Shown: piece by piece, positions 1 to 64,000 of the stretch
Layout: each line of letters starts with the position of its first letter
Position numbering within the stretch: the first letter of the stretch is position 1
Notes under the pieces: generated by a model
What the model was told of the DNA's origin: nothing
The model's database searches: none
What the model saw: only the letters and a program-made list of their open reading frames with translations
Source: Salinivirgaceae bacterium
GTDB taxonomy: Bacteria; Bacteroidota; Bacteroidia; Bacteroidales; SZUA-534
DNA length: 64,000 nt
Direction of reading: 5' to 3'
NCBI GenBank assembly: GCA_024405635.1
Contig: JAKSOL010000002.1
Span: 128,001-192,000, forward strand
Program-made: the position numbers and the translations under genes

Positions 1-756
1 GAATGAGTTGAAGTTACCAAGACATTTTTCAAGCATATCATTTACACCATTTGATGTAAGTGTACCACCTGAAATGGCGTCAACTTGGTCTTTGTCGTTA
101 ACAGCAGTTCCTGCTTTTACAACAGCGATTGATGTTAGTGCACTATCGCGAAGAATGTTCTTTCCTACAAATTGGTTACGGAACTCGTCGGTGGTGATTT
201 TTGCACCCAAACCTGGAGTTTCGCTGTCGTGAGTGAAGAATACTCCGTAAACAGTGCTTTTGTTTTCGTCAACTGAAATGTAGCCACCAATTGCGCCCCA
301 TAGACCATTACCTACAAGAGGAATAATGTATTTAACACCTTGTGGAAGTTCGCATTTGTAAACCACATTGTATTTTTCGGAACCAATAACATTGAAATCG
401 GCAACAGCGCCTTTTTCATTGCCCTCGGTGTCAAGCACTGCTTTAACATATTTGTTAAAGTCGGCATTGGCATCGGTAGAGTTAATGTTAACTGCCGAAA
501 GAATTTGCTTTTTGGTAGCAAGTTTAACGTTGTCGTCTTGTTTTGCTTTAAGTGCCGACGAAACGGCAGCTAACAAGAATGCAACTATAACTACCATTAC
601 GGCTGCATAAATAAGGGTGTAGCCGTTGCTGTTCGTTGATATTTTCTTTTTCTCTTCAACGAATTCTGAAGCTGGAGCTTTGCAAGTAGGGCACTCAGCT
701 GGTGCGCTACTACCTTCGTGGATATAACCACAAACTTTGCATTTAAATTTTGCCAT
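1..756 (-). CDS. nqrC: Na+-translocating NADH:quinone reductase subunit C with N-terminal rubredoxin-like domain (3' end runs off window)
   Basis: Not in ORF track; hand translation from ATG at 756: MAKFKCKVCGYIHEGSSAPAECPTCKAPASEF-VEEKKKISTNSNGYTLIYAAVMVVIVAFLLAAVSSALK...VDAISGGTLTSNGV (FMN-attachment SGGT motif); directly downstream of nqrB. Confidence 0.92.
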   Translation of the reverse strand, partial: MAKFKCKVCGYIHEGSSAPAECPTCKAPASEFVEEKKKISTNSNGYTLIYAAVMVVIVAFLLAAVSSALKAKQDDNVKLATKKQILSAVNINSTDANADFNKYVKAVLDTEGNEKGAVADFNVIGSEKYNVVYKCELPQGVKYIIPLVGNGLWGAIGGYISVDENKSTVYGVFFTHDSETPGLGAKITTDEFRNQFVGKNILRDSALTSIAVVKAGTAVNDKDQVDAISGGTLTSNGVNDMLEKCLGNFNSF

Positions 757-766
757 TGTTCGTTGA

Positions 767-1906
767 TTATTTAGTTGTTTTAACACGATTCAAGCGTTTC
801 GATATGTTGCGCGAAACAACGCAGTGGTCAATCAATGGAGCAAATGTGTTCATCAAAAGAATTGCAAGCATCATGCCCTCTGGGTAACCAGGGTTCATAA
901 CTCGAATGATGATTGCCATTGCGCCAATTAAGAAACCGTAGATGTATTTGCCAGTCTCGGTACGTGATGATGTTACAGGGTCGGTTGCCATAAATACAGC
1001 TCCGAATGCAAAACCACCAATGATAAGATGCTCATACCATGTTAGGCACGACATTCCACTAGCATTGAAAACAAAGCCCATTAAGGCTCCACCTACAAAT
1101 ACCGATACCATTGTTTTCCAACTTGCAACACCAGTCCACAATAGGATTACTGCGCCAATTAAGATTGCAACTACACTAGTTTCACCTATTGAACCAGGAA
1201 TAAATCCAAGGAATGCATTCATGTCGTTTGCTGGGTTGTATGTTCCAGCTGCTGCTAATGCAAGAGGAGTTGCTCCTGAAAAACCGTCGGCCATTTGTTC
1301 AGCACCATACCAAACTTGGTCGCCCGAAATTTTGGTAGGATATGCAAAGAAGATGAATGCGCGAGCAACAAGGGCTGGGTTCCAAAGGTTCATACCAGTG
1401 CCACCAAATACTTCTTTAACAAATATTACTGAAAATGCGGTTGCAATTGCTACCATCCACAATGGAATGTCGGCTGGCATAACTAAAGGAATAATCATAC
1501 CTGATACAAGGTAACCTTCGTTAACCTCGTGACCATTGATTTGTGCAGAGATAAACTCGATAGCCAAACCAACTACGTATGATACAACAACAATAGGTAG
1601 AACTTTGATAAGTCCGTAGCAAACAATTTCGCCAAAAGTTGCGGCGTTGTTGCCAATGGCAAGGAAATGTTGGTAACCAGTATTCCATATGCCAAAGAAT
1701 AGTGCAGGCACAAGGGCAATGATAACTGCGGTCATTGTACGTTTCAAGTCCACAGCATCGCGTACGTGCACACCGCCTTGGTTTACAGTGTTAGGTGTAA
1801 ACAAGAATGTTTCGAACGCTCCAAAGGTTGAGCGGAACTTAGCAAACTTGCCACCCTCGCTGAATTGCGGTTTTATGCGGTCAATGTAATTTCTAAGTGC
1901 TTTCAT
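767..1906 (-). CDS. nqrB: Na+-translocating NADH:quinone reductase subunit B
   Basis: Polytopic membrane protein with KEVFGGTG, DGFSGATPL (FMN-Thr), FMATDPV, YPEGMMLAIL motifs. Confidence 0.96.
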   Translation of the reverse strand: MKALRNYIDRIKPQFSEGGKFAKFRSTFGAFETFLFTPNTVNQGGVHVRDAVDLKRTMTAVIIALVPALFFGIWNTGYQHFLAIGNNAATFGEIVCYGLIKVLPIVVVSYVVGLAIEFISAQINGHEVNEGYLVSGMIIPLVMPADIPLWMVAIATAFSVIFVKEVFGGTGMNLWNPALVARAFIFFAYPTKISGDQVWYGAEQMADGFSGATPLALAAAGTYNPANDMNAFLGFIPGSIGETSVVAILIGAVILLWTGVASWKTMVSVFVGGALMGFVFNASGMSCLTWYEHLIIGGFAFGAVFMATDPVTSSRTETGKYIYGFLIGAMAIIIRVMNPGYPEGMMLAILLMNTFAPLIDHCVVSRNISKRLNRVKTTK

Positions 1907-1923
1907 TTTATACTAATAAATTA

Positions 1924-3279
1924 TTATCCCACTTCGGTGTACATAAGGTTCAAACCATTGCGAAGAATTTTTTGCACTTGAATTTTTGAAGTACAAGCAA
2001 ATTCACACAATGCCAAATCTTCTTCAATTACCTCATAAATACCCAATTGCTCCATTTTGTCAATGTCTTGTGCCATGATGGCTTTTACCAAGAATTCTGG
2101 ATAAATGTCCATTGGCAAAACGCTGTCGTATTGGTTACTTACTACAATGGCGCGAGGCTCACCGTGAGTATTGGTGTTCATCTCATATTCTTTTTTTGGC
2201 ATTAGCCATGAGAAGAAAGTGCGGCCTGCACTGAATTTGTTAAATCCAGGAGCTGCCCATCCCATAAACTCGTAATCGTTGCCTTCTGGGATAACTGTTA
2301 TTTGGTTGCTAAAGAAACCAAGGTATCCGTTTGCATCAATTTGTGTGCCTGTTAGTACGTTGCCGCTGATGATGCGGTTGTTGTCGCCTTCAACGTTGCC
2401 GGCCAAAATGCTAGCTACGTTTGCGCCAAGTACTGTGCGGTAATATTTAGGTGCCTTAACTTGGCTACCAGTAAGAGCAATTACTTTGGTAGCATCAAAC
2501 ACTCCTTTGCTAAATAGCCGTCCTATTATCAGCAAATCTTGAGGGTTGATTGTCCAAACTATTTCACCTTTGTTAATTGGATCGATGTGGTTGATTTGAA
2601 CGCCCACATTACCTGCAGGGTGTGGCCCTTCAAATTCGTGAATTTCAGCACCTTTTACTGAAGAGTAAATTTTGCTCATTGGGTATGCTCCGTTGTATGA
2701 CAAGTGAACTTGTCCATTGGTGAGCACTTTCAAAACATCGATACCCATTTGGAAATCAGATTCTTGACCAGAAAGGATGAAGTCGTAATCAGGTGCTAGC
2801 GGAGCGCTATCAAATCCCGATACGAAAATAGCCTTTGGTGTTTGCGATGGGTTGGCAATGATGTCGTATGGACGTTGTTTAATTAGCGGCCATGCTCCAG
2901 CATTTAGTAAGGTTTCAACAACCTTTTCGCGGCCCATTTTGGCTGGGTTTGCTACTTCAAATTTTACTGATTCATTTTGTCCATCTGGCTCAATAACAAA
3001 TGCCAAGATGCGACGACGATCACCTCTAACAATCTGTTTTAGAGTGCCACTTACTGGCGAGGTGAATTTTACTTCGGGGTGGTTCTTGTCAAAGAACACG
3101 GCATCGCCTGCTTTAACTTTGTCTCCTTCAGCTATTGCTGGTTTTGGAGTTAACATGTTAAAGTCAGTTGGTTTTAGAGCAATGCTTTTTACTGCAGATG
3201 TGCTTTGCTCAAAAACTTTTTCAGCCTTACCCTTCAGAGGGATATTCAATCCCTTGCGGAGTTTTACTTTTTGCGACAT
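1924..3279 (-). CDS. nqrA: Na+-translocating NADH:quinone reductase subunit A
   Basis: KLRKGLNIPL N-terminus, GPHPAGNVG, EEDLALCEFACTSK; start moved to ATG 3279 downstream of the promoter box. Confidence 0.96.
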   Translation of the reverse strand: MSQKVKLRKGLNIPLKGKAEKVFEQSTSAVKSIALKPTDFNMLTPKPAIAEGDKVKAGDAVFFDKNHPEVKFTSPVSGTLKQIVRGDRRRILAFVIEPDGQNESVKFEVANPAKMGREKVVETLLNAGAWPLIKQRPYDIIANPSQTPKAIFVSGFDSAPLAPDYDFILSGQESDFQMGIDVLKVLTNGQVHLSYNGAYPMSKIYSSVKGAEIHEFEGPHPAGNVGVQINHIDPINKGEIVWTINPQDLLIIGRLFSKGVFDATKVIALTGSQVKAPKYYRTVLGANVASILAGNVEGDNNRIISGNVLTGTQIDANGYLGFFSNQITVIPEGNDYEFMGWAAPGFNKFSAGRTFFSWLMPKKEYEMNTNTHGEPRAIVVSNQYDSVLPMDIYPEFLVKAIMAQDIDKMEQLGIYEVIEEDLALCEFACTSKIQVQKILRNGLNLMYTEVG

Positions 3280-3312
3280 AATACTGCTATTAGTTTTAAA
3301 AAAACGGCGGTG

Positions 3313-3320
3313 CAAATGTA
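3313..3320 (-). promoter_or_regulatory. Bacteroidetes -7 promoter box (TACATTTG) for nqr operon
   Basis: Matches TAnnTTTG consensus about 35 nt upstream of nqrA ATG. Confidence 0.7.
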
Positions 3321-3413
3321 TGAAAATCAACGGCCTTTTCAATGAACAATGGAATGCTATTGTCAAAAAAGAATAAACATGCTGATAATAAACTGTTTGC
3401 CGATTTTTTTTTG

Positions 3414-3467
3414 AAAAAAGAAGCCCAGTTTGATAGTGTGTTGCACTGCCAAACTGGGCTCTTTTTT
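3414..3467 (-). terminator. Intrinsic terminator after eda
   Basis: AGCCCAGTTTG...CAAACTGGGCT stem flanked by A/T runs. Confidence 0.75.
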
Positions 3468-3480
3468 ACATGTTGTTTGT

Positions 3481-4149
3481 TTACTTCAACTCTTTAACAA
3501 TGTTAAGGCTTTCGCGAACTTTGTTTTCAATAAATTTCCAATCGCCCTTTTCAATAACATCTTTTGGTGTTAGTTGAGAACCTAGTCCTACACAGCAAAC
3601 TCCTGCTTTGAACCACGATTCTAGACTCTCGCGTTCAGGTGCAACGCCTCCGCTTGGCATAATGTTGGTCCATGGGCATGGGGCTTTTACTGCTTTAACA
3701 AATGATGGGCCTCCAACTTCTTTGCCTGGGAATATTTTCACAATCTCGCAGCCTAGTTCTTCTGCAAGGTTAATTTCGCTTAATGTTCCGCAGCCGGGCA
3801 ACCATGCTATTTTGCGGCGGTTGCACACTTTTGCCATGTCGGGGTTGAGGCTTGGCGATACAATAAAATTTGCACCAAGTTGAATGTAAAGTGCTGCTGT
3901 GGCTGGATCTACTACCGAGCCAACGCCCATTGCCATTTCAGGGCAGTTTGTTGCGCACCATTTGTTTACTTCGGCAAATACTTCGTGAGCAAAATCACCG
4001 CGGTTGGTGAATTCAAAAACGCGTGCGCCGCCATCGTAGCAGGCTTTTACTACGTTTTTTACAAGTTCAACGTCTTTGTTATAGTAAAGAGGCACAATAC
4101 CTGTGCTCACCATTGTGTTTAGTACATCTAATCTTTTGAAACGTGCCAT
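3481..4149 (-). CDS. eda: KDPG/KHG aldolase
   Basis: EFTNRG, GVGSVVD, PGCGTLSE, VKIFPG (Schiff-base Lys), IMPSGGV. Confidence 0.93.
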   Translation of the reverse strand: MARFKRLDVLNTMVSTGIVPLYYNKDVELVKNVVKACYDGGARVFEFTNRGDFAHEVFAEVNKWCATNCPEMAMGVGSVVDPATAALYIQLGANFIVSPSLNPDMAKVCNRRKIAWLPGCGTLSEINLAEELGCEIVKIFPGKEVGGPSFVKAVKAPCPWTNIMPSGGVAPERESLESWFKAGVCCVGLGSQLTPKDVIEKGDWKFIENKVRESLNIVKELK

Positions 4150-4172
4150 AATAGTATGTTTGTTATTTGTAA

Positions 4173-5207
4173 TTATCTTGAAACTCGTCCGCTAGCATCG
4201 CCGTTCATAAGTTTTTCAACTTCGGCAACCGAAACGCGGTTGTAGTCGCCATAAATAGTGTGTTTTAGGCACGATGCGGCTACAGCAAAGTTTAGTGCTT
4301 TTTGGTCGTCGCCTGTGTAGGTTTGTAAACCGTAGATTAGTCCGCCCATAAACGAGTCGCCGCCACCAACGCGGTCAACAATGTGTGTTATTTGGTATTC
4401 TGGTGATTTGAATAGTGTTTTGCCGTCGTAAAGAACTCCTGCCCAGTTGTTGTGGTTTGCATTGATGCTGCTGCGTAGGGTAGTGATGACTTTTTTGCAG
4501 CGTGGGAATTTTGCCATAATTTGTTGTGAAACTGAAAGGTAAGCGTCGGCTGTTACTTTGCCGCCTTCAACATTCACACCTTCAGGTTTAATGCCAAGTG
4601 CTTTTTCGGCATCTTCTTCGTTTCCAAGAATAACATCGCAACCGGCTACTAGTTCAGGCATTACTTCCATTGCGCTTTTACCATACTTCCATAGGTTTTT
4701 GCGGTAGTTTAGGTCGCACGAAACGGTTATGCCACGTTGGTTGGCTGCTTTAATTGCTTCAAGGCAAACTCGTGCTGCACCTGCTGAAATGGCTGGAGTT
4801 ATGCCTGTCCAATGAAACCAACCGGCGCCTTCAAATACTTTGTCCCAGTCTATCATTCCGCTTTCAATTTCGGCGATTGACGATCCTGCACGGTCGTATA
4901 TTACTTTGCTGGCTCGGCTAACTGCGCCAGTTTCAAGGTAGTAAATACCAATGCGGTTGCCGCCGTAAACAATGTCGTTTACATCAACTCCAAAGCCGCG
5001 CAATTCGCGTACGCACGAGTCGGCAATATCGTTTTTGGGCAATCGAGTTACAAAACTTACTGGAATGCCATAGTTTGCTAGCGAAACGGCTACGTTGGCC
5101 TCGCCTCCACCAAATGTGGCGCTCAACATGTTTGATTGTCCAAAACGTTCGTAGCCTGGAGTGGCAAGACGAAGCATCACTTCGCCAAATGTTACTGTCT
5201 TTTTCAT
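4173..5207 (-). CDS. kdgK: 2-keto-3-deoxygluconate kinase (PfkB family)
   Basis: FGEVMLRL, GGGEANVA, DLNYRKNLW, DRVGGGDSF motifs; next to eda and uxaC. Confidence 0.93.
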   Translation of the reverse strand: MKKTVTFGEVMLRLATPGYERFGQSNMLSATFGGGEANVAVSLANYGIPVSFVTRLPKNDIADSCVRELRGFGVDVNDIVYGGNRIGIYYLETGAVSRASKVIYDRAGSSIAEIESGMIDWDKVFEGAGWFHWTGITPAISAGAARVCLEAIKAANQRGITVSCDLNYRKNLWKYGKSAMEVMPELVAGCDVILGNEEDAEKALGIKPEGVNVEGGKVTADAYLSVSQQIMAKFPRCKKVITTLRSSINANHNNWAGVLYDGKTLFKSPEYQITHIVDRVGGGDSFMGGLIYGLQTYTGDDQKALNFAVAASCLKHTIYGDYNRVSVAEVEKLMNGDASGRVSR

Positions 5208-5237
5208 TTTTTGAGTATTATTTAATGTTAGTTGTTG

Positions 5238-7166
5238 TCATTTAGTTATGCTGAAAGGGAACGCTGGTAGTCCTTCTTTGCTATAAAGGTTTATTTTGCC
5301 TGGGTTGTCGGCCCAAGCATAGCGAACACTTACTGGTTTTTTAACTTTTTTGCTGCTTACAATTACTTTGTTGCCAATAAGTTGCGCATCGGCCCAATAG
5401 TATTTACCATCGGCACCTGCAATTGCAAAAGCTGTAGGCGCTTTGCCGTCGGTTGTTGTAAGCCCGCTGCCGCAGTTGGTAAACTCAATGGTGGCTTTGT
5501 TGCCTTTTACCGTGAGTTTGGTTGCTGTTGGGGCGTCGGCTATTACTTTGTTGTCGCCGTAGGCTTTCGATTTTGCTTGCAGATAAACGCGATGTGCAAG
5601 GTCTTTTTTGTTGAGTGGGTGAATGTCGTTCCACTCGCCAAGGTCAATGGCACACACAAGCGATGTGTTTTCGCTTTGGTTGGCGGCATCGGCTTGTGCC
5701 TGACGCATACGAGCCCAAGTTCCGTTGCTTGGCTCGGCAACTTCTTCCATAAAGTTTGGTAGTTGAATAACAATGAAAGGTAAATTGCTGTTGTTTAAAT
5801 CTTTACGCCAACTGCTAATGAGCGTTTTTAAAAGAGGGGTGTACTCTTTGTCGTGTCCTGCATTTGATTCGCCTTGATACCAAATGGCGCCAGTGTAGTT
5901 AAATCCCAAAGCTGGAGCCAACATGCCGTTGTAAAGTCCAGCTGGTTTCCATCGAAGGAAAGCCGATGCTGGTGCGCGTCGAATGGTGCTAGCACGGCGG
6001 AATTTCCATTCTCCACTCAAGTCAATGGTGTCGTTCTCAAGTTGCAGAATATAGTCTTTGTCGGTTACAAATTCACCATTTGCACCGTTTTCAACTGCAC
6101 GTACAGCAATGTAGTTTTCACCTTCGTGCATTAGTCCATCTGGAATATCGTAGCGGCGAGGAGGGTATTGGTATCCTGTTGAACCAACTTTTTCACCGTT
6201 TATGTATATCTCGTCGGCATCAACAATTACTCCCATTATTATTTTTTGTACCGATGCTGCTTGTTCTGCCGTAAGAATAATGCGTTTAGCAAACCATAAT
6301 GCGCCTGCCGATTGCACTGTGTCAAAACAACACCAAGTGCCTGGAATAATTGCGTTTTCCCAACTTTCGATATCGGTTTCGGGGCTTTCCCAATGATTTT
6401 TGTATCCCAAGTCGAGGTTTGTTAGTTTAGTGTACCATGCATCCGACTTCTCTTTGTCTCTTTTGTTTATTTGGGCAGTTAGCGAGTCGTTTTGCATACG
6501 TTTAAGTTCGTTGTATGCAGTTGGATAAGCTTTTAGTTCTTCTTCTGAAATCCAAGCCTCAATAGGTGAGCCTCCTAAACTTACGTTCATTATGCCTATT
6601 GGAATGTTGAGGTCGCGGCTCAATTCGTCGGCAAAAAAGTAGGTAAGTGCACCAAATTGGCCAACGGTTTGTGGATTAACGGTTAGCCATTTTCCTCCGT
6701 CAAGGTCCTCTTGTGGAGCGTGAAAGTTATATCGGTCGGGTACTTTTGTGTAGCGAACGTTTTGATTATTTGCGTTTTCAATCACTCCAGGGAATATCCA
6801 TTCAACGCGGCGAATTGGTAATTCCATGTTTGATTGGCCAGAGCAAAGCCAAACATCGCCAATAAGCACATTGTTAATTACAACGGTGTCTGATGCACTA
6901 ATTGTTATGTTGTATGGCCCGCCTGCTGGTTGCGATGGAATTTTTACACTCCATTTGCCATTTTCGGCAGCAATGGCTGTGTAGTTTGCATTTTTAAAGT
7001 TTACGTTAACTTTTTCTCCAACTGAAGCCCAACCCCAAATGTTTATTTCGGCATTGCGTTGAAAAACCATATTGTCGCTAATTAGTTTTGGCATTTTTAT
7101 TTGCGCATCAATTTGGGTGGCAAACAATGTTGCTACAGCTAATAGCAATTGTCTAGTTAGTTTCAT
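5238..7166 (-). CDS. Secreted sialate O-acetylesterase-family (SASA/DUF303) esterase with inserted beta-sandwich domain
   Basis: Signal peptide; GDVWLCSGQSNME, IWYQGESN, DIHP catalytic motifs; ATG at 7166. Confidence 0.85.
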   Translation of the reverse strand: MKLTRQLLLAVATLFATQIDAQIKMPKLISDNMVFQRNAEINIWGWASVGEKVNVNFKNANYTAIAAENGKWSVKIPSQPAGGPYNITISASDTVVINNVLIGDVWLCSGQSNMELPIRRVEWIFPGVIENANNQNVRYTKVPDRYNFHAPQEDLDGGKWLTVNPQTVGQFGALTYFFADELSRDLNIPIGIMNVSLGGSPIEAWISEEELKAYPTAYNELKRMQNDSLTAQINKRDKEKSDAWYTKLTNLDLGYKNHWESPETDIESWENAIIPGTWCCFDTVQSAGALWFAKRIILTAEQAASVQKIIMGVIVDADEIYINGEKVGSTGYQYPPRRYDIPDGLMHEGENYIAVRAVENGANGEFVTDKDYILQLENDTIDLSGEWKFRRASTIRRAPASAFLRWKPAGLYNGMLAPALGFNYTGAIWYQGESNAGHDKEYTPLLKTLISSWRKDLNNSNLPFIVIQLPNFMEEVAEPSNGTWARMRQAQADAANQSENTSLVCAIDLGEWNDIHPLNKKDLAHRVYLQAKSKAYGDNKVIADAPTATKLTVKGNKATIEFTNCGSGLTTTDGKAPTAFAIAGADGKYYWADAQLIGNKVIVSSKKVKKPVSVRYAWADNPGKINLYSKEGLPAFPFSITK

Positions 7167-7184
7167 GTTCAAAAGGGTTTATGT

Positions 7185-8585
7185 TTAAAAGTTGAAATAT
7201 TGTTTCGCGTTTTTGTAGCAAATGTTTTCTACAATTCCGCCAACAAGATTAAGGTCGTTTGGCAATTCACCGTTTTCAATGTCGCGACCAAATAAGTTGC
7301 ATAAAATGCGGCGGAAATAGTCGTGACGAGGGTACGATAAAAAGCTGCGCGAGTCGGTAAGCATACCAACAAAACGGCTGAGCAAACCATGGTTCGAAAG
7401 GCAATTCAATTGTTTTTCGATGCCGTCTTTTTGGTCAAGAAACCACCATGCAGAGCCCCATTGCATTTTGCCTGCTATGGTTCCGTCTTGGAAGTTGCCA
7501 ATCATTGTTGCAAAAACTTCGTTGTCGGCTGGGTTTATGTTGTATAAAATGGTTTTTGCTAGTTGGTTTGAACTATCAAGTCGGTCAAGAAATTTTGACA
7601 TTGATTGTGCTTGACTGAAATCGCCCATGCTATCAAATCCAGTATCAGGACCTAAAGTGCTTAGCAAACGAGTGTTGTTGTTGCGTACCGGTCCAGCATG
7701 GAATTGTTGAATCCAACCTTTTGCATGCACTTGCAATGCAAATCGGTAAAGTGCTGCCGATTGAAATTTAAGCACTTCTTGTCGCGACAATTGATTGCCT
7801 TTGCGAACTTTTTGAAAAATATTTTCAATCTCAGCATCGGTGTAATCTTCGGCATATAGAAAATCCAAACCGAAGTCGGCTAAGCGACAACCGCAGTTGT
7901 GAAAGTAGTCAATACGGTTATCTAGCGCATCAAACAACGTGTTGAAACTATTTATGTCAACATTTGCAGCTTCGGCAAGTTTGTCAATGTAAGTGTTGTA
8001 ACTAACAGCATCAGCAACGGCCGAAGCTTTGTCGGGGCGCCAAGTTGGTAGTATTTTGGTTGGACAAGCTGATTGGGCAATTTGTTTGTGATATTGCAAG
8101 TTATCAATAGGATCGTCGGTTGTGCACGCCGATTCTACGTTCATCATTCTCATCATGTCCCAAACTCGCATTTTTCCACTTTGCAACATCTCTTCGGTTT
8201 GCATGTAAATGCGTTCGGCCGATTCGGCATTTAACAACTCGTCAATGCCAAAGTACATTTTAAGTTCCAAGTGGGTCCAATGGTACAATGGGTTGCGTAG
8301 TGTGTTTGGCACAGTTTCGGCCCAAGCCATAAATTTTTCAAAATCAGATGCATTGCCAGTAATGTATTTTTCGTTTATACCATTTGCACGCAATGCACGC
8401 CATTTGTAATGGTCGCCCGAAAGCCATACTTGGGCAAGGTTGTCAAATTGCTTGTTTTCAGCAATTTGTTGTGGGATAAGGTGCGAGTGGTAGTCAATAA
8501 TTGGCTGTGGTTTCGCAAAGTCGTTATATAGTTTTTGTGCAGTTTGTGTTTGCAACAAAAAATTATCGGTTATAAAAGTTTTCAT
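7185..8585 (-). CDS. uxaC: Glucuronate/galacturonate isomerase
   Basis: IIDYHSHL, GDHYKWR, NPLYHWTHLEL, WWFLDQKDG, GMLTDSRSFLSY. Confidence 0.96.
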   Translation of the reverse strand: MKTFITDNFLLQTQTAQKLYNDFAKPQPIIDYHSHLIPQQIAENKQFDNLAQVWLSGDHYKWRALRANGINEKYITGNASDFEKFMAWAETVPNTLRNPLYHWTHLELKMYFGIDELLNAESAERIYMQTEEMLQSGKMRVWDMMRMMNVESACTTDDPIDNLQYHKQIAQSACPTKILPTWRPDKASAVADAVSYNTYIDKLAEAANVDINSFNTLFDALDNRIDYFHNCGCRLADFGLDFLYAEDYTDAEIENIFQKVRKGNQLSRQEVLKFQSAALYRFALQVHAKGWIQQFHAGPVRNNNTRLLSTLGPDTGFDSMGDFSQAQSMSKFLDRLDSSNQLAKTILYNINPADNEVFATMIGNFQDGTIAGKMQWGSAWWFLDQKDGIEKQLNCLSNHGLLSRFVGMLTDSRSFLSYPRHDYFRRILCNLFGRDIENGELPNDLNLVGGIVENICYKNAKQYFNF

Positions 8586-8596
8586 TGTATAAGTGT

Positions 8597-10045
8597 TTAA
8601 TCTTCAATCTTTTTGTATTGTGGAACAAGCGATTTCATTATAGACCAAGCAATAAGATAAGCTAGTCCGCAGATGCAGAATACTACGAAATAGGCTGCAG
8701 GTTTTCCTTCAAACCCCATAAACTGAATGGCTGCGCCTTGTTTTTCGGCATAATCGAAAAACATACCAGAGCCACGGTTTATAATGAATGAACTAATGCC
8801 CCCTGCCATTGTGCCAATTCCAACAATGGTTGCAACTGCCGATTTTGGAAACATGTCGCCAATGGTGCTATACAAGTTTGCGCTCCATGCTTGGTGTCCT
8901 GCGCCTACCAAACCTATTACAATTGCAGGAAACCATGCTGAAAATCCGCCCAAAGGTTGAGCAAGTAGTCCAACTAGTGGAATAAATGCAATTATTAGCA
9001 TGGCGCGCATACGGCCCGAGTATGTTTCCATGCCTTTTTGCTCAACAAAGTAGTTGGGGAGTTTGCACAGAAAAATTGAAAGTACAGTAACAATCAAATA
9101 CAAAGTCATGATAAGCAACATGCCAGTTCCCGACGATGCTTTGTATCCGTAAACATCTTGGAAATATCCAGGTGCCCAAAATAGCATAAACCACCATACT
9201 CCATCGGTAAAGAACTTGCCAACGCAAAAACTCCATGTTTGACGATAGGTGAAACATTTAAGAAACGATATTGGTTTTTCTGGTTTTGTTTCTGTGTTTG
9301 AACTTGCGATTTCTGCTGCATCGTCTTGACGAATGTAGTCAAGCTCAGCTTGATTAACGTGCTTTGAATTTTCGGGTTTGTCGTACATTTTTACAAAAAA
9401 TCCCATCCAAAAGAAACCCAATGCACCAATTATTATGAACGAGGCTTCCCATCCAAAAGCTTTGGCCAAAGGTGGAATCATTAGCGGTGCAACCAATGCG
9501 CCAACAGATGCTCCAGCGTTGAATAGTGAGGTAGCAAAGGCTCGGTCTTTTTTGGGAAAATATTCGGCAGTTACTTTAATGGCAGCCGGAAAGTTTCCGC
9601 TTTCGCCTAATCCCAATAGTGCTCGGCATCCTAAAAATAACCACACTCCTGTTGATGCAATTGCCAAGGCTGCCGCCGAACCGTTTTCAACACTGCGCAT
9701 AGCTTCAAGCGATTCGTATCCATGAATATTTTGAGTTATCACGCCACATAATGCGTGCAAGCAAGCAGCTACACTCCATAATCCTATGGCCCATAAATAA
9801 CCTTTACGTGTTCCTATCCAGTCAACAAATTTGCCCACAAACAACGTGCAAATGGCATAAAATAGCGAAAAGTAAGCTGTTACCATACCATAATCGTCGT
9901 CGGTCCAATGAAAATCGGGGTATATAAATTCTTTTGCTGTTAAACTTAAAACTTGACGGTCAAGATAATTGATGGTTGTTGCAAAAAACAGTAGGGAACA
10001 TATAACCCAACGGTATTTGCTCATTGTTTGGTTTAGTTTATTCAT
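8597..10045 (-). CDS. exuT: MFS hexuronate transporter
   Basis: TINYLDRQ, ESGNFPAAIK, AEYFPKKDRA; about 12 TM helices; adjacent to uxaC. Confidence 0.85.
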   Translation of the reverse strand: MNKLNQTMSKYRWVICSLLFFATTINYLDRQVLSLTAKEFIYPDFHWTDDDYGMVTAYFSLFYAICTLFVGKFVDWIGTRKGYLWAIGLWSVAACLHALCGVITQNIHGYESLEAMRSVENGSAAALAIASTGVWLFLGCRALLGLGESGNFPAAIKVTAEYFPKKDRAFATSLFNAGASVGALVAPLMIPPLAKAFGWEASFIIIGALGFFWMGFFVKMYDKPENSKHVNQAELDYIRQDDAAEIASSNTETKPEKPISFLKCFTYRQTWSFCVGKFFTDGVWWFMLFWAPGYFQDVYGYKASSGTGMLLIMTLYLIVTVLSIFLCKLPNYFVEQKGMETYSGRMRAMLIIAFIPLVGLLAQPLGGFSAWFPAIVIGLVGAGHQAWSANLYSTIGDMFPKSAVATIVGIGTMAGGISSFIINRGSGMFFDYAEKQGAAIQFMGFEGKPAAYFVVFCICGLAYLIAWSIMKSLVPQYKKIED

Positions 10046-10069
10046 ATAAATATGGTTTTATAAATGGTT

Positions 10070-11131
10070 CTATTTGTTTGTCCAATTTGCGTGACTGTAA
10101 TAATCTACGTTCTCTTTTATAATTATATCAATGGGACTGTAGTTATCAATCTGTTTTATCTCTTTTTGCCCAAGTAAATAGTTGAATAATAGCATTATGG
10201 CTTTATACGATTGCTCGTCGGGGCGTTGGTTAAGTAAATACGAAATGTTACCTTTTTTCAAATGGTCAATATTTTCGTCAATCAAGTCGTAGCCAATAAC
10301 GCAAATGTTTTTTAATCCTTGTGCCGATGCAAAGTCAGCAAACCTAAAGGCTCGTGTGTTGGGTATAAAAATGCCGTTGAATTGTTGCTGCTTAAGAGCT
10401 TGCCCCAACGATGCGTTTGGCTCTTGCGGGTCGCTCAAGTCAATTTCAAGTTCGGTAATGCGATAGTCGTTCCCAATTGAATTGCGGAATCCAGCAACGC
10501 GTTGTTCAATATGGTTTGAGAAAATCTTATGGTTCGATTGCTTAACAATAAGCACGTTGCGGCTTGTGTGTATGTCTTTTTGCATCAGTCGTGCGGCAAT
10601 TACACCACTTTGAAAAGCGTCTTGTCCAAAGTAACCAATGTTACCCGCATTGTTTATGTTTACATCAATAAACACAAACGGAATTTGTTGAGTGTTAAGA
10701 GTTTGAATAAATTGTAATGCTGCTTGCTTAAAAACAGGACAAAGCAACACTCCATCAAACTCGTTTGCTGGTACGCTTGCTAATACGTTTATAAACGATT
10801 GCTCGCTTGAGGCGTCAAAGTGAAAGATGTTAAAATTGGTGTTGTAGTTCGATAGCTCGGCAATGGCTAAGTTTATTCCGTCCATCGGTTTTTGCCAATA
10901 TGGGTTATTGTCTTGCGAGTCGGGTATTATTACAGCAAAACGCAAACTTTTTTTCATCGACAATGCTTTGGCTTGTAAGTTGGGCGTGTATCCTAACTCG
11001 TTTATAATCTGCATAATGCGGTTATGAGTTTCTGCATTCACTTCTCCGCGGTTATGCAATACACGATCAACCGTTCCTATTGAAACGCCAGCCAAAGTGG
11101 CAATGTCTTTAATGCTTACCCGTTTTTTCAT
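10070..11131 (-). CDS. LacI-family regulator of hexuronate cluster
   Basis: SIKDIATLAGVSIGTVDRVLHNR HTH plus periplasmic-binding-fold domain; ATG at 11131. Confidence 0.9.
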   Translation of the reverse strand: MKKRVSIKDIATLAGVSIGTVDRVLHNRGEVNAETHNRIMQIINELGYTPNLQAKALSMKKSLRFAVIIPDSQDNNPYWQKPMDGINLAIAELSNYNTNFNIFHFDASSEQSFINVLASVPANEFDGVLLCPVFKQAALQFIQTLNTQQIPFVFIDVNINNAGNIGYFGQDAFQSGVIAARLMQKDIHTSRNVLIVKQSNHKIFSNHIEQRVAGFRNSIGNDYRITELEIDLSDPQEPNASLGQALKQQQFNGIFIPNTRAFRFADFASAQGLKNICVIGYDLIDENIDHLKKGNISYLLNQRPDEQSYKAIMLLFNYLLGQKEIKQIDNYSPIDIIIKENVDYYSHANWTNK

Positions 11132-11137
11132 ACTTTT

Positions 11138-11164
11138 CGTTAACGTACACGGAACGCAAATGTA
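11138..11164 (-). promoter_or_regulatory. -7 promoter box (TACATTTG, 11157-11164) followed by a putative LacI operator (CGTGTACGTTAACG, 11138-11151)
   Basis: Consensus -7 box; CG-centred imperfect palindrome between promoter and ATG. Confidence 0.55.
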
Positions 11165-11280
11165 GCATTTTGTGTGAATGGTTGTCGAAAAAAAACAAAT
11201 AACTATAACGTGAAAATGCGTATAACTCAAATGCTAATTTTTGTGCATTTGTTATAGCTATTAAAGAAGTAAAAATCCGA

Positions 11281-11910
11281 TTAAAGGTCCGATAGGTTTA
11301 TTTTTTCAAATTTAAACCCAAGTTTGGTGTAATATTCAAGCACCAATGGTAGTGTATATTGGAGGTTTCGCGATGCTTTTTTTGAGTCGTGGAATACGAT
11401 AATTGAACCATCTTCAATATATCGTTTTACAAGACTGAAGCATTTTTCTGGTGCAATACGTTTATTGTAGTCTTCGGGCATAACGTCCCAAAGTACAATT
11501 TTGTAACCTTGGCTTAAAACGTATTTATATTGTTTAGGTGTTATTCGTCCGTATGGAAATCTAAATAGTTTGCTGTCAATGTATTCGCTAGCCAAAACCA
11601 CATCGTTTGAGTATTCGTCAAAACTCGATTTCCAACCATTTAAGTGGCTATATGTGTGATTGCCAACAGAATGTCCGTTGGCTAAAATTCTAGCATAAAT
11701 TTCAGGGTAATGATCAACATTTCGTCCAAGGCAGAAGAAAGTGGCTTTGGCGTTATATTTTTTTAACAAACAAAGCACCCAATCGGTAATTTCGGGAGTT
11801 GGCCCATCGTCAAAAGTTAGAAAAATGGTGCGTTCTGAAGTTCTTAACTTCCAATTGCATTTATCCATTAATCTACGCACAAATTGTGGCGGTTTGTTAA
11901 TTACACCCAT
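11281..11910 (-). CDS. Polysaccharide deacetylase (CE4/NodB)
   Basis: LTFDDGP, GNHTYSH, FRFPYG, IVFHDS motifs. Confidence 0.9.
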   Translation of the reverse strand: MGVINKPPQFVRRLMDKCNWKLRTSERTIFLTFDDGPTPEITDWVLCLLKKYNAKATFFCLGRNVDHYPEIYARILANGHSVGNHTYSHLNGWKSSFDEYSNDVVLASEYIDSKLFRFPYGRITPKQYKYVLSQGYKIVLWDVMPEDYNKRIAPEKCFSLVKRYIEDGSIIVFHDSKKASRNLQYTLPLVLEYYTKLGFKFEKINLSDL

Positions 11911-11927
11911 TGTTAAATGTTTTATAC

Positions 11928-11964
11928 AAAAAAAGTTGCCAATCGGTTTGACTAGCAACTTTTT
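11928..11964 (-). terminator. Terminator after tRNA-fMet
   Basis: AAAAGTTGC...GCAACTTTT inverted repeat. Confidence 0.6.
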
Positions 11965-11968
11965 GTAG

Positions 11969-12041
<73 letters not shown>

Positions 12042-12116
12042 ATATATGTCTTTAGAACTTCTATCGCGTTTGCGACTGCAAAAATACTCGTTTTTTTTAA
12101 AGCAACAAATAAAAAT

Positions 12117-12587
12117 TTACTGTTTTTGTGCGGTGCTTAATTCGGGGAATTTAATCTTTGATTTTACTACGTACGAGTCTGGGTATAAGCTTCTTATAAC
12201 GTGATAAAATGCATTTGCCTCACTTCGGCTCCTAAAGTCACCTACGCATAATTTAAAATACGGAGCTTTGTATTCGGAGTATATTCGTGCTGGATCAAAG
12301 TCTGGAAAGTTGTTTATAAATTTTTGGTTCACAATGTTCATTTGTGAGCGAGCGTTTTGTCCTGATCCGGAAAATATTTGTACCCTATAACCTGATATGC
12401 CGTCGTGTTGGTTGATGCGAGCGTATGCGTCAAGCATTTGATTAATGCGCCAGTCTTGGTCAATCGTAATTGTACCTTGTTCTTGTTTTTGGCTCTTTAA
12501 ATCGCCAACAAGTTCTTGGCTTTGGGCGTTTGTGTTAAGCGCTGCAAGTGTTAGCGCTACGCTTGCTACTATCAATTTAATGTTCAT
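12117..12587 (-). CDS. Secreted SPOR-domain protein
   Basis: Signal peptide; GYRVQIFSG...PYFKLCVGDFRSRSEA. Confidence 0.85.
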   Translation of the reverse strand: MNIKLIVASVALTLAALNTNAQSQELVGDLKSQKQEQGTITIDQDWRINQMLDAYARINQHDGISGYRVQIFSGSGQNARSQMNIVNQKFINNFPDFDPARIYSEYKAPYFKLCVGDFRSRSEANAFYHVIRSLYPDSYVVKSKIKFPELSTAQKQ

Positions 12588-12644
12588 AGTTAAAAATGAA
12601 ATTGCAGTTGCAAAGATAATAAAATACATCTCTGTGTTTTGAAC

Positions 12645-13541
12645 TTATAAGTTCGATGGTGGAGTTTGTGGCGATGGTTGTCGCAGTTTTGCTGCATTTT
12701 CACCGCATGCACGTCTAACGTATCGCGAAAAAGCTTGAGCCGTTGAAAAATTTAGTTCGGCAGCAATCTCTTTGCACGATAGTCGGCTGTGTCGCAGTAG
12801 GCACATTATTTTTTTTCCAATAGTGTCTTGTATTATATCTGACGCGGTTTTTGATGTGGTTGCTTTGCAAACTTTATTAAGGTGGTTTGGCGATATTTGC
12901 AACTTTTCGGCAAAGTATTGAACATCGCGGTGTTCTCCACTGTCTTGGGTTAACAATTCTTCAAAACTTTTAAATGTGCGTTGCAACGATCCTTGTTGGT
13001 TGTTTATGTCTGATTCAATATCAATTTGGTCAACAAAGCTGATTAGTAGTGACTTTATTAGCGATTCAATAACTTCGTTTGAATAGTGGTGCTCTTTACT
13101 ATTGATGTGAAGTCGCAAAAGTTCAAAGTAATGCTTGCCTATGCTCCAACTTTCGGGTGTTAATTCAAGCAAAGGTTGTTCTTCTAGTTTCATTATTCGA
13201 TTCCATGTTAGCAAGTCGTGTTGCATGCTTTGCGACATTAATATTTCTGAAATCATAATAATCTTCACTGTGCAGTCTGAGCTACATTGTGTGTCAGATA
13301 ATGTGGTGTTAACTGGCACATAAAGAGCGTGTTTGCTTGGAATTATAATAGGATTACCGTTGTATTTAATTTCAATCTGACCACTTAAGCATATAAACAA
13401 CATGGTGCAGTTGGTTTTTGTGAGTCCTATTTTTGGTATTGTAGGAAGCTTGTCGGCAAAAACAATGTCGCTGTTATAAAAGTCGGTATGAACATTGGAA
13501 GGTAGTATGCTCAATATGTTTGTTGGCGAAATTATGTTCAT
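12645..13541 (-). CDS. AraC-family transcriptional regulator
   Basis: C-terminal VQYFAEKLQISPNHL...KEIAAELNFSTAQAFSRYVRR double HTH. Confidence 0.88.
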   Translation of the reverse strand: MNIISPTNILSILPSNVHTDFYNSDIVFADKLPTIPKIGLTKTNCTMLFICLSGQIEIKYNGNPIIIPSKHALYVPVNTTLSDTQCSSDCTVKIIMISEILMSQSMQHDLLTWNRIMKLEEQPLLELTPESWSIGKHYFELLRLHINSKEHHYSNEVIESLIKSLLISFVDQIDIESDINNQQGSLQRTFKSFEELLTQDSGEHRDVQYFAEKLQISPNHLNKVCKATTSKTASDIIQDTIGKKIMCLLRHSRLSCKEIAAELNFSTAQAFSRYVRRACGENAAKLRQPSPQTPPSNL

Positions 13542-13754
13542 GGCGATTTGATTTATTTCGTTGTTGTTGGCAAAAATACTAATGATTAGCTTATGGCTAG
13601 CAGTTAATAGTTATCAAAATCAAATCTGTATAGTATAAAAAGGTGAATTTTTGACAATTGACATTTTTTTACGTTATCAACGTAATTTTTTTGGTGTTTA
13701 TTCGCAATAAATTTGCTTTTACTATCTTTAAATTTAGAAAAAAGTTGATTTTGC

Positions 13755-14390
13755 ATGGAGTGTAAGTTGTTTGTTTTTAATCCTTTACAAGAAAATACAT
13801 ACGTGCTTTTCGACCAAACTTGCGAGGCAGTTTTGGTCGATGCTGGTAATGCTACCGAGCAGGAAGATGAACAACTTCGCACTTTTATTAAAAGCAATAA
13901 TTTGACTGTTAAGTCTTTGCTGTGTACTCATTGTCATTTTGACCATATTTTTGGTGCACAAATGATACATGGAACTTATGCGGCGCCAATTGCATTTCAC
14001 GAGGGCGACGAATTGTGGCTCGATCGTTATGTTAGCATGTGCGAAATGTTTGGTTTTTTGAATCGAGGTGAGGCACCACGTGCCGATATTATATTGCATC
14101 ATGGCGACGAAATTAGGTTTGGAAATTCAACTTTGCGCGTGATTCATGTACCTGGCCATTCGCAAGCTTGCGTTGCTTTTTATTGCGAGGCTGATAATGC
14201 ACTGTTTTGTGGCGATATTTTATTTAAAGGCAGTGTGGGAAGAGCCGATATGCCAGGTGGGGACGCTAATCAACTAGTTTCTGAAATAAAAAGTAAGTTG
14301 TTGATTTTGCCCGACCAAACTTTAGTTTACAGTGGTCATGGACCAACAACAACTATAGGCTACGAACGTAAAAACAATCCTTATTTGTAA
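13755..14390 (+). CDS. MBL-fold metallo-hydrolase (glyoxalase II/YcbL-like)
   Basis: THCHFDH, PGHS, GDILF, SGHG. Confidence 0.9.
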   Translation: MECKLFVFNPLQENTYVLFDQTCEAVLVDAGNATEQEDEQLRTFIKSNNLTVKSLLCTHCHFDHIFGAQMIHGTYAAPIAFHEGDELWLDRYVSMCEMFGFLNRGEAPRADIILHHGDEIRFGNSTLRVIHVPGHSQACVAFYCEADNALFCGDILFKGSVGRADMPGGDANQLVSEIKSKLLILPDQTLVYSGHGPTTTIGYERKNNPYL

Positions 14391-14395
14391 CCAAT

Positions 14396-17300
14396 ATGCA
14401 AAACTCAGATTCAATACAATGCCATACATCGATTGTGCTGAACAATATACTGCACGAATTGCATGCTTGTCATTCTATTGACAAAGCTTTGCAGCATGTT
14501 TGTGGCATGTTGGTTGATGCTTTTAGCCAGCCACAATTGGTAGAGTGTCGCGTTTGGTATGATAAGGTGGCTTATTCAACTCCAAATTTTAATTCGCAAA
14601 GTGCCACACTTACACAAACTTTTAGCATAACCGAAAAATTAAAGGGTGGAGTAGATTTGTTTTATTGCGTTTCTAAAGACCAATCGGCTCCAAAATTTAC
14701 TTTAGATGAATATACGTTTGTAAACGATTTGTGTCAATTGCTTGAAGGGTTTGTTTCAACTTCAGAAGTAAAACGATTTTCGCTGACAAACGAAATTCAA
14801 ACCAAATCGCAAAAGGTTATGGGATTGGTTGACGATATTTTTAAAACCAACCGTAATCTTGACGAGGCGTTGGATCAAATATGTGGCATTTTGCCCACGG
14901 CTATGCGTTATCCCGCATCGGCAGCAGTGCGCATTACTTATGGCGGAAAAGTTCACTCAAACTGCCAGTTTGCCGACACTGTGTGGCATTTGCAACAACC
15001 ATTTGTGGCCGATAAGCAGCAAGGTTTGCTTGATGTTTATTATTTGCAAGAATTTCCGGTGGCCGATAATGGCCCGTTTCTTATTCAAGAACAACAATTG
15101 CTTGAGGGATTGGCTGGAATGTTAACTAGTGCGGCAATTCGCGATAGCTATTCTCGCTTGAAATATCAAAATAACGAGCGCGAAAAAGAATTGATGGCTA
15201 TTAAACGCACCACACAAATAGTTCAGTCGTTGCGTACAAAAGCCGAAACTTTGCAAGATGTTTGTAACATTTTGCCATTGTCGTGGCAGTTTCCTGATTA
15301 TACTGCGGCTCGCATTCAGTTTGAAAATCAAGATTATGCAACCGATAATTTTCGTGTTACTGAATGGGGGCAAAAAACTCAATTTGTTACAGTTGATAAC
15401 AAAAAAGGCGTAGTTGAGGTTTATTATTTAAAACAATTTCCCGAAGCTGATGAAGGTCCTTTTTTGAGTACCGAACGCGATATGTTAGCTTCTATAACGC
15501 AGTTGATTACTGGTTATTTGAATAGCTACAAGAGTACAAAAATTATACAACAAAAAGCGGTTGCATCGTCGCAAAAACACGAAACCGAAAACTTGCGAAA
15601 ATCGCTTTCAAAACAAACAAAGCCGTTGCAACAATATTTCAATCAACAAATGATTGAAAAGTACATGTATCTTGATATGATGAAGTTTAAAATCAAGCAT
15701 GTGCTATTTGTGTCAACGCTTTATGATGCGTTTTTGCTCGAAAACGACGACTCGTTTTTTGAGCGTTTTATGGGCGAGGTTTATCAATATGGATTGTTTG
15801 CCTTGCCGCGTATTACGGGAGTGTCAAGCAAAGAGGATGCCATTGAAATTATGAACGCTACACCAATTGATTTGGTAATTATTATGGTGGGCGTTGACCG
15901 CGAATTGCCAATGGAAATAGGGCAGGATATTAAGGCATTAAATCCTTCGGTGCCTGTTTATTTGTTGGTTAACAAACAAGAAGACGTTAGGTATTTCAAC
16001 GATATAATAACCACAACTCTCAGTTTCGACAAATTGTTTGTGTGGAATGGCGATGCCTCGGTGATTTTTGCAATGGTAAAATCAATAGAGGATGGCGTGA
16101 ATGTTGACAACGATACAAAAGTTGGCTTGGTGCGTGTTATTCTGTTGATTGAGGACTCGCCAAATTACTACTCGCGCTATCTGCAAATTTTGTATTCAAT
16201 TGTATTTGACCAGTTGCAGATTCTATTACCAGAGGTTGAGAAAAACGAGCTTAATAAAATTGCCAAAATACGTTCAAGGCCTAAAATACTACATGCTCGC
16301 AATTACGAGGAAGCTATTGCCGTATTTAATCGATACAAAGATTTCTTGTTGTGCGTTGTGAGCGATGTTGAGTTCGATTGGGGCGGAAGGCTTGATAAAG
16401 AGGCAGGAATAAAGTTTGTGAACTATATGCGCTCGCAAGTGTTTAGCGTGCCTGTTATTTTGCAATCGTCGGAAAATGTTGATATTCCAAATGCCGAAGA
16501 GAATAAGATTTTCTTTATAAACAAGAATTCTGAAACCTTGTTTGAAGACTTACGCAAGTATCTTATTCGTTATCTTGGTTATGGCGATTTTCTTTTCCGT
16601 ACAGGCGATGGCCGAAATATAGGAGTGGCGCGGTCGTTGCGCGAATTTGAAACGCTATTGCGTGAGGTTCCTGATGACTCATTCTATCGTCATGCCATAA
16701 AAAACCAATATTCAATATGGCTTATGGGACGTGGCGAAATTCAACTTGCACGCACCATTAACCAAATGCGCCTTGACGAGTCGAATAATGTGGCTCAAGC
16801 TCGACAGGAAATATTGGATGCTATTCAAACTTACAAGGAAGAGAAAAAGAAAGGTAAGATTTTGAATTACGACGAAACATCGACTATTGACGAGCATAAC
16901 ATTGTGAGTTTTGCCGGAGGTACAATTGGCGGCAAGGCTCGCGGTTTAGCATTTATCGATGTTCTGATTTATAACCTAAACCTTGGCGAAATTGGTAAAC
17001 GCATTAATCTATTAAGCCCAATTACGGTTGTGATTGGTACCGACGAGTTCGATAATTTTATAGCAACAAACCACTTGTTTGAAAAAGTGGTAAACTCAAA
17101 TACACCATACGAAGAAATTCGCAAGTTGTTTTTCAATGGTAAATTGTCCGACACTTTGGTAGCAAAAGTGCGCGAGTTTGCTAATCATATTAATACTCCA
17201 ATTGCAGTACGATCGTCGTCAATATCGGAAGACTCGGTAAACCAACCATTTGCAGGCGTTTTTGATACATACCTGGTGCCTAACCAAAAAGACGACAAAG

Positions 17301-18589
17301 AAAAGGTTGTAAAAAACCTTTGTGATGCAATTAAATTAGTATTTGCGTCGGTTTATTCAGACCAGGCGCGTGGCTATTTTAAAGCCATAAATCGCCAAAT
17401 TGAAGGCGAAAAAATGGCGGTTATTATACAAGAGTTAGTTGGTAGCCAGTTCGGTAACTATTATTATCCGCACATTAGCGGCGTAGCTCAGTCGCATAAT
17501 TTTTACCCAGTTGCCGATATGAAACCCGAAGAGGGTTTTGCTGTTGCAGCAATGGGACTTGGCTCGTATGTGGTCGATGGTTGGAAATCGTATCGTTTCT
17601 CGCCTCGCTATCCAAAAGTGTCAATGTACACAACTAAATCGTTGTTACACAATACACAAACACAATTTTACGCGCTTGACACAACTATGCAAGATGTTGA
17701 CTTTTTGGAGCATGGCGAACTTGCAGCGGTAAAATTGCTTGATACTTACGAGGCGGAAAAACATGGTTCAATGAAACATTTGGCATCGGTTTACGACGCA
17801 AACAACGATTCTATTTATCCCGGGCTTGATAAACCTGGTGCACGCATTATAAACTTTGCCAATATCTTACAATACAATTACATTCCTCTTGCCGAAACTA
17901 TCGACTTGATTCTTAATGCTGTGAAAGAGGCGTTTGGCTCGCCAGTTGAGATTGAGTATGCGGTAAATCTTAATAGAGGATTAAATGGACTACCATCGTT
18001 TTACTTATTGCAGATTAAACCATTGGTTGGCGCCGACCGCTCAAAATTTAATCCAAAACTGCTTGAAAATAAGGACGATATGTTTCTTTATACCAAGTTG
18101 TGTTTGGGTAACGGTGTGATTGATGATATTGAAGATGTGGTTTACATTGACAACGACAAGTTCTCAAAAATGGAAACCGTTGAAATGGCTAAGGAAATAG
18201 ATACCATTAACAATATAATGATTAGCGAAAAACGCAAATACATACTCATTGGTCCAGGTCGATGGGGAACTAGCGACCGTTTTTTGGGAGTTCCAGTCGA
18301 TTGGTCGCAAATTTCAAATGCGCGAGTGATTGTTGAGGAAAGCCTAGATAATTATCCGCTAGATTTTTCGCTCGGTTCACACTTTTTCCATAATGTAACC
18401 TCAATGAATATAGGTTATTTTGCTGTTCAAAGCTATTCTAAACAAAACTTTATTCGTTGGGAAGTGCTTGAAAAACAGGAGCTTGTGCGTCAAACTGCAC
18501 ATTTCCGCCATGTGCGGTTTAAACAGCCTATTAAGGTGATTATGGATGGTACAAATAAAGAGTCAGCAATTTTTTACAAAAATTTTTAG
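14396..18589 (+). CDS. Multidomain protein: 3 GAF-like repeats, degenerate REC, REC, PEP-synthase/PPDK-type ATP-grasp domain, C-terminal His motif
   Basis: Repeats with (W/M)x(F/Y)P..AxRI...VYYL..FP.AD.GPFL; ILLIEDS...VVSDVEF...ILQS...INK receiver; IGGKARGL, AVRSSSISED, PFAGVFDT, MAVIIQE, EIEYA, LLQIKP; GPGRWG, GSHFFHN. Confidence 0.8.
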   Translation: MQNSDSIQCHTSIVLNNILHELHACHSIDKALQHVCGMLVDAFSQPQLVECRVWYDKVAYSTPNFNSQSATLTQTFSITEKLKGGVDLFYCVSKDQSAPKFTLDEYTFVNDLCQLLEGFVSTSEVKRFSLTNEIQTKSQKVMGLVDDIFKTNRNLDEALDQICGILPTAMRYPASAAVRITYGGKVHSNCQFADTVWHLQQPFVADKQQGLLDVYYLQEFPVADNGPFLIQEQQLLEGLAGMLTSAAIRDSYSRLKYQNNEREKELMAIKRTTQIVQSLRTKAETLQDVCNILPLSWQFPDYTAARIQFENQDYATDNFRVTEWGQKTQFVTVDNKKGVVEVYYLKQFPEADEGPFLSTERDMLASITQLITGYLNSYKSTKIIQQKAVASSQKHETENLRKSLSKQTKPLQQYFNQQMIEKYMYLDMMKFKIKHVLFVSTLYDAFLLENDDSFFERFMGEVYQYGLFALPRITGVSSKEDAIEIMNATPIDLVIIMVGVDRELPMEIGQDIKALNPSVPVYLLVNKQEDVRYFNDIITTTLSFDKLFVWNGDASVIFAMVKSIEDGVNVDNDTKVGLVRVILLIEDSPNYYSRYLQILYSIVFDQLQILLPEVEKNELNKIAKIRSRPKILHARNYEEAIAVFNRYKDFLLCVVSDVEFDWGGRLDKEAGIKFVNYMRSQVFSVPVILQSSENVDIPNAEENKIFFINKNSETLFEDLRKYLIRYLGYGDFLFRTGDGRNIGVARSLREFETLLREVPDDSFYRHAIKNQYSIWLMGRGEIQLARTINQMRLDESNNVAQARQEILDAIQTYKEEKKKGKILNYDETSTIDEHNIVSFAGGTIGGKARGLAFIDVLIYNLNLGEIGKRINLLSPITVVIGTDEFDNFIATNHLFEKVVNSNTPYEEIRKLFFNGKLSDTLVAKVREFANHINTPIAVRSSSISEDSVNQPFAGVFDTYLVPNQKDDKEKVVKNLCDAIKLVFASVYSDQARGYFKAINRQIEGEKMAVIIQELVGSQFGNYYYPHISGVAQSHNFYPVADMKPEEGFAVAAMGLGSYVVDGWKSYRFSPRYPKVSMYTTKSLLHNTQTQFYALDTTMQDVDFLEHGELAAVKLLDTYEAEKHGSMKHLASVYDANNDSIYPGLDKPGARIINFANILQYNYIPLAETIDLILNAVKEAFGSPVEIEYAVNLNRGLNGLPSFYLLQIKPLVGADRSKFNPKLLENKDDMFLYTKLCLGNGVIDDIEDVVYIDNDKFSKMETVEMAKEIDTINNIMISEKRKYILIGPGRWGTSDRFLGVPVDWSQISNARVIVEESLDNYPLDFSLGSHFFHNVTSMNIGYFAVQSYSKQNFIRWEVLEKQELVRQTAHFRHVRFKQPIKVIMDGTNKESAIFYKNF

Positions 18590-18592
18590 TCT

Positions 18593-19246
18593 ATGATATA
18601 CGTTGGAATATTTGGTTCGCACAAAATGATGATTGATTGTATAAGCGCCTATGTGTCTGCTTTTTCAGAATTAAAAATCGTTACAGCCACATCCAGCAAA
18701 GACACTCTTTTTGATAAGTTGAAACAATATACCGTGCATGTTTTGGTAGTCAACCTATTTGAAATATCAACTTCGGAACAAAATTTTATAGTCGATTTGA
18801 AACTCAAATTTCCAAAGTTGAAAATAGTCTTGCTCACAAATGCAAACCGAAGCGAAGATGTGATTAAGTCAATCAAAGCTGGAGCAAATGGATTCATCAC
18901 TATGGGAGCTGGCGGTGAGGAACTTATTCAAGCAATTTACTCGTTGCGTAGTGGCCACGATTATTACGACAATTCAATTGCGCAGATACTGATGAACCGC
19001 CGAGCTAACGACATTGATAAAGGTATTGACAACGACGAGGAGTCTGCTGATGCTTTAAGCTCTCGTCAGGTTGAGATATTGCGACTATGGGGTAACGGAT
19101 GCAGTAACCAGGAGATTGCAGATAAATTGTTTATTAGTATTCGTACGGTTGAAACTCACAAGAACCACATTATGCAAAAACTGAACTTGAAGAGTACTGT
19201 TGATTTGATAAAGTTTGCTATTAAGAACAACATTATCAAAATTTAG
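18593..19246 (+). CDS. NarL/LuxR-family response regulator with atypical receiver domain
   Basis: Intact HTH LSSRQVEILRL...SNQEIADKLFISIRTVETHKNHIMQKL; receiver lacks the acidic pair, phospho-Asp and Lys. Confidence 0.88.
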   Translation: MIYVGIFGSHKMMIDCISAYVSAFSELKIVTATSSKDTLFDKLKQYTVHVLVVNLFEISTSEQNFIVDLKLKFPKLKIVLLTNANRSEDVIKSIKAGANGFITMGAGGEELIQAIYSLRSGHDYYDNSIAQILMNRRANDIDKGIDNDEESADALSSRQVEILRLWGNGCSNQEIADKLFISIRTVETHKNHIMQKLNLKSTVDLIKFAIKNNIIKI

Positions 19247-19274
19247 CATTCTTAAAGCATGATGTTAAAAGCAT

Positions 19275-19309
19275 AAAAAAAGCGCCGCTCAATTTTGAGT
19301 GGCGCTTTT
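19275..19309. terminator. Bidirectional terminator between LuxR gene and rpmE2
   Basis: AAAAGCGCCGCTC-AATTTT-GAGTGGCGCTTTT between convergent genes. Confidence 0.8.
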
Positions 19310-19338
19310 CTATTATGCTTTGTTGAGAAATAGAAATC

Positions 19339-19602
19339 TTACTTTTGTTTTTTCTCCATGTGTTTAGCATAGCGGTTGTTGAATTTGTCAACACGACCTG
19401 CGGTGTCAACCAATTTCATCTTACCAGTGAAGAATGGGTGAGATGAAGCTGAAACCTCTAGTTTAACCAATGGATACTCAACTCCGTCAATTTCTATCGT
19501 ATCTTTTGCGTTGATAGTCGATTTGGTAAGGGTAATTGTACCATTCGACATATCTTTGAATACAACAAGGCGATAATTGCTTGGATGAATGTCTTGTTTC
19601 AT
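19339..19602 (-). CDS. rpmE2: 50S ribosomal protein L31 type B
   Basis: MKQDIHP.NYRLVVFKD, SSHPFFTG, DTAGRVDKF; no CxxC. Confidence 0.96.
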   Translation of the reverse strand: MKQDIHPSNYRLVVFKDMSNGTITLTKSTINAKDTIEIDGVEYPLVKLEVSASSHPFFTGKMKLVDTAGRVDKFNNRYAKHMEKKQK

Positions 19603-19642
19603 TTTAATTTGTATTTAATAATTGTCTCTAAAAATAGGTTCG

Positions 19643-19650
19643 CAAAAGTA
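19643..19650 (-). promoter_or_regulatory. -7 promoter box (TACTTTTG) for rpmE2
   Basis: TAnnTTTG consensus about 40 nt upstream of ATG. Confidence 0.65.
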
Positions 19651-19759
19651 GTGTTTACTTTAACAATTACAAACATTTTAGTGTCAATAATTTGCTAATC
19701 TTGTTAAAGCGTTTTGCTTGTTGTGTAAAAATGTAAATAATTGAAATGTAGGTATTTGT

Positions 19760-20293
19760 ATGCAAACTAAAACTGAACTGCGAAAATTGATGGCTGCCGA
19801 AAAACGTAAACTATCGGCAGAACAATGCCACGCGCAAGCCGAAAGTGTTTTTAGTAAGCTTGAGCAGATGGTGCAATTTAAGCAAGCTAAGGTTGTGGCA
19901 ACTTATTGGTCGTTGGCCGATGAGATTGATACTCATAGTTTTGTAGAGCGTTGGTGTAAAAGCAAAATTATTCTTCTGCCTATTGTGGTTGGTAACGATT
20001 TGGTTTTTCGCCAGTTCACAGGAGTGCAAAATATGCAAGTTGGGGCGTTTGGCATTTTAGAGCCCGTTGGTGGCGAATACAAGCAACTTTCTGATGTCGA
20101 TTTGATAGTTGTTCCTGGCGTGGCTTTTGATTCAGCCGGTAATCGCATGGGGCGTGGACGCGGTTTTTACGACCGAACATTGTCGGCAGTAAATTGCTTT
20201 AAGGTTGGTGTGGCTTACAATTGTCAGCATGTCGATTGCGTGCCTACTGAGCCAACCGACATAGCAATGGATGCGGTTTTGTTTGGCGAATAA
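19760..20293 (+). CDS. 5-formyltetrahydrofolate cyclo-ligase
   Basis: FGILEP, VPGVAFD, RMGRGRGFYDR. Confidence 0.93.
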   Translation: MQTKTELRKLMAAEKRKLSAEQCHAQAESVFSKLEQMVQFKQAKVVATYWSLADEIDTHSFVERWCKSKIILLPIVVGNDLVFRQFTGVQNMQVGAFGILEPVGGEYKQLSDVDLIVVPGVAFDSAGNRMGRGRGFYDRTLSAVNCFKVGVAYNCQHVDCVPTEPTDIAMDAVLFGE

Positions 20294-20349
20294 AAAAGAG
20301 AGATTGCTAATCTTGCATAAAATGAAGAGCAAGGCAATTGGCGGGGTGC

Positions 20350-20871
20350 CTATAGATAAATTTCAAGCAAACCGTCGGGTAATGTAACGTTAACGCTCCT
20401 TTTTCGGCGGTTAATATCATTGATAAAGTCGGGGTGGAAGGGTATTAAAACATTGTTACCGTTGTGATTAATAACCATAGTTGGATTTATGTCCATGTTT
20501 TCAAATCCATCAATGGAGCCAATGTTTCCGTGTTTTGTGTCGATGATGTTAAAACCAACTAGAATTTGCTCAGGTAATTCTTCTTCTTCAAATCCATCGA
20601 GCCAATCGTTGCTAACCAACACAGGGCAGCCAACAAGTTGAAGTGCTTTTTTTTCGTCGTTAACATCGTCGAATTTGATGCGTACGCGACGACCGCTATT
20701 TATTTTTGCCCATTCAACAAAAAAAGGAACCCGTAGTCCTTCTATTTCAAGGAATACGGGTTCGGTAATATCTTCGAGTATTTCGGGACTATCGGTTTCA
20801 ATCATAAGTTCGCCAGCAATGCCGTGAACTTTTACAACTTGACCAATAACCGAGCTGTCGTCAATACTCAT
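20350..20871 (-). CDS. rimM: Ribosome maturation factor RimM
   Basis: IGQVVKVHGIAGEL, VPFF, LIPF, LPDGLLEI; follows rpsP; start at ATG 20871. Confidence 0.92.
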   Translation of the reverse strand: MSIDDSSVIGQVVKVHGIAGELMIETDSPEILEDITEPVFLEIEGLRVPFFVEWAKINSGRRVRIKFDDVNDEKKALQLVGCPVLVSNDWLDGFEEEELPEQILVGFNIIDTKHGNIGSIDGFENMDINPTMVINHNGNNVLIPFHPDFINDINRRKRSVNVTLPDGLLEIYL

Positions 20872-20881
20872 GGCTGAAAAA

Positions 20882-21430
20882 TTATTCAGCAGCTGGAGTT
20901 TCAGCAGCAGTTTCTTCAGCAGGAGCCTCAGCGGCAGCCTCTTCAGCAGCAGCTTTTGCAGCAGCTTCAGCCTCAGCGCGTTTTTGAGCAATTTCAGCAG
21001 CGCGAGCTTCGTTAATTTTGCGTTCAGCCTCTACTTTTGCTTTTTTAGCGTCTTTTGCGTCAACAATGTTTTTGGTTTTTGCAGCAGCCAATTTGTCGTT
21101 CTTTTCAGAAACCCATTTTTCAAATTTAGCTTTAGCAGCAGCCTCGTCAAAGGCACCTTTTTTAACACCGTCAAGCAAGTGTTTCATAAGAAGAACACCC
21201 TTGGTTGAAAGAACCATACGAGCGGTTTCGGTTGGTTGTGCACCAACTTGTAGCCAATAAAGAGCACGATCGAAGTTAAGTTCAATTGTAGCAGGATTTG
21301 TGTTAGGATTGTACGAACCCAATTTTTCAATGAACTTACCATCTCGTGGCGCCCTGCTATCGGCAACAACAACGTGATAAAAAGCAGCTGCTTTTCTTCC
21401 GTGTCTTGACAATCTGATCTTTACAGACAT
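20882..21430 (-). CDS. rpsP: 30S ribosomal protein S16 (long Bacteroidetes form)
   Basis: [33 protein letters not shown]. Confidence 0.97.
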
Positions 21431-21467
21431 AGTTTTATTGTTTTAAATTGTTAAAAATTTTGAGCCG

Positions 21468-21475
21468 CAAATATA
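21468..21475 (-). promoter_or_regulatory. -7 promoter box (TATATTTG) for rpsP-rimM
   Basis: TAnnTTTG consensus. Confidence 0.65.
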
Positions 21476-21774
21476 GTGCGTTTTTTTAGTTGAAAAACAT
21501 TGTTCTTGTTTTTATTTCAGCTTTTATAATTTTCAGTTTTAATTGCGCAGTTTTGATGCTGTATGTTGCTGATTGTGATGTTTTTATGTGGCGGTAAAAC
21601 AGAAAGTGTTATGCTCCGGTTTTTTGCGTTTGCTTTTTTATTTCGGCAGTTGTTGGTGTAATAATTTTTGAAAAGAATGTGCGTTTATTTAATTGGTAAT
21701 GTGAGTGGTTGACATGAAAAATGAAATAGTGAACATTGCCAAATATTTTACATTTGCCAAACAACCTTTAAAAT

Positions 21775-23766
21775 ATGAAACGTATAACCTTGTTGCTCTT
21801 TGCAATTGTATGCAGCACGAGAGCTTTTGCTCAGTTTGATATTGGACACTATTTGCGTGAGGGACATCGCGATATTACTAAATCGAACTACACAAGTGCA
21901 ATAAATCGTTTCAATACCATTATTCAAGTTAAGCCCGATATGTTAGAGCCTTACTATTTGCGCGGTTATTGCAAATTTAGGCTCGACGATTACATTGGTG
22001 CAATGCGCGATTTCCAGCGTGTTATTGAACTTAATCCATATTTTGCTGATGGATACCGTTTTAGGGGCATTATTAAAGTGATGCAGCAAGATTTTCATGA
22101 TGCAATGGAAGATTATGCACATGCCTTGGAACTCGACCCGTCAAATGCCGATATTTATGCTAGTCGAGGGTTTACGTATATCTCTATGAAAGAATACGAA
22201 AAGGCCATTGCCGATTTTAATCAAGCGTTAATCCTACGGCACGACATGTCGTCGGCGTACTTTCAGCGTGGTTATGCACGTTTGTGTACCGATGATGTAG
22301 ATGGTGCTATTGACGATTTTACTCGCGGCATAAAATTGAGCCCATATAGCCCCGACGGATACAGCCGTAGAGCTATGGCGCTTGCTATGAAAGAGGATTT
22401 TGAGCGTGCGCTGTCAGATATCGATCATGCAGTTGAAATTGACCCACAAGATGCATCGCTTTATTTTAACCGAGCTATTGTGCGTTACAAATCGAACAAC
22501 CTACAAGGCGCAATGGAAGATTATAACAAGGTGCTTGAACTAAATCCGAAAAATGCGCTTACGTTTTTCAACAGAGCTTTGCTTAATTACGAAATTGGTA
22601 ATGTTGAACAGTCTATTGCCGATTATTCGCAGGTAATTGAGTTAACTCCCAGCAACATTTTGCCATATTTTAACCGCGGATGCATAAAATTTGAGACGAA
22701 CGATTTTTATGGAGCTATTGAAGACTGGAGCCAAGCTATCAATATTTTCCCCGATTTTGCAAAAGCATATCAAGCTCGTAGTTCGGCACGGTTTCAGATA
22801 GGCGATGTGGCAGGTGCAATGAAGGATAAAAAAATAGCTGAACAAAAAATTGAAGAGTACCAAAAACGTCAAGGTGGCGATTCGTTGATGGCAGAATTTG
22901 TTGACACTTCGTACAATTTTCGAAAGGTTATTGAATTTGATAGCGATTTTTATCGAGCTAATGCCGACGATGGCGAGATTCAGAATAAAGAGGTTTCAAT
23001 AAATCTAAAACCAATGGTGGTACTAACCACTAAAAAGCCTGAGAATGACGGAATTGCTATTTATTTGGCAAACTTGGAGGAACTGAATAAAAACCAAAAT
23101 ATTGACCAACAAATTGTGTTTTCGGTTCAACCTTCGGTGTTGAGTGCCGATTCGGTGCGAATGTTGCTGAATAAAACCGAGCAAGCAAAATTGCAAAACG
23201 CGGGCGACCAGTTTCTTTACTTCTATCAAGGTTTGCTCAATAGCATGATGCAGAACTATAATCAATCGATAAAAGCTTATTCAACAGCAATTGATATTGC
23301 TCCCGATTTTTTGTTGGCGTACTTGAATCGTGCCGCAACTCGGTATATGATGATTGAATATATGAGTACGCTTAACGATTTTAAGCCTGTGATAACAATT
23401 GGTAACGACAACGCAGTGCCAGTTAAGCAAGCCGACACTCATCTTGAGGTTGAAAACGACTACTCGGCAGTGATTGAAGATTTGAATAAGGCAATAAATT
23501 TGAATCCACAAATGGGAGTCTCGTATTACAACCGAGGAAATGTGTTCTGTATGTCGCGTCAATTTACTGAGGCTATTGACGACTACACCCGTTCAATTGA
23601 AATAGGCCCTGCGTTGCCACAAGCATATTACAACCGAGGTTTGACGCTTATTTTTCTTGAAGATAAAGAAAAAGGCTGCTACGACATTAGCAAAGCTGGC
23701 GAGCTTGGCATTGACGATGCTTATGTGGTTTTGAAAAAGTATTGCAAGACAGGCCAAAAGAACTAA
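21775..23766 (+). CDS. Secreted tetratricopeptide-repeat protein
   Basis: Signal peptide; many YxxRG...AixDyxxaieLnP repeats; TACATTTG box at 21749-21756. Confidence 0.9.
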   Translation: MKRITLLLFAIVCSTRAFAQFDIGHYLREGHRDITKSNYTSAINRFNTIIQVKPDMLEPYYLRGYCKFRLDDYIGAMRDFQRVIELNPYFADGYRFRGIIKVMQQDFHDAMEDYAHALELDPSNADIYASRGFTYISMKEYEKAIADFNQALILRHDMSSAYFQRGYARLCTDDVDGAIDDFTRGIKLSPYSPDGYSRRAMALAMKEDFERALSDIDHAVEIDPQDASLYFNRAIVRYKSNNLQGAMEDYNKVLELNPKNALTFFNRALLNYEIGNVEQSIADYSQVIELTPSNILPYFNRGCIKFETNDFYGAIEDWSQAINIFPDFAKAYQARSSARFQIGDVAGAMKDKKIAEQKIEEYQKRQGGDSLMAEFVDTSYNFRKVIEFDSDFYRANADDGEIQNKEVSINLKPMVVLTTKKPENDGIAIYLANLEELNKNQNIDQQIVFSVQPSVLSADSVRMLLNKTEQAKLQNAGDQFLYFYQGLLNSMMQNYNQSIKAYSTAIDIAPDFLLAYLNRAATRYMMIEYMSTLNDFKPVITIGNDNAVPVKQADTHLEVENDYSAVIEDLNKAINLNPQMGVSYYNRGNVFCMSRQFTEAIDDYTRSIEIGPALPQAYYNRGLTLIFLEDKEKGCYDISKAGELGIDDAYVVLKKYCKTGQKN

Positions 23767-23901
23767 CATCTATACAGAAGTTTACTTTAGGTTTGTTTCT
23801 AATAACAAAATACCAAGAGTCGATAACATAACAACAAACAAAACTAACTAAGAGCGTTAAGTCTTATTCTTTTATAACAATTACGTAAAACATAAAGGAA
23901 T

Positions 23902-24177
23902 ATGAAAAGATTGATTTTAAGCGTAATGGTTGCAGTGTTGAGCATTAGCGCCATTGGACAAGTACATAATGGCCATGAATATGTTGACCTTGGGTTGCCA
24001 AGTGGCACACTTTGGGCAACTTGTAATGTGGGAGCCATCAATCCCGAAGATTATGGGTCATATTTTGTATGGGGCGAAACATCTCCGAAAGAAGTTTATT
24101 CAAAAGAAACATACGTGGATTGGAGCTACTATCCTCGCTACGGAGGGACCTCTGTTCGCCCTGTGTGCCAACCATAG
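23902..24177 (+). pseudogene. Probably internally deleted HEYVDLGL-type (DUF1566/Fib_succ_major-like, CLec-fold) secreted protein
   Basis: Signal peptide plus HEYVDLGLPSGTLWATCNVGA...YFVWGET joined directly to the family C-terminus RYGGTSVRPV; only 91 aa. Confidence 0.65.
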
Positions 24178-24199
24178 ATTGTTGTAAACTAAGCCATAC

Positions 24200-24235
24200 A
24201 AAGGCATTGTCAACAAACGGCAATGTCTTTTTTTT
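24200..24235 (+). terminator. Hairpin/terminator after 23902-24177
   Basis: AAGGCATTGTC-loop-GGCAATGTCTT followed by T run. Confidence 0.65.
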
Positions 24236-24242
24236 GTTTCCC

Positions 24243-24421
24243 GTAGAGACGTCGCACGCGGCGTCTTTTCCCCCAAAAAAACAATGCAATGAGACGTGGC
24301 ATGCCGCGTCTCTACAGGCTTTGGTATGAGAAATTGAGGTTGTGGAGACGTCGCACGCGGCGTTTCCAAGATGCAAAAATGTAATTCCTCAAAACCGAGA
24401 CGTGACATGCCGCGTTTGTAC
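24243..24421. repeat. Four REP-like palindromic repeats arranged as two inverted doublets
   Basis: GTAGAGACGTCGCACGCGGCGTCTTT (24243), GAGACGTGGCATGCCGCGTCTCTAC (24291), GTGGAGACGTCGCACGCGGCGTTTCC (24342), GAGACGTGACATGCCGCGTTTGTAC (24397). Confidence 0.85.
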
Positions 24422-24437
24422 GGGATTGGGCGTGGAC

Positions 24438-24476
24438 AAAAAAAATCCACATTCCAGTTTTAACTGAAATGTGGAT
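24438..24476 (-). terminator. Terminator after TonB-dependent receptor
   Basis: ATCCACATTCCAGTT/AACTGAAATGTGGAT stem, T-tract on minus strand. Confidence 0.7.
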
Positions 24477-24512
24477 GGTTAACTATGCAGAAAAACCTAA
24501 AACTAACTTGGT

Positions 24513-27500
24513 TTAGAAGGCGAAGTTTACACCAATTGAGTACAAAGCTTTTTGAGGGTCGGTGTAAGCAAAGTCGCGTTTGCCGTTAGCAAACAAGTTG
24601 TTTGCGGTGCCAAACAATTCGCAGCCTTGCGACAATTTGTAACCAGCTTTAAGGTTCAAAATAAACTTAGCATCAAGGTCAACGGTGCCGCATGAGATTG
24701 ACATTGTGCGAGCGCTCATAAAGTTGCCGAATGCTGAGATGTTTATTTTGTCGGTAGGCTTGTAAATTAAACCAACTACGCCATAGAACGAAGGCGTGTC
24801 TTTGTGTTTGTGGTTGTTTTCAATTTTTTGTTCAGGAGCATTTGCACTGCCAAAGAAATAGTCGCCAGTTGTATGGTCTTTGCAAATTGAGTAGCTGTAA
24901 CTTACATAATAACCAGCAACTTGCGAGGCTTGGTATGTTTTGCCTGTTTCTTTGTCATTATAGCCAGTGCCAAAATAAGTTGCAGATTTAAGTCCTTTAA
25001 TCAATTTGGCTTTATGTTCATCTGTCATTTCGTTGAAATAACTCAATTCGTCAAAGGTTGGTGTGTAAACAAATGCATTTTCAATAAATGATTGCCTTAA
25101 TGCTTCAGGTCTTGCATTGAATTCGTCCATTAAGCCAGTAAGGTTCATTGCCGATTTGGTTGTGGCTGTAAATTGCTCTTTGATGTGTTTGGTTTGGTTA
25201 TACACAAAGTAGTTGTCAATAATGGTTCTTTGCCAGTTTGCATTAACCTTGGCAATAAGTTTCTTTGATATAATCCAGTCAACATTTACACTAACACCCA
25301 TTTGTTTTACCTTGTAGTCAAGTTGTTGGTAGCGCAAGTTCAATTTGCGGTCAAATTGTCCTAATGATGAAACAACTTGAACAGGGTCGCTGTAGTCGAT
25401 GTTGCCAGCCATAACATTGCCAAGAATTGTTATAAGGTTGGTAGAGTCGATTGCTAACATTGATTGTGCAGCAGCAAGGCGACCGTAGTCTTTACTCCAA
25501 GAGTTATAAAATTCGGCATCAATCAAAAGTTGTTGAGTTGGTTTCCAACGGTAACCAAGTTCAATTCCGTGAATGCTAGCCAAATCAGACTCTGGAGTAC
25601 CAAGTAATTGAATAATGTTAGGGTCGCTCATGCCTTCGCGAACCCATTTGAAGTTTGATTTTGTGTTGGCAAACACTGGCGCGCGGTTAGATTTGCCGTA
25701 AACAAAACGAACAAAGTTGTTTGTGTTGATTTGGTAGTTTGCTGCAAATTGCCACGATGGATTCCATTTGTCGGGAGCATCGGTTTTGTCAACATGGCCG
25801 CAACCAATTAAACGTAAACCTCCAATTTTATAGTCGAGGCGCAAACCTGCACCAAATACCGACATTTTAGCGCTCGATGAGTTTAAGAAACCTGAGCTCA
25901 GGTATGTATCATCGTCGTTATCAACATCTTTATAGTGTAAGTATTGGTAGCTTAGGGCTGGGGTAATGTCCAAACCTTTCCATGTGTGTGTGTATTCGGC
26001 TGAAGCATTTAAGTTGTTGTAGGTAACCGAAAAACTGGGGAAACCTACAATAAAGTCTTGTGGACCACCTGTGTAGCTTACTGCAATGTTTGCTCCGTAA
26101 ATGTTACTATTAAGATTTGCGTAGTAGTTATCAAAACGGCGATAGGTAAGAGCCAATGGCCAGTCGCTGATTGCGGTGTTGGCGTCGTATGCATGATGGT
26201 ATCCGCCCGAAAGGTCAAAACGAACATCGTTGTTGGGGTTGTATGACAAATAAGCGTTGAAACCTTCGGCTTCGCGCGAGCGCTCTGGATCTTCAAAAGC
26301 GTCGTCAATGTTTACTTGACCAAACAAGTTTTTGAATTGATAACTGTTGGCTAATGCGCTAAAATCGTTTTTTATTGCAGGTGCGCTATATGCTGCGAAT
26401 GAGTTCAACTCTTCGATGCTTGCATCACCAAGTCCAAATTTGTCAAGAAGTCCCATTTCTTTAAGTTGAGGAAGCATTGCTTGAACGGTTTTGGTAATTT
26501 CTGCATCGGACATGCTAGCGTTTATTTTGTTGGGGAACATAGATGCCAGAGTTTTAATGCCCGAAAGGATGGTGTACATTGTGCTTAATCCGGCATCGTT
26601 ATAAGCGTCGCGCATGTTTTTAATTTCAACTTTGGTAAATGCTCCACCATTTTTTACGCTAATTAAACGGCCTGCGTTAATCATACTTTGAAGCGAGTCG
26701 GCCGAGAAAGGAACATTGTTTGCTGGGTTGTAGTAAGCCGAGCCTTCTGGTTGAATGTAATAGTCGTTGCCAGAATAGTCGTCTTGAGGGTAAAGGTGTA
26801 TTTTGTTAGTAACACGATCGCGGCGTTGCATGTTTACCGACAAACCAACCGATAGTTTGTTGTTAATGGCTTTGCGAACGGCTACTTCGCCGTTCATTGT
26901 GTTGTAGTTGCCCATTTTGAATTGTCCCGAAACAATTTTAGAGTCAACGCTTGGTTTTTCGGTTACAATGTTGATTACGCCAGTAACAGCGCCCATGCCA
27001 TATAAAGCGGAAACGGCACCGCGAACAACCTCAATTTGAGCAATATCTTCAATTGAAACAGGAATCATGTCCATATTGGTAGAACCCATGCCTTGGTTTT
27101 GCAATGGGCGGCCATCAACCATTAAAATAGTGTTTGAGTTTTCGGTGTAAAGGCACCAGTGGTTGTCAGGAATGTTGTTCAAACCACGTAGTTGAACGTC
27201 GTATATACCATTGTATTTTTCAGAAACGATAACGCCAGGCACAAAACGTAGGGCCTCTTCAATGGTGCTTACACCATAAGAGCGCAACTCGTCGCGGGTA
27301 ATAACGGTTGACGAAAGTGGAGAAGTAAAAGCGCTCTCCTCTTTTTTTGATGCTGACGACACATTTTTATTCATAATCATGGCAAAAAGCTCGTCAACAC
27401 TGCTAACTCCAAGTGTTTCGGCTGCGGCCATAAGTTGGTCAAAAGGAAGGTCTGACAACTCCTCGAAACTCATGCTTAATATTTGGTCGCGAGTTAGTTG

Positions 27501-27566
27501 TTGTTCTTGTGCCGATACAGTTGTTGCTAAAGTAAGCGCAAGTATGGCAATTAGTATTTTTTTCAT
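24513..27566 (-). CDS. TonB-dependent outer-membrane receptor
   Basis: Signal peptide; VSSASKKEE, EEALRFVPGV, LMVDGRP, IEVVRGAVSALYG..AVTGVINIVT plug motifs; terminal Phe (GVNFAF). Confidence 0.9.
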   Translation of the reverse strand: MKKILIAILALTLATTVSAQEQQLTRDQILSMSFEELSDLPFDQLMAAAETLGVSSVDELFAMIMNKNVSSASKKEESAFTSPLSSTVITRDELRSYGVSTIEEALRFVPGVIVSEKYNGIYDVQLRGLNNIPDNHWCLYTENSNTILMVDGRPLQNQGMGSTNMDMIPVSIEDIAQIEVVRGAVSALYGMGAVTGVINIVTEKPSVDSKIVSGQFKMGNYNTMNGEVAVRKAINNKLSVGLSVNMQRRDRVTNKIHLYPQDDYSGNDYYIQPEGSAYYNPANNVPFSADSLQSMINAGRLISVKNGGAFTKVEIKNMRDAYNDAGLSTMYTILSGIKTLASMFPNKINASMSDAEITKTVQAMLPQLKEMGLLDKFGLGDASIEELNSFAAYSAPAIKNDFSALANSYQFKNLFGQVNIDDAFEDPERSREAEGFNAYLSYNPNNDVRFDLSGGYHHAYDANTAISDWPLALTYRRFDNYYANLNSNIYGANIAVSYTGGPQDFIVGFPSFSVTYNNLNASAEYTHTWKGLDITPALSYQYLHYKDVDNDDDTYLSSGFLNSSSAKMSVFGAGLRLDYKIGGLRLIGCGHVDKTDAPDKWNPSWQFAANYQINTNNFVRFVYGKSNRAPVFANTKSNFKWVREGMSDPNIIQLLGTPESDLASIHGIELGYRWKPTQQLLIDAEFYNSWSKDYGRLAAAQSMLAIDSTNLITILGNVMAGNIDYSDPVQVVSSLGQFDRKLNLRYQQLDYKVKQMGVSVNVDWIISKKLIAKVNANWQRTIIDNYFVYNQTKHIKEQFTATTKSAMNLTGLMDEFNARPEALRQSFIENAFVYTPTFDELSYFNEMTDEHKAKLIKGLKSATYFGTGYNDKETGKTYQASQVAGYYVSYSYSICKDHTTGDYFFGSANAPEQKIENNHKHKDTPSFYGVVGLIYKPTDKINISAFGNFMSARTMSISCGTVDLDAKFILNLKAGYKLSQGCELFGTANNLFANGKRDFAYTDPQKALYSIGVNFAF

Positions 27567-27594
27567 TGTTGATAGTAAGTTGCTTGTTTTTTTG

Positions 27595-28101
27595 TTAATC
27601 TACTGATTTTCCCAGTTGTAGGAGTTGCGATGAAACATCAAGTCCGCATTTTTCAATGTTGGCTTTTGATATTTCGTACTTAAGTTTTTCGCCTTCGGTA
27701 ACAAACGAAATACCAGCACCGTTAGCGCAATGTCCGCCTTTGTCGCTCACAATAAGCACGCGGTTGCCTTTTTGCGAGTTTACTAACTGACCAATTTGAC
27801 CAGCTTTTGAAGCGTCGAGGTAAATAATGTCGCTTTTTGCAACGTCGGCAAGAGTGGCCGCATCTTTAACAATCACGGTGCGGTTGCCAATTTTACGGGT
27901 TTGCGACAGTTTCTTCAACTCGCCTGATAGGGCAGTGTTTGAGATGATTGTGACCACAAGGTCTTTTGAGTTGTCAATTTCGGGCCAACCAATGTTTTTG
28001 GCAAAGTTGTAAATGTAAAGCGCCTGAAACTGAGTTAGGCCTTGAGCATAAACTGTTGATGTCCCCAAAACCATGAATAGGACGAAAAGAATTTTTCGCA
28101 T
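27595..28101 (-). CDS. YfiR-family (DUF4154) periplasmic protein
   Basis: Signal peptide; QALYIYNFAKNIGWP, AGISFV..GEKLKYEI, GLDVSSQLLQL; TAATTTTG box at 28146-28153. Confidence 0.85.
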   Translation of the reverse strand: MRKILFVLFMVLGTSTVYAQGLTQFQALYIYNFAKNIGWPEIDNSKDLVVTIISNTALSGELKKLSQTRKIGNRTVIVKDAATLADVAKSDIIYLDASKAGQIGQLVNSQKGNRVLIVSDKGGHCANGAGISFVTEGEKLKYEISKANIEKCGLDVSSQLLQLGKSVD

Positions 28102-28436
28102 GTTTGTTAGTATTAGTGAATAATAATATTCGATTTTTCGGGATGCAAAATTAAATTATTTATTTATAGTAATGTCTGCTGGTTTTATTGTGTTTATGCT
28201 GATATTATTCATTTTATTATCATTTTCAATTCATTGAAATATTGTATTTTATCTCATTGGTTGATTGTTAAATGTCTGATATATAAGTATAAAGGCTTAT
28301 TTGTGTTAATCGTTTTAATGTTTTGCCTATTTAAACAGGATAGAAGTGTATTTGTTTAGGTTTTTTGTCAAAATTTATTTGTATAAATATTTATTATTTA
28401 TGAATAAATATGCAATACTTTTGCTGTGAAACAGAC

Positions 28437-28474
28437 AAAAAAACGCCTATTCATTTTTATGAATAGGCGTTTTT
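28437..28474 (-). terminator. Terminator ending the parA...SRPBCC gene run
   Basis: AAAAACGCCTATTCAT-TTTT-ATGAATAGGCGTTTTT. Confidence 0.8.
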
Positions 28475-28492
28475 ATTGTGATGATTTTGTTT

Positions 28493-28891
28493 TTAGATGC
28501 GTTCCAGATTGTCAACTATCGAGTTTACAAATTTTGTAAGAGGCCCTTTTGCTACCGCACCCAAAAGCATGTTAAGTTCAGCGTCGAGTGTAACTTTTAC
28601 GGCCGAGTCGGTTTCTTGAAATTCTTTCATTTGAATCCACATTGTAAATTTTATGGAGCTATCTTCGGTGGCCGCAATTTTTACGGTTTTAAAAGGCTCG
28701 CGGTCAATTACACGCATTCCAAAGTGCCCAGCGTTGTTAATGTCAAACGAGCAAGAGTCTTCGGTTACTTGTAGGTTGCTTATTTTGTCTTGGGGTAACA
28801 TGTTAGTACTTAGTCGGTTAAAGTCCGACAATGCGGCATAAATTGTTTGTGGGGTTCGGCGAACGTGACCAATTCGGCTTTCTATTCTCAT
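28493..28891 (-). CDS. SRPBCC/START-fold family protein
   Basis: About 132 aa, IYAALSDF...FTMWIQMKE...LDAELNMLLGAVAKGPL pattern; ATG 28891. Confidence 0.7.
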   Translation of the reverse strand: MRIESRIGHVRRTPQTIYAALSDFNRLSTNMLPQDKISNLQVTEDSCSFDINNAGHFGMRVIDREPFKTVKIAATEDSSIKFTMWIQMKEFQETDSAVKVTLDAELNMLLGAVAKGPLTKFVNSIVDNLERI

Positions 28892-28919
28892 AATTAAAGT
28901 GTTTTGTGGTTGGAGTTTA

Positions 28920-29375
28920 TCAGTAGTCTTTTTGTTTACTATCAATAATAATGGTAACGGGCCCATCGTTAATTAGTTCCACGTCCATCATGGCGCCAAA
29001 GCGGCCGGTACCAACTCTGCATCCGGAGGCTTTGCCTATTTCGGCAATAAATTGTTCGTATAAGGGTATTGCAATTTCGGGTCTAGCTGCGCGAATGTAC
29101 GACGGACGGTTGCCTTTTGCGGTTTGAGCAAACAATGTAAACTGCGATACAACTAAAATTTCGCCCCCTACGGTTGCAACATCAAGGTTCATTACTCCTT
29201 TTTCGTCGTCAAAGATGCGTAGTTTGCTAATTTTTCCCACAAGGTAATTTAGGTCGTCGGTTGTGTCATCTGGAGCAACTCCTAGCAGAATCATCATTCC
29301 GTGGTTTATTGACGAAACTATTTCTCCGTCAATAGTTACGCTTGATTGTTTTACTCGTTGAATTACAGCGCGCAT
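28920..29375 (-). CDS. dtd: D-aminoacyl-tRNA deacylase
   Basis: MRAVIQRV, VSQFTL, KGNRPSY, FGAMM, NDGPVT. Confidence 0.97.
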   Translation of the reverse strand: MRAVIQRVKQSSVTIDGEIVSSINHGMMILLGVAPDDTTDDLNYLVGKISKLRIFDDEKGVMNLDVATVGGEILVVSQFTLFAQTAKGNRPSYIRAARPEIAIPLYEQFIAEIGKASGCRVGTGRFGAMMDVELINDGPVTIIIDSKQKDY

Positions 29376-29392
29376 ATTTTTTGAGAGGTTAG

Positions 29393-30853
29393 TTATTTGC
29401 TTTGTTCGGCCATTATGGCATCGTATAATTTTTGTGCTACAATGTGTCCGCCTTTGCGGTTAAAGTGAGTGTAGTCTTTTTGTGCAAGTTTGGCGTTAAC
29501 CCATTGAGGCATGCTATTGTGTCCGCCCATGGCTTCAAATAGATTCCAAAATGCGCAACCTTCGGCAAAGGCTGCATTGCGTTGTGCTTCAATAACTTTT
29601 GCAACTTCGGGTTTTGTAACATATCCGTCGGCAGTTTTTTCTGACATGTCCGACGAGCTTACTACAAGAATCTTTGCCTCGGGCATAAGTTGTCTTAAAT
29701 AGTGTAGTTGTCGGCGAAGGCTTTGCTCATAAAAACGGTAGTTTTTTGATTCGTATGCAACTGCGTTTACTCCAAACTCGTAAATAATCAGTCCCACGCT
29801 TAGGTGTTTAACCATTTGTGCCATTTGAGCAAAATTCAGTTTTACAAATTCGGTGCCTATGCTTCCTCTAAACGGTAGATTGTCAACTGCTACACCAGTT
29901 GGCGCATCAAGCGAAATGGCATATATGTTTGGACTATTTGTTGAAGTTAATTCAATGCGGAATTGGTTTGGCGCTTTGTCAAATTTCCACAACAGTTGTT
30001 CGGTTTGGTCAATTGGCTCCAAACTTTCGAACCAAGTAAGCGAATCGTTAACAAAGCCTTTTACGGTAAATGGTTTGGTTGCATAGCCGTAAAATATGCG
30101 GCAACGTGTAAAGTTTTGTACCGATTTGAAAGCCATTGTTGATGGACTAAACTCAATCCATGCCGATTGTTCTTCGCTGCTGTTTTGGTTTGGAGTGAAT
30201 CGGGCAAACCTGCCAAGTATTCCAAATCGGTTTTGCGTGCCTATGGTGTCTTTTTTGTTGTAGATGGAATATACTTGCCAATTTTTTGAAGCTTGGTGGT
30301 CAATTGCCGACGATTTTGCTATTCCCGGAATGGCGGTTATTAAACCTGGTCCGCTTCCGCCATATTTGGTTTGGAAAAGATTGCGCAAGTATCCAGTTAT
30401 GCGGTCGCCTTCAATTTGGCTATCGCCATAATGTAGTATTCTTATTGTTTTGCTGTTGCTCTTTGCAAGTTTTGCAAAAAACTTGGTTAGATGTTCTTTG
30501 TCGGTTGTGGCGTATTCAATAGGTTGAATTTTGCTTGAATTGCTTTTGTGGTTTTGGGCAAGGGGCTGAACAACAGACGGTTCTTCTTTTTTAACTAAAG
30601 TGTCGTGTTTGGCTACGGTATCGGTGTTGGGCGTTTCAGTCAAAGACGGCTCATCGTCGTTCTGAACAATGGCAAGCATTGCCGAGTCGATTATTGAAGA
30701 GGTAGCAATAGTGTCGTGTGAAGGCGTATTTAGTCTGAAATTTAGAACAATGTTGTCGTCAATTTTGATGCCGTTGGGCGGAAAAACTAAAGCTATGGCG
30801 GCCATTGCAAGACCAACCATGGCCATAAACAAAAGTATTCCGCGCGGTTTCAT
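29393..30853 (-). CDS. Membrane-anchored SGNH/GDSL protein (PatB/Ape-like)
   Basis: N-terminal TM; HYGDSQIEGD, FGVN, DYTHF catalytic blocks. Confidence 0.75.
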   Translation of the reverse strand: MKPRGILLFMAMVGLAMAAIALVFPPNGIKIDDNIVLNFRLNTPSHDTIATSSIIDSAMLAIVQNDDEPSLTETPNTDTVAKHDTLVKKEEPSVVQPLAQNHKSNSSKIQPIEYATTDKEHLTKFFAKLAKSNSKTIRILHYGDSQIEGDRITGYLRNLFQTKYGGSGPGLITAIPGIAKSSAIDHQASKNWQVYSIYNKKDTIGTQNRFGILGRFARFTPNQNSSEEQSAWIEFSPSTMAFKSVQNFTRCRIFYGYATKPFTVKGFVNDSLTWFESLEPIDQTEQLLWKFDKAPNQFRIELTSTNSPNIYAISLDAPTGVAVDNLPFRGSIGTEFVKLNFAQMAQMVKHLSVGLIIYEFGVNAVAYESKNYRFYEQSLRRQLHYLRQLMPEAKILVVSSSDMSEKTADGYVTKPEVAKVIEAQRNAAFAEGCAFWNLFEAMGGHNSMPQWVNAKLAQKDYTHFNRKGGHIVAQKLYDAIMAEQSK

Positions 30854-30859
30854 TGCAAA

Positions 30860-32482
30860 CTATCGTTTTATTTTCAGTTTTTGGCCAACGTATATTTTAG
30901 ATGCGCTGCTTAGGTTGTTCCAACTCATAATGTCAGCTTCTGAAACTCCGTTGTACATTTTTGCAATTTCCCAAAGTGTGTCGCCACGTTTAACTGTGTA
31001 GGTTTCAAACTCGCCAGTGTTGTTGTTCGAACTTGAACTCTGTTGTTGAGTTGTAGTGGTGCTACTTTTTCCAACCGAAGCTTGTTTTTCGCTGAAATTC
31101 ATTGTGTTAATGTTTTTGTATTTGCTCACTTTGCTTGTGGGCACATAAACTGTGAGTTTTTGTCCAGCGCGAATGGTGTTTCGTAGCAAACCATTCCAAT
31201 ATTTAATGTCGTCAACGCGAACATTATACCAACTTGAAATGTATCCCAAGTTATCGCCAGATTTAACTGTGTAAATCAATTTTGTATAGTTGCCCTTTGG
31301 AGGTAGTCCGGGTTTGCCAGTGGCGGCGGTGCGAACGGGCGTGCGTTCCATAGCCGAAGGGTTAAAGTATAACGAATCTTTGTAGTGCGAAATACTATCT
31401 TGTAAGTCGATGAATCTTAATATTTGGTTTGCAGGTAACCTTAGAGCGTATGGTTTTGTGGCTGCAGGAATAATGTCGTGTCTAAATTGAGGATTAAGGT
31501 TGCGAAGTTGGTCAACCGAAATGTTCATAAAGTGGCTAATTTGCTCAAAATGAATGTTTTGGTTTAGCATAACCGAATCGCAAAGAATAGGCATTGAACT
31601 TTTGTTAGCTTTTAAATTGTGTTCGGCATAATAGTTCATTACGTAAGTTGCTGCAATAAAGGCAGGTACGTAACCTCGTGTTTCGCGTGGCAGATAGTAG
31701 TAAATGTCCCAATAGTTGCGTTTCCCACCGCTGCGGCGAATGGCTTTATTTACGTTTCCAGGACCGCAGTTGTATGCGGCTATCACCAAAATCCAATCGT
31801 GATAAGTTTTGTACATATCGTTTAAGAAATTGGCGGCTGCGTATGTGGCTTTAATTGGGTCGCGGCGTTCATCAATCAAACTGTTTATTTCCAATTTGTA
31901 AAGACGCCCAGTGCCGTACATAAACTGCCACAAGCCAGTTGCTCCAACTTTTGAAACAGCATTAGGGTTAAGTGCCGATTCAATAACTGCAAGGTATTTT
32001 AGCTCAATGGGCATTTGTTTTGAATCGAATATCTCTTCAAAAATGGGGAAGTAATAATCGGCAAGACCAAGCATGTTTTCAACCAAATCTCTACGCTTGT
32101 GAGTGTAAAGATGAATGTAGTTGCGAATCATTGAGTTGTACGACACTTCAACCATAAGTGGTAGTTGACGTAGGCGCTCGCGATATACCGAATCGGGAAA
32201 TTCTGGAATGTTTGCCAAGCCTGCAGTGTCGGGTGTAATAAACGAAGTGTCATTGCCTAACGACACTTGTTTGTCGAACCACAATGCGCTCAAACTATCA
32301 ACTTTTTCGTTTATTGAGTCAATTGGTTCGGTGTAAACTGCCCACAAAGTGTCAATTGCAGGTGCGGTGTCGGTAATGCTTGTTGTGTCGGTAATTTGTT
32401 GGTTTAGAGTGTTGTTTGCCGATGCAAAAAACGATGCCATGAGTATGACTAAAACCAAAATCGAGTTTCGGAAATATTTCAT
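30860..32482 (-). CDS. mltD: Lytic murein transglycosylase D with two LysM domains
   Basis: [29 protein letters not shown]; YTVKSGDNL and YTVKRGDTL LysM. Confidence 0.92.
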
Positions 32483-32485
32483 TAT

Positions 32486-33082
32486 CTAAAATTGTATTGT
32501 ACAACGCACTCCAAGTGGAATGTCGTTTGCTTTGCATGCTGTTTCGGTTGGTACTATTGGCGAAACAAGTGCCGGGTCAATGTTTATTGCTAGGTTTTTG
32601 TCTATTGTAAAGTTGAAAAAGTGAGCGTCAACGTTGGCATCAACAATTTGTAAGAAATAAAGTGCACCAATGCCAATAATACACAAGTCGCGGTAGCGTT
32701 GCCACGAGTTTTTTAGTTTTTGCGCATTGGCTTGGTTGCTTACGTAAATTGGATTGGTGTTAGGGTCGTTGTCGGTTATATATTTAAAGTCGCGACGGTA
32801 CTTCTGGTAAATGGTGTTGTTGTAACTTGTAAAGTATATTAGACCAGTAAAACCACCATAAATGATAGGAACTTTCCAATATTTCTCGTTGTAAACCTGA
32901 CCAAGTCCAGGAATCATGGCCGATAAAAAAGCAGCGCGTCGGGGCGAGTGCTTTTCTTGAAATGCACTATCGGGAATGTTGTAGCCGTCGGCATATTGCG
33001 CATGGGCGTTTGTAGTGCACAATAACGAGAGTGCAGCAATCGCCAATACACACAATAATTGATGAGCTTTTTTCACTTGCAA
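32486..33082 (-). CDS. DUF5683-family membrane protein
   Basis: SAMIPGLGQVYNEKYWKVPIIYGG, IVDANVDAHF; usual position after parB; start codon (TTG/GTG) uncertain. Confidence 0.8.
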   Translation of the reverse strand: MQVKKAHQLLCVLAIAALSLLCTTNAHAQYADGYNIPDSAFQEKHSPRRAAFLSAMIPGLGQVYNEKYWKVPIIYGGFTGLIYFTSYNNTIYQKYRRDFKYITDNDPNTNPIYVSNQANAQKLKNSWQRYRDLCIIGIGALYFLQIVDANVDAHFFNFTIDKNLAINIDPALVSPIVPTETACKANDIPLGVRCTIQF

Positions 33083-33092
33083 AGCAAAAATG

Positions 33093-33986
33093 TTATTTGT
33101 TCAATTGGTCAAACAAACCTATTATTTGTTGCAGTTCGTCGTCGTTTTTAAACGAAATAACAAGTTTGCCAGCGCCTTTTTCGTTGCACGAAAGTTGCAC
33201 TTTTGAGTTGAACATGCTACCCAATTTGCTTTCCAATTCAACAAAATCGTTGTTTTTGGGCTTATTCTTGTTTGGCTTTTTGGCTTTTGGTCCTGCTTTT
33301 AATTCGTTTGCAGCCTCCTCAAGTTGGCGCACCGACAGACCTTCGGTTAATATTCTTTCAAGAAGAAAAGTTTGGTCGTTGGCGTCTTCAACAGTGATAA
33401 GCGCTTTGGCATGTCCAGTAGTTATTTTGCTTTGACGCAATGCAACTTGAATAGCGTCGGGCAATTTAAGTAGGCGAACATAGTTTGCAATGGTTGAACG
33501 TTGCTTGCCAACTTTGTCGCTCAATGCTTCTTGTGTAAGGTTGCATTCGTTCATCAATCGTTGGTAGCTTAACGCTATTTCAATTGGGTCCAAATCTTGG
33601 CGTTGAATGTTTTCAGTAAGGGCCAAGAACAGAACATCCTCATCGCCAGCGGTGCGTACGTAGGCTGGAATGGTTTCTTTGTTTGCCAATTTTGAAGCTC
33701 TCCAACGACGCTCGCCTGAAATAATTTGGTAGCGTCCATTTGCTGTTTGGCGAACTGTAATTGGTTGAATAAGACCAAATTGAGCAATTGAAATTGATAG
33801 CTCGTTAAGGGCTTCTTCGTCAAAAGCTGTGCGAGGTTGGTCTGGGTTTGGGTCTATTAGACTGATGCTTATTTCGTTAATCGATGGGTTGTTTTCGTTT
33901 ATGTTTTTTGTAGCATCGCCTAGCAAGTCGGCCAAACCACCGTTGCCAATTTTGTCAAATCCTCTGCCTAATGCTTGCTTTTTCAT
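33093..33986 (-). CDS. parB: Chromosome partitioning protein ParB
   Basis: ALGRG, NPDQPR, QPITVR, GERRWRA, ENIQR. Confidence 0.95.
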   Translation of the reverse strand: MKKQALGRGFDKIGNGGLADLLGDATKNINENNPSINEISISLIDPNPDQPRTAFDEEALNELSISIAQFGLIQPITVRQTANGRYQIISGERRWRASKLANKETIPAYVRTAGDEDVLFLALTENIQRQDLDPIEIALSYQRLMNECNLTQEALSDKVGKQRSTIANYVRLLKLPDAIQVALRQSKITTGHAKALITVEDANDQTFLLERILTEGLSVRQLEEAANELKAGPKAKKPNKNKPKNNDFVELESKLGSMFNSKVQLSCNEKGAGKLVISFKNDDELQQIIGLFDQLNK

Positions 33987-34000
33987 ATTTTGAAATGATG

Positions 34001-34780
34001 TTATTCGTTAGAAATCATACCGTTGCGTTGCAAAAGTTCGCGCGCAAGGTTCATATAGTTGGTCGATCCTTTGTCGTCAATTGCGTAAAGCATAATAGGT
34101 TTGCCAAAACTTGGAGCCTCGCTTAAACGCACACTGCGTGAAATAAGTGTATCAAAAACCATTGTGGTAAAGTGTGTGCGTACTTCTTCAACAATTTGGT
34201 TGGCAAGGCGCAAACGCGAGTCGTACATGGTGCAAAGGAATCCTTCAATTTTAAGTTCGGTATTTAAACCGCGGCGAATAATTTTAATAGTGTTGAGCAG
34301 TTTGCCTAAACCCTCAAGCGCGTAATACTCGCATTGTACAGGAATAATAACCGAATTTGATGCGGTGAGCGAGTTTACTGAAAGTAGACCTAATGATGGC
34401 GAGCAATCAATAAAAATGAAGTCGTAATCGGTGGTGATGTTGCTAATTGCATTTTTCATCACTTTTTCGCGGTCGGGGCGTTGAATCAGTTTTATTTCGG
34501 CACCAACAAGGTTTATGTTCGATGGCAAAATGTCAAGAGTTGGCAATTCGGTGTGTTGAATGGCCAAGTTTGGATCGGCATCCTCGCACAAACACTCGTA
34601 TAATCCAATTTTTATCTCGTCAAGGTCAATACCCAAGCCCGACGATGCGTTTCCTTGTGGGTCGGCATCAATCAATAGTACTTTATACTCAAGTGTGGCG
34701 AGGGCTGCAGCTAGGTTTACTGCCGACGTGGTTTTGCCTACGCCGCCTTTTTGGTTTGATAGTGCGATTATTTTTGCCAT
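34001..34780 (-). CDS. parA: Chromosome partitioning ATPase ParA/Soj
   Basis: [42 protein letters not shown]. Confidence 0.96.
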
Positions 34781-35110
34781 ATATTTTTTGTATTATATTG
34801 TTATTCAGTGTGATGCTTGTTTGTGATTTCTCTCTTAAAGCGGCTTGCAAGTTAACTAAAAAATGGCACGGGACTAGTCAAGTTATTAACATGCGCAGAA
34901 TGTCTAAATTTTTAATAATTGAGCCTATTCGCATTTGTGTGCACTGTAAATCAATTTGTTACATAACTACTGCGTTGAACTCATGGCTTGCTAATGAAAA
35001 TCTTTTTTCTACAAAAATGAGTGATTGGCTACTGTGTTTTTTTTAAATGTGCTAACTGATTGATTTATTGCTTTGATGATAACATTATTTGGGTAACTTT
35101 GTTGCGTAAT

Positions 35111-35184
<74 letters not shown>

Positions 35185-35185
35185 C

Positions 35186-35224
35186 AAAAAAGCAACTATC
35201 CAATGCTGAATAGTTGCTTTTTTT
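35186..35224. terminator. Bidirectional terminator between tRNA-Ala and mnmA
   Basis: AAAAAAGCAACTAT...ATAGTTGCTTTTTT. Confidence 0.8.
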
Positions 35225-35245
35225 GTTATAGTTTGTATGTGTGGG

Positions 35246-36325
35246 TTAATCAATAAAACCTCCGCCTAATAAAACTTCATTGTCGTAAAATACTGCTGAT
35301 TGCCCAGGAGTTACCGAGTCGATTGGGTTGTCAAAGGTTATTTTTATTTTGTCGCCAATGGGCTCAAGCGTGGCACTCCCACCGCTGCTACGATAACGTA
35401 TTCGCACCATGGCTTTTATTGGTTTTGCATTGGGTTGCATTTTCATAAAGTTGCAATTTGAAACAACAACGATGTTGCTTAGCAGGTCGTCTTTTGTTCC
35501 TAAAGTAACTTCGTTTGTTGCGGCATTGATGTGGGTAACGTACATGGGCTGACCAAGTGCTATTTGTAGCCCCTTGCGTTGCCCAATAGTGTAGTTCGGA
35601 AATCCTTTGTGCTGTCCAAGTACTTTTCCTTGCTTATCAATATAGTTGCCTGGCTTAATGGTTAAATATTCTGGAGAGTTGTTGTTCAAAAAGTTCCGAT
35701 AATCATTATCGGGGACAAAACATATTTCTTGCGATTCTCGTTTTTTCGACAATTTTATGTAGCCACGGTCGGCTGCCATTTGGCGCACTTCAAGTTTAGT
35801 AAAATCGCCAAGCGGAAATAGTGTTCGTTTAAGGTTTTCTTGCGATAGTCTCCACAAGAAATATGATTGGTCTTTGGTTAAGTCTTTGCCTTTACGTATG
35901 AAGTAGCGCCCGTCTTCGCAACCTATTTTTGCATAGTGACCAGTTGCAATGTAGTTGCAACCTAGTTCATCGGCCTTGTCAATAAGTGCGCCCCACTTGA
36001 TGAATTCGTTGCACACGACGCAAGGATTTGGAGTGCGCCCTTTTAAATATTCGCTTACAAAATTGCTTATAACGGTTTCTTTAAACAATTCTCTGATGTC
36101 AAGAATCTGATGCTCAAAACCTAAGTCGGTTGCAATTTTTTTTGCTTCAAAAATTGAATCTACTGAGCAGCAGCCAGTTTCGTGTTCCATGCATGCTTTT
36201 GATATGCTGTCCCATGAGCGAAAAGTAACACCCACCAATTCGTACCCTTGCTCAATAAGCAACATGGCGGCCACTGTGCTATCAATGCCACCACTCATAG
36301 CCATCAGTACTTTTCCTTTGCTCAT
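35246..36325 (-). CDS. mnmA: tRNA-specific 2-thiouridylase
   Basis: AMSGGIDS, GRTPNPCVVCN, ATGHYA, KDQSYFL, ESQEICF, YTIGQRKGL, TPGQSAVFY. Confidence 0.97.
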   Translation of the reverse strand: MSKGKVLMAMSGGIDSTVAAMLLIEQGYELVGVTFRSWDSISKACMEHETGCCSVDSIFEAKKIATDLGFEHQILDIRELFKETVISNFVSEYLKGRTPNPCVVCNEFIKWGALIDKADELGCNYIATGHYAKIGCEDGRYFIRKGKDLTKDQSYFLWRLSQENLKRTLFPLGDFTKLEVRQMAADRGYIKLSKKRESQEICFVPDNDYRNFLNNNSPEYLTIKPGNYIDKQGKVLGQHKGFPNYTIGQRKGLQIALGQPMYVTHINAATNEVTLGTKDDLLSNIVVVSNCNFMKMQPNAKPIKAMVRIRYRSSGGSATLEPIGDKIKITFDNPIDSVTPGQSAVFYDNEVLLGGGFID

Positions 36326-36452
36326 GTTTTATTAGTAAAAAAGAGAGGTTCAACGTATGTTCGGTGCGCAAAAATATCAATTTCACAACAATTTATTCGT
36401 TTGGTATTAAAAATGGAAAAAGTGCAACTTGCTGTCAGTGAACTTAACGTTG

Positions 36453-37340
36453 TTAACTCACGTTGCGCATTCTGAATTTGAGAGGAGTTGATCCCGTTTC
36501 TTTTTTAAAGCACTTGATAAAGTAGTTTGTGTCGGTAAATCCAATCTCGGTTGCAATATCAGCAATGGCCATGTTGGTTTCGCGCAAAAGTCTGCGGGCT
36601 GTTTGTATGCGTATTTGTATCAAGTATATTGACGGCGATGAGCCTACTGCCTTTTTGAAAATGCGCTGAAAGTTTCGCACCGACATGTTCGACATTTCGG
36701 CCAACTGTTCAAGGTATATTTTTGAATTGTGGTTGTATTCGAGGTAGCTTATAACTTTGCCGATGCGCATAAGGGCTTGAGCTTCAGTGGTTTCAAGCTG
36801 CGAGTAGTGGCGCGATAGTAGTACAATTAGTTCTTCAAGTCGGTTTGCTATTATTATTTCGTAGCCTTCGTGCTTGCTGTTTTGTTCAAGAATCATGGTG
36901 TTAACCACATATTCAATTTTTGCCATATCGGCACGCTCAATGTGTAGTCGGTTTTTAAAGTGATGTTGTGTACGGTATTGTGGTTCAAGAAAAAAAAGAG
37001 CCTTGTAGCCTTCCATCTGTTTTACGTTTTGCGAAATGTTCACACGGTGACTGTCGTACATAATATTCACAATCTCAAGGTTTCCCGCATCTTTAAAGTA
37101 ATGGTGTTGGTTTCCTTGCAGAACAAACGCATCGCCGGCCGACACCATATACTCGTTATTGTCAATAACTTGCATGCCTTGCCCTCTTATAATAAGCACA
37201 ATTTCGGTAAAGTCGTGGTAGTGCTCAATTTCGGTTAGGTCGGCAACGTGCGTAATGTTTTGCATGCGCTCAACCTTGCAAATGTGAATCGGGTAATTGT
37301 TTATGCCGAAATAGTCCGATCCGAGTGCTTTGGTTGGCAT
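36453..37340 (-). CDS. AraC-family regulator with cupin domain (RhaS/RhaR-like)
   Basis: EHYHDFTEIV cupin; C-terminal double HTH with GFTDTNYF. Confidence 0.88.
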   Translation of the reverse strand: MPTKALGSDYFGINNYPIHICKVERMQNITHVADLTEIEHYHDFTEIVLIIRGQGMQVIDNNEYMVSAGDAFVLQGNQHHYFKDAGNLEIVNIMYDSHRVNISQNVKQMEGYKALFFLEPQYRTQHHFKNRLHIERADMAKIEYVVNTMILEQNSKHEGYEIIIANRLEELIVLLSRHYSQLETTEAQALMRIGKVISYLEYNHNSKIYLEQLAEMSNMSVRNFQRIFKKAVGSSPSIYLIQIRIQTARRLLRETNMAIADIATEIGFTDTNYFIKCFKKETGSTPLKFRMRNVS

Positions 37341-37371
37341 GGTGGGAAAGTTGAACTAGTGGTTCTGCTTT

Positions 37372-38475
37372 TTACACGTTAAAGCGGAAGTGCATAATGT
37401 CGCCATCTTGTGGCTCGTAGTCTTTGCCTTCAACTCCAATTTTACCCGATTCGCGGCAAGCGGCCTCAGAACCAAGCTCAATGTAGTCGTCGTATTTAAT
37501 AACCTCGGCGCGAATAAAGCCTTTCTCAAAATCGGTGTGAATAACGCCAGCGCATTGTGGTGCTTTCATTCCGTGGCGGAAAGTCCAAGCGCGAGTTTCG
37601 TCGGCTCCAGTTGTGAAGAAAGTGCGAAGGTTGAGTAGGTTGTAGGCTGATTTTATCAGTTTTGAAACGCCTGCTTCTTCAAGTCCAAGGTCGTTAAGGA
37701 ACATTTGGCGTTCGTCGTAACTTTCAAGTTCGGCAATGTCGGCCTCAATGGCTGCACCAATAATAAGCACTTCGGCGTGTTCGTCTTTCACTGCTTCTTT
37801 TAATGCTTCGGTGTATTTGTTTCCAGTTTTTACTGATGCCTCGTCAACGTTGCAAACGTACATTACTGGTTTGTCGGTTAAAAGATTAAGGTCGCTTAGT
37901 AGTTCTTTTTTTACTGCAGCGTCAACGTCAACCACGCGGGCCGATTGTCCTTTAAGTAGCACGTCTTTATATTGAAGCAGCAATTCAAGTTGCTTTTGAG
38001 CTTTTTTGTCGTTGCCAACGCGAGCTATTTTTTCAACTTTGTTAATGCGGTTTTCAATCGTTTCAAGGTCTTTTAGTTGTAGCTCAATGTCAATCACTTC
38101 TTTGTCGCGCACTGGGTCAATTGAGCCGTCAACGTGGGTAATGTTGTTGTCTTCAAAGCAACGCAACACGTGTATAATGGCATCGGTTTCGCGAATGTTT
38201 GCCAAGAATTTGTTGCCCAAGCCTTCGCCTTTGCTGGCACCTTTTACAAGTCCGGCAATGTCCACAATTTCAATTGTGGTTGGAATGATGCGTTTTGGGT
38301 TGTCAATGGCAGCAAGTGCGTTTAGTCGTTCGTCGGGAACAGTTATCACTCCCAAGTTTGGCTCAATGGTGCAGAATGGAAAGTTTGCTGCTTGAGCTTT
38401 GGCGTTTGATAGACAATTGAAAAGTGTTGATTTGCCTACGTTTGGCAAACCTACTATACCGCATTGCAATGACAT
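37372..38475 (-). CDS. ychF: Redox-regulated ATPase YchF
   Basis: GIVGLPNVGKST, NFPFCTIEPN, DIAGLVKGASKGEGLGN, IHTDFEKGFIRAE; TACTTTTG box at 38500-38507. Confidence 0.97.
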   Translation of the reverse strand: MSLQCGIVGLPNVGKSTLFNCLSNAKAQAANFPFCTIEPNLGVITVPDERLNALAAIDNPKRIIPTTIEIVDIAGLVKGASKGEGLGNKFLANIRETDAIIHVLRCFEDNNITHVDGSIDPVRDKEVIDIELQLKDLETIENRINKVEKIARVGNDKKAQKQLELLLQYKDVLLKGQSARVVDVDAAVKKELLSDLNLLTDKPVMYVCNVDEASVKTGNKYTEALKEAVKDEHAEVLIIGAAIEADIAELESYDERQMFLNDLGLEEAGVSKLIKSAYNLLNLRTFFTTGADETRAWTFRHGMKAPQCAGVIHTDFEKGFIRAEVIKYDDYIELGSEAACRESGKIGVEGKDYEPQDGDIMHFRFNV

Positions 38476-38598
38476 ATTCTCAAAATTTTAGTTAGGCCGC
38501 AAAAGTAAACTTTTCGTAATAGCTTTCTCGTATTTAGTAGTTCGATTTTTTTTCGATGCTTGTATGTGGCGAGTTATTTGTAAGGCTCATTTCTGAGC

Positions 38599-39243
38599 TT
38601 ACATGGCTGGCTTAATGTTAAGGTTTACGCCAAGCGACTGCTCGCAGTCAATAATAGTCCAACTGCCGCTAGGGTAAATGTGCTCAACTCGTTTTGGGTA
38701 TCCGCGGTCAATTAGTTCATTTACAACTGAGTCGCGGCGATTGCCAACAGCAAAGCCTAAGTGGTGAACTCCGTATCCGTGCTCGCGAATAAATTCGTTG
38801 TATGTGTTTGGATTGTTGTCAAGAACTTGGTGCAACTCTATAATGAATCCTTGTGGTGCCATTATTGATGCAAGTTTAAGTCCGTACTTGTAGTTTTTGC
38901 CGTAGTACATTAAGTTGGGGTCGGTTGTTTCAACTGTTTGGAGTATGCGTATTTCTGGTATGGGTACGTTAAGTAGTTGTGACCATTCTTTGGCGGCAAC
39001 TTCAATGTCTTCAACTATAATGGCAATTTGAATAAATCCGTTCAAATCCAAAGGGTTTTGCATTACTCCGCGATTTGGGTTTAGTTGCAGTTTTTGGTTT
39101 TGTGCTGCCCAAAGTTCTGGATTGGTAATTTGTAATGAGTCTGCAACATTATTATTTGTTTGTTGGGTTTGTGGTGCTTTTGATGTGCACGATGCCAATA
39201 GTATTGCGGCAAACACTCCTGTGGCTAATAGTATCTTTTTCAT
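38599..39243 (-). CDS. Lipoprotein with VOC (glyoxalase/epimerase-like) domain
   Basis: Lipobox ILLASC; QIAIIVEDIE, IELHQ, GVHHLGF. Confidence 0.75.
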   Translation of the reverse strand: MKKILLATGVFAAILLASCTSKAPQTQQTNNNVADSLQITNPELWAAQNQKLQLNPNRGVMQNPLDLNGFIQIAIIVEDIEVAAKEWSQLLNVPIPEIRILQTVETTDPNLMYYGKNYKYGLKLASIMAPQGFIIELHQVLDNNPNTYNEFIREHGYGVHHLGFAVGNRRDSVVNELIDRGYPKRVEHIYPSGSWTIIDCEQSLGVNLNIKPAM

Positions 39244-39275
39244 TTTCAATAATTTATTTGGAACTTAAAACTTAA

Positions 39276-40127
39276 TTATGCTTTTGCTTGTGGCGAATTT
39301 TGATCAATCATCATCAGTTCAACTTTGTTGCCATCTGGGTCGTGTATCCATGCTTGCCAGTTTAAATCTGCTGAAGTTTTTGGTTCTTGGTCAATTTCAA
39401 CGCCAATTGATCGTAATCGTTCTACATCTTCAAGTAAGTTGTCGGTTTCGAGGCAAATGTGTTGGAATCCGCGCGAATTCCAGCCTGTGTTTGGGTTTTC
39501 GCCTTTGCCGTTGGGTATGAGTTCCAAATATACACCGTCGGCCATTCGTACATAATGTAGCCAAGGTTCGCCTTTGTCGTTGTTTTGTATTCCAACGAGT
39601 TTCATTCCAAGTTTGTTGCAATAAAAGTCAAGCGATGCATCAATGTCTTTGCAAACAAAACAAGCGTGACCTATACCAACGTAGCCGTCGCGGCCGAATT
39701 GGTAAGGTTTTTCGTTGCTTTGCATTTGTACCGACTCGGGCGTGTATTCTTGCAGTTCAATTCCGTTGCCGTCGGGGTCGTAAAGCCATAGATTTTTACA
39801 TCCGCTAGGTTCAAGTTGAGGTTCGGGCGATTTAATGTAGCCTTTGTCGTATATTTCTTGTAGTGTTTTGCGAATGTTGCCAACTGTAACGCATAAATGG
39901 TTGTATCCAGTTTTTTCAAAGTCGAAAGCATAGTCGCGGTCGTTTTGTCCGCCGTAAAAAAGTTCTAGAAAGTGACCTTTGCATATTTTTAGATAAATAA
40001 TCCAAGGGTCGCCGTTTTCTTTGTGAAGTTCAAAAACTTTTTTCCATCCAAAAACGTTTTCAAAAAACGCTATGCTCTTGTCCATATCTAATGGGTTCAA
40101 GGCAATGTGAGCAATGTCTTTAATCAT
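39276..40127 (-). CDS. Tandem-domain VOC/glyoxalase family protein
   Basis: Two repeats of H..l...D.d.S..F...LELF/I...H.C...w..DPDGN..EL. Confidence 0.85.
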   Translation of the reverse strand: MIKDIAHIALNPLDMDKSIAFFENVFGWKKVFELHKENGDPWIIYLKICKGHFLELFYGGQNDRDYAFDFEKTGYNHLCVTVGNIRKTLQEIYDKGYIKSPEPQLEPSGCKNLWLYDPDGNGIELQEYTPESVQMQSNEKPYQFGRDGYVGIGHACFVCKDIDASLDFYCNKLGMKLVGIQNNDKGEPWLHYVRMADGVYLELIPNGKGENPNTGWNSRGFQHICLETDNLLEDVERLRSIGVEIDQEPKTSADLNWQAWIHDPDGNKVELMMIDQNSPQAKA

Positions 40128-40212
40128 GTTTGGTTATATTAATGTTTGGTGTTTGCTAAGTTAGTGTTTGTGGTAAAATATCAGCATTGTTTTATAGTGC
40201 GATTGTTTGACT

Positions 40213-41025
40213 TTATTCTTCCACTTTCAAATTGTTGATGGTTTGCAACATGGCAGCGTGCAATAGTCCGTTGCTAACAATGGTTTCTTTTCCGCTATAA
40301 AACAGGTCGCTTTCGTTTCCGCAAAAATCCGACACCAGTCCGCCTGCTTGTTTTAAAATGATGCTTGCAGCGGCAACGTCCCAAGGTCCAATTAAAGCTT
40401 CTATCCGGGCCTCGAATCTGCCAGCAGCAACGTAGCAAATTTCAGCGGCAGCCGAGCCGAGCACTCGCAGTGTGGCAACGTTTCCGTATAGGCGATTTAT
40501 GATTGGCACAATAAAATTGCGGTAGCGGTCGGCATCGTAGGTAAAGCCAAGTTCAATGGCTGCATTGTTAAGCTCGCACACTCGACTTACATTTATTTCT
40601 TGCCCGTTTAGGTATGCTTTTGAGTATTTGTTTGCCCAAAAAAGTTCGTTTCGGCAGCATTCGTAAACCACACCAAGCAACATTTCTGTTTTGTTGCGCA
40701 AACCAATGCTAACGCAAAAAGGTGCGTTGTTGTGAATAAAATTTGTTGTCCCGTCAAGAGGATCTACCACCCAACAATAAGGCTCGCCGTTCATGTGAGT
40801 GCCACTCTCTTCGGCAATAAAACCTGCTTGTGGCAAAAGTTTGTGCAACTGCGCCACAATCATCTTTTCCGATTCTTTGTCAACGTAACTCACGTAGTCG
40901 TGCGACCGTTTTTGTTCAACCTTATTTAGGTCAAATTTTTTGCGTTCGTTAGTTAAAAAACTTCCAGCCTCAAGTGCCAATTTTTTAACTTGTTCGGTTA
41001 GTGCGTTTAATTCTTGTTCGTTCAT
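40213..41025 (-). CDS. suhB: Inositol monophosphatase family protein (SuhB-like)
   Basis: AEES, WVVDPLDGTTNF, GSAA, PWDVAA. Confidence 0.88.
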   Translation of the reverse strand: MNEQELNALTEQVKKLALEAGSFLTNERKKFDLNKVEQKRSHDYVSYVDKESEKMIVAQLHKLLPQAGFIAEESGTHMNGEPYCWVVDPLDGTTNFIHNNAPFCVSIGLRNKTEMLLGVVYECCRNELFWANKYSKAYLNGQEINVSRVCELNNAAIELGFTYDADRYRNFIVPIINRLYGNVATLRVLGSAAAEICYVAAGRFEARIEALIGPWDVAAASIILKQAGGLVSDFCGNESDLFYSGKETIVSNGLLHAAMLQTINNLKVEE

Positions 41026-41268
41026 CGGTAAGTTCTTTTTTGGGTTATGCTAATGCGGTTTTGCATTGGTGTAAAGGTATGTGCCGATTGGTATTTTGTG
41101 GCATGCAGTTTTCAATTCTTTTTAACGGTTTCAGGGTGTCGGTTTTCATTGCAGAATTATTGTAAATTTGCGTGATTTTTAGAAAAGAAAATCAAGAGAT
41201 TGAGCAGTTGTATTACTGCGTAAAGTGTTGTTTTATAGATAAATAAACGATTGGTAGATTTGCCGATT

Positions 41269-42453
41269 ATGAAAAACAGAAAAATATTGATTGGTGCCAT
41301 AACAATGGCATTTGCGTGTAGCGCTTGTTCCGATTCAGTAACCGTGCCCGACAAAATTTCGGTGTCGGGAACAATTAGTGGAGCTCAAGGTAAATACCTT
41401 AAGGTTATCGATATGACCAAAATGGGTTTTGCTCCCGATTCAATTCAACTTGATGCTAATGGCAGTTTTGCTTTTGAATTGCAAACATCAGAGCCCAAAG
41501 ACTACGTTTTATACATTAATACCGACAACTGCTTGCGCATTGTGCCATGTGCAAACGATACTTTGAAACTTACAGTTCAATATCCCGATTTGGTGCAAAC
41601 ATACAAAGTGTGGGGTAGTGCTGAGTCGGAGCGATTGAGCGGACTAATGAAGTTGCACTATGCTGCAAATTACGCACTCGACACATTAAACGCCTTCTAC
41701 ATGGCTCATCAACTCGACCGTAAATTGCCGCAAATTGTTAGCGATATAACACGCAAGTCCGATTCAATTCTGAAAGCCGACCGTGCTGCTCACGAGAACT
41801 TTATTAAAACCCGACCAGGATCGTTGGCAAGTTATGTTGCATTGTCGTCAAAGTTGGGCGTGCGCACCAATCTGTTTAATATTCAAGACGATTTTGAATT
41901 GTTTGAAATGGTTGATACTGCGTTGTTTAACCGATTTGATACAACTGCAATCACCATAATGTTGCGCCAATATGTGCAAAAAGCACGCGCGGCAATGCGT
42001 ATGCAACCAAAAGCAAAAACTGCGGTTGCAGTAGGCGATACTTTGCCCGACATCGCATTGTCAAACCCTTATGGCGATACCATTCGTCTTTCAAAATTTG
42101 CAGGCGATGTGGTGCTCGTTCATTTTTGGGGAAGTTGGTGCCGTCCTTGCCGTCAAGAGAATATTGAACTTCGTCGTGTTTTTGGTCGATACCGTTCACG
42201 TGGATTCCAAATTTATTCCATTGCACTTGAGCGTAGCCTCGACGATTGGAAAAACTGCATTCGCGAAGACCGTATGTATTGGATAAACCATGTTAGCGAA
42301 CTGAATTACATGGACAGCAAAGTGGCTAAACAATTGGGTATTACATCAATTCCTGCCAATATTCTTATCGATGGAAATCGTGTAGTGCTTGCAACAAACC
42401 TTAATCCCGATCAGCTCCGTACAAAACTTGACGAGGTGATGCGCAAAAGATAA
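41269..42453 (+). CDS. TlpA/AhpC-type thioredoxin-like lipoprotein
   Basis: Lipoprotein-like N-terminus (FACSAC); FWGSWCRPCR; IPANILID; TAAATTTG box at 41163-41170. Confidence 0.85.
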   Translation: MKNRKILIGAITMAFACSACSDSVTVPDKISVSGTISGAQGKYLKVIDMTKMGFAPDSIQLDANGSFAFELQTSEPKDYVLYINTDNCLRIVPCANDTLKLTVQYPDLVQTYKVWGSAESERLSGLMKLHYAANYALDTLNAFYMAHQLDRKLPQIVSDITRKSDSILKADRAAHENFIKTRPGSLASYVALSSKLGVRTNLFNIQDDFELFEMVDTALFNRFDTTAITIMLRQYVQKARAAMRMQPKAKTAVAVGDTLPDIALSNPYGDTIRLSKFAGDVVLVHFWGSWCRPCRQENIELRRVFGRYRSRGFQIYSIALERSLDDWKNCIREDRMYWINHVSELNYMDSKVAKQLGITSIPANILIDGNRVVLATNLNPDQLRTKLDEVMRKR

Positions 42454-42465
42454 AATCAAGCGTAA

Positions 42466-43266
42466 ATGCCAAATAGTCAGAAGAAAATATACTTTGCATC
42501 TGATGCACATTTGGGCTATCCAAATTTGCACGAAGCTCGATGGCGCGAGGATGTTTTTGTTGCGTGGCTCGATAGTATAAAGTCTGATGCCGCTGAACTT
42601 TATTTGGTTGGCGACATTTTCGATTTCTGGTTTGAATATAAGTCGGTGGTTCCAAAAGGCTTTGTTCGCTTGCTGGGTAAACTAGCCGAATTTGTCGATA
42701 GTGGTATTCCTGTTCACTTTTTTACTGGCAATCACGACGTTTGGGCATTTAGCTATTTGCACGATGAAATAGGTTGCACTTTGCACTTTGGTCCTGTTGA
42801 AGCCGAACTTATGGGTAAACGATTTTTAATTGCTCATGGCGATGGCTTAGGTCCCGATACTTGGTCGTATAAACTGCTAAAACGATTGTTTACCAGTAAG
42901 TTTTTGCAATTTATGTTTGCGTGTTTGCATCCCAATTGGGCAATGTGGTTTGGGCATAAATGGTCAAATCATAGCCGTGGCCGCAAAGGTTTAGCTCCAT
43001 TCCCTTATAAAGGCGACGACCAAGAATATACCTACGTTTACTCAATGCAAGTGCTTGAACAAAAGTCAATTGACTATTTTGTGTACGGCCATCGACATTT
43101 AATGATTCAAAAAAACTTGCCAAACAAATCGAACTACATTGTGCTGGGCGATTGGGTTTACAACTTCTCGTATGGAGTGTTTGATGGACAAACCTTTGAG
43201 TTGAAAACTATTCAAAATGAAATGATTGAAAAATATAAAGCAAAACAAAAAACGGAATTACTATGA
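42466..43266 (+). CDS. lpxH: UDP-2,3-diacylglucosamine diphosphatase
   Basis: SDAHLG, GDIFDFW, GNHD, AHGDG, YGHRH, LGDW. Confidence 0.88.
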   Translation: MPNSQKKIYFASDAHLGYPNLHEARWREDVFVAWLDSIKSDAAELYLVGDIFDFWFEYKSVVPKGFVRLLGKLAEFVDSGIPVHFFTGNHDVWAFSYLHDEIGCTLHFGPVEAELMGKRFLIAHGDGLGPDTWSYKLLKRLFTSKFLQFMFACLHPNWAMWFGHKWSNHSRGRKGLAPFPYKGDDQEYTYVYSMQVLEQKSIDYFVYGHRHLMIQKNLPNKSNYIVLGDWVYNFSYGVFDGQTFELKTIQNEMIEKYKAKQKTELL

Positions 43267-44102
43267 AAACAAAACAGGTTTTAAAAATGCTAGCTATTGT
43301 AGCTGTAGCCTCGTCGGTTATGGCATCGTGCACTAGCGATAGCAAAAAAAATCAAGCATCGGCCGAAATGAAAATTGAAATGGCTGAAGCGCAATTGGGG
43401 GCGAATAAGGCATACAAAATTCCAACTCCAATTGATTTGTTTATACGCATGCAGAGCCTTAAGGTCAAATTCAATACCGATTTGCTAAACCCTGTTGCCA
43501 ATGTTAATATTTACGAAACCCAACTTCAAAAATCGATGAATTTGGGTGTGTATGCAGCCGACCTTGCTTATGCTAGTTTGCTTGGCGACTCGCAAAACGC
43601 TGAACAATATATTGGTGTGGTAATGAAACTTGCTACATCGCTCAACCTTATGGAGGGAATGAACAAAACTCTTGTTGAACGCATAAACGCAAACATTAAC
43701 GAAAGCGACTCTCTATTAGCCATTAGCAGCGATTCATATCAAGACGTAATCAATTTTATTGAAGATAACGGACTTACCGACGTTCAGTGCATGGTGGTGG
43801 CTGGCGCGTGGATTGAGAGCCTTTATCTCTGCTTCCGTTCAGTAGGAAATATAGCTGTATCGCCTGAAATTGAAGAAGTGGTGGCCGACCAACAAGTTCT
43901 GCTCGAAAACTTATCGGAGTTGCTCGATGCAAACCAATCGGCTCCAAATGTTGCTAAAGTTGCCGAGTACATTGCACAAATTCAATCGGAGTACGATGTT
44001 CTTTACGACAACGATGGCCGCCCAATGACTCAACAGCAATTAGTTGCCATTGTGAATGTTATTACCGATGTTAGAAACAATATCAGCACCTTAAAAGATT
44101 AG
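43263..44102 (+). CDS. Hypothetical all-helical lipoprotein
   Basis: Lipobox VMASC; IPTP, MNLGVYAADLAY, VAGAWIESLY; overlaps lpxH stop. Confidence 0.75.
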   Translation: MKTKQVLKMLAIVAVASSVMASCTSDSKKNQASAEMKIEMAEAQLGANKAYKIPTPIDLFIRMQSLKVKFNTDLLNPVANVNIYETQLQKSMNLGVYAADLAYASLLGDSQNAEQYIGVVMKLATSLNLMEGMNKTLVERINANINESDSLLAISSDSYQDVINFIEDNGLTDVQCMVVAGAWIESLYLCFRSVGNIAVSPEIEEVVADQQVLLENLSELLDANQSAPNVAKVAEYIAQIQSEYDVLYDNDGRPMTQQQLVAIVNVITDVRNNISTLKD

Positions 44103-44106
44103 CAAA

Positions 44107-44679
44107 ATGAAAGTAGTTAAATTCATATACACAATTGCATTGTTAGCAACAACTCAAATTGCTGTTGCTCAAGATTGTTCTACAAAAAAACTTGGTACAG
44201 TTGAGCGTCGTGGTCAATACGATTATCATGGTCAATCAACTTATTCGTCAATGGCAGCCGGCGATTCGGTTTCGTTAAGTGCAGTGCTTTACTCTCGCCA
44301 AAACTATCGCATTTTTGTTGCGGCCGAAGAGGCTGTTGGCGACATGTACTACAAAGTGTTTGTTACCAAAAAGAAATCGGTGCGAGTAGTTAAGGAAATT
44401 CGACAGAAAGACCTTTATGTGTACAAAACCGACACGCTTGGTTATTACGATTTCGATCTCGATGGCCAACGTATTTTCATCGACCGCCAAGTTGTGCCCG
44501 ATACTATTTGGACCCGACAAACTACTACTGTAGTTGAGCAAGTGTTTGATAGCCGCAACACTTCAAAACAGTTCTACGAATTAACTCCAGATCGTACTCA
44601 AATTGTGTTGGTTAAGGTTTATTCGTTGTCGCGCGAAGGACGTGGTTGTGTGGGAGTATTTGTAGGTCGCAAACAATAA
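44107..44679 (+). CDS. Hypothetical secreted protein
   Basis: Signal peptide AVA-QDC; terminal GCVGVFVG; in operon with neighbours. Confidence 0.7.
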   Translation: MKVVKFIYTIALLATTQIAVAQDCSTKKLGTVERRGQYDYHGQSTYSSMAAGDSVSLSAVLYSRQNYRIFVAAEEAVGDMYYKVFVTKKKSVRVVKEIRQKDLYVYKTDTLGYYDFDLDGQRIFIDRQVVPDTIWTRQTTTVVEQVFDSRNTSKQFYELTPDRTQIVLVKVYSLSREGRGCVGVFVGRKQ

Positions 44680-44691
44680 TTATTTACTATC

Positions 44692-46467
44692 ATGAAAAAC
44701 TTTATTTCAAGCCTTTTTGCAAACTTGTTGGCACTTATCATCTACACAACACTAATGTTTGTTGTGCTTGTTGGTTTTATTGGCGTTTTGGCATCAACTG
44801 CTCAAATCGAAAAATCAAAACCAATGGACATTAAGGCGCACTCGGTTCTTAAATTCGATATAAATAGTGAGGTCTGCGACCGCGTTACCGACGATTTGCA
44901 ATCAAGTTTAAACCAAATCTTAAACCAGTCGGACCCACAAGTTGGTTTGGTGCAAATCACCCGTTCAATTGAGGCTGCAGCTTCCGACCCAAATATCGAT
45001 GGAATAGTACTTGAATTGGGCGATGACTTTTATGCTGGAATATCAACCATCGACGAAATTCGTAAAGCGTTACTGCGTTTTCGTGAGTCAGGAAAATTTG
45101 TTGTGTCAAACGCATTAAACTACACTCAAGGTACCTATTTTTTAGCCACCGCAGCCAATCGCATCTATCTCAATCCAATGGGAGAACTAACATTCAAAGG
45201 CTTGTCGGTAAGAGTAATGATGTATAAAGACTTGCTCGATAAACTCGGAGTTGAGGCTACAGTGTTCAAGTGCGGTAAGTTTAAAAGTGCTACCGAACCA
45301 TACGTGCAAAGTCACATAAGCAACGAAAACCGTTTGCAGTACCAAATGATGATATCCGATTTCTGGGCTTATATGCGCAATGTAATTGGCAAGTCGCGCA
45401 ATATCGATGCTCAAGAATTGAATAGAATTGCCGATGGCCTTTTGGTTGAAGATGCTGCTACTGCTCAAAAAATAGGTTTGGTTGACCAAGTGTGCTACTC
45501 ATCGGTTGTTGAAGATAGTTTGAAACAGAAAATTGGCGTTAGCGAAATAAATTATGTGTCGTTATTAGACTATATGCAAAACGTGCGAGTGGCAAATGGT
45601 AATCAAAAAGTTGCCATTATTTATGCTGAAGGTGAAATAGTTAGTAAAGCATCGTCAACTGCAACTCAAAAGCAATTTGATTTCAACATGATGGCTAAGG
45701 CTATTGATGAGGTTGAGGCCGATAGCGCAATAAAAGCTGTGGTTTTGCGCGTAAACTCGCCTGGCGGCAACGCTATTACCAGCGAGTTTATTCACCGTAA
45801 AATCGAAAAATTGAAAAAAACTAAACCTGTAGTTGTGTCAATGGGCGATTATGCCGCATCGGGTGGTTATTACATTGCGTGCCCAGGTTCGACCATAGTG
45901 GCAAACGAACTAACGCTAACAGGTTCTATTGGCGTGTTTGGACTAAGTTTGAACATGCAAAAACTGCTAAACGATAAATTGGGTGTAAACTGCGATGTGG
46001 TTAAAACCAACGAACATGCCGATTTTCCTAGCCCAGTGCGCAAATATTCGTCGCGCGAGAGTGCATACATGCAGCACTTGGTTGATAGCATATACACACT
46101 TTTCAAACATCGTGTGTCTTCGGGGCGTTCGCTCAATGTTGATTATATTGAGCAAATTGCGCAAGGTCGTGTTTGGACTGGTGTTGCTGCAAAACAAAAC
46201 GGCCTAATTGATTGCTTTGGCGACTTGGCTTCGGCTCTTAATATTGCCGCTCAAATGGCAAATATTCCTGTCTCAGAATTTGGTGTTGTCGATTATCCCA
46301 AAGAAAAAGATTTGGTGTCGCAATTAATGGAAATGATGGGGACCAAAATGCAAATGCGTTGCAAATCGCCAATTGCCGAAAAAATTCAAAGCACAATTGA
46401 TTACATCAGCAATTTGCAACCTCGTAGTATTCAAGCGCGTCTTGAACAAGATATTTTGGTGTATTGA
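44692..46467 (+). CDS. sppA: Signal peptide peptidase SppA (67K type)
   Basis: GKFKSATEP, LRVNSPGG, SMGDYAASGGY, TGSIGVF, QGRVWTG. Confidence 0.95.
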   Translation: MKNFISSLFANLLALIIYTTLMFVVLVGFIGVLASTAQIEKSKPMDIKAHSVLKFDINSEVCDRVTDDLQSSLNQILNQSDPQVGLVQITRSIEAAASDPNIDGIVLELGDDFYAGISTIDEIRKALLRFRESGKFVVSNALNYTQGTYFLATAANRIYLNPMGELTFKGLSVRVMMYKDLLDKLGVEATVFKCGKFKSATEPYVQSHISNENRLQYQMMISDFWAYMRNVIGKSRNIDAQELNRIADGLLVEDAATAQKIGLVDQVCYSSVVEDSLKQKIGVSEINYVSLLDYMQNVRVANGNQKVAIIYAEGEIVSKASSTATQKQFDFNMMAKAIDEVEADSAIKAVVLRVNSPGGNAITSEFIHRKIEKLKKTKPVVVSMGDYAASGGYYIACPGSTIVANELTLTGSIGVFGLSLNMQKLLNDKLGVNCDVVKTNEHADFPSPVRKYSSRESAYMQHLVDSIYTLFKHRVSSGRSLNVDYIEQIAQGRVWTGVAAKQNGLIDCFGDLASALNIAAQMANIPVSEFGVVDYPKEKDLVSQLMEMMGTKMQMRCKSPIAEKIQSTIDYISNLQPRSIQARLEQDILVY

Positions 46468-47513
46468 AAATAGTAGCACAAATATTAAAAATAGCTTTGT
46501 GGCCATTGTCGCTTGTGTATGGCGCAGTGGCCACTTTTCGCAACATTTGTTTCAATTGTCATTTGCTTAAACAAACTGAATTTAAAACACCAACAATTTG
46601 CGTTGGCAATATCTCGGTTGGCGGAACTGGCAAAACCCCACACGTTGAGTATCTTGTACGATTACTTAGCAAACACTTTGGCAATCAAATTGCAACGGTT
46701 AGCCGCGGCTATGGACGCTCAACATCGGGCTTTGTGTTGGCCAATTCAACATCAACAGCAGCTACCATTGGCGACGAACCAAATCAAATACGCTGCAATA
46801 ATCCAAGCATAACCGTTTGTGTTGACGAAAACCGATGCCGTGCAATCAGCCATTTGCAACAAATGCCGCAACCGCCTAAGGCTATAATTCTCGACGATGC
46901 ATACCAACACCGATACGTTAAGCCCAAAATAAACATCCTTCTGGTCGATTACAATCGCCCCATTTTTGCCGACACAATGATGCCATCGGGTAGGTTGCGA
47001 GAACCGCGTTGGGGAAAAAATCGGGCCAATGTGGTGGTGGTTACAAAATGCCCTGAAAATGTTGATAAACAATTGTTTGAGCGAAAGCTGAACTTAAAGC
47101 CTAACCAAAAATTGTTCTTTTCAACATTTAAATACGGCAACTTAAAATCGGAAAATGGAGCATACACATTGTCAAAAAACTGCAGTGTGTTAGCAGTTTC
47201 AGGCATAGCACATCCCGAAAATATGTTGCAGTATCTTCAGTCGCAAAGTGCCGATGTTAAAAGTGTGCGTTTTGCCGACCATCATAACTTTTCACAATCA
47301 GACATTGACCAAATTGTGGTTCAGTTTAATTCAATAACCAATCCAAATAAGCTGATAGTTACAACCGAAAAAGATTTTTCACGTTTGGTTGATTCGCCTT
47401 TGTATGAGCAAGTATCTAAACTTCCGCTATGTCGATTACCAATTCAGGTAGAGTTTGTTGGCTCACAATCAGCGGAATTTGATAATATTGTAATTGCTTG
47501 TTTAACCAAATAA
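46464..47513 (+). CDS. lpxK: Tetraacyldisaccharide 4'-kinase
   Basis: VGNISVGGTGKTP, SRGYGR, GDEP, LDDAYQH, GRLRE, FADHH, TTEKD. Confidence 0.95.
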   Translation: MKIVAQILKIALWPLSLVYGAVATFRNICFNCHLLKQTEFKTPTICVGNISVGGTGKTPHVEYLVRLLSKHFGNQIATVSRGYGRSTSGFVLANSTSTAATIGDEPNQIRCNNPSITVCVDENRCRAISHLQQMPQPPKAIILDDAYQHRYVKPKINILLVDYNRPIFADTMMPSGRLREPRWGKNRANVVVVTKCPENVDKQLFERKLNLKPNQKLFFSTFKYGNLKSENGAYTLSKNCSVLAVSGIAHPENMLQYLQSQSADVKSVRFADHHNFSQSDIDQIVVQFNSITNPNKLIVTTEKDFSRLVDSPLYEQVSKLPLCRLPIQVEFVGSQSAEFDNIVIACLTK

Positions 47514-47521
47514 TAACTGAT

Positions 47522-47740
47522 ATGGTATTAATATTCATTTCTATCATTTTCTTTGTTTGCTTGGTGTTTGTGGTATATGTATTGCGCCAAGGCAAAAATC
47601 AAGATTCAGCACAACTTCAAACCGAGCGCGACATGCTACGTGGCCGCGTTGATGAACTACAACGCGAAGTTGAAACTCTTCGACACGAATTATTGCAAAA
47701 AACCGAGGAGATTGCCGTACTGCGTAATCAAAAATCTTAA
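47522..47740 (+). CDS. Small TM plus coiled-coil protein, possibly a truncated gene remnant
   Basis: 72 aa: hydrophobic N-terminal helix then heptad-like QTERDMLRGRVDELQREVETLRHELL. Confidence 0.45.
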   Translation: MVLIFISIIFFVCLVFVVYVLRQGKNQDSAQLQTERDMLRGRVDELQREVETLRHELLQKTEEIAVLRNQKS

Positions 47741-47941
47741 TCATTGTTGTCGCTATAAAGAGCAATAAAACTCAAATGTGAGTTTTTGTTATTGACAAAC
47801 AACTCGATAAGTACAACTCCCACCAATTTTGCTATTTTTGACACCCAAATTGCGCAATTATGCGCATTGAACGTGGAGCAACTTGGTATATTTGCAATAT
47901 TGAATAATTGAATTTTATAAACGTTATAAAACCAAAAATAA

Positions 47942-49963
47942 ATGAGCACAAACGTAACAAAGCTTGCTGCTGACAACATTCGTATTTTGGCAGCATCAAT
48001 GGTCGAGAAGGCCAAATCAGGTCACCCTGGCGGTGCTATGGGTGGAGCAGACTTCATCAATGTACTTTACTCAGAGTTCTTGCAGTACGACCCCAAAAAT
48101 CCAAAATGGGTTGGTCGTGACCGTTTCTTCCTTGACCCAGGCCACATGGCTCCAATGCTTTACGCACAGTTGGCATTGACTGGCAAGTACACTCTTGACG
48201 AACTTGCACAATTGCGCCAATGGGGTTCTCCAACAACTGGTCACCCTGAGTTCGAAATTGAGCGTGGTGTAGAAAATACTTCTGGTCCTCTTGGTCAAGG
48301 TCACGTATTTGCTGTAGGTGCTGCTATTGCTGCTAAATTCTTGGCTGCTCACACTAGCAACCCAACTTTCGGTAAAGAAACTATCTACGCATACATCTCT
48401 GATGGTGGTATTCAAGAGGAAATTTCGCAAGGTGCTGCTCGTATTGCAGGTAACCTTGGTCTTGACAACCTTATCATGTTCTACGACTGCAACGATATCC
48501 AACTTTCAACCGAGACTAAAGAGGTTATGAACGAGGATACTGCTGCTAAGTATCGCGCTCAAGGTTGGGAAGTAATTGAAATTAACGGTAACGACGCTGA
48601 CCAAATCCGCAAGGCTATTGCTCAAGCTAAAGCTGTTAAAGGCAAACCAACTCTTATCATTGGTAAGTGCATCATGGGTAAAGGTGCTTTGAAAGAAGAT
48701 GGTTCGTCATACGAACGCAACTGCAAAACTCACGGCGCTCCTCTTGGTGGCGATGCTTACAAAAACACCATCAAAAACCTTGGTGGCGACCCTGAAAACC
48801 CATTCGTAATTTTCCCAGAGGTTAAAGATCTTTACGCTAAACGTGCTGAAGAACTTTCTAAAATTGTTGCTGAGCGCTATGCTGAAGAAAAAGCTTGGGC
48901 TGCTGCAAATGCCGACAAAGCTGCTGCTCAAGACGAGTGGTTTAGCGGCAAAGCTCCAAAAATCGACTGGAGCAAATGCTCTCAAAAAGACAACGATGCT
49001 ACACGTAACGCATCGGCAGCTTGCTTGAGCGTTTTGGCTGAGCAAGTTCCTAACATGATTTGCGCTTCGGCCGACTTGTCAAACTCTGACAAAACCGACG
49101 GTTTCTTGAAAAAAACTAAAGCGCTTACTGCTAACGACTTCTCTGGCGCATTCTTCCAAGCTGGTGTTGCTGAGCTTACCATGGCTTGCTGCTGCATCGG
49201 TATGGCACTTCACGGTGGCGTTATCCCTGCTTGCGGTACATTCTTTGTATTCTCTGACTATATGAAACCAGCTGTTCGTATGGCTGCTCTTATGCAACTT
49301 CCTGTTAAGTTCATCTGGACACACGACGCATTCCGTGTTGGTGAGGACGGTCCTACCCACGAGCCAGTTGAGCAAGAGGCTCAAATCCGCTTGATGGAGA
49401 AGTTGAAACGTCACGATGGCAAGAACTCATGCCTTGTTCTTCGTCCTGCTGATGCTAAAGAAACTACAGTTGCTTGGGCTATGGCAATGGACAACATGGA
49501 GAGCCCAACTGCGCTTATCTTCTCTCGCCAAAACATTAACAACCTTCCAGAGGGTAACGACTACGAGCAAGCTCGCAAGGGTGGTTACATTGTAGCTGGT
49601 TCTGATGCAAATCCTGATGTGGTTTGCGTTGCAACTGGTTCTGAGGTTTCTACTCTTGTTGCAGGTGCTGAACTTCTTCGCAAAGATGGCATCAAAGTTC
49701 GCATCGTTTCTGTTCCATCTGAAGGCTTGTTCCGCACACAAAGCGCTGAGTACCAACAAAGCGTAGTTCCTGCTGGAGCAAAAGTGTTTGGTATGACTGC
49801 TGGTCTTCCTGTAAACCTTCAAGGATTCCTAATTGGCGCCGATGCTAAATCAACCGTTTGGGGTCTTGAAACATTCGGTTTCTCAGCTCCTTACAAAGTG
49901 CTTGACGAGAAACTTGGATACACCGCTGAGAATGTATATGCACAAGTTAAGAAGATGTTCTAA
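47942..49963 (+). CDS. tkt: Transketolase
   Basis: SGHPGG, RDRFFLDPGH, GPLGQG, DGGIQE, GEDGPTHEPVEQ, LRPAD; strongly biased codon use; TATATTTG box at 47887-47894. Confidence 0.97.
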   Translation: MSTNVTKLAADNIRILAASMVEKAKSGHPGGAMGGADFINVLYSEFLQYDPKNPKWVGRDRFFLDPGHMAPMLYAQLALTGKYTLDELAQLRQWGSPTTGHPEFEIERGVENTSGPLGQGHVFAVGAAIAAKFLAAHTSNPTFGKETIYAYISDGGIQEEISQGAARIAGNLGLDNLIMFYDCNDIQLSTETKEVMNEDTAAKYRAQGWEVIEINGNDADQIRKAIAQAKAVKGKPTLIIGKCIMGKGALKEDGSSYERNCKTHGAPLGGDAYKNTIKNLGGDPENPFVIFPEVKDLYAKRAEELSKIVAERYAEEKAWAAANADKAAAQDEWFSGKAPKIDWSKCSQKDNDATRNASAACLSVLAEQVPNMICASADLSNSDKTDGFLKKTKALTANDFSGAFFQAGVAELTMACCCIGMALHGGVIPACGTFFVFSDYMKPAVRMAALMQLPVKFIWTHDAFRVGEDGPTHEPVEQEAQIRLMEKLKRHDGKNSCLVLRPADAKETTVAWAMAMDNMESPTALIFSRQNINNLPEGNDYEQARKGGYIVAGSDANPDVVCVATGSEVSTLVAGAELLRKDGIKVRIVSVPSEGLFRTQSAEYQQSVVPAGAKVFGMTAGLPVNLQGFLIGADAKSTVWGLETFGFSAPYKVLDEKLGYTAENVYAQVKKMF

Positions 49964-49985
49964 TTAGAAATACTTAACTAATAAT

Positions 49986-50022
49986 AAACGCCCTGCTGGC
50001 TTTTGCTGGTAGGGCGTTTTTT
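49986..50022 (+). terminator. Terminator after tkt
   Basis: AAACGCCCTGCTGGC-TTTT-GCTGGTAGGGCGTTTTTT. Confidence 0.85.
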
Positions 50023-50139
50023 GTTGATGCGTTGAATAATTTAATTGTGTAACGTGCTGCTTATAACTTAAAAATTAGAATCGTTTATCATAATTTCTTC
50101 TGCTTTTGACCTTCATAAATCTTTTTAAATATTTCTTTT

Positions 50140-51276
50140 ATGAAACACTTAATTACTCTAGTGTTGGTGTGCTTTGTGGCTACTATGGCCATGGCTGCCG
50201 CAGAAACTTTTCAGAGTGGTGATCTTAGTTACACCATTACAAGCGGAACCGAGCCCTATACGGTAGAGGTTACAAAAGCCGATAGCTACAAATCCCTAAA
50301 AGATGTGGTTATTCCTGAGTCTGTAGAGAATAATGGCAAAACCTATTCGGTTACAAGCATTGGCCAGTATGCGTTTGCATATTGCAATAGCCTAACCTCA
50401 GTAACCATTCCAAATTCGGTTACAAGCATTGGCGACGAAGCATTCAAGTATGTAGGTAATATTGTGTACAATGGTACCAACGATTATGCCGCAAGAACAT
50501 TAAATGGTACAATTGATGGCGACTTTATTTGTGCCGATGCTGAAAAAACTCAGTTATCAGTGTACATTGGTAAAAGTGCTAACGTTGTTATTCCTGACAA
50601 TGTAACAACCATTGAAAATCTGGCATTTTTAAATAACGAAAGTGTTGAAACCTTGGTTGTCCCTGCTTCAGTAACCGTAATTAAGGACAACGCAATAATC
50701 CAATGCTTTAATACTATATATTGCGAGGTTAGCGCTAAGCCAGACACTTGGAAAAAGAATGGTTTTAATACATCAGCCAAAGTAATCTGGGGTGCGGTTA
50801 AAAACATTACTCTAACTGCTAATAATGATGCATTTGGAACTGTGGAAGGTGCTGGTAAAGTAGGCCTAAACACTAAAGCAACCCTAACCGCAACCGCAGC
50901 CGAGGGCTATCACTTTGCAAAATGGAGCAACGGCGCAACCGATGCAACCATAACAATAACCGTAGTTAGCGACACAACACTAACAGCAGAGTTTGCCGCA
51001 AACGAAAATCAAGGTGGCAACAACCAAGGAGATATCCAAGGTGATGTGAAACCTGCAGTTGCAGAAAATGCAGCCGATGCAATTTCAATCTACGCATACC
51101 AAAATATTATTGTAGTAGAAAATGCTGATGCAGAAATCTACGTATTTGATGTAATGGGCCGTTTGATTGCACGTGAAAACACTACAACCAACATTGCAGA
51201 AATACCAATGCCAAACGCAGGTATTTACATTGTAAAAGTTGGAGCTAAAGCACAACGCGTAAGCATTTCGCTTTAA
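50140..51276 (+). CDS. BspA-like leucine-rich-repeat surface protein with B-repeat-like domain and T9SS-type C-terminal domain
   Basis: Signal peptide; SVTSIGQYAFAYCNSLTSVTIPNSVTSIGDEAF LRR; ATAAEGYHFAKWSNG; C-terminal IYVFDVMGRLI...GIYIVKVG. Confidence 0.82.
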   Translation: MKHLITLVLVCFVATMAMAAAETFQSGDLSYTITSGTEPYTVEVTKADSYKSLKDVVIPESVENNGKTYSVTSIGQYAFAYCNSLTSVTIPNSVTSIGDEAFKYVGNIVYNGTNDYAARTLNGTIDGDFICADAEKTQLSVYIGKSANVVIPDNVTTIENLAFLNNESVETLVVPASVTVIKDNAIIQCFNTIYCEVSAKPDTWKKNGFNTSAKVIWGAVKNITLTANNDAFGTVEGAGKVGLNTKATLTATAAEGYHFAKWSNGATDATITITVVSDTTLTAEFAANENQGGNNQGDIQGDVKPAVAENAADAISIYAYQNIIVVENADAEIYVFDVMGRLIARENTTTNIAEIPMPNAGIYIVKVGAKAQRVSISL

Positions 51277-51302
51277 TAGTTAATGGCCAAAAGCCAATAG
51301 TC

Positions 51303-51340
51303 AAAAAAAAGGCAATGGACCAAGGTCTGTTGCCTTTTTT
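51303..51340 (+). terminator. Terminator after BspA-like gene
   Basis: AAAAAAGGCAATGGAC-loop-GTCTGTTGCCTTTTTT. Confidence 0.8.
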
Positions 51341-51425
51341 GTTTAATTAAACCGAGTACTTTTCTGTTGTTGTGAAAATGCTGAAAACATTTCAAAACAA
51401 TTACCTTCGCCGCAAATAATTCACT

Positions 51426-52514
51426 ATGCATCTCGATTTTGAAAACCGCCTACAAGCTCGGCTTGCGCAATTAGCAAATAAAGGTTTGTATCGCAATACA
51501 ACAGTTGCCGATTCGTTGAAATTTGATCTTTGCAACCGCCCATATTTCATCCATGACAATTTGCCTATTGGTAAAAGTGCAGATTTTAATGCCTCAGGGC
51601 TTTCTGTATGCAAGTCGTTGCAACGTAAGTTGGAACAAGAATTGGCAATTTTTCTAAAAACGAGCGATTGCTTGGTGTTGTCATCAAATTGCAATGTAGT
51701 TGAACAAATTGCAAATGTGCTACTCGATAAAGAAGACGCTTTGATTACTGCTACTCTTGAAACGGTTAATACCAAATCAACTTTACATCATTTTCATCAG
51801 TTCGATGTTGATGAATTGGAGAATAAACTTCAACTGTCGCAAGCTCAGCATTGTCGCATTGTGGCAGTAGATGCAGTGTCGCCTATTACAGGTGCAATTG
51901 CTCCTATGGAACATATTTGCAATCTGGCCAATAGCTACAAAGCCACAGTGCTGATTGACGAAACAAATTCGCTTGGCGTGTTAGGCGAAAATGGAGGAGG
52001 AGTATCTGAATTATTTGGAGTTGAGCAACAAGTTGATATTAAAGTTGGTTCGTTATATAACTTGCTTGGCATTCAGGCATCGTTTGTGGCCGGTAGTCGG
52101 CTGATTATTGATGCATTGCGACAAGGTCTTTGCCCGTTAAACTTCTTTGGAGTGTCAGAGCAAACAGCTGAGAGTGCCTTGTCTGCGTTGCAACAACTAA
52201 AAACGGTTGATTTAACAATGCCTATTCAACTGACAAACTATTTGATTCGAAAATTATATCATTCTCATTTTGAGATTTTGCCAACGCAATCAGCAATATG
52301 TGCTATTGAATTTGATGGTGAACAAACCGCAAATCAGTTATCTATAGCACTTATTGAGCAAGGAATTGCAACAATAGCATTGAGTTATCCCTATGCGTCA
52401 AAAGGAAAATCGTATTTGAGAACCAAGTTATATAATGCTATGAATGAGCAAGATGTGGAACTTGTGGCTGAAATTGTAACTAATGCTGCCAAGCAACAAA
52501 AAGTGATTGAATAG
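51426..52514 (+). CDS. Degenerate Kbl/BioF-family (alpha-oxoamine synthase fold) protein lacking the PLP lysine
   Basis: Collinear with Kbl (LEQELAIFL, AQHCRIVAVD, LIDETNSLGVLGENGGG, VDIKVGSLYNLLG, LSYP..SKGKSYLRTKL) but catalytic residues replaced. Confidence 0.75.
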   Translation: MHLDFENRLQARLAQLANKGLYRNTTVADSLKFDLCNRPYFIHDNLPIGKSADFNASGLSVCKSLQRKLEQELAIFLKTSDCLVLSSNCNVVEQIANVLLDKEDALITATLETVNTKSTLHHFHQFDVDELENKLQLSQAQHCRIVAVDAVSPITGAIAPMEHICNLANSYKATVLIDETNSLGVLGENGGGVSELFGVEQQVDIKVGSLYNLLGIQASFVAGSRLIIDALRQGLCPLNFFGVSEQTAESALSALQQLKTVDLTMPIQLTNYLIRKLYHSHFEILPTQSAICAIEFDGEQTANQLSIALIEQGIATIALSYPYASKGKSYLRTKLYNAMNEQDVELVAEIVTNAAKQQKVIE

Positions 52515-52599
52515 GCTTTTTTTTGAAAAAAATAAGAAAAAAAACATAATGAGTTGCACATATTAAAACTTGTTATACATTTGCACCCGCATTCAGCAC

Positions 52600-52670
52600 T
52601 GTCGCATGGTGTAATGGTAACACTACAGGTTTTGGTTCTGTCATTCAAGGTTCGAATCCTTGTGCGACAA
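52600..52670 (+). tRNA. tRNA-Gln(TTG)
   Basis: TGTCGCATGGTGTAATGGTAACACTACAGGTTTTGGTTCTGTCATTCAAGGTTCGAATCCTTGTGCGACAA; TACATTTG box at 52576-52583. Confidence 0.96.
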
Positions 52671-52671
52671 C

Positions 52672-52701
52672 AAACCTCCAAAGAAATTTGGAGGTTTTTT
52701 T
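52672..52701 (+). terminator. Terminator after tRNA-Gln
   Basis: AAACCTCCAAA-GAAA-TTTGGAGGTTTTTT. Confidence 0.8.
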
Positions 52702-52711
52702 ATTTCTACCA

Positions 52712-53281
52712 ATGAGAAAATTACTGCCAATATTATTGTTAGCCGCATTGTTTCAATCTTGCACCTCGTGTCCTGAGTATATTAAAGCCTACGAGTTGAA
52801 GCGTTGTGTAAATGTGGTTAGGGTAGTTGAATTGGGGGCGATTGAACCGATGGTTGCTGCCGATAGTATAAGGTTGCTGCAACGTGAATACGAAACTCAA
52901 TTGTGCAGTGCAATTGCCGAGCATAGGCATATTATTGATTCTCTTCAGGCAAAAATTCAAAAGACTGAGGCTGACATCAATAGCACATCGAGTGCTCAAA
53001 TGGTTGAATTACTAAACAAGGGTATAAAATCAATGCGTTGGAAATGTAATGTTGCACAGCAAGTTATTGATACATACCAAAACTCACCAGAGCAAACCAG
53101 ATTGGCAGATATCTTGAATCAAATTTTGCATTTTCAGACAGATACGGCCGCAGTTGTGGCGTACAAACAAAAGTGTGTGTTTGTTGGTCGCCAAGGTTTG
53201 TTGCCAAAAGAAACCTATGTGCGAAATTATGTTCTGTCGTTTGATAGGGGCGAAATTGTTGGTGAACTTATTCAGCATTAA
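52712..53281 (+). CDS. Hypothetical lipoprotein
   Basis: MRKLLPILLLAALFQSC lipobox; central coiled coil. Confidence 0.7.
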   Translation: MRKLLPILLLAALFQSCTSCPEYIKAYELKRCVNVVRVVELGAIEPMVAADSIRLLQREYETQLCSAIAEHRHIIDSLQAKIQKTEADINSTSSAQMVELLNKGIKSMRWKCNVAQQVIDTYQNSPEQTRLADILNQILHFQTDTAAVVAYKQKCVFVGRQGLLPKETYVRNYVLSFDRGEIVGELIQH

Positions 53282-54413
53282 CAAATTGTCCCGCAAATAG
53301 CACCTCGTTTGTTGCTTTGTTTACAATGTAATAAACAAACGGGTGGTCGAACAATACTGGAATGTCGCGCGATAGTGAACTCTTGGCAATCATTTCAATA
53401 GCAGTTGCGGCTGCAGCTTCGGTTCCTTTTTCATCTACGATTATTGTGGCATTGTGAAACACAGCACCTATTTTTAAATCGTTAGCTTGACTAATGCCCG
53501 AAAAGTTGGCAATGTTGCTGAACGCGTTTTTAAGACCTATATTTTTCAATGTTTCGCTAACATTTGTTGCTGTGTTGGTGTTGAATTTTGGCATCGATAA
53601 TATAATGGAAGTTGGGCGCAGAACTTTGGCAATGTCGTTGAGTATGCCATTTTTGAATCTCGAAAGCATTTCGGTAATAGTGCGGCCTTTGGGCATTATA
53701 ATATACATTGATAATTGATTGCCGTTGTATGGGAGTTCAACTGCTTGAATGTTGCCATCGGAGTAAAAGTTTAACATTTGCGTTTGTTGCATGAAAGATG
53801 CGCGTTGTGTTGTGTCGCCAAAAAAATCGCCATGCCAAGTGTTGCTGCTTTTGAATGGAGTAGCCCATTCGCCCGAAAAATCTATGGTGTTGGTTAGTAA
53901 TAAACGAGTGTTCTTGTCAAGGGCGTTACTTGGTATAAGTTCCTTTATCTTGCCGTTAGTTTGTTGTTTTGCCCATTGGTTTATTGCATTGCGTGCTTTG
54001 GCTCGTTTTTTGTCCGATTTAAAGTCGCAAAGTTTTGCTTCTGCTTTAAAATTGTTTGCCATTTCTTTTTTGAACGAGGCATTTATAGGATAGTCATTTT
54101 GAACCCAAATAGCATTTGTAACGTTAACTTTGCATTTGCCGCTAATGGTTGAAACGCAAGGCTTTGAGTCGGTTGCAAGCAGCCTGTTAAACTCAACTTT
54201 TGTGTCGCCCTTTGCTCCCGTTGCTGCCATTTGCAATGCAGTGCTTATTGAAGCTGGCGAAAAAACAAAGTTTTGTTTTTCCATTTCTTTGGTCAGCTCC
54301 AGTTGTATTTTGTAGGGGAGTAATCCGGTGCTAAGCGCTTTGTTGGCGTTTTTTTGAGCTATTAAATTTGTGCTTGCAATAATGGCAAGAGTCAGGATTA
54401 GTATTTTTTTCAT
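53268..54413 (-). CDS. Secreted serpin
   Basis: Signal peptide; NFVFSPASI, INQWAKQQTNGKI, VELPY, SMPKF, EKGTEAAAAT hinge, FDHPFVYYI; ATG 54413. Confidence 0.93.
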   Translation of the reverse strand: MKKILILTLAIIASTNLIAQKNANKALSTGLLPYKIQLELTKEMEKQNFVFSPASISTALQMAATGAKGDTKVEFNRLLATDSKPCVSTISGKCKVNVTNAIWVQNDYPINASFKKEMANNFKAEAKLCDFKSDKKRAKARNAINQWAKQQTNGKIKELIPSNALDKNTRLLLTNTIDFSGEWATPFKSSNTWHGDFFGDTTQRASFMQQTQMLNFYSDGNIQAVELPYNGNQLSMYIIMPKGRTITEMLSRFKNGILNDIAKVLRPTSIILSMPKFNTNTATNVSETLKNIGLKNAFSNIANFSGISQANDLKIGAVFHNATIIVDEKGTEAAAATAIEMIAKSSLSRDIPVLFDHPFVYYIVNKATNEVLFAGQFVNAE

Positions 54414-54417
54414 TTGG

Positions 54418-55830
54418 TTATCCGTTTTGTACTGTTTGTTCAACTTCGTCAATGGTTGATGGTACTTTTTTGCTACCCAAAACACGAGCTCCTGTTTCGG
54501 TAATAAGAAGGTCATCTTCAATTCTAACGCCACCAAAATCAATGTATTGCTCAACTTTGTTAAAATTAATGAACTCGGCATTTTTGCCAGACGCTTTCCA
54601 TTGGTTAATAAGGTCGGGAATGAAGTATATGCCAGGTTCATCGCTCACAACAAAACCGGGTTGAAGAGTGCGGCCCATGCGTAACGATGATGTGCCAAAT
54701 TGGTCAATTGGGCGTGTTATTTGGTCGTAACCAACATAAATCTGGCCTAAATTTTCCATGTCGTGAACATCGAGTCCAATCATGTGCCCAAGTCCGTGCG
54801 GTAAAAACATTGCATGAGCACCAGCGGCTACGGCTTCGTCAATATCGCCCTTCATTAATCCTAGGCTCTTAAGACCTTGTGCAATAATCTTGCAGCAAGC
54901 AAGGTGAACGCTCAAGTATGTTACTCCTGGTTTTGCAAGTTTAGCGGCAGCTTGGTTAGCATCAAGCACAATTTGGTAAATCTCTTTCTGTTTTTGTGTG
55001 AATTTGCCATTTACTGGAAATGTGCGAGTGTAGTCCGATGGGTATCCCATTGCAGTTTCGGCTCCAGCGTCAACCAACATAAGGCGCCCCGAGGTAATAG
55101 GATTGCCGTGATAGTGATTGTGTAGAGTTTGCCCATTTTGCGTTAATATGGTAGGAAACGAAAAGTAACCTCCGTATTTGAGTGGAATACTATCTACGAT
55201 GCTATGCAATTCGTACTCATTTTTTACACGAGTAACATTTTTCATTGCTGCTACATGCATTTCGTAACCAATAGCACAAGCAAATTCCATCTCTTCAATT
55301 TCTTCGGCCGATTTTACTGAGCGCAAATCTATTATGGCTTGTGTGAGTTTCATTGAAATACCATTAGCAACCTCGTCAGTTGAGCGGTTCAGCATTTTAG
55401 ATAGTTTTATTAAGGCATCAGCTCGATATTGTGGAGTGTACATTATGTCGCGGTCCATTCTCATAGCAGTGTGCACATACTCAATGGCTTCAGAGGTTGG
55501 CTTTACTCTAGTGATTCCAGCAAGTAGCGCACGTTCGCGTATGGTTTGTTGTTTTCCCATCCATACAATGTCATCAATACTATATTCATCGGCAAAAATT
55601 ATCTCTTCACCACTATCAAAATCAATGGCGGCCATAATGCCGGGTTGCCAAATGCCAAAAAAGTAAATAAATGTGCTGTCTTGACGAAAGCGATATGTAT
55701 TGTCGGTGTAGTTCATAGGAGAATCGTTGTTTCCCATAAAAATTGCTACACCAGTTTTTACTTTGTCACGTAAAAGTCGGCGGCGAGTAGCGTAAGTGCT
55801 TGCGCCAAACATGGTTCGTATTGTGTTCAT
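54418..55830 (-). CDS. pepP: Xaa-Pro aminopeptidase
   Basis: FRQDSTFIYF, DAGAE, SDYTRT, HGLGHMIGLDVHD, EPGIYF, GVRIEDD; start 55830 or 55812. Confidence 0.93.
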   Translation of the reverse strand: MNTIRTMFGASTYATRRRLLRDKVKTGVAIFMGNNDSPMNYTDNTYRFRQDSTFIYFFGIWQPGIMAAIDFDSGEEIIFADEYSIDDIVWMGKQQTIRERALLAGITRVKPTSEAIEYVHTAMRMDRDIMYTPQYRADALIKLSKMLNRSTDEVANGISMKLTQAIIDLRSVKSAEEIEEMEFACAIGYEMHVAAMKNVTRVKNEYELHSIVDSIPLKYGGYFSFPTILTQNGQTLHNHYHGNPITSGRLMLVDAGAETAMGYPSDYTRTFPVNGKFTQKQKEIYQIVLDANQAAAKLAKPGVTYLSVHLACCKIIAQGLKSLGLMKGDIDEAVAAGAHAMFLPHGLGHMIGLDVHDMENLGQIYVGYDQITRPIDQFGTSSLRMGRTLQPGFVVSDEPGIYFIPDLINQWKASGKNAEFINFNKVEQYIDFGGVRIEDDLLITETGARVLGSKKVPSTIDEVEQTVQNG

Positions 55831-56136
55831 TGTGTTTATGTTTTGAACCAAAGGTAGAAATAAGTTGTAAACTGATGAAATTGAAAAAAAGAGAGCGAAA
55901 ATAAGAGTAGAGAGGCGTGCTTTTGGTAACTTTTTTCTGATTGTATCGTAAAAGTATTTGTAGTGGTTATTAAAAAAAATCAGCAGTCTTTTAGTGGTTG
56001 ATATTCAAATGATAAGAATAGAAATTGCTCAACAATGCATTAAAGAATAAAAAATAGGAGGCTTGGTTTAATGAAAAATACTACTTTTACAATTATCGGT
56101 TGCAAGACAATCGGTGTGGAATTATAGTTAATAGGT

Positions 56137-56991
56137 ATGATTAGTAACGACGATATTGCAAAGGTTCTGGCTGCTTTTAAAACGGCATCAACCTACGATT
56201 TTAGCGATTATTGCGACAGGTCGTTTGCGCGCCGAGTTGACAAGATTCTTACCGATAATAAAATTTCTGCCGATTTGTTCGTGAAACAACTAATGAGTGA
56301 TCGCGACTTCCTTGAAAAATCGGTGCGCGACATTACGGTAAACACAACCGAGCTTTTTCGCGATCCGCAAATGTGGCTCAACTTGCGCTATCAAGTGTTG
56401 CCTCGTTTTAAGGATAAACCTACAATTAAAATTTGGCATGCAGGCTGCTCATCGGGACAAGAGATTTATTCAATGATGATTTTGCTTAACGAACTTGGCA
56501 TGTTCGATAAAGCTCAAATCTTTGCTACCGATATAAATACCGCTGTTATTGAGGCCGCACAAACTGGTACTTACAAGTACATGTTCAACTTGAATTATTT
56601 GGACAACTTTGACAAGGTGATGCGCGAAAATCCGTACAACTTTGAGCAAAAGTACGACGTCCCTTATGAAAAATACTTTGATATTGATAAGCGTAAGGAC
56701 GTTATTCAAATGAATGATTTCTTGTGTAAGAAACCAGTGTTCCGTAAGCATGACTTGGTGAGCGGATGCAACCCATTCTATCACCAATTTGATTTAATAT
56801 TGTGCCGCAACGTAATCATTTACTTTAATCCCAAATTGCAAAATAAGGTTATCAATATGTTTGCAAATAACCTATCGGTAAATGGCTTTTTGATTTTGGG
56901 AGCTTCGGAAAGTATTTTGGGCTCGGCCAATAGTAGCTTTGAGCGAATGGTAGGTTTCTATCGTAAAAAACAAACAATTTCAATGTTTTAG
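56137..56991 (+). CDS. cheR: CheR-type protein-glutamate O-methyltransferase (catalytic motifs intact)
   Basis: TVNTTELFRDP, IWHAGCSSGQEIYS, FATDIN, HDL, FDLILCRNVIIYF, LGASES. Confidence 0.92.
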   Translation: MISNDDIAKVLAAFKTASTYDFSDYCDRSFARRVDKILTDNKISADLFVKQLMSDRDFLEKSVRDITVNTTELFRDPQMWLNLRYQVLPRFKDKPTIKIWHAGCSSGQEIYSMMILLNELGMFDKAQIFATDINTAVIEAAQTGTYKYMFNLNYLDNFDKVMRENPYNFEQKYDVPYEKYFDIDKRKDVIQMNDFLCKKPVFRKHDLVSGCNPFYHQFDLILCRNVIIYFNPKLQNKVINMFANNLSVNGFLILGASESILGSANSSFERMVGFYRKKQTISMF

Positions 56992-56994
56992 CTT

Positions 56995-57822
56995 ATGATA
57001 GAAACTTTGGGTATAGTGGATATTAGAAAAATGAACGGATTTGTGTCCGAGGCATTTGGCATTAATTTGGCCGACTATGCGTCAACCATATTAAAACGCC
57101 GCTATGTGCACATGCTCAATACATATAATTGCGTGTCGGTAGATAATTTTGAGGATAGAATAAAAAAAGGAATAATTACCGCCGATGATGTGATGTATGA
57201 AGTGTCGCTAGAGACTACAGAATTGTTCCGCGATCCTTCGGCTTGGCGCGAAATGCGTGACAAATACTTGCCAGAAGTGTGCAAGTCGGGCAAGTGTAAT
57301 ATATTAATGCCCGGCGAGTCTTCAGGTGACGAACTTTACTCAATGATGATAGTGTTGTCTGAAGCAAATTTGTTAGATAAAGTTCAAGTAGATGCGTATT
57401 GCCCATCAAACCGAAACTTGAAACAAATAAAAGATGGTGGTTTGTATGATTCCAAAAAATTAGAGTTGGGTGATGCAAACTATACTAGATATTCGGGGCC
57501 TAAAACATTGTCCAACTATTATACATTGGTGGACAATAGAGCAAAAATGCAATCATCGTTGCTTAATGGGGTAAATCTTTCGGTGCGCGATGTACAGAAA
57601 AATGCCGACACAAAACGATATAAAATGATAGTGTATCGAAATGTGTTGCTGCAATATTCGGTTCCATTGTATGAGCGAGTGGTGAAAACCTTAGTTGATA
57701 AACTTGACATAGGCGGTTACTTGATTATTGGCGATATGGAGACCCTTGAGTATTGCGATTCAAACCGAAAATTGGTTTTGGTTGATAGCGCTGAACAGGT
57801 GTATCGTAAAAAGATGGATTAG
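56995..57822 (+). CDS. Second, degenerate CheR-like protein
   Basis: TTELFRDP, PGESSGDELYS, YRNVLLQY, LIIGDMET; SAM-binding ATD replaced by AYC. Confidence 0.82.
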   Translation: MIETLGIVDIRKMNGFVSEAFGINLADYASTILKRRYVHMLNTYNCVSVDNFEDRIKKGIITADDVMYEVSLETTELFRDPSAWREMRDKYLPEVCKSGKCNILMPGESSGDELYSMMIVLSEANLLDKVQVDAYCPSNRNLKQIKDGGLYDSKKLELGDANYTRYSGPKTLSNYYTLVDNRAKMQSSLLNGVNLSVRDVQKNADTKRYKMIVYRNVLLQYSVPLYERVVKTLVDKLDIGGYLIIGDMETLEYCDSNRKLVLVDSAEQVYRKKMD

Positions 57823-57825
57823 AGT

Positions 57826-58392
57826 ATGGAAAGCGAATATAAAGCCATAATGATTGGAGGTTCTGCCGGAAGTTTTCAGGTGGTGTGCAAAATAATAGCC
57901 GCATTGCCTGCCGACTATCCATTGCCAATTATTATGTGTTTGCATAGATTGAAACATGTGCGTTCGGGCTTTGTTGAGGCTCTTTCAATTAAATCAAAGT
58001 TGCCTATAATTGAGCCCCACGACAAAGAACCTCTACGCAATGGTCGCATATATTTGGCTCCCGCAAACTATCACATGTATATAGAGTTGGGTAACCGTTT
58101 TTCACTATCTACTGAGGATGTGATTAATCACTCGCGCCCATCAATCGATTTGTCATTCTTTTCCGCCTCGTACAATTATAAGCGTAAGTTGGTGGGAATA
58201 ATTCTTAGTGGAGCCAACAAAGATGGAGCTCTAGGATTGAAAAGTGTAGCAGACGGTGGAGGCTTGACTATAGTCCAAGATCCTAAAGAATGTCAAGTCC
58301 CAACAATGACTACAGCTTCAATGAATGCAACAAAAGTTGACCATATATTTACAACCAAACAAATTATTGACTTTTTGCTTAAACTAACATAA
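57826..58392 (+). CDS. cheB: Stand-alone CheB-type methylesterase (no receiver domain)
   Basis: IGGSAGS (Ser), LHR (His), RPSID, LSGANKDG (Asp), IVQDP. Confidence 0.92.
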   Translation: MESEYKAIMIGGSAGSFQVVCKIIAALPADYPLPIIMCLHRLKHVRSGFVEALSIKSKLPIIEPHDKEPLRNGRIYLAPANYHMYIELGNRFSLSTEDVINHSRPSIDLSFFSASYNYKRKLVGIILSGANKDGALGLKSVADGGGLTIVQDPKECQVPTMTTASMNATKVDHIFTTKQIIDFLLKLT

Positions 58393-58402
58393 CCCTAATT
58401 GT

Positions 58403-59155
58403 ATGGATATTTTGAAACACAAAAGCAAAACGTACACTTGCGGCATCTTGATGATGCTACTTTGTGTAGTTTCAATTATAGTACTGCTTTGCGGTAGCCA
58501 AAATATGGGCAATATAGCATCGCTCACATTGTTGGCATTGCTAGTTCTAATGGCGTTTATGGCGTTCAGTATGATGCTTATGGGCATCAAAATGGTAGAC
58601 ACAGTTATCGAAACCGAAGAAGATCGAATGATTGAGACCGAAGACCAATACGAGCAAAAGGTTGATGATATTATAAGAGATATAGATCAACGAGATTTCG
58701 ATTTGGAAAAGGTAGCATCTCTTGTAACTAAAAACGAAGGTTGGAAAATGTTTGCAGAATCTCTTTTATCTTCGTTGTCAAAGCAAGTTGATATGGCGAT
58801 AGGAATTGTATATAAGGCCGAAAAAGATGATAATGGAGATGTGTTTAATCCAGTGGCAACATATGCATATTATAGCGATCAAGCTCCATCCAGTTTTAGA
58901 GTGGGAGAGGGTATATCGGGACAAGTGGTGTTAGATAAAAAATCAATGATGCTAAACGAATTGTCAAACAAAAACATGACAATAGTGTCGGGGTTAGGCG
59001 AGTCGCAAGTCAATAATTTGGCAATTGTTCCAATTTTAAAGGACGATAATGTGGTCGGTTTAATAGAAATTGCTACATTTAAACCATTGGAAAAATGTGT
59101 AGCAAGCAAGATAGATGATTTGTCTAAAGTAATTGGTAATATTGCACCTTTATAA
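58403..59155 (+). CDS. Two-TM membrane protein with C-terminal GAF domain
   Basis: Two hydrophobic helices; ATYAY...FRVGEGISGQV...IVSGLG...IVPI...VVGLIEIA. Confidence 0.85.
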   Translation: MDILKHKSKTYTCGILMMLLCVVSIIVLLCGSQNMGNIASLTLLALLVLMAFMAFSMMLMGIKMVDTVIETEEDRMIETEDQYEQKVDDIIRDIDQRDFDLEKVASLVTKNEGWKMFAESLLSSLSKQVDMAIGIVYKAEKDDNGDVFNPVATYAYYSDQAPSSFRVGEGISGQVVLDKKSMMLNELSNKNMTIVSGLGESQVNNLAIVPILKDDNVVGLIEIATFKPLEKCVASKIDDLSKVIGNIAPL

Positions 59156-59167
59156 ACTGAAAACCTA

Positions 59168-61795
59168 ATGGGAATTTTAGTTGATACCATAAAGAGTGTC
59201 CTAGTATATAGGGCAAACAACAAGGAGAACTACGTGCCAAGCATGGTATGTATAGGCATACTTGTAGTTGTCGTGTCGTGGATTGTTGCGTTTATAAGCA
59301 ACGATATCGAAGTGTCTATTGTAGGATTGACAGAAATACACGGCCAAAATGCAATTTTGTTTGTTGTTGATTTGCTCCCATTTATAATGGGAGGTATTGG
59401 TTATGTGTTTACAAAATCAACACGCCAAGCAATACATGAGTTGACTGCTGAAATAAACGAGAAGAATCGTGTTATTACACAAAATGCTCAATTTGCAAAA
59501 AAAATAGGTGAAGGCGATTTTAATGCTCAAGATGGAGAGGTTGATGATAACGATGTGTTAGGCCACTCGTTGAAAATTATGAAGAACAACCTTGCCGAAA
59601 CTAATGAAAAAGAGAAAGAACATAACTGGATTGCAAAAGGAAAGGATTCAATTGCTGATATCTTGCGCAAACAGTCAGAACTTGATAAACTATCGTATGA
59701 GACTTTGGTTGAGGTAATTAAATACATTGATGTTATTCAAGGTGCGTTTTATATCTACAACGAAGACGAAAAAGTGTTGGAAAATACAGCGACTTATGCA
59801 TATAACCGCCGCAAATATCAAAACGCAAGTTTTGCTATAGGAGAGGGCTTGGTCGGTCAATGTGCATTTGAGATGGATGTGATTTTCCGTCGCGAGATTC
59901 CTGATGATTTTATCACAATTACTAGTGGCATATTAGGTGAGCAAAAACCAACGTCGTTATTGCTGGTGCCTTTAGTGTCTGACGAAAAATTGCAAGGAGT
60001 TCTTGAATTTGCGTCATTAAAAGACGATATCACTGATTTGAAAATCAGATTTGTGAAAGAGTTGAGTGATGTTATTGCCCGTACTATTTCAAACTTAAAA
60101 GTATCTGCAAATACATCACGACTATACGATGAGTCCCAAAAAATGACAAAGGAATTGAAGGAGAGCGAGATTGCGCTTCTTCAAGAAAAAGAGCAATTGC
60201 AAGAAACTCGTGAGGAGGTTGAGAAGAAAAATGCTGACCTTAATGCACAAAACGAGAAGATTGAAAATGCGCAAAAGCGTTTGAATTCATTGCTTGAAAA
60301 TGCTTCGGAGATTATTTCAATCTATGACGAAAATAGAGTGCTTACATACATAAGTCCTTCAGTTGTAAATATATATGGCTACACTGGAGATGAAATGATT
60401 GCAGGTAAGGACCTTGATAGGTTGACAGCAAAAGGTATTAAAGAGTTTGCAGAGGCATTTACAAAACTACTTGAAGATCCTGAAACTCCGCAAACAATTC
60501 AATATACTTATATGAGGAAAGATGGCCAAAAGATCTTTATAGAATCAATTGGTCGAAATTTGTTGAACGACCCAGCAATTAAGGGTATCATTATCAACTC
60601 GCAAGATATAACTGAGCGTAAACGTGCAGAGAAAGAGGAGCGCATGAAGAGTAAAATGCAGTCGTTGTCCGAAAACTCTCTTGATATGATTACTCGTGTT
60701 GGTACTACTGGTATATTTTTCTATGCAAACCCAGTGGTTAAAAAATATACAGACATTGAGCCCTCAGCGTTGATTAACAAGAATTTGAATGAAGTTGATT
60801 TCCATCCGCAAATCAAAGTGTCGCTTAACGAAGCAATACAAATTGTGAAAGAAACTCATGAGAAACACGATACAGAGGTTACTTTCCCAACTAATTTTGG
60901 TGATCGTATAATGCAAGTAAATGCAATACCAGAGTTTAGCGACGATAACAAAGAATTGGAAACTATTTTGCTTGTTGCTCACGATATTACTGAGCAAAAG
61001 ATGGCGGAAATGGAAATTCAAGAGAAGAATAAATCAATTACCGAGAGTATCAACTATGCTAAACGAATTCAGAACTCAATTCTGCCAAATACCAAGTTTA
61101 TACAAGAGTATTTGCCGAACTCGTTCATATTGTATCGCCCTCGTGAGGTTGTAAGTGGAGACTTCCCTTGGTTCTTTAAAAAAGGTGATGACTTGTTTAT
61201 CGCAGCAGTTGATTGTACAGGTCATGGTGTGCCGGGAGCTTTGTTGTCGTTTATTGGTTATTTTACATTGAATAATGTTGTTGACCACTATGACAATATT
61301 AACGCAGGTCAAATCCTAGATAAGGTTCACGAAGGGGTTCGTACAACATTGAAGCAAGATCGTATTGATTCTGAGGCTCGAGATGGTATGGATATGGCAC
61401 TTTGTAAAATAAACCTTAAGAAAAATATACTAGAATTTGCAGGTGCTCATCGTCCTTTGTATTTGACGAGAGGAAAAGAATTGATTCAATACAAAGGAAG
61501 CCATAAGGCAATTGGAGGTATACCATTGGGTAAGAAACAGGAGGAAGATTTTGAGAATCATTTGATAAATCTTGAAGCTGGTGACCGCGTATTTTTCTTC
61601 TCTGATGGATTCCCTGACCAAGTAGGAGGAGATAGTGGAAGAAAATATCAAACAAATAGAATGCGAGAAGTGCTTTTAAATAACACAGAAGCAACTATAT
61701 TTGAGCACGAAAAAATATTGAATGATGATTTGGAAGCTTATAGAGGAAACTATAAGCAAGTTGATGATATATTATTAATAGGTATAGAGTTTTAA
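59168..61795 (+). CDS. TM-GAF-coiled coil-PAS-PAS-PP2C (SpoIIE/RsbU/SiaA-type) phosphatase
   Basis: 2 TM; ATYAY..FAIGEGLVGQC GAF; PAS domains ending DITERK and DITEQK; YAKRIQ, VSGDF, DCTGHGVPGA, DGMD, FSDG, DDI. Confidence 0.92.
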   Translation: MGILVDTIKSVLVYRANNKENYVPSMVCIGILVVVVSWIVAFISNDIEVSIVGLTEIHGQNAILFVVDLLPFIMGGIGYVFTKSTRQAIHELTAEINEKNRVITQNAQFAKKIGEGDFNAQDGEVDDNDVLGHSLKIMKNNLAETNEKEKEHNWIAKGKDSIADILRKQSELDKLSYETLVEVIKYIDVIQGAFYIYNEDEKVLENTATYAYNRRKYQNASFAIGEGLVGQCAFEMDVIFRREIPDDFITITSGILGEQKPTSLLLVPLVSDEKLQGVLEFASLKDDITDLKIRFVKELSDVIARTISNLKVSANTSRLYDESQKMTKELKESEIALLQEKEQLQETREEVEKKNADLNAQNEKIENAQKRLNSLLENASEIISIYDENRVLTYISPSVVNIYGYTGDEMIAGKDLDRLTAKGIKEFAEAFTKLLEDPETPQTIQYTYMRKDGQKIFIESIGRNLLNDPAIKGIIINSQDITERKRAEKEERMKSKMQSLSENSLDMITRVGTTGIFFYANPVVKKYTDIEPSALINKNLNEVDFHPQIKVSLNEAIQIVKETHEKHDTEVTFPTNFGDRIMQVNAIPEFSDDNKELETILLVAHDITEQKMAEMEIQEKNKSITESINYAKRIQNSILPNTKFIQEYLPNSFILYRPREVVSGDFPWFFKKGDDLFIAAVDCTGHGVPGALLSFIGYFTLNNVVDHYDNINAGQILDKVHEGVRTTLKQDRIDSEARDGMDMALCKINLKKNILEFAGAHRPLYLTRGKELIQYKGSHKAIGGIPLGKKQEEDFENHLINLEAGDRVFFFSDGFPDQVGGDSGRKYQTNRMREVLLNNTEATIFEHEKILNDDLEAYRGNYKQVDDILLIGIEF

Positions 61796-61814
61796 AACAT
61801 AAAATATAATTGCT

Positions 61815-62390
61815 ATGGAAAATTCAGATTTCCTAGATTTTGTTTACAATTTCAGCGACTCAATGGGCAAACGAAATGCCGAGTTGGTTTATAAAGGTGA
61901 GATATCGCACCAAGTAACCAAGGCGTTTACTTCGTTGACCGAAACAAGTATGTTGATGGAGCAAGAACCTAATTCGGTGCAGAAAAAGGTTTTTCACGTT
62001 ATTGTAGAGTTCTTGCAAAATATTAGCAAACACGCTGATAGCTTGGAAACTGGAGAAGACCGCCGTGAGGGTAGCGGAGTGTTCTTGCTTTGCAAAGACG
62101 AGGAAAATTATACCATAACAACAGGTAATGTGATGATGATTCACAAGAAAGACGCAATAGCATCAATTCTTGAGAAAATCAACTCATTGGACCGAGAAGG
62201 GTTGAAAGCCTTGTATAAGCAGCAGATTAAGGACGGCCGTTTGAGCGAAAAAGGTGGCGCAGGCTTAGGCTTTATTGATATAGCAAAGAAAACAGGTAAT
62301 AAACTTAATTATTCGTTTGTCCAATTGAATGACGAGTATACATTTTTTATTATATCATCAACAATTTCGAGAACTCAATTATCAGATTAA
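61815..62390 (+). CDS. SiaB-family protein kinase (GHKL, anti-sigma-like)
   Basis: VIVEFLQNISKHA N-box, TGN, LKALYK, GGAGLGFIDIAKKTG G-box. Confidence 0.88.
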   Translation: MENSDFLDFVYNFSDSMGKRNAELVYKGEISHQVTKAFTSLTETSMLMEQEPNSVQKKVFHVIVEFLQNISKHADSLETGEDRREGSGVFLLCKDEENYTITTGNVMMIHKKDAIASILEKINSLDREGLKALYKQQIKDGRLSEKGGAGLGFIDIAKKTGNKLNYSFVQLNDEYTFFIISSTISRTQLSD

Positions 62391-62412
62391 CACTTAATAA
62401 ATTATATAAATT

Positions 62413-62796
62413 ATGGAAGTAATTAAAATAGTTGGAACCGACGATACTCCAAGTGTAACACTAGACGTTGCAAACGAAATTTTTGAAATTTCAGGACGTT
62501 CACTTCCTGAGGACGTTGCAATGTTTTATAAACCTATTTTGGATTGGTTGGACCGTTATGCTGATGAGGCAACAGGTAGCACTGTGTTTAACTTCAAATT
62601 GGTTTACTTCAATACTGCATCTTCAAAAATGATTCTTGATATCCTTTTGAAATTAGAGGAAATACATGAGTCGGGAAAAGAAGTGCTCATTAAATGGTAT
62701 TATCCTGATGACGACGAAGACATGGAAGAGGCAGGTGAAGAATACTCTGACATTGTTGATGTGCCATTTGAGCAAATTAGCTATTCATTGGATTAA
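62413..62796 (+). CDS. SiaC-family (DUF1987) switch protein
   Basis: TDDTPSV, ISGRSLPED..FYKP, YFNTASSK (phospho-Thr motif), IKWYY..DDEDM.EAGEE. Confidence 0.9.
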   Translation: MEVIKIVGTDDTPSVTLDVANEIFEISGRSLPEDVAMFYKPILDWLDRYADEATGSTVFNFKLVYFNTASSKMILDILLKLEEIHESGKEVLIKWYYPDDDEDMEEAGEEYSDIVDVPFEQISYSLD

Positions 62797-62842
62797 TTTT
62801 TTTTCTATAGATATCTATAGTTCTATAAAGAAACACTTTTAG

Positions 62843-64000
62843 ATGAGTGAAGAGATCTTAAAGGCCTTAATGCAGCTCTTTGCGATTATTGCAAAGCAGG
62901 ATGGTGGCGTAAAGGAAAGCGAGATAGACTTTGTAGAAAATTTCTTGACTTCTCAATTGAGTTCAGACTTGGTTGAGGAGTTTTTGGCTTTATTCTACAA
63001 ACACGCCCAAATTAGTGGCCGTGAGGATTTGCAAAAGGCAAAAGAAAACGAAGACGTTAAGTTAACTTCGGTAACCGACTCGGTTCGTATTCTTGGTATA
63101 TGCAAAAAGATTAACAAGACACTGACCCAACAACAAAAGGTTGTTACGTTGGTGCGTTTGTTTGAGTTGGTTGCAGCTGACCGCCAATTTACAGAGCAGC
63201 GTATGGCCATTATCAATACAGTGGCCGAAGTATTTAATGTTTCGTCAGAGGAATTTTCAAATACTGAAACGTTTGTTGTTAAAGAATCGGTTGATGGTCT
63301 TGATGTCGCAAGCATGTTGATTATCAACGATAAACCTCTTGAATTAACAGCTGCTAAGCATATCCAAATTGAAGATCTTGACCAAGAATTGGTAATACTC
63401 CAAATAAAGAGTGTTGACCTTTACTTCTTGAAGTATATGGGTAGCCATGAGCTTTTGCTTAATGGTCTGCCAATCAAAGGAAATAAAATTTACTTGTTTG
63501 CTAATGGTAGTGCAATTCGCTTCCCTAAAGGTAAACCAGTATATTATAGCGACGTTGTTTCAAAATACTTGGCCGATGTAACTTCTGCCAAAATCACTTA
63601 CAACGTTAATGATCTTGAGTATAAATTCCCAAATGGCGCAATAGGTTTGCGTAACATCAACTTGTCGGAGGAGCAAGGCAAGTTAGTTGGAATTATGGGC
63701 GCTAGTGGTGCAGGAAAAACAACATTGTTAAATGTACTTACTGGCAACGAACGCCCATCGCAAGGAAATGTTCTTATAAACGGCATTGACCTTCATAATG
63801 AGAAGGAAAAAATGGAAGGTGTTATTGGATATATTCCACAAGACGACCTTTTGATAGAGGAACTGACAGTGTATCAGAACCTTTATTTCAATGCTAAATT
63901 GTGCTTCAAAAATATGAGCGATGAGGAAATTCAGGAGCGAGTTGATAAAACATTGCTAAACTTGGGTTTGCTTGATCGTAAGGATTTGAAAGTAGGTTCG
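62843..64000 (+). CDS. TerB-like + FHA-like + ABCG-type ATP-binding protein (partial, runs off window)
   Basis: Not in ORF track; open for 386 codons from ATG 62843: MSEEILKALMQLFAIIAKQDGGVKESEIDFV...LFELVAADRQFTEQRMAIINTVAEVF (TerB-like), LLLNGLPI...FANGSAIRF, Walker A GASGAGKTT, Q-loop GYIPQDD, LTVYQNL. Confidence 0.88.
   Translation, partial: MSEEILKALMQLFAIIAKQDGGVKESEIDFVENFLTSQLSSDLVEEFLALFYKHAQISGREDLQKAKENEDVKLTSVTDSVRILGICKKINKTLTQQQKVVTLVRLFELVAADRQFTEQRMAIINTVAEVFNVSSEEFSNTETFVVKESVDGLDVASMLIINDKPLELTAAKHIQIEDLDQELVILQIKSVDLYFLKYMGSHELLLNGLPIKGNKIYLFANGSAIRFPKGKPVYYSDVVSKYLADVTSAKITYNVNDLEYKFPNGAIGLRNINLSEEQGKLVGIMGASGAGKTTLLNVLTGNERPSQGNVLINGIDLHNEKEKMEGVIGYIPQDDLLIEELTVYQNLYFNAKLCFKNMSDEEIQERVDKTLLNLGLLDRKDLKVGS

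Follow-up and report, generated by a model that had tools for sequence, protein, structure and literature searches.

A candidate CheA-independent sensory pathway joining CheR/CheB-type enzymes, a SiaB/SiaC switch and an ABC exporter in a gut Bacteroidales bacterium

Introduction

The closest experimental precedent for the locus described here is the RsbK/RsbM pair of Bacillus cereus: RsbK, a CHASE3-HAMP-GAF kinase, carries an S-helix that is methylated by RsbM, and kinases of the RsbK type have been reported from 10 phyla (PMC4574943). The SiaABCD system of Pseudomonas aeruginosa comprises a membrane PP2C phosphatase, a SiaB-family kinase and the DUF1987 protein SiaC, with an N-T-S/A motif that holds Thr68 (PMC8457831, PMC7647112). 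In Shewanella, the non-motility chemosensory pathway Che1 has been suggested to feed RpoS regulation (PMC9855816).

Here we analysed a window (the whole stretch of 64,000 nucleotides) and its continuation in the host genome (2.66 Mb, 99.78% complete), which belongs to a gut Bacteroidales bacterium. We propose that one operon encodes a sensory pathway independent of CheA, CheW and MCPs, assembled from three known modules, and we give this reading a probability of roughly 0.5. The original prediction was not aware of any characterisation of such wiring. A literature search found no paper describing the cassette, but a methylated non-MCP sensor upstream of a PP2C partner switch does have a precedent in RsbK/RsbM.

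Layout of the locus

The ORF map and Pfam confirmed the predicted series of eight co-directional genes, with gaps of 3, 3, 10, 12, 19, 22 and 46 bp, those from CheR1 to the PP2C gene being only 3-12 bp. Positions beyond 64000 are window-equivalent coordinates.

55852..56136, + strand: presumed promoter region, a 285-bp intergenic stretch common to a divergent M24 peptidase gene (ORF map and sequence)
56137..56991, + strand: CheR1, protein-glutamate methyltransferase, 284 aa (Pfam CheR 136.6 bits; motifs intact)
56995..57822, + strand: CheR2, divergent CheR paralogue, 275 aa (Pfam CheR 56.7 bits)
57826..58392, + strand: CheB methylesterase domain alone, 188 aa (CheB_methylest 157.2 bits, residues 8-183)
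58403..59155, + strand: small TM-TM-GAF protein, 250 aa (GAF_2 41 bits)
59168..61795, + strand: sensor phosphatase, SiaA analogue, 875 aa (Pfam GAF, two PAS and SpoIIE/PP2C)
60191..60220, + strand: S-helix motif EQLQETREEV, residues 342-351 of the sensor phosphatase (alignment with orthologues, paralogues and RsbK-type kinases; translation checked)
61815..62390, + strand: SiaB-family Ser/Thr kinase, 191 aa (Pfam DUF6272 137.5 bits)
62413..62796, + strand: SiaC-family phosphoprotein, 127 aa (Pfam SiaC 144.5 bits; 6KKO_C/6KKP at E 5e-17)
62843..64000, running to 65950, + strand: 5' part of the ABC half-transporter gene (TerB 38.3 bits, ABC_tran 79.3 bits)
66001-66924: lipoprotein u307, beyond the window, 3' of the ABC gene
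66937-67371: secreted protein u144, beyond the window, after u307
67394-67424: terminator-like hairpin, beyond the window, after u144

The hairpin after u144 is the only one outside an ORF. At the other end, no promoter was identified at 55852..56136 by a sigma-70 scan, which did not rise above shuffled sequences and whose coverage does not extend to Bacteroidota promoters. Contigs from metatranscriptome RNA libraries of three studies mapped, at identities of at least 99%, to pieces of the operon genes, and two of them bridge the PP2C-SiaB and SiaB-SiaC junctions, in line with co-transcription, with the reservation that such contigs do not show the strand and may contain DNA.

The absence of MCP, CheA and CheW genes, noted for the window, extends to the whole 2.66-Mb genome, where profile searches returned no match to MCPsignal, CheW, H-kinase_dim (the CheA dimerisation domain) or GGDEF. 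A GGDEF/SiaD gene was thus found neither beyond 64000 nor elsewhere, and CheR and CheB are confined to this single locus.

Methylation enzymes

CheR1 matches PDB 5FTW at E 1e-25, and the alignment includes its GCSSGQE and ATDIN motifs. CheR2 shares 26% identity with CheR1, and its SAM site is degenerate, as predicted: in the alignment to 5FTW, ATDID of Bacillus subtilis CheR is replaced by AYCPS, and AACSTGEE by PGESSGDE. For CheR2, a role as an adaptor is more probable than an enzymatic one. A second CheR also occurs in G243, and a single CheR was found in G311, G111, G359, G407, G422 and G441. The predicted receiver-less CheB is indeed devoid of a receiver domain and has an intact triad, its Ser, His and Asp aligning with their counterparts in 1CHD.

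The expectation that the neighbourhood would be conserved was borne out. The order CheR-CheB-(TM-GAF)-GAF-PP2C-SiaB-SiaC recurs in 8 genomes from 6 Bacteroidia families, and in 6 of these genomes the ABC gene follows immediately downstream. These data already fit poorly with the notion that CheR, CheR' and CheB are inactive leftovers from a chemotaxis system since lost, which lie by chance upstream of a signalling operon. The degenerate SAM site of CheR2 and the unmatched MCP, CheW, CheA-dimerisation and GGDEF profiles would suit a remnant, but neither the CheR1 motifs nor the CheB triad show decay, gene order is kept at 36-61% protein identity across the 6 families, the genes are 3-12 bp apart and RNA-library contigs map to them. 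We regard a remnant as highly improbable.

GAF sensors and a candidate methyl-accepting motif

Both GAF proteins begin with two hydrophobic stretches. The sensor phosphatase is ordered TM-TM, HAMP-like, GAF, S-helix, PAS, PAS and PP2C; Pfam calls HAMP in its G311 orthologue and in paralogues but not in the window's own protein, and its C-terminal 270 aa score 192 bits with NCBIfam SiaA, below the equivalog cut-off of 700. Orthologues of the small TM-GAF protein occupy the same position in six genomes (G311, G111, G359, G243, G407 and G422), and among them the GAF core is conserved and the linker is not.

All eight HAMP-GAF paralogues of the genome carry an MCP-like motif, QN[AM]EE[ML]xATQEE, on the helix directly after GAF. 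The motif pattern matches 5 of the 2228 genome ORFs, all from the HAMP-GAF family, a specificity that is partly circular because the pattern was built on that family. By sequence, EQLQETREEV of the sensor phosphatase is a candidate methyl-accepting site, a divergent copy of this motif, compared here with the consensus E-E-x-x-A-S/T; it is the most divergent in the family, which counts against the methylation reading.

Across genomes, the back-translated motif was found in 6 of 401 in a phylum sample, five of these being exactly the five with the cassette, and in 6 of 71 in a class sample, all six among the 16 with receiver-less CheB. The reversed pattern, used as a control, had 0 matches in either sample. 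Nine of the 10 motif carriers among the 471 sampled genomes also have receiver-less CheB (the exception, G039, combines a 3-mismatch motif match with no CheB match), although these and the other co-occurrence figures overstate significance, since related genomes are not independent. Of the 20 receiver-less CheB contexts that we retrieved from the Bacteroidota sample of 401 genomes, 4 are the full cassette through ABC-u307-u144, and in the remaining 16 CheR-CheB adjoins a large protein whose GAF region is similar to that of the window's sensor. The seven of these large proteins that were scanned are all GAF-HisKA-HATPase-REC hybrid kinases, four of them with CHASE3 or HAMP.

These contexts bear on whether CheR1 and CheB modify something besides the S-helix of the GAF transducers, be it TM-GAF, SiaC, the TerB domain of the transporter or an unrelated cellular protein. 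The weak motif copy in the window's PP2C sensor leaves room for another substrate, as do the constant position of the TM-GAF gene after CheB in the cassette and the published report of a non-MCP substrate of CheR, PhoP of Salmonella (PMC8546571). However, neither a conserved Glu pair nor a docking peptide is present in the TM-GAF linker and C terminus across the 6 orthologues, and the invariant neighbour of CheB/CheR in all 20 contexts is a protein with a GAF region like that of the window's sensor, whatever its output. The S-helix motif, moreover, co-occurs with CheB, and it is the equivalent helix that receives the methyl groups in RsbK (PMC4574943). We therefore consider another substrate quite unlikely and favour the S-helix.

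Switch and exporter

The predicted SiaB-type kinase and the SiaC protein with its YFNTAS threonine were both recovered. DUF6272 corresponds to the SiaB family: the kinase scores 157 bits with NCBIfam SiaB_fam_kinase (cut-off 85), and its residues 15-182 match chain A of PDB 6KKO at E 6e-15. The motif threonine of SiaC is residue 68 (codon ACT, 62614-62616), and none of Y65, F66, N67 and T68 varies among the SiaCs linked to a cassette or an ABC gene (21 of 21).

The ABC protein (1035 aa) is an ABCG-type half-transporter whose ABC2_membrane domain is encoded beyond the window. It comprises a TerB-like helical domain (residues 1-146), an FHA-fold domain (158-243) and a nucleotide-binding domain from residue 269. 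The TerB and ABC parts of the predicted TerB-FHA-ABC architecture were found by Pfam; the FHA part had no Pfam match at E<=0.01 and appears at the fold level only. In Foldseek, the AF2 model (pLDDT 90.3) matched 2H5N as well as FHA domains. The canonical Arg/Ser/His residues for phosphothreonine binding cannot be made out in the alignment of this domain.

Modelled in complex with the ABC protein, SiaC gave an ipSAE of 0.81 (runs 0.81, 0.82 and 0.81), against 0.00 for the best of three controls. In calibration, 116 of 157 solved complexes attained this ipSAE, as did 2 of 215 mismatched pairs; both counts are rough because our own alignments were used. Contacts agreed by at least 100% between runs, with partner pLDDT of at least 92. 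The modelled interface involves SiaC residues 63, 65-72, 75 and 103-114, Thr68 included, and residues 74-85, 88 and 119-130 in a conserved part of TerB, of which S80 and V81 are near-invariant.

The SiaC face used in the model is also the SiaD-binding face (PMC8457831), and this reuse may reflect the model's memory of solved SiaC complexes.

Alternatively, the exporter may merely be a frequent neighbour: SiaC would act on an unlinked target, or SiaB would sequester a factor as RsbW does, and ABC-u307-u144 would be an independent unit sharing the transcript. Three further families, represented by G407, G422 and G441, have the CheR-CheB-PP2C-SiaB-SiaC module, and in G422 and G441 it has no adjoining ABC gene. 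In 24 of 40 sampled TerB-ABC loci the fetched flanks contain no SiaC, the same holds for two of the three TerB-ABC paralogues of the genome itself, and ABC plus u307 forms a recurrent SiaC-free unit (as on contig C1 of the same genome). Conservation of the predicted ABC interface does not differ between ABCs that have a linked SiaC and those that lack one. Finally, the genome holds 11 SiaC paralogues in unrelated contexts, most of them adjoining housekeeping genes, which makes adjacency a weak guide to SiaC targets in general.

Against this, SiaC lies in the flanks of 16 of the 40 loci (71-genome class sample), compared with about 2.7 expected from the SiaC density of the window's genome. The SiaB-SiaC-linked loci span many families, are co-directional in some and convergent in others, and their PP2Cs bear unrelated sensors (Reg_prop/Y_Y_Y, PAS or REC), which argues for function over inherited gene order. 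The complex model, with Thr68 in its interface, scores far above its controls, and none of the usual outputs, such as a sigma factor or GGDEF, is encoded in the operon. On balance, we find a mere neighbour rather unlikely and prefer the exporter as the target of the switch.

Proposed pathway

We propose that membrane HAMP-GAF-PAS transducers, one of which bears the PP2C phosphatase, sense a cue. The small TM-GAF protein and seven unlinked paralogues without visible catalytic output probably act with the PP2C sensor, in a pooling that we infer. By the precedent of RsbK/RsbM, CheR1 would methylate the Glu/Gln pairs of the S-helix motif directly after GAF, receiver-less CheB would demethylate or deamidate them, and methylation would tune phosphatase activity, as in chemoreceptors. 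As judged from the assayed and solved Pseudomonas homologues, the phosphate on Thr68 of SiaC would be removed by the PP2C and added by the SiaB-type kinase. Gene linkage and the complex model suggest that unphosphorylated SiaC docks through its Thr68 face on the TerB domain and so gates export, with the ABCG-type half-transporter presumably working with lipoprotein u307 and secreted u144.

Together, conserved linkage, the motif and the complex model lend computational support to the predicted methylation memory on a membrane phosphatase complex and to a threonine switch leading to an exporter. Because chemotaxis-type methylation enzymes, GAF sensors and a Thr switch precede an ABC exporter in a genome where chemotaxis machinery was not matched, the locus suggests that methylation-based sensory adaptation is used here for export control instead of swimming.

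Comparison with known systems

The locus shares with SiaABCD the membrane PP2C, the SiaB-family kinase and the SiaC motif, and modelled target binding uses the same SiaC face (65-75, 103-110), where Thr68 phosphorylation would clash (PMC8457831). It differs in that GGDEF/SiaD was not found genome-wide, the candidate target being the TerB domain of an ABC transporter, and in that the phosphatase carries HAMP-like, GAF and two PAS regions, with CheR, CheR', CheB and TM-GAF added.

As in the RsbK-RsbM-RsbY-RsbV/RsbW sigma-B module, a CheR-type gene lies beside a HAMP-GAF-S-helix sensor and a PP2C leads into a partner switch; the scanned CheR-CheB-linked kinases, with their GAF-HisKA-HATPase-REC order and, in some, CHASE3 or HAMP, resemble RsbK itself (PMC4574943). 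Whereas RsbM is an orphan methyltransferase with no esterase and RsbK is a hybrid histidine kinase signalling to the REC-PP2C protein RsbY, a dedicated CheB would make the mark reversible here, and the PP2C is fused to the sensor. In place of RsbW/RsbV the switch proteins are SiaB and SiaC, and the proposed output is an exporter rather than a sigma factor.

With canonical MCP-CheW-CheA pathways the locus has in common CheR/CheB-type enzymes and an arrangement in which one CheR/CheB locus serves several dispersed transducer paralogues with a shared, conserved Glu-rich motif. The MCP signalling domain, CheW and the CheA dimerisation domain are unmatched in this genome, the proposed output runs through Ser/Thr phosphorylation, and CheB has no receiver, the domain that couples canonical CheB to CheA. 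Rv1747 of Mycobacterium tuberculosis is an FHA-bearing ABC2/ABCG-type exporter whose N-terminal regulatory domains are tied to Ser/Thr phosphorylation; here, by contrast, only the fold points to FHA, and SiaC is modelled in contact with TerB instead of the FHA domain. Last, CheB-CheR-fused hybrid histidine kinases of Bacteroidota (L058 and L060; about 1390 aa), on which a literature search found no experimental work, carry EEL-x-[AS]-[AT]-x-[EQ]E repeats on a helix after the CheR domain. There the enzymes and their presumed substrate form one polypeptide with a histidine kinase output, but the GAF transducers described here bear the same type of motif.

Organization and expression of the operon

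The eight co-directional open reading frames (ORFs) from position 56137 to the window end are separated by 3, 3, 10, 12, 19, 22 and 46 bp, and the ORF map and gap measurement thus bear out the original prediction of eight co-directional genes with gaps of 3–46 bp. In the source genome (2.66 Mb, 36 contigs, 99.78% complete), where the window occupies C12:128001-192000, the last of them, the ABC gene, continues beyond the window and is followed by u307, u144 and a hairpin.

Genes and sites of the cassette, in order
CheR1: first gene; Pfam CheR, 136.6 bits
CheR2: second gene; Pfam CheR, 56.7 bits
CheB: Pfam CheB_methylest, no receiver
TM-GAF protein: 250 aa; Pfam GAF
Sensor phosphatase: 875 aa; Pfam GAF, two PAS and SpoIIE/PP2C (62.3 bits)
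SiaB-type kinase: Pfam DUF6272
SiaC: Pfam SiaC, 144.5 bits
ABC gene: opens with TerB and ABC_tran (Pfam) and continues beyond the window; full length, a half-transporter of 1035 aa with TerB, linker domain, ABC_tran, ABC2_membrane and an uncharacterised C-terminal 250 residues
u307: 307-aa lipoprotein, lipobox LVGC; 50 bp after the ABC gene
u144: 144-aa secreted protein; 12 bp after u307
Hairpin: 14-bp stem and T-run; after u144

Each GAF protein has two hydrophobic stretches at its N-terminus. Neither u307 nor u144 matched any Pfam or NCBIfam model, and a protein-cluster look-up of u307 and of the C-terminal 250 residues of the ABC protein returned uncharacterised Bacteroidota clusters only. 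The hairpin after u144 was the sole terminator-like site outside ORFs in the 11 kb scanned; another (positions 6948–6983 of the fetched stretch L003) falls within the ABC ORF. A scan for sigma-70 promoters, whose pattern may not fit a Bacteroidota host, was uninformative because its 60 sites are close to the level of the shuffles (48.4 ± 7.5).

Near-identical DNA is present in animal-gut metagenomes, and metatranscriptome contigs from three libraries of three studies matched pieces spread across the stretch at identities of at least 99%. One such contig (61717–62302) spans the PP2C–SiaB junction and another (62333–62804) the SiaB–SiaC junction; the contigs are strandless and may include DNA. 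Among the contigs listed, none spans SiaC–ABC and several bins lack cover, which counts neither for nor against. A contig of DNA run X2 has one extra T in the T-run right behind the SiaC stop (62796–62843), a length polymorphism of the SiaC–ABC spacer.

Several neighbouring genes were also recorded. Past the terminator, at window-equivalent positions 67500–68081 (L003 11501–12082), lies a gene for a 193-aa protein with weak HD_4/RelA-SpoT-like matches (Pfam E 0.004, NCBIfam E 5e-6), which probably does not belong to the operon. Upstream of the operon are a serpin gene (53268–54641, minus strand; Pfam Serpin, 300 bits), whose true start is probably further in because its longest ORF overlaps the start of the adjoining M24 aminopeptidase ORF by 224 nt, and a gene for a leucine-rich-repeat protein of the BspA type that has a T9SS sorting tail (50140–51276, plus strand).

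A CheR/CheB pair in a genome with no match to chemoreceptor models

CheR1 preserves the motifs of Bacillus subtilis CheR in the sequence alignment, and the Ser, His and Asp of CheB align to those of 1CHD; by motif, both appear to be active-type enzymes. CheB had been read as receiver-less, and its methylesterase domain indeed takes up 176 of 188 residues. In CheR2, AYCPS replaces ATDID and PGESSGDE replaces AACSTGEE; these altered positions uphold its earlier description as degenerate. The Asp of ATDID binds SAM in CheR, so CheR2 is probably not a normal methyltransferase.

Within the source genome, CheR and CheB are confined to the window locus. Searches with PF00015 (MCPsignal), PF01584 (CheW) and PF02895 (H-kinase_dim), models that matched 8 of 14 reference genomes used as a control, gave 0 matches in this 99.78%-complete genome. 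GGDEF had no match genome-wide, nor among the 8 genes downstream. Two ways in which the original prediction might have failed, MCPs elsewhere in the genome acting as the CheR substrates and a GGDEF/SiaD gene just past 64000, thus found no match to the corresponding models.

A candidate methyl-accepting motif

Eight paralogous (dCache/TM)-HAMP-GAF proteins are encoded in the source genome. The window's copy is the only one with PP2C; the other seven have 0–3 PAS domains and no catalytic domain (Pfam, E ≤ 0.01). In all eight, a coiled-coil segment right behind GAF carries the motif Q-N-M-E-E-[ML]-x-A-T-Q-E-E, which reads QNAEEMQATQEEL in the cassette orthologues and QEKEQLQETREEV in the window's own protein, the most divergent copy. 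Its E-E-x-x-A-T part agrees with the chemoreceptor methylation consensus. A regular expression for the motif matched 5 of 2228 ORFs, all members of the HAMP-GAF family, a specificity that is partly circular because the pattern was designed on that family.

The back-translated pattern was also run against two genome samples, with as many as 3 mismatches tolerated. In the phylum sample it occurred in 6/401 genomes, five of which are exactly the five cassette genomes, with 1–6 dispersed matches each; the sixth (G039) had a single match, at 3 mismatches, and gave no CheB match, and the reversed pattern gave 0 matches in the same sample. In the class sample the pattern occurred in 6/71 genomes from 6 families, all of which belong to the 28 that have any CheB and also to the 16 whose CheB is receiver-less; the naive odds of this co-occurrence (0.003 and 6e-5, respectively) are overstated, as related genomes do not count as independent. 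In one genome (G422) CheR-CheB directly follows the gene for the motif protein, and in another (G434) the motif is found on histidine kinases. A motif of this type is repeated three times in CheB-CheR-fused kinases, as EELQAANEE, EELETSKEE and EELISTNQE.

An experimental precedent is known from Bacillus cereus, where the CheR-type methyltransferase RsbM is reported to methylate the S-helix of the sensor kinase RsbK, whose domains are CHASE3-HAMP-GAF-S-helix-HK-REC; the signal then passes via RsbY, a PP2C protein, into the partner switch of RsbV and RsbW, and RsbM lacks a paired esterase (PMC4574943). With this precedent, the conservation of the motif and its co-occurrence with CheB make Glu methylation of the S-helix a candidate modification. 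The TM-GAF protein was considered as a substrate and rejected, since its six orthologues have neither a common linker Glu pair nor a C-terminal docking peptide.

In G434, the CheR-CheB-CheR cluster is isolated with no adjoining sensor gene (L120–L122), and the motif, there QNLEELxATQEQ, is carried by two unlinked histidine kinases, one of which has two copies.

Conservation of the cassette

The window's CheB protein had matches in 207 of 401 sampled Bacteroidota genomes, a count that includes ordinary REC-CheB proteins and large CheB-CheR-kinase fusions. Receiver-less CheB frames of 189–277 aa were found in 31 genomes besides the source genome, among the matches listed, and 20 such contexts were fetched for comparison of gene order. 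The whole cassette was present in 4/20 (G311, G111, G359 and G243) in the order CheR(-CheR')-CheB-TM-GAF-sensor-PP2C-SiaB-SiaC-ABC-u307-u144; the first three belong to one family and G243, a complete genome, to the same taxonomic order, and protein identities are 36–61%. In the other 16 contexts CheR-CheB adjoins a large protein with a GAF region similar to that of the window's sensor. The 7 that were scanned all have the hybrid-kinase layout GAF-HisKA-HATPase-REC, to which 4 add CHASE3 or HAMP. The window's sensor lacks HisKA, HATPase and REC alike and is fused to PP2C.

A second sample added a full cassette from another family (G407) and, in two genomes of other families (G422 and G441), CheR-CheB-...-GAF-PP2C-SiaB-SiaC with no ABC gene adjoining. 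Altogether, 8 genomes from 6 families have the signalling module, and in 6/8 the ABC gene follows it directly, so the neighbourhood proved conserved when compared as the original prediction had proposed. The hosts are non-flagellated gut and environmental Bacteroidia. Upstream of the G243 cassette (L056, G243:C1:2360000-2379999) lie genes for CheD, for a CheB that has a receiver and for a TM-HAMP-GAF-PAS-PAS protein of 625 aa bearing the canonical motif. CheD deamidates glutamines of chemoreceptors, and its presence there fits the methyl-accepting reading.

SiaB, SiaC and the phosphatase

The DUF6272 protein of the window scored 157 bits with NCBIfam SiaB_fam_kinase (cut-off 85) and 83.6 bits, under the cut-off of 225, with the SiaB equivalog model, and its residues 15–182 align with 6KKO chain A (E 6e-15); by sequence, it is a member of the SiaB family. 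SiaC had been recognised from a YFNTAS phospho-Thr motif, and this holds up in the Pfam match and in the alignment with 6KKO_C/6KKP (E 5e-17), where YFNTAS lies over YLNTSS and Thr68 is thus conserved; T68 is invariant in 21/21 SiaC sequences. The PP2C of the sensor scored 192 bits against the NCBIfam SiaA equivalog (cut-off 700), over the C-terminal 270 residues only.

The source genome has 11 SiaC genes, 12 PP2C-domain proteins and 4 DUF6272 proteins, numbers that look like a phospho-switch network with many substrates. A DUF6272 kinase adjoins 3/11 SiaC genes (on contigs C12, C32 and C25) and a TPR-PP2C gene adjoins one (C8); the remainder adjoin unrelated genes such as mutL, pheT, rhomboid and crcB. 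In a SiaC tree of 35 rows, 22/32 inner branches were unresolved and many branches were long, a resolution too low to speak for or against a single clade of ABC-linked SiaCs.

The ten paralogues outside the window lie on C32, C2, C17, C5 (two), C8, C23, C25, C4 and C36. Most are without a kinase or phosphatase gene next to them and instead stand beside housekeeping or membrane genes: mutL, pheT, rhomboid (twice), crcB, ridA, and genes for a DUF5698/DUF2179 membrane protein and an alpha/beta hydrolase. On C32 (L012, G000:C32:41345-42273), a SiaB-SiaC pair is followed by DUF7935; its SiaC groups, in the poorly resolved tree, with SiaCs convergent to TerB-ABC genes of other families. This pair may serve one of two unlinked ABC paralogues in trans.

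The transporter and its link to SiaC

AlphaFold2 modelled ABC residues 1–268 from 45 sequences (pLDDT 90.3) as a helical domain (residues 3–146) and a beta domain (158–243). By Foldseek, the former resembles the TerB-like PG1108 (2H5N) and the latter the FHA domains of CEP170, MEK1, EssC and Rad53, with probabilities of 0.98–1.0 and E-values of only 0.02–0.1. Y198, G200, L206, N207, G222, Y234, Y235 and D237 are near-invariant in the beta domain; a conserved G-R or S-x-x-H, as used to read phosphothreonine, is not evident in its alignment. The FHA assignment of the original prediction therefore stands at the level of the modelled fold and fails by sequence, since Pfam gave no FHA match for residues 140–268 at E ≤ 0.01. 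Residues 158–243 are an FHA fold in the model and at most a putative phosphothreonine reader.

The TerB-ABC N-terminus occurs in 41/71 evenly drawn Bacteroidia genomes, at 1–3 copies each. We fetched 40 loci, partly non-independent because some share a genus, with 9 kb of sequence before the start and 7.5 kb after it, and scanned them with HMMs built from the source genome and four orthologous cassettes. The u307 gene adjoins the ABC gene in 35/40. SiaC is found in the flanks of 16/40 (about 2.7/40 expected from the SiaC density of the source genome), either co-directional or convergent with ABC depending on the locus, and a SiaB-type kinase accompanies it in 15/16. The PP2C proteins linked to these loci bear sensors unrelated to each other, namely Reg_prop/Y_Y_Y propellers, PAS or receiver domains, and CheR/CheB occurs in only 1/40.

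Complex predictions of ABC residues 1–268 with SiaC gave ipSAE values of 0.81, 0.82 and 0.81 (best of three controls, 0.00), with 100% of contacts in agreement and partner pLDDT ≥ 92. The ipSAE mark was reached by 116/157 solved complexes and 2/215 mismatched pairs, a calibration that is only rough because our predictions used our own alignments. The predicted SiaC interface (residues 63, 65–72, 75 and 103–114) bears Thr68. In Pseudomonas, the Thr68 face of SiaC is described as binding the stalk of SiaD, and Thr68 phosphorylation as blocking this binding (PMC8457831). The choice of this face could stem from solved SiaC complexes that the model remembers. We know of no solved TerB–SiaC complex. 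On the ABC side, the predicted interface comprises residues 74–85, 88 and 119–130, with S80 and V81 near-invariant; it is equally conserved in 19 ABC proteins with a linked SiaC and in 26 without (the alignment leaves out L107, whose SiaC is nearby) and hence does not discriminate between them.

A possible fusion of the two partners in G363 (C11; L083 7874-8971), a 365-aa protein encoded between a normal SiaC gene and the ABC gene, has a clear C-terminal SiaC domain (119 bits) and weakly resembles the transporter's TerB/FHA-fold module over 240 N-terminal residues. We rejected it as gene-fusion evidence, the N-terminal likeness to ABC being weak (home-made HMM E 1e-6, BLASTP E 0.015).

The source genome has two full-length ABC paralogues (43% identity), neither with SiaC beside it. 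The C1 copy is preceded by a u307 paralogue. The C18 copy is divergent from two genes for dCache-HAMP-GAF(-PAS) proteins of 910 and 784 aa (L021, G000:C18:25966-34243), both without an output domain; the S-helix motif is present on the 784-aa protein and diverged in the 910-aa copy. The C18 locus is a second, different link of GAF transducers to the TerB-ABC transporter family.

Proposed role of the system

The overall inference of the original prediction stands in every computational test that we ran. We suggest that methylation of the S-helix would act on the PP2C phosphatase, the phosphatase on SiaC Thr68, and SiaC on the TerB-ABC transporter; we give this full chain a probability of about 0.5. 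A broader proposal, rather doubtful at present, treats the HAMP-GAF-S-helix-PAS proteins as chemoreceptor analogues: seven transducers without catalytic output would pool their signals onto the PP2C-bearing member, and the single CheR/CheB pair would adapt all eight. Ser/Thr phosphorylation would then replace CheA and an exporter the motor, making the pathway complete and capable of adaptation.

In textbooks, reversible glutamate methylation serves as the memory of chemotaxis; to our knowledge, it is almost always treated alongside MCPs and CheA. If the proposed chain is true, this memory would adapt a phosphatase-based pathway, and a SiaC-type phospho-switch would be able to gate an ABC exporter directly. 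It would also give a function to the unannotated DUF6272-type kinases of Bacteroidota, to the TerB/FHA-fold ABCG-type transporters, likewise unannotated, of 41/71 sampled Bacteroidia genomes, and to the unannotated lipoprotein that accompanies the transporter in 35/40 loci. Because the residues are named (the S-helix motif, SiaC Thr68 and ABC S80/V81), the role of receiver-less CheR/CheB pairs in chemotaxis-less bacteria is now testable.

Comparison with known systems

We found no paper on a CheR-CheB-PP2C-SiaB-SiaC-ABC cassette and no occurrence of the term 'DUF6272' in the literature searched, which lay outside subscription journals. With FHA-regulated ABC transporters the system shares the FHA fold, as predicted by the model, whereas the conserved G-R and S-x-x-H are not evident here. 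With SiaABCD it shares a SiaB-family kinase and a SiaC with Thr68 in an N-T-S-type motif, but it is not a member because the defining target, the diguanylate cyclase SiaD, was not found in the source genome. CheR and CheB are common to the Che pathways, to which the system does not belong, as MCP, CheW and CheA have no match in the genome. As in RsbK/RsbM, a CheR-type gene adjoins a HAMP-GAF-S-helix sensor; however, the window's sensor carries a fused PP2C rather than a hybrid histidine kinase signalling to the REC-PP2C protein RsbY and on to RsbV/RsbW/sigma-B, SiaB/SiaC take the place of RsbW/RsbV, and the absence of the histidine kinase relay and of the sigma factor sets it apart from that system too. 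The window system would work like a combination of SiaABCD, Che and RsbK/RsbM.
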